A stretch of 64,000 nt of DNA from Catajapyx aquilonaris. Lineage: Eukaryota. The DNA lies in the NCBI GenBank assembly GCA_000934665.2, contig JYFJ02000353.1, forward strand, positions 1 through 64,000, given 5' to 3'. The notes below the pieces were generated by a model. It saw only the letters and a program-made list of their open reading frames with translations. It was not told the origin of the DNA and did no database searches. Positions 1 to 64,000 of the stretch are shown here, piece by piece. Position 1 is the stretch's first letter, and the number at the start of each line of letters is the position of its first letter. The translations under genes and the position numbers were made by a program.

Positions 1-183
1 AATATGAAATGTGTCCGTTTTGCTCAATAATGCGATTATTTTTTAACATTTTTATTTTACAATCTAGGTTAAACCAGTTGCCACCAAAATGTTCCTCACC
101 TCACGACAGTTCATTTGATATCATTTATATGAACATTAAACTAACTTGTGATACGTTCTTGACCAATTTAGTTGGCATTACAA

Positions 184-428
184 GTTGGGTGCAATACTGC
201 CCTAAGCCATTTTTTCACACGCGGCCACCTTATGTTGTTCATTCTTAGAGTGGGTGGTGCATCATCATCATCATAACAGCACGTAAATGTTCCTTATTAG
301 TGCCTTGTGTATTGGGGTAGAAATGAAAATTATCCCATGGAAAATGTGATTTATGGGTCATCTAAAACTTTCAAATGCGTTTTTCTCGAAATCAGGTTTG
401 GGAGGGTTAGGGCAGTATTGCACCGACC
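184..428. mobile_element. MITE-like element with terminal inverted repeats
   Basis: GGTGCAATACTGCCCTAA at ~188-205 and its reverse complement TTAGGGCAGTATTGCACC at ~407-424 enclose ~200 bp of non-coding DNA. TSD not resolved. Confidence 0.55.
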
Positions 429-1491
429 CCTTCAAATATTAACATGTAATAATATTATCATCGTAATGGAGCAGTGAAGCCTTTCAGCCAAATAGTAGTT
501 GTTATCCTAACATAATTGTCTTATAACAGTTGGCTGAATTTTTCTGCCTGCCTGTTACACCTGACCAATGTGCATAAGCCTGAGACTCTGGGTATTGATT
601 CTAAATTATTGCAAAATAAATTGGGCACCATGTTACGTGGACTTTTGTATTTTTTGGCCTTGAAATGTGGTTTTATTACATGCTTTCGTGATATTCTTTC
701 GTGTAACCAGCAGTAGTCTATAATGATTTTCAACAAATGGTAAATGATTACGCGTAATCACGAATAACAGTAATCAGGCATCTACTGGAACGATGTGCAC
801 TATAACTCTCGAATATTCCGCCTCGTCAGATTCATGTTATTGACTCGAGTAAATATGTGCTAATGAATGCAATTTTCAGGCACACTATCAGTACAAAACG
901 CACTTGGTTGTGAAATTTAAGGGTGCGACCATGTTCTGTTCAAGGTTGCTTTCATGGATGCATGCTCCCATGAAATAGTCTCCACTTCCCAATGCAAGCA
1001 GTCATCCATAGCCTATTGTATTGAAGATCACCATCTCAATCTGCCCTTATGTAATGTGAATATGTTTTTATTTACCCCTGATAGGCTATTGCCCTTAAAT
1101 TGGGTGTAATGTGCAATCACGTAATAGAAAAATAGTGCATTATTAGACCTTTTTAGTTATACACAGTATTACTTGGGGAGGTATTAAGTCTTGAAATTAT
1201 GTGTGCACAAGGTTATCTTTCAACACAACACGGACGTGTCATAATGATTCCTTTCCAACTCATAAGATAAGCTCTTCGATAGAAGGGCACCATTTTATGA
1301 TGCATTCGGCAGAGGAGATATTGATCTTCAAACAGAGGTGTAAGATATCCTGGCAGGTATGAGATAGATAGATAATGACAAAACACTATGTATTCATTGC
1401 AACTTGTGTATACGTGCATGAAATGCATGAAATTATATAGAGATCATTACATGGAAAAGGTGAAATTCTTGAATGTTAAAAAAATAACTAC

Positions 1492-1855
1492 CTATCCACG
1501 AAACTTCTTCCTCAGTGACCTTCATGCTGGCGTCCTCCCTGACCTGGGGCAAGCACATGCCCATAAATCCCAGGCCCACGCCCATTCCCAATGCTGACAT
1601 GTTGTAAGTGGCAACCGCCAGAATTTGCATCCATACTGCTAGTGACGACGAGGGCGATGACTTTGAAGGTGCCGTCGGTACCGACGAATTCTTTTGATTT
1701 TTTATCTTGGGGGATTTTGATTTGGGTGTGTCCTTGGGGGATTTTGATTTAGGTGTGTCCTTGGGGGATTTTGATTTGGGTGGGTCCTTGGGGGATTTTG
1801 ATTTGGGTATGTCCTTGGCTTTGCCATTCATGCTGCTCTTCGGAGACGTCCCCAT
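1492..1855 (-). CDS. Sugar-porter (Tret1-like MFS) transporter paralog A, first coding exon only; the rest is presumably left of the window
   Basis: ATG at 1855, just inside an acceptor (TTTACAG|, exon starts 1865). Encodes an N-terminal tail plus TM1 (WMQILAVATYNMSALGMGVGLGFMGMCLPQVR...SWI) homologous to paralogs B-E. Phase-1 donor G|GTAGTT at 1492/1491, the same position as in the paralogs. No second exon seen in 1-1491. Confidence 0.8.
1706..1818 (-). repeat. Coding 27-bp tandem repeat (4 copies) encoding D(T/P/I)PKSKSPK
   Basis: Plus-strand unit cttgggggattttgatttgggtgtgtc repeated four times with few substitutions. Confidence 0.9.
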
Positions 1856-4800
1856 CTTGTTTCAGCTGTAAAGTACGGAAGGGATACTTAACTGACAATA
1901 TAAATCTGGAAAATTAGGGTCCGTATATTGTACGACCAACTATTGATGTGATGTAACTGGCTTCAGTTGGAAAATATATATTAAGGTTACGTAAAATTAT
2001 TGTTTTGACCAATAATACAGTATAATTATTATGTTCACATGTTTTGTCATTCTAATAAAGTAGATCGGCGAGTTTCTCTGCATCCATTAGGTTACATTTT
2101 AGAGACTCTTAGGCATAACTCTGAAATATTAATGGTGCTATTATTTGATTGCCTAAAGTTATTTTTAAAGACAGTGACAGATGCACTATAGGCTAGCTCC
2201 TGAATGTTTACGACTACTACATGAACTGCAATTTACCTTTGGTAAAATATCACACATGAAAGCAATAGGAAGGGAATTACTTGACGCAATACCTTGGCTA
2301 CAAGACAGTAGTCTATATTAAATATTCTCAAAATGATGATACACTGCATTGAAGAGAACATAAGCTAAACTCGACACATAAGCACACGGCCAATGATCAT
2401 GATTAAGATAGTCCCTAAAGGGCAAGTAGAATATTTTAAGAGTTTTCCAAAAGGTTAAATAATGTGACACATGATGAATAAGTGTCAGAACTTTTGTAAT
2501 ATACCGTCATAATTATTATTGTTGCGTGAGAGTGCATTTATTTTACAAGCAAAATGTTATCATTTGATAAAATCTGAGGGAATGCTGAGGGGTATCGTGC
2601 GATAGTATATTTTAGTGGCTTTTAAAGTAGGCTACTATTGTTCCTTCTTAACATAGCTTGCGCAGTTGTTGCGTGGCAAAAACACAATTTATCACAAGAG
2701 AAGAAAATGTCTTTCTTAAAACACATTGAAACATTGAAATACAGAAAAAGACTCATCACGTGTAAATACGACCGTAACTAGCGTAGAAACCGCTAACCAG
2801 TACTTTAAATGCACATTGGGACGTAATATTTGCTTATCGTTGAAAACATTACGTGTTCAAGGTTATAAGGTGATAATTAATGTTAACTTCATGAGCTTAC
2901 GCAATGTAGCATCTCGATCGTCCCTTGGTTTAGAGAAAGTTACTATTCCTTTAGCCATAAATATTTTTTGCCCTTCCACTTACTTCTTCTGGCAACCTTT
3001 CAGCCAACCTGTCAAGGTTGCGAAATGCAACTTCTCCTAGTCTGCCGAAGCCGTAGCTAAAAGCCGAAAAGAACTGGCATCAGTACAGTACAGTACAGTC
3101 TATGTTCAAAGAACCAGAAGAGTGTGACACTCACGCAATAGCCAGCCTTATCTCTCCCACCGATTTGTGGTTCGGCACCGGTCATGTGCTTGTTCCTGCC
3201 ACGTACTCTAGCTGCTGGAGCACTTGCTATCATAGATAGAAGATAATACAACCTCCGAGTTGGCAGGGGTAACCACGTCTACGTCTGGGGGGATGAGGAC
3301 TGGGCAGGCTCTCTCTAGAGCTAGAGAGAAAAAAAATGGCTGGGACGTACTCGGAGACCTTGAGCTGATTCGTACCAAGGCCAGCCGTTACGAGGTTCAT
3401 GGATGCTAAGCACTCACCGTCAAATCTGTCTCTAGATATACTCACTATTGTGTGTAGATAATGATGTACAATATATTGGATGTCACAGTTTTGCCTGATA
3501 TTATGCATGGTGTGTACAAATTGTGATATGCATGTTGCAGTGCAAAAAAAAAAAACATTAATTGCCGTGTTATTAAGTGAATGTTTCCGGAAAGAAATTA
3601 CGTCTACATTTGTTGTTACTGTATTAATATTAATGTTTAGCTGGAACATGGAGTGCAGGTATTGTGGCGAGGTAGGGAAAATGGGCGAAACTATTAATGT
3701 CTACCTGGTGTATTATTGTATAACACGCAACAAACGTCTAAAAAAAACCATATAAACATTTTTGTCACGTCAACAACTGAGGGTCGTTTTGTACGTTTGG
3801 GCTCATTATTGGCCATCACGGAACTAGAGCACTCACAGTTTCTTGTGGTGCATAATGATTACCATTCATTTCAAATGGGATAGATAGTGCTCCGATGGTT
3901 TTTTCATGATTTAAAAATGGATAAAAATGTTGGACTTGGACCAAGGCGGTCTAATCTAATCCGGAAGGTTCTGAGTTCATATCGTAATGCTGACTCTCAT
4001 AATCCCATATCTATGCGGTGAATTCTTGTTTCCCCAGTTAAATTATGGGAATGTTTTTCTCTCCCATTTTCCTCTTTAAGTGCTAACTAAAGGAAGATTA
4101 AACGAACGTAGAAAAAAACTCACTGAAACCGGCCCGGTTCTCTGTATGTTTGGTATGTAGCGCTTCAGTGTCTTGAATGTAGAGAATGGCGAGATGCGAA
4201 AGACAATGATGAATAATTTGCGCCACCTGCACATAATACTGCATGACTGTTGTACAAGTATATGGCGAGCCGTTAATGGGTCACTTTCTGTTATTTTAGC
4301 ACTATATCTCAAACTTCCGTGAGAGAGCATTCACATCTATGCAATCCGTCCAGATATACGTAAATCTTCACCCATTTGGGACCACTGCGCAAAGCCATAA
4401 AGAGATGAAGTGGACCGTGTAGTGTTTCTCATGGTTTGCAACCTGACATCAGGATAACTGCACATGATTTCTTAATACTGTACGGTACTGCTGAATGTTC
4501 TAAGTCTTGAGATTTTTTTAAAAAAAATCACAAATGACGTCTAGGCCATGATAGGCCTACTATAATGCATGAGAAGAATGACCGGCTGGAAATTACGCTG
4601 CTTAGGTTGGGGTCAGTTCTTCTATCGCATCGGGGCTTAATCAGCTTCCTTAATGTGTACTTTCCTTAATTACTTAGGTCTTAGTGCTTAAATATTTATA
4701 GATAGCATTACTAAGAGTGTTAAGGTCAGTCATATAGGAAAAATATGTATACTGAATTGCTTGAACGGGTATTAAATAAACATTACTGACTTAAATTAGG

Positions 4801-5222
4801 GAAGTACTTGGGGATGTTACTAGCAGATATTGAAGTTCAGTGCTTTTATCTGTTCAGAAATACGCCATAACTGCACAAATTGTAACGCATGCAAATACTT
4901 ATCTGACCTCTACGTGTCGAAAAGGCGTCAGTGTAGCGCATTACCATATGGTATTACAGTTTTAAAGGTTATTTATAGTGCTGTACGTATGAGCCTTGTG
5001 GCACTGCTAAAGTAAATGGTTCTGTCACGTCTGGAATATGTACTGATCCTATGCTTTCATTTGCACACACATTACGAGGTTCTGATGGTGAAACATTATG
5101 GGAAATAAAGAAGAAAATAGTTGGAAATCCTAAGACAATGATATGAAATGTGAGCGTCAGGTGACTCCACACCGTGACAGTACCGACAATGATGCGAAAT
5201 GTGAAATATCCCTTAAGAGGTG

Positions 5223-5333
5223 TATAAAAGGAGGACCGAAATGAACGAATGGCACACTTTCAAAAGGGACAGCAGCAGCAAGTTTAACCGTTTAATCCAC
5301 CAAAATACTTCTCTGCCACATCAAGTGCCTCCT
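5223..5333 (+). promoter_or_regulatory. TATA box and probable non-coding first exon of the His-rich secreted protein gene
   Basis: TATAAAAG at 5223-5230, donor CCT|GTAAGT at 5333/5334, and acceptor TTCAG| at 5438, 26 nt before the ATG. Confidence 0.55.
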
Positions 5334-5464
5334 GTAAGTATATCTTCCATGACATACTATATAGCACCTGGCCATGTTGTTAAATTCCTAGTGGCGTTGT
5401 CGACTGATTGGCAATTTGCATTGGGTGAATGGATTCAGAGGATAGGCTAGGAAAGGAGGCTTCG

Positions 5465-6492
5465 ATGATGACGGTGTACGTGCTGGTAATGTTGGCGATG
5501 TTTCTGACTCTGATGTCTGCTGATGCTGGTAGACACGGTGCCAAGGGTGTCCTGGGTAAGAAACCTCCCGGAGAGGATGGTGATTTGCGACGTGTGCTGG
5601 GAATCATCCGCGCTGGTGCTAGGAAAAAGGATGGTCGGCGGTTGGATCCTCATGAAATCCTGAAAAAAATCCGTGGGAATTCCAGAGGCCACGAAGAAGT
5701 ACTAAGCATGCTCCTGGGCCTGCTGGGGTCCGGCGGCCACGATTCCAAAGAAACAGGTACCACTGCACTAACTTTACTTTTTATGCGCTAAGTATAGTGG
5801 GTTTGGCACGACTTATAACTAAGTTATAACACTGTAGATTTATTGGCGTTTGCATAAGGATTAGACGCTAATGAACACTAAGGTGCTGTGTCTGTCATTC
5901 CTATACGGCAATGTATGCGAAGAGTACCTGCATACGTCATTTTGATAAATTAATTAATTCAGGCAAAGTACTGCCAGAAACAATCTTTCTGTTTGCACAG
6001 GTAAGATGCTCTCCGCTGGGAAATTATAACATTAGATTTAAATATTTCTGATATGAATTGTTGTGCTGACATTGTGATTTATTTTGCAATAATTCCTCAT
6101 AATTAGTGATCATACTTAATTTGGTTTCAGAAATGATACATTATCTACTGGAAATTTTGAAACAATTTATGCAACATCACCAGGGCAGTGAAGTGCATCA
6201 TGATGATCATCATGACCATCACGATGGAGGTGGTGGTGACGAACACCATCATGAGGGTGGTGGTGATGATGGTCACCATCAAGATGATGATGGTGATCAT
6301 CATCATCACCATGAAGTTGTTAGTGATGATCATCATCATGAGGGTGGGGGTGGTGATGGTGGTGATGGTGGTAGTGATGGTGGTAGTGATGGTGGTGATG
6401 ACCAGGGCAGAATAAAAAAGACACCAAAATTCACCAAGAGGACACACCGAAAATCAACTCCAACTGTAAAGCGACATAAGCGCACTTTATAA
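5465..6492 (+). CDS. Secreted His/Asp/Gly-rich protein of unknown family, ~217 aa (coding exons 5465-5756, 6131-6492)
   Basis: Hydrophobic signal peptide MMTVYVLVMLAMFLTLMSADA. Phase-1 donor ACAG|GTACC at 5756 joins acceptor TTTCAG|AA at 6131 in frame (G+AA = Glu). Exon 2 encodes the HHDDHHDHHDGGGGDEHHHE... tract and a basic tail, then TAA. Confidence 0.75.
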
Positions 6493-7690
6493 GCACAAAA
6501 CTTATTATGTACAGTATAACACCTTGGAGCAGGAGGACGTTGGATATGACAGAACTCGTTTTAATCATGAGCATGTGCAAGTACAGTATTTCAATTAGTA
6601 AGTAACGTAATTTATTTATACATCTGTAATTTATAATTTTTATAATTTATAATAATTGTATAATAATTTATGATTATCTTTGAAATTTTTTGCAACTGAT
6701 ACTTAGGCTATCGTGTTACTTGCATACCAGTCAGATTATTATTGCAAAGCTGACTACGTTATGTAGTGTGCTGTATATAAAATGAATGAATGCAGGCTCC
6801 TCCATCCCCCGTTTGTGGCATGCAGATAAGGGATAACATATTAACAAATCAGTTTGGCAATTTTAACGAACTGTGCAGCTATAACAAGCTGTCAAGACAC
6901 TGCCAATAATATTGTGTAAATGCCTTTTTGTGTCAATGTTATCACAAAATCTTGTAACCAATATTTGAAAAATTCTGAGTAATATAATGTGTTGGTTTGC
7001 AAAAAATGTCGAGTTTTTATTGGTGAGATAGATGAGGACATCGATTTTTAGAAAAGGTATAATCTCGAAAGACTATTCTCCAACATCTACTTTTTTCAGG
7101 CTTAAGTGCATCAGACGATAACTCACACAGCGCCATCGGAAGCAAATACAATTATTATTGATAAAGTTTAAACTATATCCTACCAGTAAGGCATAACTTT
7201 ATTGCACTTATCAGTTTTGAGGTATTTTACCACCAGCACATTAACGAGTACAAATGCAAATATCATATAACGACATGCCAATATCATGATGATCAAGTTT
7301 GATAATTCGATTGTGATTGTTTCGGAGTTGTCCAGAATTTGATTTATGACAGTCATAATAGTATGGCAAATGGGACATGTATTTGGTAGAATTAGCTCAT
7401 GATTTATTTGACTTGCCATGTGATCATAAATGAAAAAGATAATTGCAAACAAAAATTACCGGTATATCAGAAAATTGGACATTGCGGAGGTGTTAGCTTG
7501 TTTTTGTTTGCGCAATAATTTTATGCTGGTAGAATCAGCCTTTCTACTATCCTGACACAGAATAACACAGTATGACGCACCTAACAGCTTGACATTAAAG
7601 GGATAAATAAACAAGCTAAACGTGCGGTGCGATTACTGTGAAGGCCAGATCCCATGCTATCACTGCAGTTGCTAGGGAGCAAAACTGCCT

Positions 7691-9842
7691 TTACTTCTTG
7701 GACATCTCGTCTTCAATTTGGTCCAAAGTCTTGCCCTTGGTGTCAGGGATGCAAGGAAGTGCAAGAAACGTTCCAAAGGCCGCCACAAGTCCCATAAGTA
7801 AAAAGGTGCCATCAGATCCTATACCAGATAAGAGAGTTGGAAACGACACCTCAGCCACAAAGCTAAACGCCTCGTTTGCCACTCCAAGAGCTGCGCTGAG
7901 TGCTCCTCTAAAACGCAGTGGGAACACCTCTCCACCTGTAAAATAAGTGTAATGAGTGATACGCATCTGGATGAATTGAAAGCATTTCATACCCAAAACT
8001 CTGAGAGCTACGCTAAGTCCAGGAATGCACGCGGAGAGGTAAATCCAAACAGCGGCCACTGGAATCCAGGTGATGGTAGGCGCCCAGTAAATACCAGCTG
8101 CAGCCATCAGAAGAGAGGAGGACATGATGGCTCCAGAGACGCCAAGCAGGAGCCTCTGGCGCTGCATCCGGGCGACAAGAGGGCCTGGAAGTGCCAGGAG
8201 AAGCTGGAGGGCGCCTGTCAGAAGGGAGATGGTGTAGGCATCCCCAGGGAGACCCAGGGAGGTGAACAGATCAGAGGCGTAGGACACCACCACTACCGAT
8301 CCTGACAGCCTGTAGGCTGCCGTCGGAAGGAGGAGGATCAGGAGAGGACCAAGTGCTCGAGCGGACAAGAAGTCTTTCCATGATGCGGATGAACGTGGGC
8401 GATGTTGGTTCCGTGATGTCATGGATGCCACTGCTTCTTCCGCGCCCTGCCGACGAGTAAACCATAAAAGTTATGCAATAATAAACAGCTTTTAAACACT
8501 AATATATAACTGGCAGCAGAATAAAGCTGACTTGACCATCCCCCGAAGTAGTCAATTACACCAGCCGTATCTCAATGGACAGTTATTATATGGGTATTAT
8601 TGGCAAACAGCTGGTCAAAGGAAACCAACCTCATGAGTTCTTTGGAACCAGGTCTGTGCCTGAATAGCTTGAGGAATTTTTCCTCGCGAAGCCAGATGTG
8701 TGGGGCTGTCTGGAAGTGTCCACATGAGAGCAGAAAATATTAGGAGCGTGAGCACACCCACGGCGCAGACACCTCTCCATGGGAGGATGTATCCAAGCAC
8801 ATAAACCACCAAAATACCCAGTCGGTATGCCAGGATATCCACGGAGCTGAAGAAGCCTCTCAAGTGTACCGGCGCAACCTCGCATGTGTAAATCTGCAAA
8901 GTGCACGCAATGTAACGAATTGCACCATTTTTGAATAATTATATAGTAATAATGGAGATACAGTATTAGGAAAGTGGCTGTACCTGCCTGGGCCCTGTGT
9001 CTGCTCCCATGCCTATACCCATTAGGAACCTAGCTCCGAAGATGAAGTTGACATCCAATGAGAGTGCAGCCAATGCCCATCCCAGGAGAGCCACTACTCC
9101 GGAGACATAAATGACTGGCTTGCGACCCATCCTGTCAGTCAGCATCATTGCTATAAAACCTCCCAGCAGGGACCCAGCTTGAGGAAGTCCGACTGTGAGT
9201 TAAAGACAGTGTCAGAGATACGATGACCTGGCAATTAAGACGCTGCGTCAGCTGTCAGTTAAAGACAGGCATTATATGGTTGTATGAAGAGGGATAAGAA
9301 GTGAAGTGTTCCTACTTACCAATCCAGGCATCGTCGCTTATAGTAGACTGAATGTTCTTGTCGTGGCGTAGCTGGGCCAGGCACACTCCAGTGAAGCCTC
9401 CAGCATAACCGGCCATAAATGCCTCTATGTTTGTGACCGTGTTGACCCATACCTGTGCATACACAAACACTGAACGAGGCAGTAAATTACAGAGAAGGCA
9501 AACTGCAAAGATAGGACACTTTTTGTCTGCTTGGTACTGATTCAGTAGGCAAGCCAACGTGTGGTGCTGTACCAGGCACTGACTGATTCACTTGCCGCTC
9601 GAGTACACCATGCCTGGGACCTACAACAAAACATGCCTCTTGATGCAAGCCATCACCCGTGCAATTTATTACTAATGGTACACTCCCTTTTTAACTGTGA
9701 CTGTCGACAAGTATTGAATTGGAAACATCTGATGACGTACCTGAGGCCAGAAGGGAATGGGTTGTGTTGTAATGGTGTCTTGACTTTCATTGGTGACGGA
9801 TCTTTTGCGCCTTCCTAGGAGAGGCTGTGTTGGGCTATCCAT
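7691..9842 (-). CDS. Sugar-porter (Tret1/GLUT8-like MFS) transporter paralog B, 468 aa
   Basis: Exons 9741-9842, 9320-9452, 8984-9192, 8630-8893, 7993-8446, 7691-7935. All introns GT-AG with compatible phases; total 1407 nt. Motifs DRMGRK, ARFLMG, E..P..LRG, PDSP, GEVFPLRFRG, PDTKGKTL. Confidence 0.9.
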
Positions 9843-10426
9843 TTTCAATGAATACTAAGCCAAACTATATAGATCAGCAGCCTTGGTTTGCCATAATCTA
9901 ACGTGATATTACAACATCGCTGATAATAAGCAGTGATGATGTTTCGTCTGCAATCAGTACCTCCCACGAAAATCATAGTCATGGTGTTTGGCATTGCCGA
10001 AGGTCACAAGTGTTGCTCTGCAGAGTACCACCAGCAGGAATTTTACACTGTATATAATCAATTTGGCAGAAAATGGTAGTGAATTTGGACATAGTAAACT
10101 CTATAGCCACATAATGGTTGGGTGATGAAATTGGAAGGGATATACGTACATTTTATCGTCATATGGCATGATGTGCAAGGAAAAAATAAATAGAGGAAAT
10201 CGTTATCGCTAAAATAAAACCACGGAATGATTCATGCTCGAAGTCACATGCGTTATATTTAAAAGAATGAGGACGTGTTGGTCTGCATTTTTTCACGTTT
10301 AAAGCAAACAATACAACTATTAAAGTTATTTTGATATTCCATGTCCGCTTTTAATTTATTTTTAAACATTTGCATTTTCATTGCATACTCGTCTGCTTTG
10401 GCACTTTGCTCGTACAGTACAGTTCA

Positions 10427-13400
10427 TTACACCTTTGTGGTTTGCAAAGTCATAGGTGATAATTCCTTGTCAGCATCATCATGACTTATTTTCAAAGGCA
10501 GTCGTTGGGTAGTAAAACTTTCCTCGATTTCCTCTAGTGTTTTGCCTGACGTCTCAGGCGTTAGAAGGTAACCTAATGTGGTACCTCCCACGGCGACTCC
10601 GGAGAAAAGGTAAAATGCTCCTGACGGTGTCAATTCCCGGAGAAGCAAAGGAAAAGTCTGTGCTGAGAGGAAAGTGATGAGGTAGGATGCGCAAGTAAAT
10701 GCGTTGGATAAAACCCCTCTCAGTTGCAAAGGAAACAATTCGCCTCCCAGGATACGCAATACCACACTGTATCCAGGTATGGCGAAGCAGAGGTAAAGCC
10801 ACACTCCCACAAACGGCAGCCAAGGGACGGGTCCACCCTTTTTTGGACTGAAAAAGTAACAAAATTATTACTCATTTGTTCATTTATTTGCATTTGTTCT
10901 GTTGATTGACCCTTTCTGACTCACCTAACATGTAAATAAACTGCTGTAAGTAGAAGCCCTGCTCCCATTCCCAATCCAGAGATTAGAAGCACTTTTCTGT
11001 TTCGTAAGTAGAATACTGTAACCGCTCCTAAAACGGAAAGCAGCAGCTGAAATAGCCCAGTTAGTATCGTGGCCAGATATCGGTCTATAACGTCCTGGTT
11101 TCCAAAGGCCGGAAAGAGGTCTATTGCAAACGTGGTGATACCAATGGCACCAGAGAATCTGGCCGTGAAAGTCAGCAGGAACAGTATGGCAAATGGCTTA
11201 AAAGCACGGAGCGTCATGAAGTCTTTTGGTGTGAGTGACTGTCTTGTCTTTTTCGATTGGCGATTCACACTGCAACGTACGGATTCCAGCTCGGCTTGGA
11301 CACATCCATGACGCACTTTTTGTAAGGATTTTTCTGCCTCTATGATTCGATCGTGATGGATCAGATATCGCGGGCTTTCTGGCAGGTAAAACTTGACCCC
11401 AGTGGCAAAGGCTAGAGATACGGCACAACCCACCGCGCACACAACCCTCCAGTGAAATATGATTCCCAGCACGTACACCGCAAAAAGGCCGAGTTGAAAT
11501 CCGAAGAGGTTGATTGAAGAGAGAAGACCCCGTAGATGCACTTGAGCCAACTCTGCCACTAATACCTGAAAGTAACGAGTATCGCTCAAGAGCATGTCAG
11601 AAATGTTGAGTACCAACATTACCTGCCTGGTTCCAGTGGACGCACCCATTCCCATGCCCATAAGGAATCTGCTACAGAGCAGAAGTTGTACATGGAAAGA
11701 AAGAGCTGACCCCAACCATCCGAGGATTGAGAAGACAGCCGACAGCATGAGGGACCCTTTCCGTGCTATGCGTTCAGCAAGTGGAGCCATTATTAGACCT
11801 CCGGTAAGGCCTCCCAGAGCGGCAAGGCTGGCTACAGAGGAATTAAGATTGGGCTGAGTACAACTTTATCACCATGTAAACACAACACGGTCTTACCCAT
11901 TAAGGAAGATTCGCTTTCGGAGATGTGCAAGTCCTGGTCCTGTCGCAGTTGAGGGAGGCAAATCCCGGTGAATCCCATGCACATGCCAGTTGATATTGTG
12001 TCCAAATTTAGTACTAAATTAGCGCGAATCTTCGCCGGATTATGCAAAACAAGATGAATGCGATTAGTACTGATGATGCACCTTTTCTCATGTTTTTAAC
12101 AATACTCATTTTTGTCTCCGGAGCTGTTTCTGTTTGATTTTTTTTAAAATAGTGCCTGTCAGCAATGTAGACCTAGTGTGTATTTTCTGGCTGATAACAG
12201 ACAGATGCCATATGGTGTAATCTCTGTGTACAGGGACACTAGCGCTCGGTGGTTTATAATGGAAGCACATGAATTTGCATTTATACACGTTATATTTACA
12301 GGTGTGGCATTTCATTGAGTTTGTTGTGCATTTTGCAGACTGTTTTAGACAAATTATTTTTAACTTAAGCGTTTTTCAATATTATTATTATTATGGTACT
12401 ATAGGAGTATATAAACCACGCAGGTTATAGTTGGTTTTAATGTCAAGTGGCTAATTTTTTCACATAACGCATGGTCGTAATAATTACATATCTCGTAAGC
12501 AAAATTTTAACTCTAGGCAGTATGCAGTGTTCATCTTACTATCGACAAAAATTGCAGAAGTGGTTAATAATGCATGGTTTGCTCTCTACTTGCTCCCCGA
12601 TTCACCTTCATTGTCTCAGAGTGCTTTGATCACAAACATGAGCTGTTACAGCAGACAATTGATTGCAGAATACGCTGTGCGAGAGGACTCAGTGGACACA
12701 AGACAAACAATCACCAGGGAATTATAAGCCTGAGCTAACAACAAATCAAATGACAAATAAGTTGTACACGTTAGCTACTCTAACTGAATGCCCCAAAAGA
12801 ATATGGCCTTGCTACCTTCCTTCCCTTGCCAATATAACAAAGGTACAACTTTAAAGTGCGATCTTACGTGTCTTTCAGCATCAGAATATTTTAACTGTGC
12901 ACAAATATATTATGTGTCATGATGGTCATTCCGGCAATATAAAAACTAGTTTTCAGCCTGTGGTTAAAATAGTTTTAAATTGGCCAATTTTTTATTGCAT
13001 TCCCACAATTTTTTCAGGGTGGGGTTGGGCCCTTGTTCTATCGGGGCATTAAGTTATCATTACATGGAGTATTTTAAAATTTCGACATTGCATTGTTGAA
13101 CTTACATTCGGGTAATGCTGTGTAACCAAACCAGCTAATTAATTCACTGAATCGTCACTTGGTATTGCAAATTTATTAACTCGCCTGCAACTCGTACTTC
13201 ACCGTAGAAATCCGATAATCATTTTTGAATTGATCTTTTTTTGTATACCGACGCCTTCTCACACGAAATAGTCAATTTGGTGTTATTCATCAATACCCCA
13301 AAAAGCATGGCATATTTACTATTAGATTTTTCAGTGAGGTAGATTCAACTATTCAGTCATGTAATCAGTCAAAATATAAAACTAGTGATATTACTGTGTA

Positions 13401-13826
13401 CCTCAAGACTGGCGTCGACAGATATAGTCTGAGTCCGCCAATCAAATAATCGTTCACTCGATCCCTCGTAACACTTTAATCAGTACGATTAGTTTCAAAA
13501 GGCAAGTTGCTCAAGGACCTAAGAAGAGGAGAGTGTGTCATTACCGGCTTTACATGTATTGTTGTCAAATTGTTAAGCCTGTTGTGCCATTAAATGATCG
13601 GTTTATTAGAGCCTTGAGATAGAGCAATGAACTGGTTACAAGAGTGACACCGCGTACAGTTTAGCTCATATTGTTGGGGGGAAAATGACCAAGTCAATTA
13701 TTCTTTATAGCTAAATAGGTCGCGTTTACATACCTGTAGCCACAGCGAACTGCCGCAAGCTGTTGGACACACCTTAAACTTCGATTGAGCAGGAGTTGAG
13801 AGTCCTTCATCTTGATTTTCTTCCAT
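10427..13826 (-). CDS. Sugar-porter (Tret1-like MFS) transporter paralog C, 498 aa
   Basis: Exons 13734-13826 (MEENQ...SLWLQ, CAG|GTATGT), 11897-12029, 11623-11831, 10925-11565, 10427-10847; 1497 nt in frame. Motifs PESPRYL, GELFPLQLRG, PETSGKTLEEIE. The first exon is the least certain. Confidence 0.87.
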
Positions 13827-14847
13827 TGTGGTCAGCAACAAGAGTGCAAAAGGTGCGACAACATTGCTCCAGATCCTGCTCTAGTTACACTCGTTTCCTT
13901 CAAGCGTCTCGGTTGAGCAGACACGTACAAGTCGGCATGTCCACATGTAGCAGCAGCAGGTTGTTGGCCGTGCTAGTTCCTTCCTCCCATTGGGAATCTT
14001 CTGCGCGTGACGCAAGTGGTAATTGTTCCCTGACAAACCGGACTGGTGACAGCAGACGGGGACCCAATCGTAGGCCCACGTTGAACGAGGGAGGAAGCAG
14101 CGTGATAGCTTGGGTGTTATCCCTTCAAGAATGATAATGCTGCCTCGTAACAGCCATGCAGCACTCCCTAGTGACACACTTGCGGAGGATGCGTGCGGAC
14201 GACTTGCGTAGGCCTAAATGAATAGATAACGATGTGCACGTGTACGGTGTAAATGTACGCTTATACGTTGGGTGGGGTCACTTGAAAGCCTGTGTCAGAA
14301 TATTGGCATGCATTGTTTATAATAATTTTCAATAAATCGTGAAATTTATTGATGTCCTATATTAGGCCGCTGCTATCATAAAGGGCAAGACCCTCTGCCA
14401 TACAGGTCTGTCATTAACCTTATGTTACGAGGGACATGTAAAACCACAACAACAGCAACTCAAAGTCGTTATGAACGACCCTGCAAAGTAGCAAGCGGGT
14501 GATGAAAAATTATTGGCATCGAATAGTTTTTTATGCATTTTTATGCTTCAAATTTCAGACATAAATCATAATATAATATGATTATTTAAAGCATTTTTAT
14601 GCCGGAGATTACCTCTTCAATTTGGCTCCATACACAAACCATCATTTTATTTACATTACAAAGGCCAGGCGGCCTGAATAACAACTGAAACGAAAGTGTC
14701 TCTTCAAGCAGAAGTGCAGAATTTTGCGCACACGCGCATGCTAATATTTCCGATATCGACACTTCAATAAACTTAAGCGTGAGCTTCACGGAAGTCCCAA
14801 AAATGCAAGTTATATATTTCACACAAAGTGTATCACTTGGTCATTTA

Positions 14848-17800
14848 CTAAGCGCTACTTTCTGACATTCCTCCCGCGTCTTCATCAGCATTTTCTTCTT
14901 CGGGAATCGAGGAGGATTCACTCATTGTCCTGATTGGCCTGATAAACCTGGATGGCTTTGGAGGAAGAGGAGGTGGTGATGGGGATGAGGGAATCGAAGG
15001 TGGTGGGTAGGAAGGTATGGACGCCGGAGAAGGAGGAATCGAAGGTGGGGGACAAGAAGGTATCGAAGCTGGAGACGGAGGAATGGGAGGATGCTGGGCT
15101 GGACCAGTTGAATAATCATTGGCATCGACAGGCGTGCTGGGCCTTTGTAAGATGCCGCCACTCTCGTCAGACCGGTTTTTACCCAGAAGACCCTCCTCAA
15201 TTTCACTCAGACTTTTTCCCATGGTTTCAGGAACCATGAAGTATGAAAACATCGCTCCGAATAAGGACACGATTGCAAATACGCAGAGAATTCCGGCCGT
15301 TCCCATGATTGCCTTCATACTCGAGTACAAGTAGAGCGATATGAACACAAATAAAAAGTCCATGGCTGCCACCACGGTGGCCCCCGTGGCCCGAATCCTC
15401 AGAGGGAACAACTCAGCTCTCAGGAGCAGATGGAGCATTAGGAATCCAGGTGTTAAGAAAAGCAGGTAGAACCACAGTCCAACCACAAATATGGGGTTCT
15501 CTGGCGATCCATTTGTGTAGAGGAAGGCCGACATGGAGCCCAGGGTGAGGGCCATCCCTACTCCAGAAGTGACTGCCAGAAACCTCCTAGGCAGAAAGTG
15601 CACCAGAAGTAATCCTAGTGCGGACAGAGCCAGTTGCACCAGTCCGGCCACTAGTGTCGCAGTGTACTTGTCCAGCGCTCCTCCAAACGAGTGGAAAATG
15701 TCGGTAGCGTATGCCACTATCACGGCTGCTCCTGGGTGTTACAAGATACAGCAAGTTAGTACCGGTACCTGAACATATATCTCATACAGTAACCTGTTCG
15801 AGGATGACATCAGAACTGGTGACTTTACCTGCAAACTCACAGACGAAGCTGAATGTGGCGAGAATCAGAAGGGATTTGACAACAGGCCATGATTTGAGAT
15901 GCACGAGATGCTTTGAAGATTTCCAGTGGATTGTGGTAGGTCCAGGAAACCGTGTCTGCGACCTCTCCAAGGCCTCCACCTCCTCTTGCATGGACCTCCG
16001 ATCATAATACTGTCCTCGGAATTTCCGGAAGGCGTCTTCGGCCTCCTTGTACAGCCCTCGTGACAGCAGGGAAGCTGGACTGTCCGGGATGACGAATATA
16101 AGGACCATCAAAGCCATGGGTGGTACTGAACTCAGGCCAGCCACAATGCGCCAGGACAGCAACAGACCCAACAGGAACACAATTGATACTCCCAGGAACT
16201 GACCCACCACTGCTGAGCAGGTCAGGATTGCCCTCAACCTGATCTCTGACAGTTCGCTGACGTATGCCTCGAGATCAAAAGAAATACTGTAATGATTGGC
16301 CTTTTCTTTATGAAACCTAGCTGATTTTTTAAAAAAAAACCTTACCAGCTGCGTGCCTGCTTGGCAACCAGCGCCCATTCCCAGGATGAATCTGGATGTC
16401 TGAAGAGAGGCAAGGTTGAGGGAAGCAGTGGCTATCACCCATCCAATCAAAAACAGAGCACTGCTGATCAGAAGGCTTTTCCTCCGACCTAGGGCATCAG
16501 CCATTGGGGCCATAAGTACTGCTCCTGTGACACCTCCCGCTCCGAATAAGCTGGCTGCAAAAAAGTGCGAATTATTAATTGCCAAATATTAAATGCGGAC
16601 ATGGCTGTTTTGTGAGGAACACATAAATGGTGGCAGCGTTTAAAGTATAGTGTTGAGTGGCTCATATGAAATGTGCATTTTTAAAGGGTTGGTCGTTACA
16701 ACTTACAATCCAATTAAAAGTGAGGAAACCTCACTTACGACCCTTCTCATAGAAAATAATTGTCACTTACCCAGCCACTCTAAGAAAATTTTGAAATAAT
16801 GTTTTACGTCAACATTGTATATATCCTGTTCATATTTTCCTGCACTGTGATTCAGTATATAGGCCTAATACTACGACATTACCCATCCACGACTCATCAT
16901 CTTCTGTCAGTTCGATTATGGTGTCCTGTCGAAGATGTGGGATACATATTCCCGTGAATCCCAGGGCCATTCCGTAACACAGAGGAGCCAAGTCCGAAGC
17001 AACGGTACACCATGCCTAAGAAATGGCACAATATATTAACTTATTTACACGAATAAAAAAGTAGTGCATAATAAAAACTGACGTTAACTTTAAATATGAC
17101 AAATCAAGAACATTTACACTGTTTATGATGTAATTATGGTAAGTTGTATCATTGGTTACTTAGCTAACTGCACCTAAACAATCCCTATGTAGTGTACTGA
17201 AGACGACACATTCAGTTAAACCAGTTTCGTTGTCACCTCCTCATAAATTCGATACATGTTAGTGTCTGTATTGAAAAGTAATATTGTCATGTGCATCATT
17301 TCACTGCACTGTACTTCCGTATACTTTTCGTTATCATCACTTGGTGGTCTGCCACATTCATCGGTTACGACATGCATCTCAAAAATATTGGCGATTAAGA
17401 CGTTATCGCATGTTTAATTAATGTTGCCGATATAAGTACCTGCCTCTATGATGCATTTTTGCAGTATCTTGATGTAATACTTTCTATAAGCGAAAAGGAC
17501 ATGTTAAATCAAACGTTAATAAGTTATGGCATGATGTTGTGTGCTTTTTTCGCTTGTTTTTGGAAGTAAAAAATCATAATGCATAACTTAACCCTCCCTC
17601 CGAAAAGACACCGGAGGTTTGGGAATCGTCATGGTACAGTACTGTTTTAACCAATCATAAATGTGACATGATAACTGCGAAACTTCCGCTGAAACATTTG
17701 GATAGACCCAGCAATTTTTTTTACTGTTTCTTATCTCAGTGGTCGTTGCTGAGCCTAAGAATTGTGTACACTAATAGATAAAAAGTTTGTCGATGGTGAT

Positions 17801-18034
17801 GTCACATGGGCCATTATTCTGCATGTGAAATTCTTCGGATATTTTTCAATAATGGAGAAAAAAGTGGCGTTTCATGCCTTTGTCTAGGTGATGGCGTCCC
17901 TTTTGCAGGATAAGATAACGGCGCGGCGGTGTCAGAAGTGTCGAATAAAGCTTATACGTGAAGCTCACCTGATATTTCCATGATGGTTTCCTTTGCGCCC
18001 GGATGGGCAGGTGGATCGCAGGAGTGGGTGCCAT
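14848..18034 (-). CDS. Sugar-porter (Tret1-like MFS) transporter paralog D with Pro-rich C-terminal tail, 576 aa
   Basis: Exons 17969-18034 (MAPTP...SWKYQ, CAG|GTGAG), 16883-17015, 16346-16554, 15829-16267, 14848-15731; 1731 nt in frame. Motifs DALGRR, PDSP, AELFPLRIR, PETMGKSL. Confidence 0.87.
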
Positions 18035-18873
18035 GAATATCAACTAGGCCTAGAAAACTTGCCGATGCCCATCCTTTTTTTGGCTGTGAGTACTGTTAGT
18101 ACTTCAGTGCAAGACCTTCTCGGTCTAACTGATGAGTAATCAGGAAGCAGGTAGGGGTGGAGTGTGCAAGTGGATTGGGGGTTAGTCTACCTTGCACACC
18201 ATGCTGATAACAAAATATTTCAAGCTTGCTCTTCATATCTTTGCCTTGGAAACTTGCGTAGGTACAGTCGATGGTCACATCATTCACATACAGACAGCGG
18301 CATGCAGTGTTCCATGGTTATAGTTCCCGTAATAGTCAGTGATTTTTAGCGCTAAGCTGATTATACTTTAAGCAGTAACTTTGAAACAGTTGCTTTTAGA
18401 GGTTGTCAATAAATTAACTGCTAATATTTTCATATTATTAAAAAAAAACTAGCAGAGTATAGAGTCGGCAGACCCGAAATGTACCATCTTTATAATAAGC
18501 AGCTTCGAATCTAAGAAACATTAATTATGCAGTATTTGGCTACATACGAGATTCAATTACTGGAACACTGTAATACCCATGGTAATACCTATAACTTAAT
18601 AAACAAATAGGCATAATTAGACAACATGAATTATGGCATTTTATTAAAAACCATACAATCGGTAAGTGTTTGATAAATAATGAATCGAAATAGTAATAAC
18701 AATAATAATATTGCAGTCATTTATGCTAACCTAATAATATATCTGTATAGGTACTGAAACCTGCAACTTAGTAACCTCCTTGGCGCGATACTAGTGAGAT
18801 CTGGCAGTCTATCATCTGTTACCTCTCTTACCCGTACAGCCATACTACAGTAGAACTTTTCTACCGTGTAGAC

Positions 18874-19045
18874 CAGGGGTTCTTAACCCTTTCGGGCCTC
18901 GGCGCCCCTTTGAAGACAGTTGATCCTTGTCGCACCCCCTATACCAGGGGTGATTGATTAAGTTCATAGTTAGACTAAGTCCAGAGGTGTACCTTGCTCG
19001 CACCCCTTAGGGATGCGGGCGGGAATCCCAGATTAAGAACCGCTG
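18874..19045. mobile_element. Non-autonomous hAT-type DNA transposon (MITE), 172 bp
   Basis: TIRs CAGGGGTTCTTAA.. / ..TTAAGAACCGCTG, flanked by a perfect 8-bp TSD GTGTAGAC (18866-18873, 19046-19053). Confidence 0.85.
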
Positions 19046-19549
19046 GTGTAGACACTGTAGATGAGTATGTCCATACCAGTTTGTAGTCTATGCTTAGTAT
19101 AGTACTGTACTATGCTTTAATGACGATTTTTGATCCCACGCATATTTCAGCGCTCGTCTAAGGTCTCATGTCAGTTGCGAAATACTTTTTTGGTCGTTCT
19201 TGACAGGTGGTTCAGTTTTGAGAAATAGAGGTTTTCACACACATTATAGCTAGAAGGCATAGCGCATAGAACTGCCTACGGTATATCAAAATTGATGTCC
19301 AGCCATGGTCCCAAAATAATATACGGGCCGCTATCATGAAGTAAAAACAAGTCTCATATATTGACCTATAGCAGGAGATCGACTGGAAGTGGCGTAGTAC
19401 CTCTTCTACAGAACACAAACACGACAGGTTGCACACTGATATTCTAGCAAAGAGAATTTACGAGCACTGACAGTATGTAGTGCTCGTAATGCTGATATCA
19501 CACTCTGGCAAGAAATTGAAGTAAAGCTTATGCGTTAGGTATGTGAGTT

Positions 19550-22500
19550 TCAGCTAGTGCCATTGGCTCTTGGCTTGTGGACTCCATTTTGATAACCATT
19601 TGGTGTAGAAACGTGAACCTCCTCATCCAATGTGGTCATAGCAGGATTGACCTGACCCTGCGGCTGCGAAGATGGCTTGGCAAATCCATCTTCGATCTGG
19701 TTTAGGCTCTTGCCCTTGGTCTCCGGCAGGAAGAACCCGGCAAAGGCGGTGCCAAAGACCGTGACTGTCCCATAAATCCAGTAGACTCCATGAGGCGTCA
19801 ACGCATCGCTCATCAGCGGGTAGCTCTTGACCACAGCAAAGTACAGGCAATACTGGAAGCACGCCGTCAGGCAGCTCAGAGTACTCCTGGTCCTCATAGG
19901 AAACAGCTCTCCAAGAAGCACCCACGGAATGGTAAGGAAGCCAGGAATCACAAAGACCTGGTAGGACCATACGGCGACGATGGGCACCCATCCAGCTGGA
20001 AGGCTACCATCCGCCTCCTTCTGCTCCATGTGTCCGTAGAGAGCCGCAGTGTACAGAGACGCGGCCATTCCCAACCCGGACACGATCAACATAGGCTTCT
20101 TCTTCACCTTTCGGATGAGGAAGCTGCCCCCCAAGGGTAAGGCCACGCGCAGGACGCCGGAGATGATGGTGGCGGTGCCTTCGTCGATTCCACTATTGGG
20201 CTGTCTGAAGATATCAGCGGCGTAGTTGGTGATGGTTGGGGAACCGGAGAACTTGTGGGTGAAGAAGAGCACGGACAGGATGCACAAGGGCCACATGGAC
20301 GATCTGGAGAACAGCAGGGCCAAGTGGTTCTTGGCCTTTTCCCATCCCTGAAATTGACGAAAAAGGAGATAGTAGGAACAGTTGTCAACAATGATTAGAA
20401 GTATCGATGAAAGGTTTGAGACCCACCGTTTTGTGGCTGTCCTCATCCTCTTCCTGCTCCCTCTGCTTCTTCAAGATGTCCTCCATCTCAGTCGTGATGT
20501 CGTAATTCTGTCCGCGGAGCTTTCGAAGGGCGTCTTCGGCTTCTTCTATTCTGCCTCTCGACGCCAACCAGGCCGGGGTGTCGGGCAAGAAGAAGAGCCC
20601 CACGATGAAGATGACGGGGATGAGGGCCCCCACTCCGCACACGACTCTCCATGGAAGAATTGCGCCCATGGCATACACCAACAGGATGCCCAGGTTGGAG
20701 CTGAAGGATGTCGTTGATGAGAGGGCTCCTCGATACTTCACAGACAGGCTCTCGGACAAGTACACCTGAGGAGTTCAATATTCTCATTAGAACTTTGGCC
20801 AACTCTCTAGATTTTAAAATAATTGACACCGTGCTGTAAAATTAATACTATAGTCGTCAAGTGATCGTGCAAGGGCTATATTACAACATTATATACCTTA
20901 GCACAAGGTTCACTTGGCATAATCGATGTCGCTATTCAAAGAAAAGGCTAGTGTTATCGCACTACTATAGAATCATATAATTTACGTAAAAACCAGCAGT
21001 GAGTATAGTTAAAAAATATTATCTTTTAAACGTGGCATGAAATCGATACGTCAATAGCGTTAGGATATCAGGTTAAAGTATTTCCTCATGACCGCCAAGA
21101 GTTGCACAAGAAGTCAAAACCTTGCTGATCTTTACTGCCACAGATATTCGCAATATTGAGAATAAAAAAATATGGCTTGATTTCTGAATATTTTATTCAA
21201 ATGACACATGCATGATAAGGAAATAGTTGTCTGTTCACATACTACAGGCAAACCAACCAGCTGTACCAAACCAAACTCAAGTGTCTGATTGCATGTCATT
21301 CTGTATTTTGTTCGATATGTATAATATTCTCCATTGGAATAAGAACTTGTGCCAGCTGACAATCCAGCAGTTACCTAATTTATGTGCAAAGAATGTGCAA
21401 GAGATTGCGGATCCAACACCTGTGAGCACTCTTCTCTATTCCGAGGCATAAGGCAGGTTCCACCCACAGAAATAACTGACAGTGAATGTAATAAGAAGCT
21501 CGGCAAGACGCTAGTTGTCATGCCATGAGTATCATACGTGGATGGTTCGTATATAGCTCTAAACGGGAACATATATGAGAGTGTAATAACTAAAGTATCG
21601 GCCAAAAGGTATGACAGTTTTCTTAGATGTTGGATCCTTGCCAATTTCTAAGACAAAATTTCTCTGCAGTAGATTTTTGAATTATTTTTGGTTTAATTAG
21701 ACTGATTAGAAAGATTTTTATTTGGTATCCAAGTGAATTATGTGGAATAACCTGATCTTGAGAGTGCTGGGGGTACTTTGAGTTATTGATGGTGACATAA
21801 CCCACAGGTTAATGGTTAATCTATGTAACATAATGGACGAAACCGAAATTAATATATCCTGGCTGTTAAGGAAACGGTTAGGAAACAAAACATCCTATGA
21901 TGAGTTGGGAGGCTCTGGGATGCATTATCAGATTTGCAGATGTGGGCTGTGTCCAAATTGAATGAAGTTATATCTTGCTTTTTTCAAGTGCAAGCATAAA
22001 ATAATATTCAAGGAAAATGATCTAACTGATTCCATAGCCGCAACTATTAGACCCAATGCTGTACACATGTATCGGCGGTGGTGAGTGGGCGGGTTATTGT
22101 AACATTATAAAAACCCTGTAGAAAAACAGCAAGTAGATAAAAAATTTTGTTGGAATGAATGCATATAACATCTGCTCATGTTAAATTAAACTCTGGAATA
22201 TGTACAGAGTCTCTTATATTAGTATGCTCCTACGAATGGAGCAGGTACAGATAGCCATTCATATGTATTAGTATCAACTCATTTGCATATTTCTGTCATA
22301 TCACATCTCAAAAGTGAATGCAAGTCTTACTGTTGATGAATCTGCTGCTGTACAGGTAAGTTACTTACCTGCAGATAACATGCCGTAGCCTATACACAAG
22401 TGAACGTAACACTCACCTGTTTGGGAGCCACTTGCATCCCCATGGCTATTCCTTGCAGAACTCGGGCAATGTACAAGATGGTGAGATTAGGGGCCAAGCC

Positions 22501-24343
22501 TGCACCTGCCCAGCCCACCACCATAGGTAGCGAGCCTAAAAACATGATTCCTTTCCTGCCCCACCGATCCGAGATGATCACAGCCAGTAAGCATCCTGCT
22601 ATGGCCCCTAATGACGCTATACTTGCTGCGAAGAAAGAAAACCAGATTCAAATATTTATTTCAAAGTGAAGAATAATGGGACTAATATTAGTGTATGCAG
22701 GCATAGCAAGGGTCTTTGTATGAACCGTGCTTATAATAGGACGAGACAGATTTGATAGTTGAATCTGGGCAAGGGACATTGGACGATATAAATTATCATG
22801 TAAACGAGTGCAAGGCTGCACGTGAAATTAGCACGCTTTTACACGAATTAAGTACGTGCCGCGTGCCCTGATGAGCCCAATATTGACAAGACGGACGGAC
22901 AGAAGCGGTTTGTATCCTGGACCGATAATATTTTGGAGTTTAACCGCTAACTACAAGTGTACACAGAGATTAGCGTAATTATTAGAGGTTCTATATTGAT
23001 AAAAGTTCAGTTCCTTCTGTAGCACTCAGGTGATAAATTACACTGATATCGGAGAAGTGCCCAGCACGTACTGAGGTAATTCAGCTTATTTAAAGAAAGA
23101 ACTTGGTTATTACCCCCATCCTATACGCAAAAAATGTGCACCTGCTAGTTATTGATAACATCTTAGTAAAAAAGTATCGCCAGTACAATAGAAATACGCA
23201 ATTTTATGGACAGAAAATTACGTAAACGAGAAATTCGACAGTTAGTAATTTATAGCTATTGAAACAGTCAACATCAATGTACACTGCTAGTTTCTTATAC
23301 TTAAAACTTAGTCAGATATTAACGGGGTTATTCCAGACCATGTAGGTCCTTAAACCCCGGGCCCCACATAGGGCCTATATCATCACTCTAAGTCCCTTTC
23401 ATCGTGGTCCGCACAGGGGCGGACCACCCGTTCGCTTCCGAATCGAACCCAAGCCGTCATAGGGTCGAGACTCGACCATTGGGACGACACCCAGAGGAGC
23501 CGCCCGTCCCACGATCGAGTCCCGAACCCGTAAGGTCCGGAACTCGCCCCAATCCCGTCCGACATTCCTCTCGACTTCCGCCTGGTCACCCAGGCATACT
23601 ATTACAAACTCTTACCGATCCACGAACCGTCTTCTTTGGTGACTTGTAATTCCGGGTCTTTTCGAATATGCGGAAGACACATTCCTGTGAAACCACCAAC
23701 CATTCCAGCTGACACTGGAGATAAGTCGATGATCACGGTTAGGAGAAACTGCAAAGATATAACCCAAATGGTAATGGTTTTCACTAATTTATTCGGATAA
23801 CGAATTCATTGTCAGGCCAAATTGCAGGTATACGACTGAGCACTGCCCTTGTCCTTGGACTTGGGTCCAATTTTAGATCCACCACACTGCGGACTACAGG
23901 TTTCGCGCCAAGATTCCGAATAGACATTGTGCAACCTATGTTCAACCCAGAAGACAGCAATATAACTCTAACTTTACATCACGCATATGCTACAGACCCA
24001 TCAGTAAAAACCTTCACTGGCCTGCTAGGTCTGGACACCGCATTATCACGGGGGTGTCATAAAGGTTATCATTGGAATAAATGTTATCATAACATGGTGG
24101 TTTAGAAAAAAAGGCTATATAGGTGTTATTACTGCACTGTTGCTTATGAAGGTGTCAAGAATACACAAATTATTATCTAACCTGTGGCCAAAATTTGGCC
24201 TGGACTGGTTCAGGCTGGACCCTCGGAGGTAGCTGAATGGCTCCATTCAGATCTGAAGAACTCTTCCTTCCGACCCCTATCAACAAGGGTGTCTTCGGAG
24301 TCTTTGGGGGTAGCCCCTGAGATTGATGCTTCAAGTCCGGCAT
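19550..24343 (-). CDS. Sugar-porter (Tret1-like MFS) transporter paralog E, 546 aa
   Basis: Exons 24182-24343 (MPDLK...KFWPQ), 23616-23748, 22417-22625, 20427-20765, 19550-20347; 1641 nt in frame. Motifs DRWGRK, YLSE...YRG, PDTPAWL, IPWVLLGELFP, PETKGKSL. Confidence 0.9.
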
Positions 24344-24928
24344 CTTCCTTACGACTGAACTGCTTCCGAACCAGGTGGAAAGGAGTCTATGGAGAGGAGC
24401 CTTAATTTATTGGGTGGAGATCCAGCTGGCAATAGGAGCAGCGGTTTACTAGTTCTACGTCATGGAGCACGTGAACCAGGAGCACGCCTCTCAGAAGTCT
24501 ACGTTACTCGATGTGAATCACGTGGTATCATACACTTAGGATGTCCATAGAAATCGTGATTAATGTCTTGCGACAGTGGGGGTCAAGTGAGAGATAATGT
24601 TTGTTCTCACACCTTATCCCCGGTGATAATAATCTGTGGGTGCCATGTGATGTTTCGTGTATTTTTAGTCATTTTGGTGTAAAAAATTGTCATGTAGGTA
24701 TGTGAAAAGTGAGGCATATTTGTATAAGGCTTATTCATGATATTACACCGTTTTTTCCTATGCACTGTCACGACTATATCTTTAATATTTAAAGTAGAGA
24801 GAGGGGGTTTTTTTTGGAGGAGGGAGGGGGGGGGTATTGGTGTACTTTTTCGGTTGCAATTTCTGGAAATACGGACTTAATACTGCTTGATCGTAGGGTT
24901 ACTTGATGAAAAGCCATCAATGAATATA

Positions 24929-25115
24929 CAGGGTGACTCTAAAGTCATGATTCACAGGTTATTGGATTTTATTGTTGGTTTCCAGTTGTGCCAACTAGCG
25001 TATTGTTGACAGTCAGTAAAGAATGAGTTTGTAAGGTTGGCACTTGGAGTTGGCACAACTGGCAACCAACAATTCAATCCAATTACCCATGCATCCTAAC
25101 TTTAGAGTCACCCTG
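24929..25115. mobile_element. Tc1/mariner-type MITE, 187 bp
   Basis: TA|CAGGGTGACTCTAAAGT ... ACTTTAGAGTCACCCTG|TA. Imperfect inverted symmetry extends inward (CCAGTTGTGCCAACT / AGTTGGCACAACTGG). TA TSD. Confidence 0.85.
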
Positions 25116-25828
25116 TAGTTATGGGAGAATAAAGAGTTCACTGTTTTATCACCAGATATGCATATCTACTATGTGTCACGCGGGATGTCTCGCGGGGGAA
25201 TTTCAATACTGAAAAATCTTGGTCGAAAATGCGACTATTTTATTACTAAGCGGCTGTTTACAAATATAGACGAGGTCAGAGAGAGGCCACGGTGTGACCT
25301 CAGTCAATATGCCTAGAATATTCTAATTTCCTACGCGTAAAATAAACAATATTGTACCATAGTTATAAGTGAAGAATAGGTAGACATTTTGTGATTGGCA
25401 CTGCCAGTGTGACTCATAATTATACTCAAAAAATAATCGGAAACGCCCTGATTATTTAAAGTGGAGCATGATTATGCCGGAGAGCAATAGTTTCTATCAG
25501 CTTCTCATTACTGGGTGTATCAATATTGCGCCCTTCTTGTACCAATAACCTCTCAAGGTTCAAGGTTTCGATGACGCTGATGCCCATTCCGGATTTTGCA
25601 ATGGACGATCTCAATTTGCGTCACACCTCGAGTGAGTTGTGGCCAAACTCCATCCAGTTTACATTTGTAACCACTCGAGAGACCTGAGTGATTTGGGCTA
25701 TGGAAATGACCACTCACCTGTTCACTGGAGTTACGATTCAGGAGTGTGGTACAGTACACAGGACGTGAGATTATTGTGTGCCAAAGACAGTCGTCTTCAC
25801 GTGCTCTTAATTTTTCCTGAGTACTTAC

Positions 25829-25883
25829 CAATTAGGGAGTGGTAATCATGTAAGGGTGTATAGGAGGTCAGGAGCGATTTATA
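25829..25883 (-). promoter_or_regulatory. Candidate TATA box and short 5'-UTR exon of transporter E
   Basis: Minus-strand TATAAAT near 25880, then ATTG|GTAAGT donor near 25829. A matching acceptor CTCTCCATAG lies just upstream of the ATG at 24343. Confidence 0.35.
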
Positions 25884-27985
25884 TCTACGATGTCGTTCGT
25901 ATGAGTATAAGAAATAGCTGGGCGGTTTCGTCCGATATTTCAAGTGGACATAATCGACTGACCGAATCTGATAAGTGAAGAAAGTAATAGAGATAGAGGA
26001 CCTGCTTCATTGTTTGTAAGGTCTGGTCTTCTAATTGATAAATCCCACTTACAGTGTTAGGCCCTACTACACACATGTGCACGCTTCACCCTGGGGAACA
26101 AAAAAAAAATCATATAAAGACATTTTCACCAAGTTGTGAAACACAAGGTGGTGAAGTGCCTGAGAATGGGATGAGGTAAAAATGAATCTCCTGTAGCTCA
26201 TTCTCGCTGTAGTCCCGTGTGTACATGTCGAGATCTTCCAATGGTAATGCGCATGTGCTAGGGGCAAGTGAGAGTGATCTGTCGCGATTTTCCCTGCTCG
26301 CATTCTTACAGGTGCCAACTTAGATAGTGAACCACAATGTACGTCAGTGTATTGCAGATGTGCACAATTGGCAATAGTAAAGTGTGATAATTTGATATTC
26401 AGTAACTGTGCAAGAAAAGTGCATATACGTGTAAGTTATACGTATAATTATGTATATTGGCACATATTTTTGAATAAATAGGTCTGCATTTATTCATGAT
26501 ACCAAGAGCTAATAACTCTTGATGATACTATGAGTCAATTGCAGTGAGAATGTAAAGCCAGTGTGAATGATCATACAGAGCTGGCACGTGTCAAGAATAT
26601 GATTGAAAAACCTGTTCACATATAAAATCTATTTGAGTTCTATCAGTAATTACAAATTGCATCACCTTAAACATTGTTATTTTAGCTTGTTGGATTTGTT
26701 TGTGATTTATCTTGAATTTATCGAAAATTTAAACTGCGTAGTTTGAGTGAATAAGATAATTATGACACCAGTGGTCTCCCGTCAATATAGGACATGGTCA
26801 TTTTAATTCGGATTATATTTAAGCTAACTTAGCACTGAGTACCAGTGCAGTACAATGGTACTGCTAAGTTAGCAGTAACTAGCAGCGGGACGAAAATTCC
26901 ACATACGTATTTTTGAACCGGTTTCTTGTTTCATTCCTACGCAACCTTTTGGCTGAAGAACTTTTCTCGGTTAAAAAATGAGGCAGAGCAGATCTCACAG
27001 ACTATTGCTGCAACTCGGTAACCTTATTATGGTGCATTGACCTTGCCGATAAAATGGACGTGTACATGCTAATGTTACGTCTGAAGTCATGACAAATGAC
27101 AAGAAATGAAACGGCTGTAAGCAAATGGGTTCTTCTATATAGAATCTATATGTATATGGCAGAGGAATTTTGAGAGCTTCCGCCTGGAGTGACATGGCTG
27201 GCCTGACTAGATTTGACAATGCCAAAGTCAAAATCTGCGAAATTATTTTCGGGCAAGAAATCGAACTTAATCCGAAGAAAATGCGCACTTATTTCTCCAT
27301 CCTTTACTGATTACTACTCCACGTGCTCCTGCCAGTATATCCTTTACATATATCATGTACTGTAACTGAAAAAAGGACTGTATGAATAACAGGGACTAAT
27401 GTAATCTACCAACGTCACAATCACTCTATATTCAAGGTGTCATTAGAAATTACAGCTGGTGTATTTTGAATGGGGGTTTATCAAGTCCAGAAATTGCATG
27501 TAATAATATGTGACCGTTTGCGGATACAATATTTCAGTGAAGTACGCAGGACTTCATGTACTGCATGTACATTAATTTTTGTGGGAATGAATGTTTTTTT
27601 ATACGTGCTTTTCGCATCTGACAGTGCAGCATGGCTGTGAAACTGGTTTTTTCAAAATTTTCTCTTATAGGCTATAGGGGCGGTTAATATTCTCTGAGAA
27701 TATTAAATTCTCGAAGGATTCTGTGATTCCGAACGTGACTCAAACAAGATATGCATCAGCAGTACTTTTGCTTGAATCGCAGTTGCGTGGATGTCGACGC
27801 ATTTGTGCAGCATGCTGTGCTTTGGTATTCAGTAAGTTCATGATTATTACTGATGAAACAGAGATTTCATTGTGGGGTTTAAAATTATTTAAGCAAAATT
27901 TAACTTCACGTGAAAATATTTTGGAGTACCGTAGTTATTAGGTATGTCTTCCGATTCTTCAATATGTATATAATGATGATGATAA

Positions 27986-28285
27986 TCTCTATCTCTATAA
28001 ATAAGGAAGTTTGTCAATTTGTTTGTTTGTTTGTCCCTTATAGAAATCCGGGGGAAGGCCCCTACACCGCCTTAAATTAGCATATCGGGAGTTACATTTT
28101 TCAAGGAATTTAATGCCGCATGTTTCAGCTTCCGAAAATGTACCTAACACCCATAACACGCATATTCCCAATTAACCAATTGCAATTACCTATTTAACAA
28201 TATTCATAGATTTCCATGGTAATGCCCTCATTACATTGTAGGCCTACCACCATAACTTACCCGGGCAACGCCGGGTAACCTGCTA

Positions 28286-28286
<1 letters not shown>
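27986..28286 (+). mobile_element. Short non-autonomous Helitron-like element (~300 bp)
   Basis: A|TC 5' end (27986 or 27992), internal (GTTT)n near the 5' end, 3' GC hairpin CCCGGGCAACGCCGGG, terminal CTAG|T, no TSD. Confidence 0.7.

Positions 28287-28372
<86 letters not shown>
28287..28372. repeat. (TAA)n microsatellite, the tail of the adjacent minus-strand SINE
   Basis: Perfect trinucleotide run abutting the SINE 3' end. Confidence 0.95.
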
Positions 28373-28375
<3 letters not shown>

Positions 28376-28377
28376 CA

Positions 28378-28633
28378 TGGATACCCCGTGATAGGCCCCT
28401 TGGGCCTCTTAGGGGATCATCTTTTGAATACCCGACTTTAATCATTTGCCTGTAATGTGATGGATTTTGATTGCGGGAGGAAACGGGAGAACCCCGAGAA
28501 AACCCACGCGAACACGGAGAGAACCCATCGAAACTCTATCCACATAAGTATATCCTCCGTCCGACCGGGGGATCGAACTCGGACCTTAGAGGTGGAAGGC
28601 TGCGGCGCTAACCACTCGGCCACCGTGTCGCCC
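28378..28633 (-). mobile_element. tRNA-derived SINE with V-domain-like core (family 1, copy 1)
   Basis: Minus strand: A box TGGCCGAGTGG, B box GTTCGATCC, core TTCTCTCCGTGTTCGCGTGGGTTTTCTCGGGGTTCTCCCGTTTCCTCCC, 3' hairpin, (TTA)n tail. Near-identical copy at 30841-31094. Confidence 0.9.

Positions 28634-28702
<69 letters not shown>
28634..28702. repeat. (TAA)n microsatellite, the tail of SINE family 2
   Basis: Perfect trinucleotide run between the two SINEs. Confidence 0.95.
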
Positions 28703-28704
<2 letters not shown>

Positions 28705-29023
28705 TAAGATAAAATAAATCCGGGTAGTGCTTGGACCCCTCTTGGGGTATTGCACGGACCTTTATTTACTAACTTGTACAACGTACACAATTGGAACCTT
28801 TGACGAAGCGCCCGGGCCCACGGGCAGGATGACAGGAGGGGATGTGCAAGGTGCAGTGCAATGTCTTAAACGTGGCCATTTTTAGTGAACTCCCCCGGAT
28901 GGTTTAGTCTGTTGGAAATACCACCCAAGACGAAAGAGATGAAGGGGGTGTCCCCGGGCTGGGATCGAACCCGGGACCTTAACATCCGTGAGCGCATACG
29001 TTACCGCAGCACCACTCCGCCCC
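28703..29023 (-). mobile_element. Second tRNA-derived SINE family (family 2)
   Basis: Minus strand GGGGCGGAGTGGTGCTGCGGTAA (A box) ... CCGGGTTCGATCCC (B box). Body unrelated to family 1. 3' hairpin ACCCC-AAGA-GGGGT, then an (ATT)n tail. Confidence 0.7.
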
Positions 29024-30761
29024 CCCCCCCCCCACCAACNCCCCCATATAATATACGTATAAGTACTATACCCTGTATTTCCCATTTAAAAAAACTATTC
29101 GTTCTCTCTTGATAATTATGGTAAAAAATAATTGTAACATGAAACGGCAAAATTTCTAACCGTTCCTTATCGTATGTTATAAATACCTTTCCAATAAAAC
29201 GGTCACCAATGTCTCAAATAGTTGCTTCGAAATGTAGGCCATCGGCACCGCATAATATTGCGGATATGTTCACCTTCATTATGAGAGGGTATCCCCGTAA
29301 TCATACTGTAATACTGTGAGCTTGGATCGGCCTTACTATACCGTACGTGATAAACATGTGCGCATTAAATTTTTCTGCAGACATTCTTACGTAGTGGTCA
29401 CGATAGTAGTTAAATATGTACTTCCACTTGTCTGACTGTGCCTGTTTAAATGATGGATATTCCACTCTTGTCGAATCTGGCTGATGAGCTGTTTATTTGG
29501 TAAACAAAAACAACATAGGGAAGGTGGTGAAGGAGGGCCGCCATACAAACAACACCACCACCACCACCACCATCATACTGTACCATTTCCTCATTGAAAG
29601 CGTATATTCAGAAAGGAGATGACTGTAGGCTACTGTAATTTGTAAAAGCAAGAAGAAGAAGAAGAAACACGACACCCATAAATATGGATCAATATGTGCA
29701 GATCATCACCTTCAGAGTAATTTTTGTTGTGATGAGGCGAGATGGACGTAATTTTTCACTTCAATTCACGTTTATCGTAAATTATTGTAGTATGTGGCAT
29801 TTGGTGACCCTACAATATTACCTTACTAGGTCCGCCTTCCAGTATATCTGTAGAGGTACACGCGGGTACAAGTTTACATCGACTACACCTGTCTACTTTC
29901 GCATGTTATGTAGACACTTGACACTATAGTCAAAAATAGTACTCTTGTACGTATGTTCGCCAATGGTGTGACCACTAAACTGTTCTGTCTCATTATCTAT
30001 CATTATCCATACGGTATCTGATCTTATAGACCTATCCAATGTAATTAGTCTGATACCACTGCGTGGAATAAGTATGTAATAATACAATTTTTTTTCTCCG
30101 GAACAATTCTGCAAATTCCATTTTGTTCTTACAATCAACATTACAAGATTAGCAAGCCGAATTTCATTATTGCATAGGCCTATCTATTGCCATGAGCTTT
30201 CTTATGTCATGTGGCCAAAAACTTTCTCCCCATTTGTTGGGTTAGACTGTTAGAGTGTAATGTCAGAAACTTCTGACGAAGAGGAACCCAATGCATTCAT
30301 TACAAGTAATGAATTCACAGAGTTCCTATTTCTTCCATTGCATCAGGATCCACCTAATTAGACATGTAATGGAGACCTAATCCATTTTTAATTTTAAGCC
30401 CACTCTTGGGAAGTAAGTTTTGGATAGTAGTCATTCCTTGATAGGAAACCTCGCACAGTATGCCTGCATAGGCCACTGAACATTGATATTAATAATCATT
30501 GGAATGAATATTTCAGTAAGGCATACTAACACAGGGTGGGGAAAAATTTTCCAGCTGCTCTGTACCTTACGCGTATGTGGAGAGTTTTGCCCATATATGT
30601 AGAAGCAGGCTACATGTGAGTCATACAATTGAAAAGAGTGCTGGTCCAAGTGAAGCTTCTTGTTCCCTTGATATTGATTGATTGATTTATAATGATATTT
30701 GTATTACAGTAGCAGTGTAATTACGACTGGCAGGTAAATTGTTGATGACTTCAAGAATGTA

Positions 30762-30802
30762 TAATAATAATAATAATAATAATAATGATAATAATAATAA
30801 TA

Positions 30803-30841
<39 letters not shown>

Positions 30842-31094
30842 GATACCCCTTGATTGGCCTCCTTGGGCCTCTTAGGGGATCATCTTTTAAATACCCGACT
30901 TTAATCATTGCCTGCGCTGTGATGGATTTTGATTGTGGGAGGAAACGGGAGAACCCCGAGAAAACCCACGCGAACACGGAGAGAACCCATCGAAACTCTA
31001 TCCACATAAGTATCCTCCATCCAATCCGGGGATCGAACTCGGGACCTCAGAGGTGGAAGGCTGCGGCGCTAACCACTCGGCCACCGTGTCGCCC
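30762..31094 (-). mobile_element. tRNA-derived V-domain SINE (family 1, copy 2) with (TTA)n tail and 14-bp TSD
   Basis: Body 30841-31094 nearly identical to 28378-28633. Tail 30762-30840. Direct repeat ACTTCAAGAATGTA at 30748-30761 and 31096-31109. Confidence 0.92.
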
Positions 31095-31890
31095 TACTTC
31101 AAGAATGTAACCTCAGTAGTATGGCAAACATTCTCCAGGTTATTGTAACAAACATAACTGAATAGTGTACTGGAATCAAAAATAATAATACCATACGTTT
31201 GTTAGATTCATATGGGATAAGTTGTACACTTGGTGGGTTCATGGACAGGAACAGTAAGGGAGGATTTGCTTCCCTTTTGGGTTGGTCATAAATGTTATTA
31301 CAGAACATCATTTTTGACTTTTGTCACAGAGCACTCTAACTATCTTGCTCTCCCTGATGCACCCTTGGCACTCACCAGAGAAAAAAAAAACACAATCTAC
31401 GTCAGAGTGGCAATTTTATATGTATTTTTGGGGGAAAACACTGGATTATTGTGACCTAAGCAGTATGTTGCCAACTTTTACAATCTTTCAAAAAAAATAA
31501 TTGCTTTGGTAAGGTGTATTTAAAAATTAAAATCTCTGAAGAGAAACCTGATTTCCCCCCAGATGAATTCCCTTAAGCCTTGCATACAATGGTACAGAAA
31601 GAAAACAAGTCAGTAAAGTATGCAGCCAGAGTAATCTACTTCCTGAGGTGCACAGTCACTTCCTGCAGATTCCACCTGCCAATTCTATCTCCCACTTGAC
31701 CTTCCACAATGTGAATTTTCGATGCCAGTTTGTTCCACAGAAAATGACTCACTCTCAGTTAATAAAACCACTGCCGGTTTGATTGAGTAGGTCAGGACCT
31801 TGGAGCATGATTGGGAATGGTTGAGAAATTTCACTTATGATAGGTAGAAAACCACCTTTACTAATACAAAAATTTACAGAAGTCATTTAG

Positions 31891-32378
31891 CTACGGATCT
31901 TCCCTCTTTGGTGGCTTGATATTCCGGATGTACTCAATCTCAGCCTTGGTGTCCTTGACCTTCTTGATGAATGAGGCCACGTACTCTTTTGGATCAAAAG
32001 CTTCTGCCTGCTTGATTTGTGCCACCAATTCTCCCTGGAACGCCTTTTCCTTCTTCAGTTCTCGCCTCTGGTTTATCTTTATCAACACAAATTTCATCTT
32101 CTTGCGGAGCTTCCTCAACTTGTGCTTCTTCATCTTTTTCCGCCTAATAACCACCAGGCGAGCTGCATGCTTCTCCACGACAGGATTTGGCGATGGTTGA
32201 GGTGTAGGAGTGGCAGGAACAATAGAGAGGGTGGGAAGGCGTATTTTTAAATTTGGGACCAGGGGCTGCGTTACTGGGGGCAATGCAGGGATAACAGTTG
32301 GTGGGGCAAGTGAGGGTAAGATACATGGAGAGCGATGGTAATGGAAGCTGACATGGGTAGATGCAGCTCTTGCCAGAC
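31891..32378 (-). CDS. AURKAIP1: Mitochondrial small-subunit ribosomal protein mS38 (AURKAIP1/COX24 family), 3' exon; 5' exon(s) not located
   Basis: Family signature AARLVVIRRKKMKKHKLRKLRKKMKF...QRRELKKEKAFQ..L...IKQAEAFDPKEYV. Phase-1 acceptor TTACAG|GT at 32378; TAG stop at 31891. Confidence 0.85.
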
Positions 32379-35300
32379 CTGTAATAACACAAAAGTATTT
32401 GGTGGGTGAACCTTCTTCCAATATTTTCACCTGAAACTGCTCTGTTGTCAATCATTTCGATGAATTGACAGGAGGGCAGCAAGAAAATTCCGCAAGTATT
32501 CAATTTCATGCAGGAACTGCGTTGGGGCATTCAAAGAATAATGAAAATGAATTTATTAGTGGCAGCTTTAAAATGTTCCTGACCGGAATTCTATCTCGCA
32601 AAATATTGATAAGGAAATGTTTCTGCATGAACATCCTGATATATGCATCTTCCCTAACCACTGGCTCCTCATTCTTGGCAACATGCAATTTTCTGCTCAA
32701 CTTCCATCTGGAGTATTTTTTTTAAAAAAAAGAGACTTTCATGGTCATATGTTATCTTACATATAGTTATACTTTTCTCTCTTGTCTCTCTCTCCTACAG
32801 AGGTGACTCCTTGGGGTCAAGACGAAGTTGTACAGTACTAGATGAATCCAGTGCTAACACTATAACCAGATATGATTTCATAAAATTTAATTGCCAAATG
32901 TTATCTCTCACATCTGAACAACTAGGCACATGACAAAATGATTTGACTTGTGCCACAAGGGCAAACTTTTTGTTACCATGATCAGAAAGTTACAAAAGTC
33001 ACTCTTTTGAAGGTGAAAGAAAATAATTTGAAATGAAGGACAAGTATAAGACTTGTGAAAATTTGTGTAACTGAGGCCCTTCTGCAATAGCCTACTTTTG
33101 AAATTAAATACAGTAATAATTGGCATTGGCTGGGATGCATTTGTACAGTGTTGGACATAAATCGAGGCATATTGCTAGCGACATTTTCCAAAGTAGCTTT
33201 GGAAAATGTCGCTGGCAGTATGCCTCGATTCATGTCCAACACTGTACCAACAGTGCAAAAAGAACTGTCCCAGTAATCCTGACGTGTGGGCTGGCCGCTC
33301 GACACACACCATGTAAGTTACATGGTGTGTGTTGAGCGGGCAGCACACACATCAGGATGACTGGGACAATTCTTTTTGAACTAATGATACCCTACTGGAC
33401 AAAACTACTACAGGTTACAAGCAGTGTCAAATGCGCACCAAGTGGAATTGTGCATTCCTCACGCTCACAGAAGCAGGGTGCCAGGTTTGTTCATCCACCC
33501 GCACCCTCATTTGGCACTGTTGTAACCTCTGCAGTAGTTCTTTCCAGCAGTGCATTTAGGAAAATTCACAAAATACGAGTCTTGTAAGTGCTAATGCAAG
33601 ACATGAATAAAACGACATGCCTCCTGCTTTTATTACGAGTCCCATACCCCACCTGGGAATTATCTTATAATCAGGGAAAATTTCAACCTAGGACAGGTAT
33701 TGGCATAAAAGGTAAATGGTTATTTGTAAACCTGAAAATGATAGTTTGAAATCTTGAAGCAGGACATCATTACAAGGGCAAGTTTAAAATTTCTCTTACA
33801 CAAGATTCTTCAAATCATGCAGGTAGTGGTATTGTATAGGAAGCTGCTAGATTTTTGTTTGCACATAATGACTGCTCAAAATAATGGCAGGGTTGTTAGA
33901 AACTCTGGGTCAAAAGTCAGGGTTGAACACAGGGTCAAGTTAAATACATATACTGCACATAATGAAAAACAAGTGCCCCTTCTCAACTTGGAGTCAACCC
34001 AGCCCCCTGTCACTTCCTCCTTAGCCATATAGATATGGTACTTTAATTCCTGTGTCAAGTCTGCGGAAGCAAAGAAAGATCGAGCCCCATGGCAGACTCA
34101 CCTGCTACCTACCACCCGAGTTGCACCTAGATCAAGATGGTGGCTTAGTGAACGATGGGGCAGAGAAATTACCCTACGGGGCTAAGTCAACCTATACTCT
34201 GTGTTTGATAAGCCATTATGTACCTAGACCTTAAGAATGGTATGCACACTTTGGGAGTTATATTATACACATCAAAAGATTCTGGTCAACCAGGTGATTT
34301 AGGTTTGTACAGTGTGGTCGACACTTGTCCATTTCAGGCTGCTGTTTTCCACAGTAAGGGCTGGCTCTGTGAATTCAAATTAAGGAGAACATATCCAATT
34401 AGGTTGGATTAATTGGAAATGTGTCCTAATTTGTGTTCATACAACTGCCTCTCTGTGGCAAGCATACCTGCAACATGCTAATATATCCATGGACATCCAT
34501 CTATGTAAATCTGAATGCCAGAGATTTGAAATCCTCTGTCAGTTTTAACATTCCGATATGGCTTGTTCGGGCGGTGCAACCATGCAGTCAATATCAGATT
34601 TGCCATTTAAATTACGACAACCACAGTGTTTCTTTCATTTGCAACACCACAGCTGGACAAACATTTTGGTTTGAAGCTATTTCTCATCGCAGCATAATGA
34701 CCACATGGGACACCCACCCTGCTTCTGTCCGGCAAGGAATGCCGATGCAGGCAGCCTCATTAGGGACAGGGCTGCTCTCAGCATGGTGTGGCTCAGTAGC
34801 TCCTGCCTGCCTGCCTGCAACGTACATGGGGGATTAGTCAAAATGCCAAACATGGATGGAAATCCCAGCTTCAACCTTCGTTTTCTTTCTTCTCACGCCT
34901 TCCCAGCTGCACTGGTCGCCTCCATTGCTTCTTCAAACAAACGATCTCTAAGTAGGCAACTTTGTGATACTATCCTGCTGGCGGTGCTCGAACTGCCCGC
35001 TAGATGGACACCTCCTGCAGTGGTTGGCTACAGTGGACACTTGGCGCGACTCATGACGCGACGATGGTGACACTTCTCAAGTAATACTACGGCATTCAAC
35101 TATACACTTGATGTGAAATGAAGGCACTCATGCCTTCCATGCACCAATGTTCATTGGATACCCAGCATTCAATGCCCAGTGCTCAGTGCAAATGTACAGA
35201 TATCACGGACATTTCATATAATTTTGTCTTATGCTCAATTTTAGGGTCATTTTAAATGCAAAATTGCAATGTGTGATTGCGGTGGACATATTAGTTGTAG

Positions 35301-38300
35301 ATATGGCAAGTTGTACGTTGGCGCCCGATTGGTATCCGACCCAGAGAGCAGCACTGGCAAGGTTGGGAGGAGCAAAGCGGCAGGGGGTGAACTTGCATGC
35401 AGTGGGGGTTCAGTTGATCCGAGGGCGCAGGAGGGGCTGGGAGGCACTCACGCCGGGCAAGGGGCAGGGGAAGTGCTGTGTGTGTGAAGGCAGGCAGGCA
35501 GGCAGACCAAGGGGTGTCGCCCACGGGCCAGCAACATCCAGCGGGTGCAAGGAGAGGCGGAGGCAGAACTGATATTGGGAAGAGGTGAGCCTCCTGATCC
35601 TCTTCAAGGACCATGATGGATAGGGAGGGGACCCCCTTTGTTGAAGAGGGACATTTACATGGGCCCAGAATAAAGTGGACCTAGCCCACTATTAGGTGCC
35701 AACTCAGTACATGCTGACATTTAATCAGGTCATGAACTTGTGCTGGAAGTGCTGTAGCAAGTGGGCCAGATTTAGATCGGATCCAGTCTGTGATTGGTAT
35801 AGTTTTGTTTACTGGGGGAAGCCAAGGACAAAGATTTTTGGGCCGTTGAAGGTAATTTTTGTCACATGATGGATGACACGGCTTCAGATTAGAGGATGAG
35901 ACCAGAGGGGACTGAGGAAGAAATGCAAAGTATCAGTGGACTAACAGGCAACTGATATGTTTGTGTGCTCCAGAAATAGCTGATTGACTGCTTGGTGACT
36001 GATCTAATCGGAGGGATATCACTTGTGTACACGTGCTCTGAGATGTGTCGCCTGTCGTCAAAATTACTGTGTATTTTTCACATGGTCCTTGGCACCCAGG
36101 CATTCGAGGAAGAAATGTGACAAAAGAAACAACAATAAAAATACTTGGAATGTGGCCTAGTGCATGGTGTCTGTTTGTGCGAAAGAATAGCTGGCCAAGA
36201 CTAGATCTTCGACAATTTGAACAAACCATGTTTGTGTGTCACTCGGCACTACAATAGCCACATTGTAATGTCGTTTTCAATGCTGATTGTATTGGAGGAA
36301 AAAAATAATTAAGGCCAAATTTTTTTTGTCCGCATTTCTCTATCAGTGCACTATGCCATACAGTTGCTTCAAGGTTTTGCCTGGGAAATCAGATTCACTT
36401 TTTCTACGAGTATTTTCTGAGACAGGCTTATTGTTCAAGTAAGATTGGCTGATATCAAGATAATTTGGAGCTTATTTTTAGCCACAGATGCTGGCTATTA
36501 ATTTTCATTGCAATGATTGATTGAAGGATTGATATGTAAACAGTTAGAAGCATATTATAGCCCCTAATACAAGCGTTTTGTTTGAGTTCGTGACTATACG
36601 GCAGCCTACAATAACGGTAGCGGTCAATCAGAATACGCGTGCAATCAATCACTTGTCCGATACAGTGGCCGAATGCTGACGTTTTAATATACATCGTCGC
36701 GCCATTCGTGACATTTCCACATTGAGTCTCCGTTTCATCCCATGCTTACTGCGAGGCTTACTGGAGCCGAATGCAAATATCCAGAAAGATCAACTCTACT
36801 GTGATATGTTCCAGTCTAGTGATATCAGTAATTGCACGGTGTAAAATAACACGGAAATGATAAGCCGGGCCTTGGAAAGTTGTCGAACACAATACAGTTT
36901 GATAACTTATCCTTCATCGACTCTGAACAGGACACTGTCTGGTCACAATACTCATTGAATGAGGAATATATATATGCAAATGGGCTCGAACCTTGGAGAA
37001 AATCTCATTACATTCGAATTTCTTACTCAGCCAGCAAGCGATTTTGTTGGAATTGAATACACGCGAAGCGAGCCAGGTTCCCAGAAAGACTTTGCCGACA
37101 ACATCTCTCCTCCAGGACATTCATCATTCTTCCTTCATCCCATCGCTCATTTCCAGGACCACCACAGAGAACTTCCCAGCAGTTCTTGAAGCTCCACATA
37201 ATTTATGTGTGATGCACCATTATTTGGCTGGCTGATTGAAAGTACTTTTTTCGTAAAAATTTTTCTACGCAGGTTACACTTACTCAGATGGATTCCATTT
37301 GGGGGCTTGACTTGGATGGGTGTGGAGGAAGCATGCATGAAGTGAAAGCAGTCCTATTATGCCTGCTGCTTCTTAAGTTTTTTATACTGTCTGTAAAGGC
37401 ACCCAGCAGGTGGAAAGGGCCTTGGCCTTACCCAGACCAAAGGCACCCCCTAAAATTACCTGCCTTCTGAGTTCTGACCAACTTGAGACTTGTTATCGCC
37501 GCCACTCTTCCGCACTATTCACATCCAAAAGCTTGATCAACATACGCTCAATTAAAGGCTCCAGCATTGATTTGAAAGGGGGACCAAAAATCGATGACCA
37601 GTTGTCGAAACATGCGTCGACAATGAACCGGGCAAAATTTGATGCGATTGATGTAAAACGCATGTGATTCAATGGAAAGCCGGGGGATTCATCCCTTGAA
37701 TCAATTTTGTCGCGCCATGTTTCCTGCCCGGCTGCAGTGGCGACACTGACGTCACGCATCCTTTCCCTAGAGCTTGGAAATATCATTTGGATTCTCCGGG
37801 TCGATATGTATAAAAAACTGGAGCTTATCTACATTGTACCTGCCAACTGGCTCTGCCTTGAGATAGGTCTGTAGTCATTCGAGTCATGTCCCAGCTCAAA
37901 ATCCATACCGCGCCGTGCGAATGGATGGATTAAAATTAATGTTAATTATTGCATTAGCGTGCCAATTATTATTGGTTAAATGTGAGCTGATTGACAGGGA
38001 AGGTCGGGTGGATTAAAAATAGGTGGTAAACTGCATTAATTTGCGATGTTTTTAGAGGAAGATGCGGAAATTTCCTGCATTTAGGCGCACTTTTTTTAAG
38101 CGACGTTTTGCAGTGCGGTGTTTACATGCCAGCACGGTTGGAGTGCATTCGACGGCTGTAATTAAAATGCTGGTACACAAGGGGGGTGACAGTTGTTTGC
38201 TGTCAACTGCAATTCCGGTTTACGACCAATTTTCATGAGTTCCGGGCCCATTCAATCACGCCCGGATTTGCATAAATAGTTGCGAATTTACGGAGAGTAC

Positions 38301-41300
38301 AGTTCACGAACAACAAAATGTATCTAGCCTTACGTGACAAGACTTTTAATTGTTGGCTGATAGTGTCGACACTGTTGCCCAACTGAGTTGTTTGACTTCT
38401 GCTCCAGTATGTGTATGAATATGTGATAAGGCTTGTTAGGAAACGTGCCAACGGTTATTTCCAAGTGTGGGCGACGTCTGTGTGTGTGTGGACGCATGGT
38501 TTGTTGTCAGAGATCGATGTTGGTTTTTTGGGCGAAGAGTCCGCTGCCGGGGGGTTGCCCTGCATGGTATCGATTCCACGCAGGATCATAATAATAAACG
38601 CAGATGTGCGAAAAGGAAACCAGGAAAAAAGGGCCAGTAGGTATAAATGTGGACGAAAACTAGGCGTGTCTGACGAACCCACATTGTCATTAGTGTCACG
38701 CATGTGCCTGGGAAACCACTCAGCTGCACCTTCACTTTTAGCCACTTAAAAAAAATTAGAATCCTCATTATTTTGTAAGTAGTTTTGTGACACTGTACCG
38801 GTGGGCAATGACCTTCCGAACATACGCCAGGTTCGTTCATTAACACGTTTTTTTTGCGTTATCAAAGTACTAAAATATGAGACAGGTCGTTTGTGTTAAC
38901 GAGGCGTGAAATTCTGCATAGACTGGCAGGGGATGCTTTTGTTAGAACGATTGCGACACCGGTCTTATTAATATTAGACTGCATAATTTCATTTTATATT
39001 ACGTGGCGTGGGCGTGGCAAATAAGCGTGAAAGTCCTTTGTGGGGTGTGGTACATGACATTGGTACAGCCATGGTTGGTCCGGTTAATGACACTATAAAT
39101 TCACACGTACTCTTTTGTCTTGGGGAATATAGATATGAAAATATAAATATGAAAGTATAGCGTATATAAAAATAATACGGTGATATACATGGTGATTATG
39201 CGAATTCATGATTTAAACTTTCGGAGTGCGTTATCCCACAGAGCACTTGTCACAGTCCTTTTGTGAATAATTTATCTGAAAGCAGCTGTGCTCGAACCAC
39301 AAGCTTTACAAGCTTCCCTATAGGCGAGATTCAAGAGAGCGAATCGAATGTTATAACTTTTTCTCCCCCAAATTTTGGTTGGAGAATCAGCGATGATTTT
39401 CTCTCAAGTTGGAGATGCATCGAGCAGGAAAATCAAACGAACGGAGGAAAAATCAAGTTTGGAAAAACTTTCCGATAGTGTCCAATTATGATCGCTCCAT
39501 TTCAACTCATAAAAGGGAATAGATTACAGGCTATTGGATGGGGCTCAAAAAAAAAAGAAAGAGATGGAAAGTTAGTTTTCTTTTGTGTGGAACATTTTCT
39601 TGAATGTGGTGTGATCAAACGCGGCTTCTTTTATACGGGTGTTGAGAAATGAGTCTGCACAGGGTCCTTTTGTATGCGGAAAAATCGTTGCAGATTCAAC
39701 GTCAGGTGAGAACCACGCGCATTCTCGGAATAGGTGACCTGATTGCCTTGCAATATTATCTGGTATGCAAGCAAGCAGGCTTTTATCGGATTTCTTGCAA
39801 CGCCCCGGCTTATATAGGTGAAAGTTAGGAAATGCACGATGCTGCTTCAGGGGAGGACTGCACAATATAATACCGATAGTGGAGGAAGTGGCATAATACC
39901 AAAAATTTTCTGGGAAGGTCGGATGAAAGTTGAGCTATGCAGGAAGAGGTGACAAAGGTCACTGATAATAGCTCCTGACAGTTGGAACTGATTGAATGAT
40001 TATGGGCCAAATTGCGTAATTGCTTTTCAGTAAATGTGGCAGGATATACCGGACGAAACTTGGGACATTATATACTTTGTGGATAGTTCTCCGGAGCTTT
40101 AATGTACACGTGAAGCTGTGGGATTGCGGTATGGCACGGTGGCGATACTAAATAATTAAGCGACACTTGTGTACATTCCCACGGTAGATTTCACTGGTTT
40201 TATTCACACCTGAAGCTTTTAAACGGCTGGAACTGTTGAGCTTTATATAGAAAGGCAGTGTGACATGGTCGGGTAATGATAAGCCTGCAGTAATTTGCGG
40301 ATTTTGAAAGCGAAATGACAAATAGAGCGTGTCTATTTCCACTCCGGTCAAGGTCATAGACAATCCGGGGAATCGATGGAGCACGCACGTGTATCTATGC
40401 GAATATGAATTTATTTGAAGGAGAGAAAAATCTGTGCCATTTTAGGAATCTGTGCCCATTTCCTGCCTCTTCTTTTATAGACTGCATGGCTAGGCCATAG
40501 TTGCATTAGCAGCACGGTGTAGCCAGTCGAAAGGGGGCCAAGGACGTCAGGAAAAGGGGGCTAGATCGACGACGACGCCGTCGACGCCACTGACGCCATA
40601 GCCGACCTTTATCCAGTTTTCTCCCAAAATGTGTATAATGGATCGGCCACTCCAGGCGATGCTAGCCCTCCAGATAGATCTTACTATCAGCATCTCGAAA
40701 GGGCTCACTTGGGCCACAAAGAAGACTTTTGCACGGGTTTGCATTGATGGCAGTGTCCATTCAGAGTTTTAATAGAAGCCTAAATGAGCAGCCGCATTGC
40801 AGTGAACCTTTATATCTGTGTTACCTATAGGAACCAATAGGTCCGTGAATAATTCAGAATCCATGCACGGATATTCTTTATAAAGGACCATATATATACG
40901 TCGGACTGCATTTAATTGATGCGTGTTGCAGTACAGCCCCCTCCAATGTGGGCAGATATGAGGGGTCACAATGGAAGTGACCCCGAAGCCCCGCCTTGTA
41001 TAATGATAGGGTGAGGGTCACATGTCTCCTGGAGTGTCAGCCGGTAATTATTAAGCGTCATTCATCTTCGATTAGGCTTTTCCGCACTCTTGACCTGCGT
41101 TTCTCCCCAACACCTGAATGCTATGTTTTATGGTTATGCCAGCCAGGGGAAGGAGACGTCACGAATAACGTGACAAGTCTACCCCCGCTAGTCGGCACAA
41201 CTGGTCTGGACAGGTGCAAATGTCAAACGGTCCGGTTTCTGCACCCAGTTCTAAGTAGATATGCATTTTTTAAAAGCGCGACACGGAACAGGAGGAGTGT

Positions 41301-43753
41301 AATATACGGCCTTCAACACATGTAGAGCCAGAAAGCAATGAACTTGCGACTCCCTAATTTTCAGTAACTGTTCAGCCAAATTGTAGTCGTGAAAACGTGT
41401 GGAATTCTCCAGACAGTGAAATTTAAGGGGGTTGCCATCAGTGTACGAAAAAAAATATTGAAGTAGGTGAGGAGCAGGTGGGAATGGAGTAGACTCTCAC
41501 TATTGTTTGTGCCCCACACAAAGACCACGTTTGGTTTCCGGTCACCTGCTTCAACTAACAAGCGGACCTAGACCTGCTTCGATAGCCTGAAGTCTGTGTA
41601 CTATCAAGTACGATCGATGAACTATCGCAACTCGAGGCTATCAATTCAGCGAAACTTGACACCGCACCAGAGACGCGTCTATCATGATAAAGGTTATCCA
41701 AGTTCAGGATGTGTAATCATCAGGGCACACCCTGTAGTCGTATCTGCACTCAAATAGGTCCAAATACCGGCCTGTTGTTGGCAGGAGCGGAAGGAATAGG
41801 AAACAGGCGAGAAAGACTGTTCCTGTGAGATGGCAATCGGCGTAGTTATTTGCAAGTTGGGACAAGGAAGGCGTGCAAGGAAGAATAACCAAGCAGCCGA
41901 CGCTTCTCATCAAATTCCGCTCGCCTTTCCGGTTTACGAGCTTGTTTCTCTCGCTGCAAAAAAAAAAAAGTCTCCAATTCCAGGTGAAGAAGTCCGGTTG
42001 AAGGACTCGGCTGCAACAGGAGCTCCTATTTCCTTGAGAGAGCTTTTTGTGTTGCGTCCTGCAGGAGGTCGGATTACTTGTAAAACGGGCCCCATCTCGT
42101 GGGATACGTCCAGGAAATTGATAATGTGTAATACCGTGGCATTGAGTAAGGAGACCTTGGGGGAGCATCAATCAGCCTTTCATTACACCCACAACAATGA
42201 CAGTCATCTGTATATAGGGGGGGCTTGTATGCGATATGAAATCATTTTCGTTTACCGCAAACATTTTTGTTGTCGCTATTTTTAGTGGCGTGGCCTATTT
42301 TTCCGGTGTAGTGGAAATACCTGCATTGTTTAATTTAAGCGTTGTGTAGCCCACCCGGTGAGGCAAGACTCGATGGAGAGCCGATTATGTCACTGTTTAG
42401 TTGTCGGCACCAAGGTTCTTGTGGAAGGTCGCGCTCAGTGATGTCATCGCTGTAATAAACACTCGGTTGCACCTCACTGCTGATGTTTGGGGACATTGCA
42501 CTGGCCAACATACAGGGTGATGCAGTCCCAAAGAAATTAACAGATGTTGGTGTCCGCCCGCGCTTTTATTTCCGGACACCAACCCCGTGTACTAATTGCC
42601 CGGGACTCCACCCTTTGGAATGGGACAAGTCGGAACCAAACCGAATTTCTGGTGGCGACACGAGCGTTTCCGCGAACCGCGCTGAAATAGTGATAAGCGC
42701 GATTGTGGCCAGCCCTGAAGCAGATAGCACTTAAATCTTGATGAGGGCGGTATCGCGTAGGTTGATCATTTCCGGGTTGGCCTCGTCCCGTTTAGCTGCT
42801 ACATCCATTTGTCGCGGCGATTATTAAGCAGGATTCTCTCTACACGAACATATGGCTGATTTCTGGTTTCCGTTGGTTTACCCGCAAGGTGGATCGGTTT
42901 AGAGAATAAATCAGTCCGGGCTTGGGGGGGTTTGATTGTATTTGACGTTCAACTGGCTAGGGAGGATAGAAAACGTTTGCGGGGATCTTGGCAGGATTTG
43001 GGCTGTTGGGGTGGGGCCAACTATGTGTCCGGATGCTGCAGACAACACAGGGCCTTGGACTTGCGGCATGATTCCTGGTTCTACTTCAAACATCAACAAA
43101 TTGGCCTTCGTCGCATGGAACTCAATTTCATTGGTCATCCCGGAATGATGTACGGTCAGATGAGGTGTAATCAGGTGTAAACTGAAGGAGGAACCTGTTG
43201 GGCACTAATGCAGATGAAGGCGCGTGCCATCCCCTCTCGACCATAGTACTTGTCCCCCACTGGTCTGGACGCCATCAAAGCCAATCAGACGTGGCTAATT
43301 GAAACCGTCGGCCTTAATTAAGACGAGAATGGATCAATGAATGGCCCGACCTCTCTCCTCCACCCTTCCGATTTTCTCTCCCTAAATCTAATTGCCCTTT
43401 ACGACAGGCCAATTTGAAGGGGCTCCAGGGGACCATGTCGTGCTGCCTAGAGCTGTACTGTATATTAATGCAGCCTCCTGTCTGGGCATATAGACACTAA
43501 TCTAGCACATTCTCACCCGCCGATAACTGGAACAAATCTACGAAACGTGTAACGGGTGCGGAAGACATGTGGGTTTATTTCTGGAAGTTGGCCGCCTGCC
43601 TCGTGCGGATGTATTGCCCCCTAAAGCTAACACCACGTGTCAGGTATAGCCATTGGTATATAGTAACAAGCTTTGTCTTATTTCAGGTGTTGGGTATGGA
43701 GGAGGCTAGGGTGTTGCGGTGACGGCATGCGGAAGAGGCTGTAGAAGAGCAAG

Positions 43754-46700
43754 ATGGCGGATCTGAATCCACCAGGTCCGGCGGGGGCGGAAGTGGTGGT
43801 GACCATGGCGCCTCTTCCGCCGCTTGACCCAGCGACCCCGCCGCCTATGACCCCGACCAACCGGAACACCACCGATTTCCTCCGCTGTCACTACCTCGAT
43901 TACCACTACGACCTCGTTACTGCCGTCATCTGCGCCATGTATCTCGTCTTCGGAGTAGTCTACAGCCTCTTCGGTAAGACCTCAATGTTTCATGAAGATC
44001 GGGGCCCAAGTTCATGCACCACCAACGAAGCGGACCTAAATTATTTCATTCATACTCGATTAAAATATATATGGAGGACAAAGCCTTGGCTCGATTCGGT
44101 GCCTTTTTTTCTGCAGAGGAATTAAGTGTTGTTGCACGCCATCGGGTGCCGTACCCTATATAATGCGCGGGTTTATGAGGCGCACGTGCCAGATTAATTT
44201 TCTGGAACAAAATCCGCTCGTTCGCTTGACAGGGAACATGGCGTAAATGGATTAACCAGAGCGAAGCACTTATTTCACACTTGAAATGGAGCTGGAGATG
44301 CGCAGTGTGCCAGAAATGCCGTGAAATTGGCCCTAAATTGTTGGGAAGAGACAAAACCGTTATCTCGTGTACATGATGGGAAATTAAAGTAATGTGTCTA
44401 GGACTTGGAGTGTTTACGGATGTCGTTTAAGTTGGCGGATTCACCTCGGCCCCAAAGACAATAGTGTCTGAGTGAGGGCGGGCGGCCATTCCGACAAGGG
44501 AATAAAAGGGGGGGATGGAGGAGGAAAGGAAATCGGGGATGGGGGGGTAGGGGAAGGCCGCTTATTGATTGGCGGCCTTGCACCAGCAGCAGTAGCAGCA
44601 GCAGCATCCACATCCAGAAGGTTTGGGAGCCACGCCAAGACGTGGATGCAGCATCTGCACCAAGGTCCAACAACACCTAACATTGTCCCGAAGATGCCAC
44701 CGGAACAAAATGGCCGCCAAAGCTGGATGCATAAGACACTGTGGTGCTTTGTAAATAAATTTGACGGTGTGGGACTAGATTAGGCTGTAATTTCGGTGGA
44801 ACAAAATGGCGGGTGTGTCCATCAGTTGTTGTAGTTGGTACTTGAGGCAGCAGAGTAAATTCGTAGCGTAAACATGGACGCTTGATAGTGTCGAGTAACT
44901 GATGGTAATTTTGAGGAAGAGAATAATTAATCCGAGCCATAATTGGTGTCTTCTTTATTCCGGTTTCACTGAAGAGCTGCAATCCTCCGCCATATATATA
45001 CACACCCTCCCACAGCCAGCACCCCTTCCTCCCAGGCCCCGTATTGATTTGTATGGAGCTTCTAGCTTGGAAAATGGTGAGGTGAGGGGGCGGGGAGCTT
45101 GAGTTTGGTTGCGTTGAGTTTGGTGTGGTTGTGGAAAAGCCAGGAAGGAAGCACATGAAGGGTAGGAGTGGGGCAGGGTCTGCTGATGCTGGGGGATAAT
45201 GGCATGCCGCATCGACTTCCATATGGCAAACTGTATTGTTACGCCCTATCGCTCCAGGGGGGAGGGGGGGGGGGAACTGGTTCGAATGTCGAGGCAGACA
45301 TAAACATATGCCGGAACATGATTTGACGACTGCTGTCTGGGCTGGGTACATAAAATTATGGAAACTAGACTAGTTCAGCAGCGGTTTCGGATGAATAATG
45401 AAGGATGTACACAAGTTATCTGACAGGGGAGAAGTTAGGGGAGTTTTGAATTGATTTTTTTTTGGATGGGATTGGTCTGGTGCTTTTGGTACTTTGTCAT
45501 TGATCATGCGGTTACAGGAAAGTAGAAAGTTCAGGTTCAATTTTTTAGAGGTCATGCGGTGAGAAGAAAGTGGATTCGATGAAATGTGAAAATAATATTC
45601 TCCACCGCTATTAGAGAAATCGCAGGTGTATGGGATCTTTTCAATCATCCGAGGATTTTTTGCACAAAAAGTCGAAGATTAACCGCATGGACTGCCATGA
45701 ATCCTAAATCTCAATTAACGTCAGGTGGAAGTTACTAGGCTGTATAGTGTACTCCATCAAGAGAATACCGATTCGCTGGTGTCAGATGCTGTGCTTAATA
45801 TGTTTGCTATACGTACTGTATCAGTTAGTCATTCCAACCACTGACGTGTGTAAATGTCGCCCGACCATTTTTTAAAGCCACACGATGTAATGTATACTGC
45901 ATAATTTAACAAAGCAAAACGTTGCATTCCAGTATTTTTGTCCTGTATATACTGTACTTGTCTATTGCAGATAATTTGCTGCGCTATATATACAGGTCCA
46001 TAGGCTAGTAAAGCTTTGTTATATAGTTTTGTTTAAACCGGAAGCAGATGTTGTTTAAAATAGCCTGTGGATTTACCTGCAGGTTACGTGCAGTGGCTTT
46101 TGTGCAATTACCATGCGATTTTCAAGTTCGACTTTTGCGTAGGCTTGGAAAAGGGCTGCGCTCTGTTGGTTTGTGTAGCCATCCTTGGTTGGAGAAATCG
46201 CAACCTGAGCGCATCAGACGAACCTCGGCCTTGGCAGTGTGATCAAAATCATGACTAGGTGGGAGAATTCGCGGAAATTAACTTTGCAGGAGTACAGCGC
46301 AATTCGCTACTGTACAGTTTAAGTGCTTTAAATTATTTTGTACCACTGCTGAAGGTCGCTCTTGCCATACTGTATAAGAATAATGCGGAATTTTCACAAG
46401 CCATCTTCATTCACCTCGACCCCAAACCTGATGCGCATTGAACACAATTTTGTAATTGTAATACCCAAGAAATGACACCAATCACGCTCGTATCTCCTGG
46501 AAACTCAACATGGTACATAACCATGATTATTGTTGCGAAGGCGACACCCAGCAGTGTTTTCAAAGTTGATGTTATCTTTCGCAATTTTTTGGCGCATTTG
46601 CACATGTGCTACTACATTACGACTAGTTAGAAGACAAGTGGGATTACATAAAGATGTCTAGGTCACAGAGGAGGAAATGTGCGGTAAGGCGGAGAAGGCA

Positions 46701-49700
46701 GCGCATGACAATTTTGAGATTAAATTTCCTCGCAGTTGTTACGCTTACCACATGGGAAACCGATTTTTTTTTTCTACTACCGGTACCCATAAGTTACATA
46801 AGGGGGTGTATTTAAAGAAAAGTGAAGTTGAGAAAAAGTAGGATTGAATTTCTCCGACGCACTTCGCCGGAACCTGGCAACATGATCCGTTGGGTGCAAT
46901 TTGTTACCGGAGACGTAGAAAATCTCGGCGTCTCTCCACTCGATGTGAAGTGTGCGGCCGTTTCTCTCCTGCTTACCGTATAACTGTGTAATATACCACG
47001 TGATGAATGACACTCATGAATTTTCGGGCCTTCTCATTTCGACGAAGTACCGTCACTCACGATTTTTACTTGGTACCGTAATAATTTATAGGTTATAAAT
47101 GGCCGGAATTTTTCCTCTGTAGTACGGCATGTTTTTTTATTTTATTTAACAAACCTACGTGATATTGGTGGTGTCAGGTAATGTTGATTGTAATGTTGTG
47201 ATTGTTTTCCCGCGATGAATGACAGGTCATTTTTATACCCTTGAAACGTTAATTGAAATGAGATCCTTCCGGCATTAGCCAGGTGACATCAGAAGTGCGC
47301 GTCCATAGCTGCTGCCTCCCCCATGTAAATGAAACTCGGTTTTTTAATCCGCCCCGAGGCGAAATGGTGGCGTGGCATATGTAAATATAGCATATTGAAC
47401 TTTAGCGCAAGCGGCTTTATATGAGTCAAAGGCAAAAAGCAGCGGCTATTTCATGGCTCTCCAATATCAATATTGGCGTGGCCCTCCGATGCTGTGTGTA
47501 GTGTGCCCAAGGAGGGGTATATCGAGTGGAAAACGTTCGGAATCTGGATGAAAGTAGGAATTTTGGGTGATGCCAAAGGCAGAAGAGCTCATCCATTCAC
47601 ATGAGATGTGCCCCCCTCCCACATCCTACAAACCCATCTTGACAGATACGGATGGTAAAGGCTGGCTCTCCCTATCTTACCGGGCTTCAGTTCTGTCTTC
47701 TCCCGAAGAAAACGCTGATTTAAAGCAGAAGTGGAGCCATGGGGATTTTAATCAATACAGTTAGCTATGCCTCTGCTCCAGGGACGGTAACAAATGGCAG
47801 GTTTCGATCACAACTCTTGCTGTTGGAGGGGAAAAAATAGAATGAAAAAATATTGGAAATGACTGGGGGGGTTCTGGTTTTTCAAGTTCTTGCTCAGCGG
47901 TGCCATACTGGTGTATTGGCTGGGTGGTGATAAATTGTATACCAGATGTAATACCCCTCTTGGTAATACTGACTTGCTTATTACAAGTGTTATTTTTGTT
48001 GCAGGCTATCGTTGCTTCAAGGCCGTCATGTTCTTGACGGGGTTCATCTTTGGATCTTTCATCGTGTATCTCATTTGCTTAGAAGAAGACCTTCTACCCA
48101 CCTATGGAAATGCAGGTAATGGAAAATAACGACAATAATCGTAATAATTTAAATGAATGTGTCCAGGCTCGATCACCCTAAAGTAGCTGTAAGGACTCAA
48201 GAGTGAGTTGTTAAAGTCGTGGCATGACACATTAAGGTCTTACAGTGCAGGCCCGGAATATGTGTATAAAATCAATCTAAGCCAGAGTGAGCTTGTTAGA
48301 TTTCCCATACAGGCAGCATAGAGCTTCAATCCTGAAAGGGAGAAAGGGACCACTTAAAGGCTTAATAACGTGAAAAGGGAACCTTGATACTTCATTTGAT
48401 GTCTCCATCCCTACATCCTACCTCGCTTGGAAGTTCCTTGATAGCCTGTCTGACGACCTAAGCCATGAAACACTGAGCCCTTCAAAGGCCAAAAGTTTGC
48501 AAAAACATCACATGGCAGCAATCAAAGAACTCCACAACAGCCATAAACTTTCTCCCACCCCATTGCACCCTCCAGAGTGGTTAAAATACTGTACTTGTAT
48601 GGGCTCGTAAGTTGTAAGTTTTCGCAGGACTCTGTAACTTGTATAAAAACTTCAGTTACGATGTGCCAACCTATTGGCAAACTAGTGTTTGCAACTTTAT
48701 AGACACTTAGGATGTGATTATAGAGTATTGGCATGCTTTATGGGAGATAATTCACTTGCACTTACACTCAGCATATGACAGTCATGCAGGACATGTCCTT
48801 GATAATACTGAAGCTCTGTTTTACTGCATATCATTGCTATGATTGTGCAACTTTGTAGTTTAGGTGTTCATACTTAAATAATCAGCATGAAGAAGAAGCT
48901 TGTAGTGTGCTAGTGACAGTTCTGATTGTGGTTTCCTTTCCAGGCGTGGCCCTTGGAGCTGGCTTCATGTTTGGACTGATCACAATGCTGGTCCAGTATG
49001 TGGGCCTGTTCATGACTGGACTGCACACAGGCCTCCTAGGTGGTGTGGTGGGTTTGGCTGTGGGCCAGCAGCTTGACTGGCAGCCCAACATGTGGATAGT
49101 TGTAGGGGTATTGCTGGGGGCAGGTCTGCTGATGGCTGTGCTCAACCTGTGGTGCCAGAAGGGGCTGACCATCCTGGGGACTGCGGTCTATGGAGGGGCC
49201 ATTCTGGCTGCTGCTCTGGACTACTTTGTAGAACGTTTCCTCATGGTCAACTGGCTGTGGGACCGGGTGCGTCTGCATCCCTCCCCACAGCCCTGTTGGT
49301 TCTCGTGGCTCCTGCTGGCTCTCTGGCCGTTTGTAGTCTTCGTTGGATGCCTCACGCAGGCTTGCCTCACTGGAAGGGGCATACACCACCATCAGAGTAT
49401 GTCCTGCTGTTTGATGTTACAAAGCACTTTTTGTGTTGGTACAGGTGTCTGTCTCAGGCACATGCCAGAGAAGGTGTGAAAAAAAGTAGTGAAACCTGTC
49501 TTGAGTGGTATGACTGCTGTTACATGAAGCAAAAAAATTCCAAAACATCTGCTGTGTCAAAACATGAATATTGGACCAGTTTCCATTGTATTCAATGTCT
49601 GCTATGAATAGGATTCACTGTAGTTAAAATGTTGTTTTCAGAATATTAGCTATTAGGTGCAAGTAGAAGCTGTCATGCAAGTAAATGCCAAGTATTGCAA

Positions 49701-52700
49701 ATCGTACAGTGAGAGAATGAAAATGTAATTGTGTGCCATTGTAAAAGATTTTGTGAGTATGTAACAATCTTTCCTCAACATTGCTATATTTAGTTTCTGA
49801 GAGTGGATGGTTGCAGTAAAGTTTATTGCAGTATTGCTCGAGATGCAGTTGTACCGTCCAAGTCATAAGCAACTGCTAGACCTCGTACTGCATATGGTAT
49901 AATTATTAATATTGTCACTACTGTAATTGTAGCCACAGCCTAAAAGGTAACACTCTTCTCTTGTTGGGGTGAACTACTGTAATTATTGAATTTAAGTGTG
50001 TTAATTCAAGTGAAAGGTTGCTAAGACACATGATATTGGGTTGCAACTACAGCACTAGAAAAATCGAACTTATCATCAGTCAGGAACCTAGAGAAACATG
50101 CAAGAATGACGTTTAAAAAATGCTGATTGGAATACAAATACCTAATTTTCATATTGTGTCAATATTGAGGCCCTAAGTGATAAGCCTGGAGACACCATTT
50201 TGGAGTCATGCTCATGCTTTCTCTTGTTTTGTATTATTTGACACAGTGTAAACTTGTCCATTGCATACACACAGGTTTCACTCTACATGTTCAATACCCT
50301 GTAAACTGCAAAACATTAAACGAGCATATTACTGGCGAGTCTCTCATGGAACATAAATTTTTAATGCTCTTCTAATGCTCTGCTAATGCTCTTGTGATGC
50401 TTTTTAGCAACAAAAAAGCATCACAGGAGCATCATAAGAGCATTAGAAGAGCATTAAAAATTTATGTTCCATGAGAGACTCACCAGTGATGCTCTTTTAA
50501 TGTTTTGAGGTTTACAGTGTATGTCCTCTACAGTTTCACGATATTTATGACTGATTGTATTTTTTATTCCTTTGCCTGACCTGACACCTTTGCAAACACA
50601 GTGGTTCCATCGAAGAAGAGTCGCCAGGTGAATCTTCAGCGAGTGAGGACGAGGGAGCAGAGGGCAGAGGCAAGACAAAAGAAGTACCGCTACCTGTACC
50701 AGGTTCGGACCGTGCATGGTGACGTCATCAGCCAGGTGAATATGCCTCTCTCGGATAAGTTCGTTAGGAACTAAAGAGCGAGGGCATGAGAGAGAGAGGG
50801 AGAGAGAGACACTTGTAAGGAAAGGGGTGACCTCCCCCTCAGAAAAGAGGGAGATGAGAGAGATTGGGAGGGAGCGAAAGAGAGAGAGAAAGAGCAGAAA
50901 ATATCTGCACAAAAAAAAAGTGTGTCCTGCCCCATATGCCTGCCCTCCCCACAACTTTCGTCTCTTATTGGCTCCATCACTCTTACATCCATTCAAAAAG
51001 AAAGAAAAAATGAGATCTGTAAGTTGCCCGCACATGTGTGTCTGGATTCGAATCGCCTTCGCCCTCGCCTCCGCCTTTATTCCACCCATCAGGTAGGGCT
51101 TTGGGTTTCATGCCTCTCCTCGCTCGCCTCCATTTATTACTTTCTTATTTCACATTGCTTGCTGCCATTTGCAGTGGTGTGGGCTTTTTTAGTAAGGCAG
51201 CTTGCTCGTTGCATTCAATTTGCTTGTTAACTATTTATTTCAAATATATTTGTATCAGACAGTGTGGAACTGCTGACTGAGCAGATAACTGCTTTTCTGA
51301 AATGTTAGTTTTACTTGTGCATCAGCGAAAGAGCTGATCTTGGAAAGTGCAAAATTGAAAATCCTTTTAATTGAATTTTGAAGTACATGATATCACCTAT
51401 CCTGATAAGGAAAGCAGCTTACATGTACAAGAAAAGATAGTAGTGTTGCATATATAACTGTAAGCTGTACAGTTGTAGTAGATTGTGGTATTTTATATGC
51501 AGTATGAGTATGAAAGACATTGACTATTATTGTGGCATGTACGTATCAAGCCAACAACTGCATGCTTGTTGTTCTGTTTATTTGTTGCACTGAGGATGGT
51601 TGCTATCATTCAGACTGATCCTTTGGGACAAGACTCAGAAGGCACAGAAATCTTTTCCTGCACCAGTATATTATTTTACATCACTGCCCCATCGTTTGAT
51701 TTCAGTGCAGTTCATGGCTTTTTAAGGAATTGTGGGACCTTAATGCTTATATCACAGCTTACATCATTTGAAGGGCAGCTGACTTTCCACAAGCTTGGGA
51801 TCCATATGAAATGTTCTAAATTATGGTAATAATAGTACGAGCCCTTATAAGGATAGAAATGTGATTAAAACTCAAATTTAATTCGCTGTCAAGTATTCAT
51901 TGTGAAAATTGTGGCTGTAAAATTGCAGTCATCATCATCATTGCAGTGACAGTGTATAATTTTAATTTTTCTGCATATAGATAAATATTTTGTGGATAAA
52001 AAATTACACTTGCAATATATCTAACACATGGGCAGTAAGCAGCTGGGAATAATCAGCATGAATGGCTTGACTGTATGAACCTCTCTGGTCTTTCTGCCCT
52101 CTGTTGCTTACTTGTCCTTTTGATCCTGCTGTTATGCAACAAATTTATATTGAAGGTTGTGTTCACTACTACAACTAAATTAGAGTACACTACAATAATT
52201 GGCTGTTCTGTGCTATGTCCATATATCTACTACTTTTTTCTTCACACCCTCTTGTCAGGTTGCATGTCCTGAATGAATGCTCAGTATGATGCGAATCTCT
52301 GCATGTGACAAACCAGTGTGGGCATATGTTTGGATGCAAGAGAGATGACAAAATAGTTTAATACGTTCAAGTACTTGCATGAGCATGTTTGCATAGCTGA
52401 TGAGGAACTCCCTTTCCTCCTCAAGTATGTGTGTGTGTACATGCCCATTTTTTTTGGCTACCCTGTTATTTTTTTTGAAATGAAATTCTGGCCAAGTATT
52501 GTGCTGGTGTCCTTGTTCTGATGTAAGTGCACACTGCCATAGAACTACATCCAGGCGCTGCAGAGGAAGGTGTGCCCAGGTGAGATGTCAACACTCCAGT
52601 CGGATTCCACCTACGTGACCACCCTTCCACCTGACCAAACCCAGTTGGGGGCTCTCACGGAGTCAGAAGACGAACTAGCCTCTTCTTCTTCCCCAACAAC

Positions 52701-52788
52701 TACCGTGGCCCTTGGTGATGCCATCCAGTTGGACCGCAGGATGGGCGGGATGGGAGGGAGTTATGGAGGAGGCTCTTCGCAGCGATAG
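43754..52788 (+). CDS. TMEM198: Transmembrane protein 198, 387 aa
   Basis: Exons 43754-43973, 48005-48115, 48944-49396, 50602-50735, 52543-52788; 1164 nt in frame, all GT-AG. Signature FGYRCFKAVMFLTGF, GLITMLVQYVGLFMTG, ALDYFVE, CWFSW, YRYLYQVRT.HGDVISQNYI. Confidence 0.93.
50297..50519. mobile_element. Fully palindromic (foldback) MITE in TMEM198 intron 3
   Basis: TA|CCCTGTAAAC ... GTTTACAGTG|TA. The two ~110-bp halves are near-perfect reverse complements with internal TAATGCTC sub-repeats. Confidence 0.85.
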
Positions 52789-53468
52789 TGATTTCTTTTC
52801 GTTTGGGAAGAGAGGGTTGTTGTGCTTTTAGTGGCTAATGTAGACCATTTCTCCCAGCTGGCAGCTAGCACTGTGATAGTGACACATTACCCATGTGTAG
52901 TGCTGGTAGGCGTTTCTCATGAGATAATCTTTTCCTCGTAATTTACAGCCCTGTAAGGTGTGATAATATCATGTCCTGCCAATTCAGTGCTGTCGTACAC
53001 TAATATTTCCCAGGCTGCTTGAGCATTGTGTGATATTAAGAACTTTTCATCATTAGTTCCAGAAGATGTCTGGGATCTAGAAAGATATTACACTTTGACA
53101 CTTACGTGAGTGTTTAGTCAGATGAAAATGTCAACCTCGTGTACCTTTTCAATAATTTTAAATGTATAACTACAATCATACTAATGATATTACTGCATCT
53201 AATGCAGCAGGATGAGGGACAGATTTTCTGATGGCTGACATGCCAGGTTCTAAAGGATTCATACCTGCCATGTAAATTGTCACTGCCTAATGGTGTTTCT
53301 GGAAATGGTTATCATTGGAAGCGAAACACTAGTGTCATCATTAATGTGAAGTCCTGAAATGCAAAACGATCAGTCATGTTGGAGTGATTTTCAGATATAT
53401 GAGGGTTTCAAGTTTGAAAATTGCATTACCCTTTATGGGAATAATTTTACTGAAACATTTCTCTAGGG

Positions 53469-53776
53469 CAGAGGTTCCCAAACTTTTTGAGTCGTGGAGC
53501 ACTTTTCAGGAGAGATATTCGTGACGGAGCACCAAGATCATAAAGGCACGTAAGCATAAGAAAATTCTGGGTTGGAGGGGGGAGGGGGAGCGCCAAATTA
53601 GTAAATTAGAATGGGAGGGGCGAAAGAGCGCCGCAGGCGATTTTTTTGGGGGTTCACGGTCACACAAGCTACTGAGAGATTTGAATGGGTATAGCTTATT
53701 GAAGAATTCCTTTTTTTCCCAACCTCTTCGCGGAGCACTTGGAAAAGTTTCGCGGAGCACAGTTTGGGAAACTCTG
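53469..53776. mobile_element. Non-autonomous hAT-type DNA transposon, 308 bp
   Basis: TIRs CAGAGGTTCCCAAACT / AGTTTGGGAAACTCTG with a perfect 8-bp TSD CTCTAGGG (53461-53468, 53777-53784). Subterminal GGAGCAC motifs are repeated. Confidence 0.9.
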
Positions 53777-56700
53777 CTCTAGGGTATTGTAATGACTATC
53801 AGAAAACTGACTTTGCCATCAGAAAGTACACTTCAAGGACTAGTTTCCAAAGTGCTTAACTTAGTGTGGCTCCACTCTGATCATTTTGAATATCAGGTCT
53901 TCACTTGTTGTGTGCCATGACTCGCACAGCATGATATCTTCTAGAATTACATATTGTCACAGACAGCTTTGTGAAACATCTGCATTTATGGAAGCCAAAA
54001 TTTTCTCACTTATGAGATTTTCCATCACTTTCCCTTGAAGCATTTTGAACTTTTGGAATGTTTTGTAGTAGCTCAGGAGGGATTGGGGAACATGAACATA
54101 TGCATTGCGTTGATCTAGCAATGCACGCACAATACGCTCCCTGTTCTGAGAGAACGACAATCATCATTGTGATACTTGGTAGGAAGCTACTTCCATCTCA
54201 CACCTAAATGCTAGCTAGGTAATCCAACTGACAAAACCTTTTTAAGATACAACATGCCTAGCTGAACTTAAGGGATGTGACTCTGCCATCGAGTTGATTT
54301 TACATATTACATGCATAACATCACCATGCACCAGTTGACTTCCAGTAACAATGCAGTAACATTTTTCAAGTGATTTGCTGTACAAGATTTGTTACATTGT
54401 CATATTCCTCTTTTTATTTCATTTTTATTGACCTATAAACAGTGTAATACACATACTGACATCATTTTAGACATTCTGGCAGTGTGGAACATTACCATTA
54501 TGTAGAAGAAGCAACCAGAATTAGATATGCAGTAATTGTACGCTAGAACAGAAATATCTTACGCTACTACACTACATTTACTGTATAATAATATTACTGT
54601 AGATTGGTCAAGTACACTAGCCAGGTACATCATATTCCATGTAGCATCCGACAGCAAGTTGACTGGAGTTATGTGTGTGGTTATCTTCTTTATTTGTATC
54701 TTGCTATGAAGCTGTTCACTGAAAGGTGTGGCAGGGTTACCTGAATCTCATGAGAAATCATTAAGTCTACCATACATCGTGGGAACTATATGACATGAAC
54801 TGTAGGTCTCTGTCGCTTGGTATGAAGCAAAGATATTCATTCCTGTTTTACTTTTGAAAGTCTGATTAAGCCAAAAAAAAATGCATCTCAAATGTTAATG
54901 TTATTATTGCTGAGGAGGAAATATTTAGACCAGTGGAAGTTGCAAGTATAATGCTTGAGATTGCCAGCTGGGTTGTCCTGAAAGGACCTCACATTTTTTG
55001 TTAATTTGACCTCTTCTGTGACAGATGGACTAACGACTTGACAAGGCCGTGAGACCTATTAGCCCACTCTGGAAAGGTGCTGACATACTACGTAATGCTG
55101 AATGTGCTCAAAAATTCTAATCTGAAACGTGTAAATAGCAGGATGTCTTGGACTCGCTCATCAGAGACGGTGTGTTAATGCAGTCAGGCAGTTTTGTTAT
55201 CTTATTACAAACAAAGTATCTGAATTTGAAATGCTTCCAGTATATTCAGTTTTGACTTGGACTGACGGTGTGACAATGGGTGACATAAGCCTGAAAAATA
55301 TGCTTACGCAGGGCCTTCTCCTTCCCTCCAACTCCCGAAGCATGCGTCAGTGCTAGTGACACTAGAATGGGCCGATGCTTGGAAAGTTCAAACCAGCAAA
55401 GTGGACCAGACCTCTTATTATTGTGTGTACAAGTATGTAATATGCATATGCTAGTCATGAAATGATTTATGTGCAGTTCTGTATTTCAAGATTGTTTTCC
55501 GCCTCCTTCTGCAAGAGTGTATTGAGTGTGACTGTCAGTTAAGTGGTTTTCATTTTGAAAGAAAAACTCACGCAGATTAAAAAGAAGAGAAAAAAAAGAG
55601 GAAAAGTGCCTTGTGATTGAGATGGATTTCATTTATTCATTTAAGTGCTAATTGTTGACATGTAGATGGCTTTTTTTGGCATTGGTGGGACATATGTACA
55701 CAAGTACCTTCACGTGTGAGTGTGACAATGGTAAGTAACAATGTGAACGTGTGAATTCAGAAAATAGTGGCGACTCATTGGCTACCAGAAATTTGTTGCA
55801 TCTTTTCTTAAATAGGCTTGTATCTGTGTGATCCTTTAAGTCGAGAGATAATCACAAGTGTGCGTGGGTGTGTATTATTATGTGTAATATGATAATGTGG
55901 ATGGGAACAAACAAAGCATGCACAGTGTGACAGTGACCAATAGGAAAGAACTCGGACTGGTTGTTAACTGGTTGTTAATGAAGAGACATTGCTCAACCAC
56001 TTTTTTCCCTCATGCTGCGCTTCATTTATGTAGAATTGTGGAGTTATGCAGGTCGCATACTGAAGACGAATTGAACTTTCTCATTGCGCATAGCTCACAC
56101 TTATTCTTGGCTCATCCGAAAATTGAAGGTCAACATTTTAATGTACTTGTTGTGATTTGTGGGAATTGTACATGAAGGACGTTTTTAAAATTATATGAAA
56201 CGAGAAGGAAATTTGAGTTGTGTGATATAATATTCGTTAAAACATTGGAAATATTTATTGCGAATGGAAATTTGAGAAAACCGCACACCTTAATAATTTT
56301 GATAATGGAAGTAGGACCAAATGCACAAAGTGCACTGTAAATTTCAATCAAATGTGTAATAAGACGGAATCTATGTACAGTACAGTAGCATACACCCTGA
56401 GCAGTGACCAGCATTGCTGCGGCTTTCTTAATGGGATGTGAAACCTTCACAAGAAGTCCAGCTAATACCCCATTGCTATTACATTCATTATTTTTTTGTG
56501 GTGCTTATATGTAACGAGAATAATTATTTTTTCATATGGAGCGAGTCCTGTTCAGGTGGGTGACTGTACAGTACCTGCTGCTTCACATGCAGCTTGATCA
56601 AGTGAAGGACGTAGAAATGCAATCCATGAGGCCACCATTAGGGTTTGGAAAGGACAATAACAGTCGCTTCTTTGATTTTGCTCAAAGTAAAACATAAGAG

Positions 56701-57666
56701 ATGTATACCTGCACGCAAGGGAAGGTAAACTGTTATCATTTTTTTGGCTCCCTGTGCCAAAATGGTTGCTAGTATGTGCTAAGAAAAAATGTGATTTGGT
56801 TATATTTTGCTGGATTGTATGATCACAAGGTACTTGCTGACTTGGGAGAGAGTACGCACAGTGTTAAATTGCTGATTTCAATCCTTCAATGGCTGTTTTC
56901 TGCTGTAGTTTGCTGCACTCCTGCTAGGCGATGCTTTATTGGATATGTCAGCTCTTTTTAAGTTTTGTTGAAAAAAAAAACATCCAGCTGCAATTAGAAT
57001 CCCTCCAATAAAAGATGGAGTCCATAGCCTAAAAATTGCTCTAATAAGAAAGCAGCCTACCAATATTTTTCTTGAGGAGGTTGGAATGTGTGTGCAAAGA
57101 AGCCAAACTAGTTTTAGTACATTTCACAATCCTACGCTAATTGCTGGTGATTCACATAGATCCTGCAGTTTAGATGTCACAGAATGTTGCATGCAGATCT
57201 AGATCCCCTGTAAAAGAACATGTTCATGAGACAAAAAGAAATCTGTAGTGAAAATGACCTCCGTGTGCATATCATCCCTTGTCAGTTCCCATTGCTCTCC
57301 TCGACTCCTAGTTTTAAAAGAAAAACGGAAGAAGTGTCCTGTGTGGTTGTGTACATACGGTATACATGCTGTCAAACTCCTGATGATGTAAATATATCTG
57401 GATAAAAACAAGATGTACCTTTTTTCTGTTTGCCTCAAGTGTACAGCTTGGATGATGAAAATACTAAATGCAGTTCCAAATAAAATCGGAAGCATTTACA
57501 TAACTTATTACACTTGTTTTATTACAGTTGCAGTAGCATAACACATGCTTATAACCTACATCGTCAACCGCAAAGCATTAAAAGTGCATCCAAAAAAGCA
57601 TCACCCATAGCGAAACCATTTTTTAATACCCTTGTGAGGCTGTGCTGTGCCTGAAAATCACATTAA

Positions 57667-57925
57667 CCGGCCGCGGCTGTGCCATGGGGTCTTTTAAGAC
57701 CCCATCCATATTTTAATTTTTATTAATTTTTATATAATACTTTTCAGTGTATTGACTATATGCAATCATTCTTTGAACAATGCCTAAAATGGTCACTAAT
57801 TCAAAATAAACATGCACTTCCTGTTATATACTTTTTTTTAAAATGGCAAACAGTTACTTGTAATTATCATTTTAATGCATTTTTTTCCTTGGGGTCCGAA
57901 AAGACCCCACGACACAGTTCCAGGG
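57667..57925. mobile_element. Degenerate piggyBac-like MITE
   Basis: TTAA|CC..CTGTGCCATGGGGTCTTTTAAGACCCCA ... TGGGGTCCGAAAAGACCCCACGACACAG..GGG|CTAA. Imperfect TIRs with TTAA-like flanks. Confidence 0.55.
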
Positions 57926-57929
57926 CTAA

Positions 57930-58110
57930 ATGTTTTTTGTTACTAAAAAGCATTGGAGAGCATTAACAATATTGATGTCCCATGAGAGACTCAGTAGTGA
58001 TGCTCATTTAATGATTTGATGATGCTCTTGTAATGCTTTTTGTGGCTTTAAAAAATTAATGCTCCATGGGAGACCATATATAGTGATGCTGTTTTAATGG
58101 ATGGTTTGCA
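57930..58110. mobile_element. Diverged relative of the foldback MITE at 50297-50519
   Basis: Shares GAGCATTAA...ATGT.CCATGAGAGACTCA..AGTGATGCTC.TTTAATG with the right arm of the 50.3-kb element. Confidence 0.6.
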
Positions 58111-58117
58111 TTTTAGT

Positions 58118-58157
58118 GTTATTATTGTTATTATTGTTATTATTATTATTATTATTA

Positions 58158-58198
<41 letters not shown>

Positions 58199-58308
58199 TT
58201 AGGTTTATTCTCATGAGTTTTAATTTAGTTAATATGTTGGGTTAGCTTGCGTCTCCCTTCATCGCTGACTACCCCTCATAGGGAAATGTCGTGATGTTGT
58301 TATTGTTG

Positions 58309-58376
<68 letters not shown>
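58118..58376. repeat. Compound (TTA)n/(GTT)n microsatellite (58118-58196) and (TTA)n run (58311-58376)
   Basis: Seen directly in the sequence. Confidence 0.9.
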
Positions 58377-58377
<1 letters not shown>

Positions 58378-61300
58378 GACTATGTAAATAATTATAACAC
58401 AGCTGTGCTGTAATCCCCCTTTCAGTTGCATTTAGTTCCAATGTTAGATGGTGCTACCTCCTTGGATGAGTGCAAATGTAATGGTCCGATGGCAACTCCC
58501 GAAATGCTTGGGAAGGAAGGAGCTGGCATTTACATTGTGCAAGTGTAAGATTACCTAGCTAGAGGGAAAGCAAGCTCCAACCTGCTGTGTGCCTAGCGCC
58601 TGCAACTATAGGTAAGTCTAACGATTTTGCAAATTCACTCACATAAAGCTGAGCAGGTGACATGTCTCAAATGGCACTTCCTACTAAGATACTGGATTTA
58701 AACGCCTCCAACGATATACGGCTGTCACTTGACACAAATCTATCTCCGACACTTGTTGCAGCTAGTTTGCGACACTACATCTCACAGGTGTCGTGCACCA
58801 CAAGAACTCCCAGCAACAATGCGGTCCAGTGAGTCACATTTAAACCCCCCTCTTCTGACATGCGGTGCTGCCCGGTGCGGGTGGTTTAAAAAAAAAGAAG
58901 AGAAGCATGGCAACCTGGTGCCGTTTTTGTTTGCACCTCACCCCCTCCTCTTTTGCCTCCCTCCCTCCCATCCCAACCCTCCCACCCCGCCGGCCCCTGC
59001 TTGGTTTGCTGCCCCGAAAGCTGTGTGGATTCATCATCTTCATTCGGCCTTCTTTCCTCCAAACCAATGGACGCTGCAACGCACAGCATCTACTGTCCGT
59101 GACCCACACTTGGAAGCACGTGCACTGGTAAGTAGGATGCACCAATCAATTCTTCATTGCCAATATGTCATACACACTATGAATCAAAATTTGGGCATTT
59201 TACTTAGCATCACGGCTTGTTATTTAAAATTAGCGTGCACATCAGTGTTTTCCCACGTTCAAGGTCAGGCGCATGTAAGACAATGATATTTTTGAAGTAC
59301 AGTAATTGCGAGTGTGCGGTATCGGCCGGTTGGATGAAAAGAGTCGGGGTTTGCTTATATAGAAGGGGAGATTCTGGTTTCTTCTGAAAAGAACCAAAGG
59401 CGGGGTTGCCAGCAGATGCAATGGGCCAGGGAGGTTGCCAGATAGAATCAATTGCCTTTGCTGCACGGGGGCCCTGATGGTCATGCACCATCGACAAATG
59501 ACCTTGCTTTGCTAAAATGCTCTGCAGCTTGAAAAATGAGGCACAAAAGAAAAAAACACGGTTTCCGTTGGATGGGTGTCGGGTTGGTACTTACGGCTCC
59601 GGGACAGTGTCGGGTTGCATTTTTATGGCGCTGATAAGACGGAAACAGTTAAACGGAAATACAAGGTTCTGCAAGTATGACGGAAGATATTGAAGGGGGG
59701 GAAATCATGCAAATTATTTCCTTTTTGATGGAAGTGCTTTTGCAAGGAGAATTCGCGGAATCTGTAGATTAGTGCTGTAATAGCGGTTTGAAATGTCATG
59801 TGCGGTGCTTGTCTAATCATCCGGTATGCAGTGTCGCCATTATATCTCATGCAGAGATGGTTTTATTGCAACTTGACTCATAGATAGTACAGTACGTTGG
59901 TATCGAGTGGCACCTGCATACATTTTGTCAGCCTTTTTTTTAAACAATATGGGCCTTGATTTGGGTGCAAGGATGAGGGCAAGACTAATAGAACCTTCCC
60001 CTCGAATTATTGGTCCAATCTATTTTTATGCAGGTCGTCTAGTCTTGCTTCTTGCCATTCATTGCATTTACACTACCATGTGTTCTGGTCCTTACTGTCC
60101 CTACGGAAATGAGACCAGAAGATCGTAACTTGATTACCAAGGAGTTGCAGCAAGAACAATGGATATGGACCTTTGAGATAAATATTCAAGCACATTGACG
60201 GTAGATTTAGAGTAGTACGTACTCAATAAAGGTTTAGGTATGTATTTATAATAAAATCAGTCATATCGTAAATACAAGACTTATGAGAATTTATAGGCTA
60301 CTGTGTCAGTAGGGGTACCGTAATATAATTGAGAAGTAACACCATTTTTAACATGATGAGCCAGTAATTAGTTCCCAACAATTAGTCTACTCGTGAAAGT
60401 GTTCCAACCGACCAAAATGAGAGGGGCCTATTTTTATAATCATTAATGGTCAATTATTTTGAAAATTCAATATTGGTTTTCTGCCAGCTGGAAAACCCCA
60501 CCGTTTTCATAAGTGACCTGAAATATATTGCTGTTATACAGTACAGCGTAGTTATCGATTCTTCTGATAAAGTTTTTTGATTTTCGCGGAAGGTAGGCCT
60601 ATATATCCGCCATCCTGATTATTATCAATATACCACAGAACACGATGCAGTATAGCTTCCCACGCCGGCATAAAGGGCTGGAGATAGAATGATTTTCAGT
60701 GTATTTGCCAGGGATATCAAAAGAGCAAACGCAATTATGCTGCGGCTCTTTGATCGTAAAATATTAGCTAAAAACTAATTAGTTGCAAAAAAATTAATAC
60801 CTCTCTACGTGGAGAGATTAAGGGCTGAGATAGGTTTTATGTCACATTTTAAACCCCTTGATGTTCTCTTACTATACGCACTTGCCATAATATCGCAGCT
60901 GCAATATTACAGTTACTGATATCACTTTTTCCGACTCATAGCGGATTTCAACTACCTACGCATTACTGGAAGGGGAAAAAAGTGGGATTCTAGGAATTAA
61001 AAATCAGATTTAGCATTTTATGTGCCGAGGGCCGAAAAGTGTGCTCAAATTTTGCAGCTATCCTGCAGCTTTGATTTTTTTTTGTATGCTACGAATATGT
61101 ACGAGTTAGCTGTCAGTGCTGAATTCAGCGTTACTGCTTTATTTTACACGTAAATAAATGGTAATATTTTTGTGCATAAAAATTAGCGCCAGCAGCCTTG
61201 AAGGGTTCATTCTAAAAATTGGGCTTCAGTTATGTTGTTAAAATTGAAAAATGTGCAATTTCCAATCTCATATACTGCGTACTACCTTAATTGCGAATTC

Positions 61301-61657
61301 AAAATATTTTAGCTATATTTTAATTTTTTCGTTGCCATTATAGAGCCATTAGGCCCAATTTCGTACCTGTCACGTGCAGATTCATAACGATTACATTTCG
61401 TACTCGAGCTGTACTTAGCGTTTTTTTCAGCACCTATCCTGAGGTTGAAATTGTTCCTGATTAGTATGGTAGGTCACCACATAATTACGACACAGCCCAA
61501 TGCTAATGGTGGGAAAGAAAGTGCGCCCTTCCAATAGAGTTGTCGCAAACCCCAATCGGGAAACGTCACGTCTCAGGTGCATCCAGGCAAGGCTTCCTTA
61601 TCAAGGATTTCTTATCAGGCAAATATAGAGTGGGTAGTAAGTAACAGTCGGGGCACG

Positions 61658-62364
61658 ATGCAAGACAGGGGTGCAAATCAGTCTCCGGTCCCAGCAACAT
61701 CCTTCATCCCAAGGAAGTTGGCTCCAAGGGACGTCCGGGTCATAAGCCCTGACCCTGCCCAATCCCGGATGCCCAATCAATTGTGAGTAGTTGTGCCTGG
61801 AGCCCCCCCCCCCCCCCCCNCCCCCCGGTCAACTCGACGCCAAAGATTAGGCGTCACCGGTCGCTTTATATGACCTATAAATTATTGTAATTTTTTGTTG
61901 CAGATGTGAGGGGGGTGACCTCCGCAGAGTAGTGCTGACCCGGTCAGCTTCGGTGTCGTCTCCGCCCAGGTCAGCTTCTTGCCCGCCAGCTTTCCCAAAG
62001 TACCTTCATTCCAACCTGAGGTCACTTTCCCTGACCCAGATGACCTCTCATCGCAACCTGCTGGCATCTCCGCCGCCTCCCACCATCTACGAGGAGGTCG
62101 GACCATCCGACTCATCATCTCCGTACAGCTCCGTGTACTACAACTCGACCCATCCCAAACGGGTCAGCTTCTCGTCGCTTCGAGGTTTGAACCTGGGCAT
62201 ACCCGAACCTCTGTACGAAGGCGTGTACCATGTCAATCGGGCCAAAGGTCGAGTGGACAGGCTGTCCACTCATGGGGACGACGACTCAGTGTTCGGTGCG
62301 GACGACGAAGCATCGGTCACCACCAACGGGTCATACTCTTCGGCATGGGACCGTGACAACGATG
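61658..62364 (+). CDS. Two coding exons of an unidentified Ser/Pro-rich, probably disordered signalling protein; continues to the right
   Basis: Exon 61658(ATG)-61782 ends TT|GTGAGT (phase 2) and joins acceptor TTGCAG|A at 61904 in frame (TTA TGT GAG...). It stays open to donor GATG|GTGAG at 62364. GC-rich and coding-like; no recognisable domain. Confidence 0.65.
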
Positions 62365-63333
62365 GTGAGCAAAATTATTAGTTAGTTTAACCAATTATTC
62401 ATTAGTTATATTTTAGTAGTGCATACTACATACTTTTTAACAGTGCCATTGATTCCTTGGGCATATACTTGAGCACCAGTTATTTTCCGGTTGCGGATTT
62501 TTATTTCTGGTGTTTTTTTTTTTGAGAGAGAGAGCAAATATGCACCATGTACCGGCCAGTTGTGCCCGAAGCTAGGTCAGACTTAAAAAAACACAATGTA
62601 GTGAACTATAAATGAATCGATATTTTGGGCTTCCCGAACAAAAATATATGCCCCAAACACGGCTGTCGACAACATAACCAAGTTAAACTGGCCAAACTTT
62701 TCGCATTTTCCATTCCCAGCTCTCGAATAATAACAATTGTTTGCCGATTTGTTTTTTTTTTGTTTTTTTCGGGTCCCGTTTTTTTTTTGTACGAATGGGA
62801 CGTTTTGTGACAGTTTTTTCCTCGGGGTTAGTTGTACATTGCAGCCATAAACTGTTATTTCCGAGGACGCTATAAAAAAGTCGACTGGAATAATATTTTT
62901 TTAAAGATTGTGAGTTGTGGATTCCAGCAACCAGATGATATAGGGTGAACAACCAGTCACTTATGCTATTTACGTACCACCCTGTTACATATTTAACTCA
63001 TGAAGCTCTTTTGGTTGTTGACTAATAATTGTTCAGCGGCTGGACGGGACTGAAATAACCGCATAATTATTGCATTGCACAATCGCAATGCGTCAACAAC
63101 AGGTTATTAATTTCGCTTGGTTTTTGTCCTGGCTCTGTGACTGTCACACGTCAATTTTCAAAAGGGGGACATTTTTAGACCTGGAGCGCGACATAGCTCG
63201 CGAATAGCCTGCAAATTGTCGGCTTCATATAAAGCGTTGACGCGTAATTGGACGCAAAGTGTCGCTTAATTACTTACGACTTTGCTGGTTGTGCATAGAA
63301 GAAAAGACTGGTTAAAACTGGCGGGGTTTGGCC

Positions 63334-63466
63334 ACCAATCAGCTCGCGAGACGTGGCTAACGCTTATTGGCTAATCCGAACAAGCGTGCTGGAATCCGGC
63401 CAATAAGCGCGAGCCACGTTGTGCGAGCTGATTGGCCGGATTCCAAACTACGCTTGCTGATTGGTT
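63334..63466. repeat. Interleaved inverted repeats rich in CCAAT/ATTGG motifs
   Basis: CCAATCAGCTCGC..ACGTGGCT..CGCTTATTGGC pairs with GCCAATAAGCG..AGCCACGT..GCGAGCTGATTGG. CAAGCGT..TGGAATCCGGCCAAT pairs with ATTGGCCGGATTCCA..ACGCTTG. Confidence 0.75.
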
Positions 63467-64000
63467 GATACCGAATATATGCTAATAGTGGATACAACGT
63501 GGTGTGAACCCAACTTTTTGCGATTGTTAGGACAGGATGCCGATTGGACTGTTTTTAATGAAAAAGGTGTTGGTCTGATTGGCGTGTGGTGTCTGAGGTG
63601 CTGCCGGGTGTTTCCATATTATTAGGCCACAGGACTGGGTGGTGGTGGCAGCATTATTGGACTCGAGGGATGGAAATGCATTGGGAATGAATCCCATCCT
63701 CTCCCCAAGAGAAATCCGCCTTCAACCAGGCCGCACTCTATACCCCCCCGATCTATTTTAGATTGCATTCGAGCATAGCCCAAATTCTGAGGGTAAAAGG
63801 AGTGAAGTCGCCGCTTTACATCTCAAGGCGATTCTCAGTCGACACCTAACGGGATTTCAGGGGGACCATATTTCGAAGGTTTATTGCCAACTCGACCCGG
63901 TTTTCTTTTTTTTTTTCATTCTTCGTCGCAGTGCTATTTATGGTTCTTATGTGAGAAGGGTGTGAGTTGTGTAAAGCCTAATTGCGACACCCTGTACATT

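Follow-up and report, generated by a model that had tools for sequence, protein, structure and literature searches.

The window, a stretch of 64,000 nucleotides of Catajapyx aquilonaris (positions 1 to 64,000 of contig JYFJ02000353.1, assembly GCA_000934665.2), carries a cluster of four sugar-porter genes, B–E, on the minus strand at 7691..24343. Part of a fifth gene, A, lies near the start of the contig. The gene models are as follows:

7691..9842, minus strand: gene B, 468 aa; exons 9842-9741, 9452-9320, 9192-8984, 8893-8630, 8446-7993, 7935-7691
10427..13826, minus strand: gene C, 498 aa; exons 13826-13734 (inferred), 12029-11897, 11831-11623, 11565-10925, 10847-10427
14848..18034, minus strand: gene D, 576 aa; exons 18034-17969 (inferred), 17015-16883, 16554-16346, 16267-15829, 15731-14848
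19550..24343, minus strand: gene E, 546 aa; exons 24343-24182, 23748-23616, 22625-22417, 20765-20427, 20347-19550
1492..1855, minus strand: gene A, 5' exon with TM1; the gene runs off the contig start and probably continues on contig C3911

The gene A exon fits in phase, without a stop, to a gene lacking its 5' part at the end of C3911; the two share no sequence overlap. As an earlier note on this DNA had stated, the reading frames of B–E are unbroken: all four are open from start to stop, and all introns are GT..AG. Pfam Sugar_tr is matched by 9/9 coding pieces tested, and D has a long Pro-rich C-terminal tail. Contigs of run X1 bridge 8 of the 17 introns across B–E (introns 3, 4 and 5 of B, intron 4 of C and all four of E); none of the runs is registered as RNA. 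The same contigs hold no joint for any D intron, for C introns 1-3 or for B introns 1-2, which is neutral on splicing. Splicing of D is predicted from its sequence (open frame, GT..AG introns), and the first exon of C was picked by analogy with B, D and E, its join being unobserved. In-frame introns of B and C were rejected as coding; that of B is spliced out in X1.

Synonymous differences amount to 0.73-0.81 per site (saturated) versus 0.43-0.49 for non-synonymous ones in all six pairs of B–E. Because their synonymous sites are saturated, B–E are old; they are tandem duplicates under purifying selection. Open frames and saturated dS rule out pseudogenes, and a pairwise identity of just 29-39% rules out assembly duplicates. 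In the tree, a B+C clade (100/98) is nested in D+B+C (95/97), and the branches of B (0.92) and D (1.03) are long. B and C (38.5% identity) both have R140, R283 and R388, and the Arg codons at 283 and 388 differ between the two genes. Arg283 and Arg388 arose once, in the B/C ancestor, and have been kept since. Another gene of the genome, on C635, groups with P0244 and P0255, which have a canonical pocket; B–E fall in another branch, without canonical Tret1 grouping. Their nearest relatives outside the genome are insect Tret1-like proteins with Arg317, at 28-36% identity. Searches for orthologs of B–E found none with the long frame of C (best match 36%), with P0183, or with profiles among matches listed down to 141 bits (B-D themselves score 207-218 bits), and a metagenome scan with a B exon confirmed 0/304 candidates.

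Pocket residues are numbered as in GLUT1. The register was anchored ungapped on G286, E393 and R400, plus an alignment with XylE, and is supported by a spacing of 23 between positions 388 and 411 in all of B–E. The substituted sites are:

8309..8314, minus strand: B Tyr282, Arg283 (TM7); covered by an X1 contig without other letters
8000..8002, minus strand: B Arg388 (TM10, in place of Trp)
8822..8839, minus strand: B Asp160, Arg165 (TM5), Gln161 lost
8987..9001, minus strand: B Asp136, Arg140 (TM4)
7871..7876, minus strand: B Asn411, Glu412 (TM11)
11158..11163, minus strand: C Ala282, Arg283 (TM7)
10754..10756, minus strand: C Arg388 (TM10); codon 2 positions off that of B, X1 contig without other letters
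11626..11628, minus strand: C Arg140 (TM4)
15836..15841, minus strand: D Cys282, Glu283 (TM7)
15358..15429, minus strand: D Leu388 (15429-15427) and Asp411 (15360-15358)
20252..20257, minus strand: E His282, Lys283 (TM7)
20147..20149, minus strand: E Arg317 (TM8); ancestral within this family branch

The changes in TM7, TM10 and TM11 that the earlier note had described (at 282/283, 288, 388 and 411) are exactly as claimed; in B, C, D and E, position 288 is V, I, A and P, position 388 is R, R, L and W, and position 411 is N, S, D and Q. We found charges beyond those noted before, namely R/R/Q/K at position 140 of TM4 in B/C/D/E, D136, D160 and R165 in B, and R317 in E. An acid had also been reported in TM1 of all four proteins. 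It is present in each, at two different positions (B and C have it at 22, D and E at 20), and is partly ancestral, Asp20 being common to clade members with a near-normal pocket. In XylE the TM1 proton-coupling Asp is D27, equivalent to GLUT1 N29, a site occupied by Ala, Cys, Ala and Val in B, C, D and E. The TM1 acid was rejected as a XylE-type proton site because its position is wrong (20 or 22, not 29).

Each of B–E keeps 1–2 of the six core sugar ligands, four or five being replaced, and none has the GLUT1/XylE hexose ligand set (Q161, Q282, Q283, N288, N317, W388, N411). Two same-sign charges fall among the six core sites in 4/4 of these genes (basic in B, C and E, acidic in D), in 0/27 other complete paralogs examined in the genome and in 10/228 database domains. 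A single charged core residue is frequent among arthropod Tret1-like proteins (120/228 database domains). R317 is found in 88/371 domains, Arg388 in 1/371, and Glu283 in 24/364, where it belongs to a conserved insect subfamily and is paired with Arg317. Conserved pocket columns are kept at 0/4 in B, C and D and at 1/4 in E; retention at other conserved columns is 72-90/118, near the level of other paralogs and lowest in B (72/118).

The cytoplasmic gating motifs, previously described as largely intact, are so for the first A-motif, E146, R153, both SP motifs, E393 and R400, but not for the second A-motif. The SP motifs, as defined for sugar porters (PMC7898563), follow TM6 and TM12, with Glu replaced by Asp in three of the N-domain motifs and in the C-domain motif of B. 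The A-motif of sugar porters is described in one or both loops (PMC8154325). In B–E it is present in loop 2-3 (Gly to Ala in C) and degenerate in loop 8-9, where all four lack E329 and G332, and R333, conserved in 98% of the database set, is Q, N and K in B, C and E. This degeneracy is clade-wide and includes members with a near-normal pocket. B–E match the profile of the sugar porter family (TC 2.A.1.1, PF00083), and the MFS fold was found for the C-half of B, whose model (pLDDT 85.6, TM7 and TM10 broken) resembles GLUT4/GLUT9/GLUT3 structures (TM-score 0.70-0.77, top nine). A single-sequence fold of the C long frame failed, with a pLDDT of 48.9.

Sugar porters with a non-sugar cargo are known. 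The Phyllotreta armoraciae proteins PaGTR1-13 are proven carriers of glucosinolates, which are anionic glucosides, and PaGTR1 is proton-driven (PMC8113468). In the supplements of that study, scored by eye, the glucosinolate carriers have K282 in 12/13 and K317 in 13/13, Trp388 is absent from all 10 PaGTRs readable there, and K282 occurs in 1/8 same-clade members that show no glucosinolate activity, a correlation of K282 with glucosinolate that rests on one evolutionary origin (PMC8113468). Two neutral-iridoid carriers of the flea-beetle clade have no K282, yet a basic 317; PaMFS8 shows no significant glucosinolate uptake despite its K282, and PaGTR2 transports glucosinolates although it lacks K282 (PMC8113468). 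Like B–E, the PaGTRs are a lineage-specific Tret1-like expansion with Q282/Q283/N288/N317/W388 replaced. By our own reading of the supplements, rather than the authors' definition, they share with B, C and E two basic cavity residues and the loss of N288, at partly different positions: the pair is K282+K317 in PaGTRs, R283+R388 in B and C, and K283+R317 in E. Arg388 of B and C is not seen among the 10 readable PaGTRs, D has no counterpart there, and the likeness is one of residues, the PaGTRs lying outside our tree. For the Bombyx mori Gn_Str_cluster, the evidence seen for flavonoid uptake is genetic and expression-based (PMC9937047); like B–E it is a tandem, lineage-specific sugar-transporter cluster, and its role is non-sugar. 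GLUT9 (SLC2A9) carries urate through listed contacts that include no Arg or Lys (PMC11169512). It has the sugar-porter fold of B–E with an anion as cargo, and Tyr282 as in B, but unlike B–E it keeps Gln283 and Asn288 and has Glu at 317. The Arg317 insect subfamilies (P0206 Anabrus, P0194 Frankliniella, P0122 Periplaneta) have lost N288 and E329 as B–E have, whereas Trp388 is kept and Gln282 mostly kept. GLUT1, XylE and canonical Tret1 share with B–E the fold, the first A-motif, both SP motifs, E146, R153, E393 and R400, but not the replaced core ligands or the degenerate second A-motif.

We consider it somewhat more probable than the opposite that B–E are working carriers whose solutes are neither free hexose nor trehalose, as had been proposed earlier. 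Intact and selected genes, splicing in B, C and E and a rebuilt pocket speak for this. Against it stand the frequency of single charges in the family (120/228), the degenerate second A-motif, and the poor power of binding-site sequence to predict sugar-porter specificity (PMC8154325). In this reading B–E go back by duplication to a single arthropod Tret1-like sugar porter; the central site was rebuilt, and the 12-helix rocker-switch scaffold was kept, as were the two cytoplasmic salt-bridge pairs between the bundles, E146/R400 and R153/E393. By analogy with PaGTRs, there is about an even chance that the basic pair of C (R283, R388) and E (K283, R317) binds the negatively charged group of an anion. 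The likeliest candidates for this cargo would be sugar acids and glycosides that are sulfated, phosphorylated or uronic; the Lys pair of the flea-beetle PaGTRs probably holds glucosinolates likewise. The previous suggestion of anions for B and C via two Arg gains from the match with proven insect anion carriers; it loses in that E is equally basic and the net charge of B is unclear, since four acids (22, 136, 160, 412) stand beside four Arg at the examined sites. For B, a similar anionic cargo with part of the charge paired internally is a little less probable than for C and E. Other findings count against the anion reading. E holds only one derived basic residue, because R317 is common in the family and the neutral-iridoid carriers, too, are basic at 317; the PaGTR Lys is at 282, the basic residue of B/C/E at 283; and GLUT9 moves urate with Glu317 and no basic listed contact. 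As for D, proposed to take cations, its acidic pair is real, but the case is weak because in GLUT9 an anion passes an acidic residue, and the Glu283 insect subfamily (24/364) undercuts it as well; that D takes another kind of cargo, perhaps an amino sugar or an amine, is doubtful. The TM1 acid more likely pairs with Arg/Lys140 of TM4 than with cargo, judging from helix pseudo-symmetry. Again by analogy, B–E would likely work in the epithelium of gut or excretory organs, where they would salvage or excrete conjugates of dietary or metabolic origin.

The charges could instead cancel out or take part in proton coupling, the cargo being a neutral non-hexose (polyol, neutral glycoside, oligosaccharide). 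We regard this as unlikely. It is consistent with the balanced tally of B, with an acid at 20/22 alongside a basic 140 in B, C and E, with the insect pairing of Glu283 and Arg317, with the basic 317 of neutral-iridoid carriers and, for coupling, with the proton drive of PaGTR1, but C (three Arg, one acid), E (three basic, one acid) and D (three acids, no Arg) are unbalanced at the examined sites. It is more improbable still that B–E remain glucose or trehalose carriers with odd kinetics. In porters of the GLUT1 type the Asn of TM7 is needed, as is usually the Trp of TM10, and salt bridges are absent from the surroundings of the cavity (PMC8154325). B–E retain 1–2 core ligands and lack Gln161, Gln282, Gln283 and Asn288 in all four, while 7/27 paralogs of the same genome hold 6/6; on the other side, position 317 is Gln in B, C and D, like canonical paralogs, E has Trp388 and a XylE-like Gln411, and the TM10 Trp is not essential in every sugar porter (PMC8154325). 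Just as improbable is the reading of some copies as non-cycling sensors or scaffolds. The degenerate second A-motif, the Pro-rich tail of D and a polar equivalent in B and C of the GLUT1 inner hydrophobic gate (W388, P141, I404; PMC12171873) would suit it, but the A-motif change is clade-wide even with a near-normal pocket, and the inter-bundle pairs and both SP motifs are retained. Drift in redundant copies under relaxed selection, to which the long branches of B and D and the low scaffold retention of B might point, is scarcely credible given open multi-exon frames, saturated synonymous sites, splicing seen for B, C and E in X1 contigs, three shared Arg retained in B and C, and losses concentrated in the pocket.

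Returning to B–E as working carriers of non-hexose solutes, a diversified system under the Tret1 label is plausible, though not new in kind, because the flea beetle and silkworm clusters have already been shown experimentally. How many annotated sugar porters carry sugars is unclear according to a review (PMC8154325), and most arthropod 'Tret1-like' genes are orphans. B–E are natural, selected cases of charges on the glucose-binding sites that have been studied best, and setting them beside the PaGTRs leads us to propose a simple rule, that a second basic TM7 residue marks anion carriers. A bolder version, which we think unlikely, would make B and C organic-anion carriers by a new route (Arg for Trp388 plus Arg283), E one by a PaGTR-like pair and D a cation carrier, with the ion pair between TM1 and TM4 serving as a proton switch in a new place and the second basic TM7 residue as a general anion-carrier marker among orphan Tret1-like proteins. 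As sequences alone, B–E are a further lineage-specific expansion whose pocket has diverged; if the bolder version is true, one tandem array would span anions and cations on a glucose-carrier scaffold.

The window forms the beginning of contig C137 in a genome of 286 Mb and carries the following features:

1855-1492, minus strand: 5' exon of a fifth sugar-porter gene (A)
5429-6492, plus strand: probable two-exon gene between A and B
7691-24343, minus strand: four complete sugar-porter genes (B–E), head to tail
31891-32451, minus strand: frame with a COX24_C domain (Pfam), an ordinary neighbour
43745-49479, plus strand: TMEM198-like gene (Pfam), an ordinary neighbour

The models of B, C, D and E encode 468, 498, 576 and 546 residues, respectively, with no internal stops and 17 introns, all GT..AG; the first exons of C and D were picked by analogy. 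All nine B–E coding pieces (14 pieces were submitted overall) match Sugar_tr in Pfam. Part of the window is covered by a public run, X1, which is not recorded as RNA. In its contigs, 8 of the 17 introns (three of B, one of C and four of E) are missing at their modelled lengths, and the differences listed for X1 relative to the window all fall outside modelled exons. Pairwise identity is 29–39%. Synonymous differences per site exceed non-synonymous ones in all six pairs (0.73–0.81 versus 0.43–0.49; the single finite estimate among the pairs is dN 0.74, dS 2.87), which indicates that B–E are old duplicates under purifying selection. The C-terminus of D is a long tail (14848-15190) in which Pro/Ser-rich units repeat before giving way to an acidic stretch.

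The A exon joins in phase to a gene lacking its 5' end at the end of contig C3911, so the array probably comprises at least eight genes; the A exon contig and the C3911 gene have no sequence overlap. Contigs C3911, C11713 and C283 hold at least seven more genes of the B–E clade, and the gene ends broken at their edges are complementary to one another, which suggests a single array of 12 or more genes running through these contigs and C137. In the N-terminus of A (1705-1810, minus strand), an 8-residue unit that is rich in Lys, Ser and Pro and contains Ser-Pro sites occurs 4–5 times. The 5429-6492 gene opens with a hydrophobic, signal-like segment containing several dibasic sites and continues as a frame rich in His, Asp and Gly; its first part has no match in Pfam or Atlas, and an X1 contig (6529-7248) lies directly behind it.

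The earlier note had reported that the sugar-binding pocket of B–E is rewired with charges, and this observation is borne out with two corrections. E aligns with XylE without gaps around Q288/Q289/N294, N325, W392 and Q415, which anchors GLUT1 positions 282, 283, 288, 317, 388 and 411 (the core sites), and the residue strings described there are correct. Numbers in TM1, TM4 and TM5 were counted from presumed anchor residues. All four proteins have the TM1 acid, but at position 22 in B and C versus 20 in D and E. The gating motifs are intact as to the first A-motif, E146, R153, both SP motifs, E393 and R400, but the second A-motif is degenerate in B–E and most of their clade (motif positions from PMC7898563). 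The core sites carry two basic residues in B, C and E and two acidic ones in D. Gln161 is absent from all four, position 140 is R in B and C, Q in D and K in E, and further charges occur in B (D136, D160, R165, E412) and E (R317). A predicted fold of the C-half of B (38-row alignment, in-frame intron left in; pLDDT 85.6) shows breaks in TM7 and TM10 like those of GLUTs, with a lower confidence of ~61 around R388, beside the retained intron; GLUT9, GLUT4 and GLUT3 are its best structural matches. Side-chain directions in the pocket are those presumed from the alignment; the residues that contact glucose in GLUT1, and its inner gate (W388/P141/I404), are taken from PMC12171873.

Among 29 further sugar-porter genes assembled from the same genome (a lower bound), 27 span all six core sites; none of these has two same-sign core charges, and 7 keep all six ligands. 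The 228 complete database domains used for comparison were picked for their resemblance to the B–E clade and are not an independent sample. A charge occupies one or more core sites in 120 of them; two basic residues occur in 3 and two acidic ones in 7, and no more than one ligand survives in 20. Over all fetched domains, frequencies are 88/371 for Arg317, 24/364 for Glu283, 6/364 for Arg or Lys283, 7/366 for Asp411 and 1/371 for Arg388. Thus, one charged residue is nothing unusual for an arthropod Tret1-like protein, whereas doubled charges and Arg388 are rare. The one Arg388 protein (P0323, unnamed, with Glu283) sits on another, unrelated branch, and its Trp-to-Arg change is thus of independent origin. 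Residue loss in B–E is concentrated in the pocket: 0–1 of the four pocket columns passing the 50% conservation threshold are kept, versus 72–90 of 118 others. Another old and separate instance of a basic pocket is a conserved insect sugar porter (C24:68080-70440 and P0012), which has Arg283 and Lys30 and lacks Arg126.

In a FastTree phylogeny (85 rows, the database proteins having been selected by hand; excluded were rows shorter than 300 aa and eight C905 genes of a near-identical clade), B–E fall inside a 12-row clade, 11 rows from the same genome plus database protein P0183, nested among Arg317-bearing insect subfamilies. IQ-TREE with 20 rows supports this clade (100/99), D+B+C (95/97) and B+C (100/98), and places E in a six-gene subclade. 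Because most other clade members have Gln283 and all readable ones Trp388, Arg283, Arg388, Arg140 and the acid at 22 date from the B/C ancestor. The shared residues survive divergence to 38.5% identity, and the Arg codons at 283 and 388 differ. The probability that three Arg persist by chance alone is ~0.06 (average retention near 0.4), so this evidence is supportive rather than decisive. At position 283, a single change separates the Lys codon of E from the codon in each of the other genes (Arg for B and C, Glu for D), so a charge reversal in D would be allowed. Contigs C905 (1700-52800) and C980 (55700-62500) harbour another, distinct expansion, with 13 or more sugar porters whose pockets are near-canonical and in which Met or Ile mostly replaces R400.

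In the flea beetle Phyllotreta armoraciae, 21 sugar porters nearest to trehalose transporters form a species-specific clade; 13 import glucosinolates (PaGTRs; PaGTR1 is proton-driven) and two iridoid glucosides (PMC8113468). The main text of that paper leaves pocket residues aside (no mention of residues, docking or XylE). In the supplement sequences, read by eye over at most 400 letters each, Lys282 tracks glucosinolate transport (12/13 PaGTRs versus 1/8 others; supplement 6), all 21 porters have Lys or Arg317, both iridoid carriers have Gln282, and position 388 is never Trp or Arg in the 10 of 13 PaGTRs where it is readable. By analogy, this pattern is the strongest support for the proposal that C, E and B carry anions. 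A silkworm tandem cluster imports flavonoids (PMC9937047), and hexose complementation failed for two aphid gut porters (PMC4132908). According to a review (PMC8154325), GLUT-type porters lack a salt bridge near the cavity, binding-site sequence predicts specificity poorly, and how many sugar porters truly carry sugars is unclear. GLUT9 binds urate with Tyr 282, Asn 288 and Glu 317 (PMC11169512), a warning against inferring cargo charge from pocket charge. Listings from the open-licence literature showed no paper dealing with charged residues in the pocket of insect Tret1-like proteins, a point on which subscription articles or supplementary files might bear.

The interpretation of B–E as working carriers for non-hexose solutes is supported in part. 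They are predicted to be working carriers of the sugar-porter family, and very probably none of them handles hexose as GLUT1 does. A cation cargo, proposed for D, is a weak guess given the GLUT9 warning. Anions had been proposed for B and C: the picture for B is mixed, and the best candidates for C, as also for E, are anionic glycosides or sugar acids. Such a charged-pocket porter system is not new in kind because of the PaGTR precedent.
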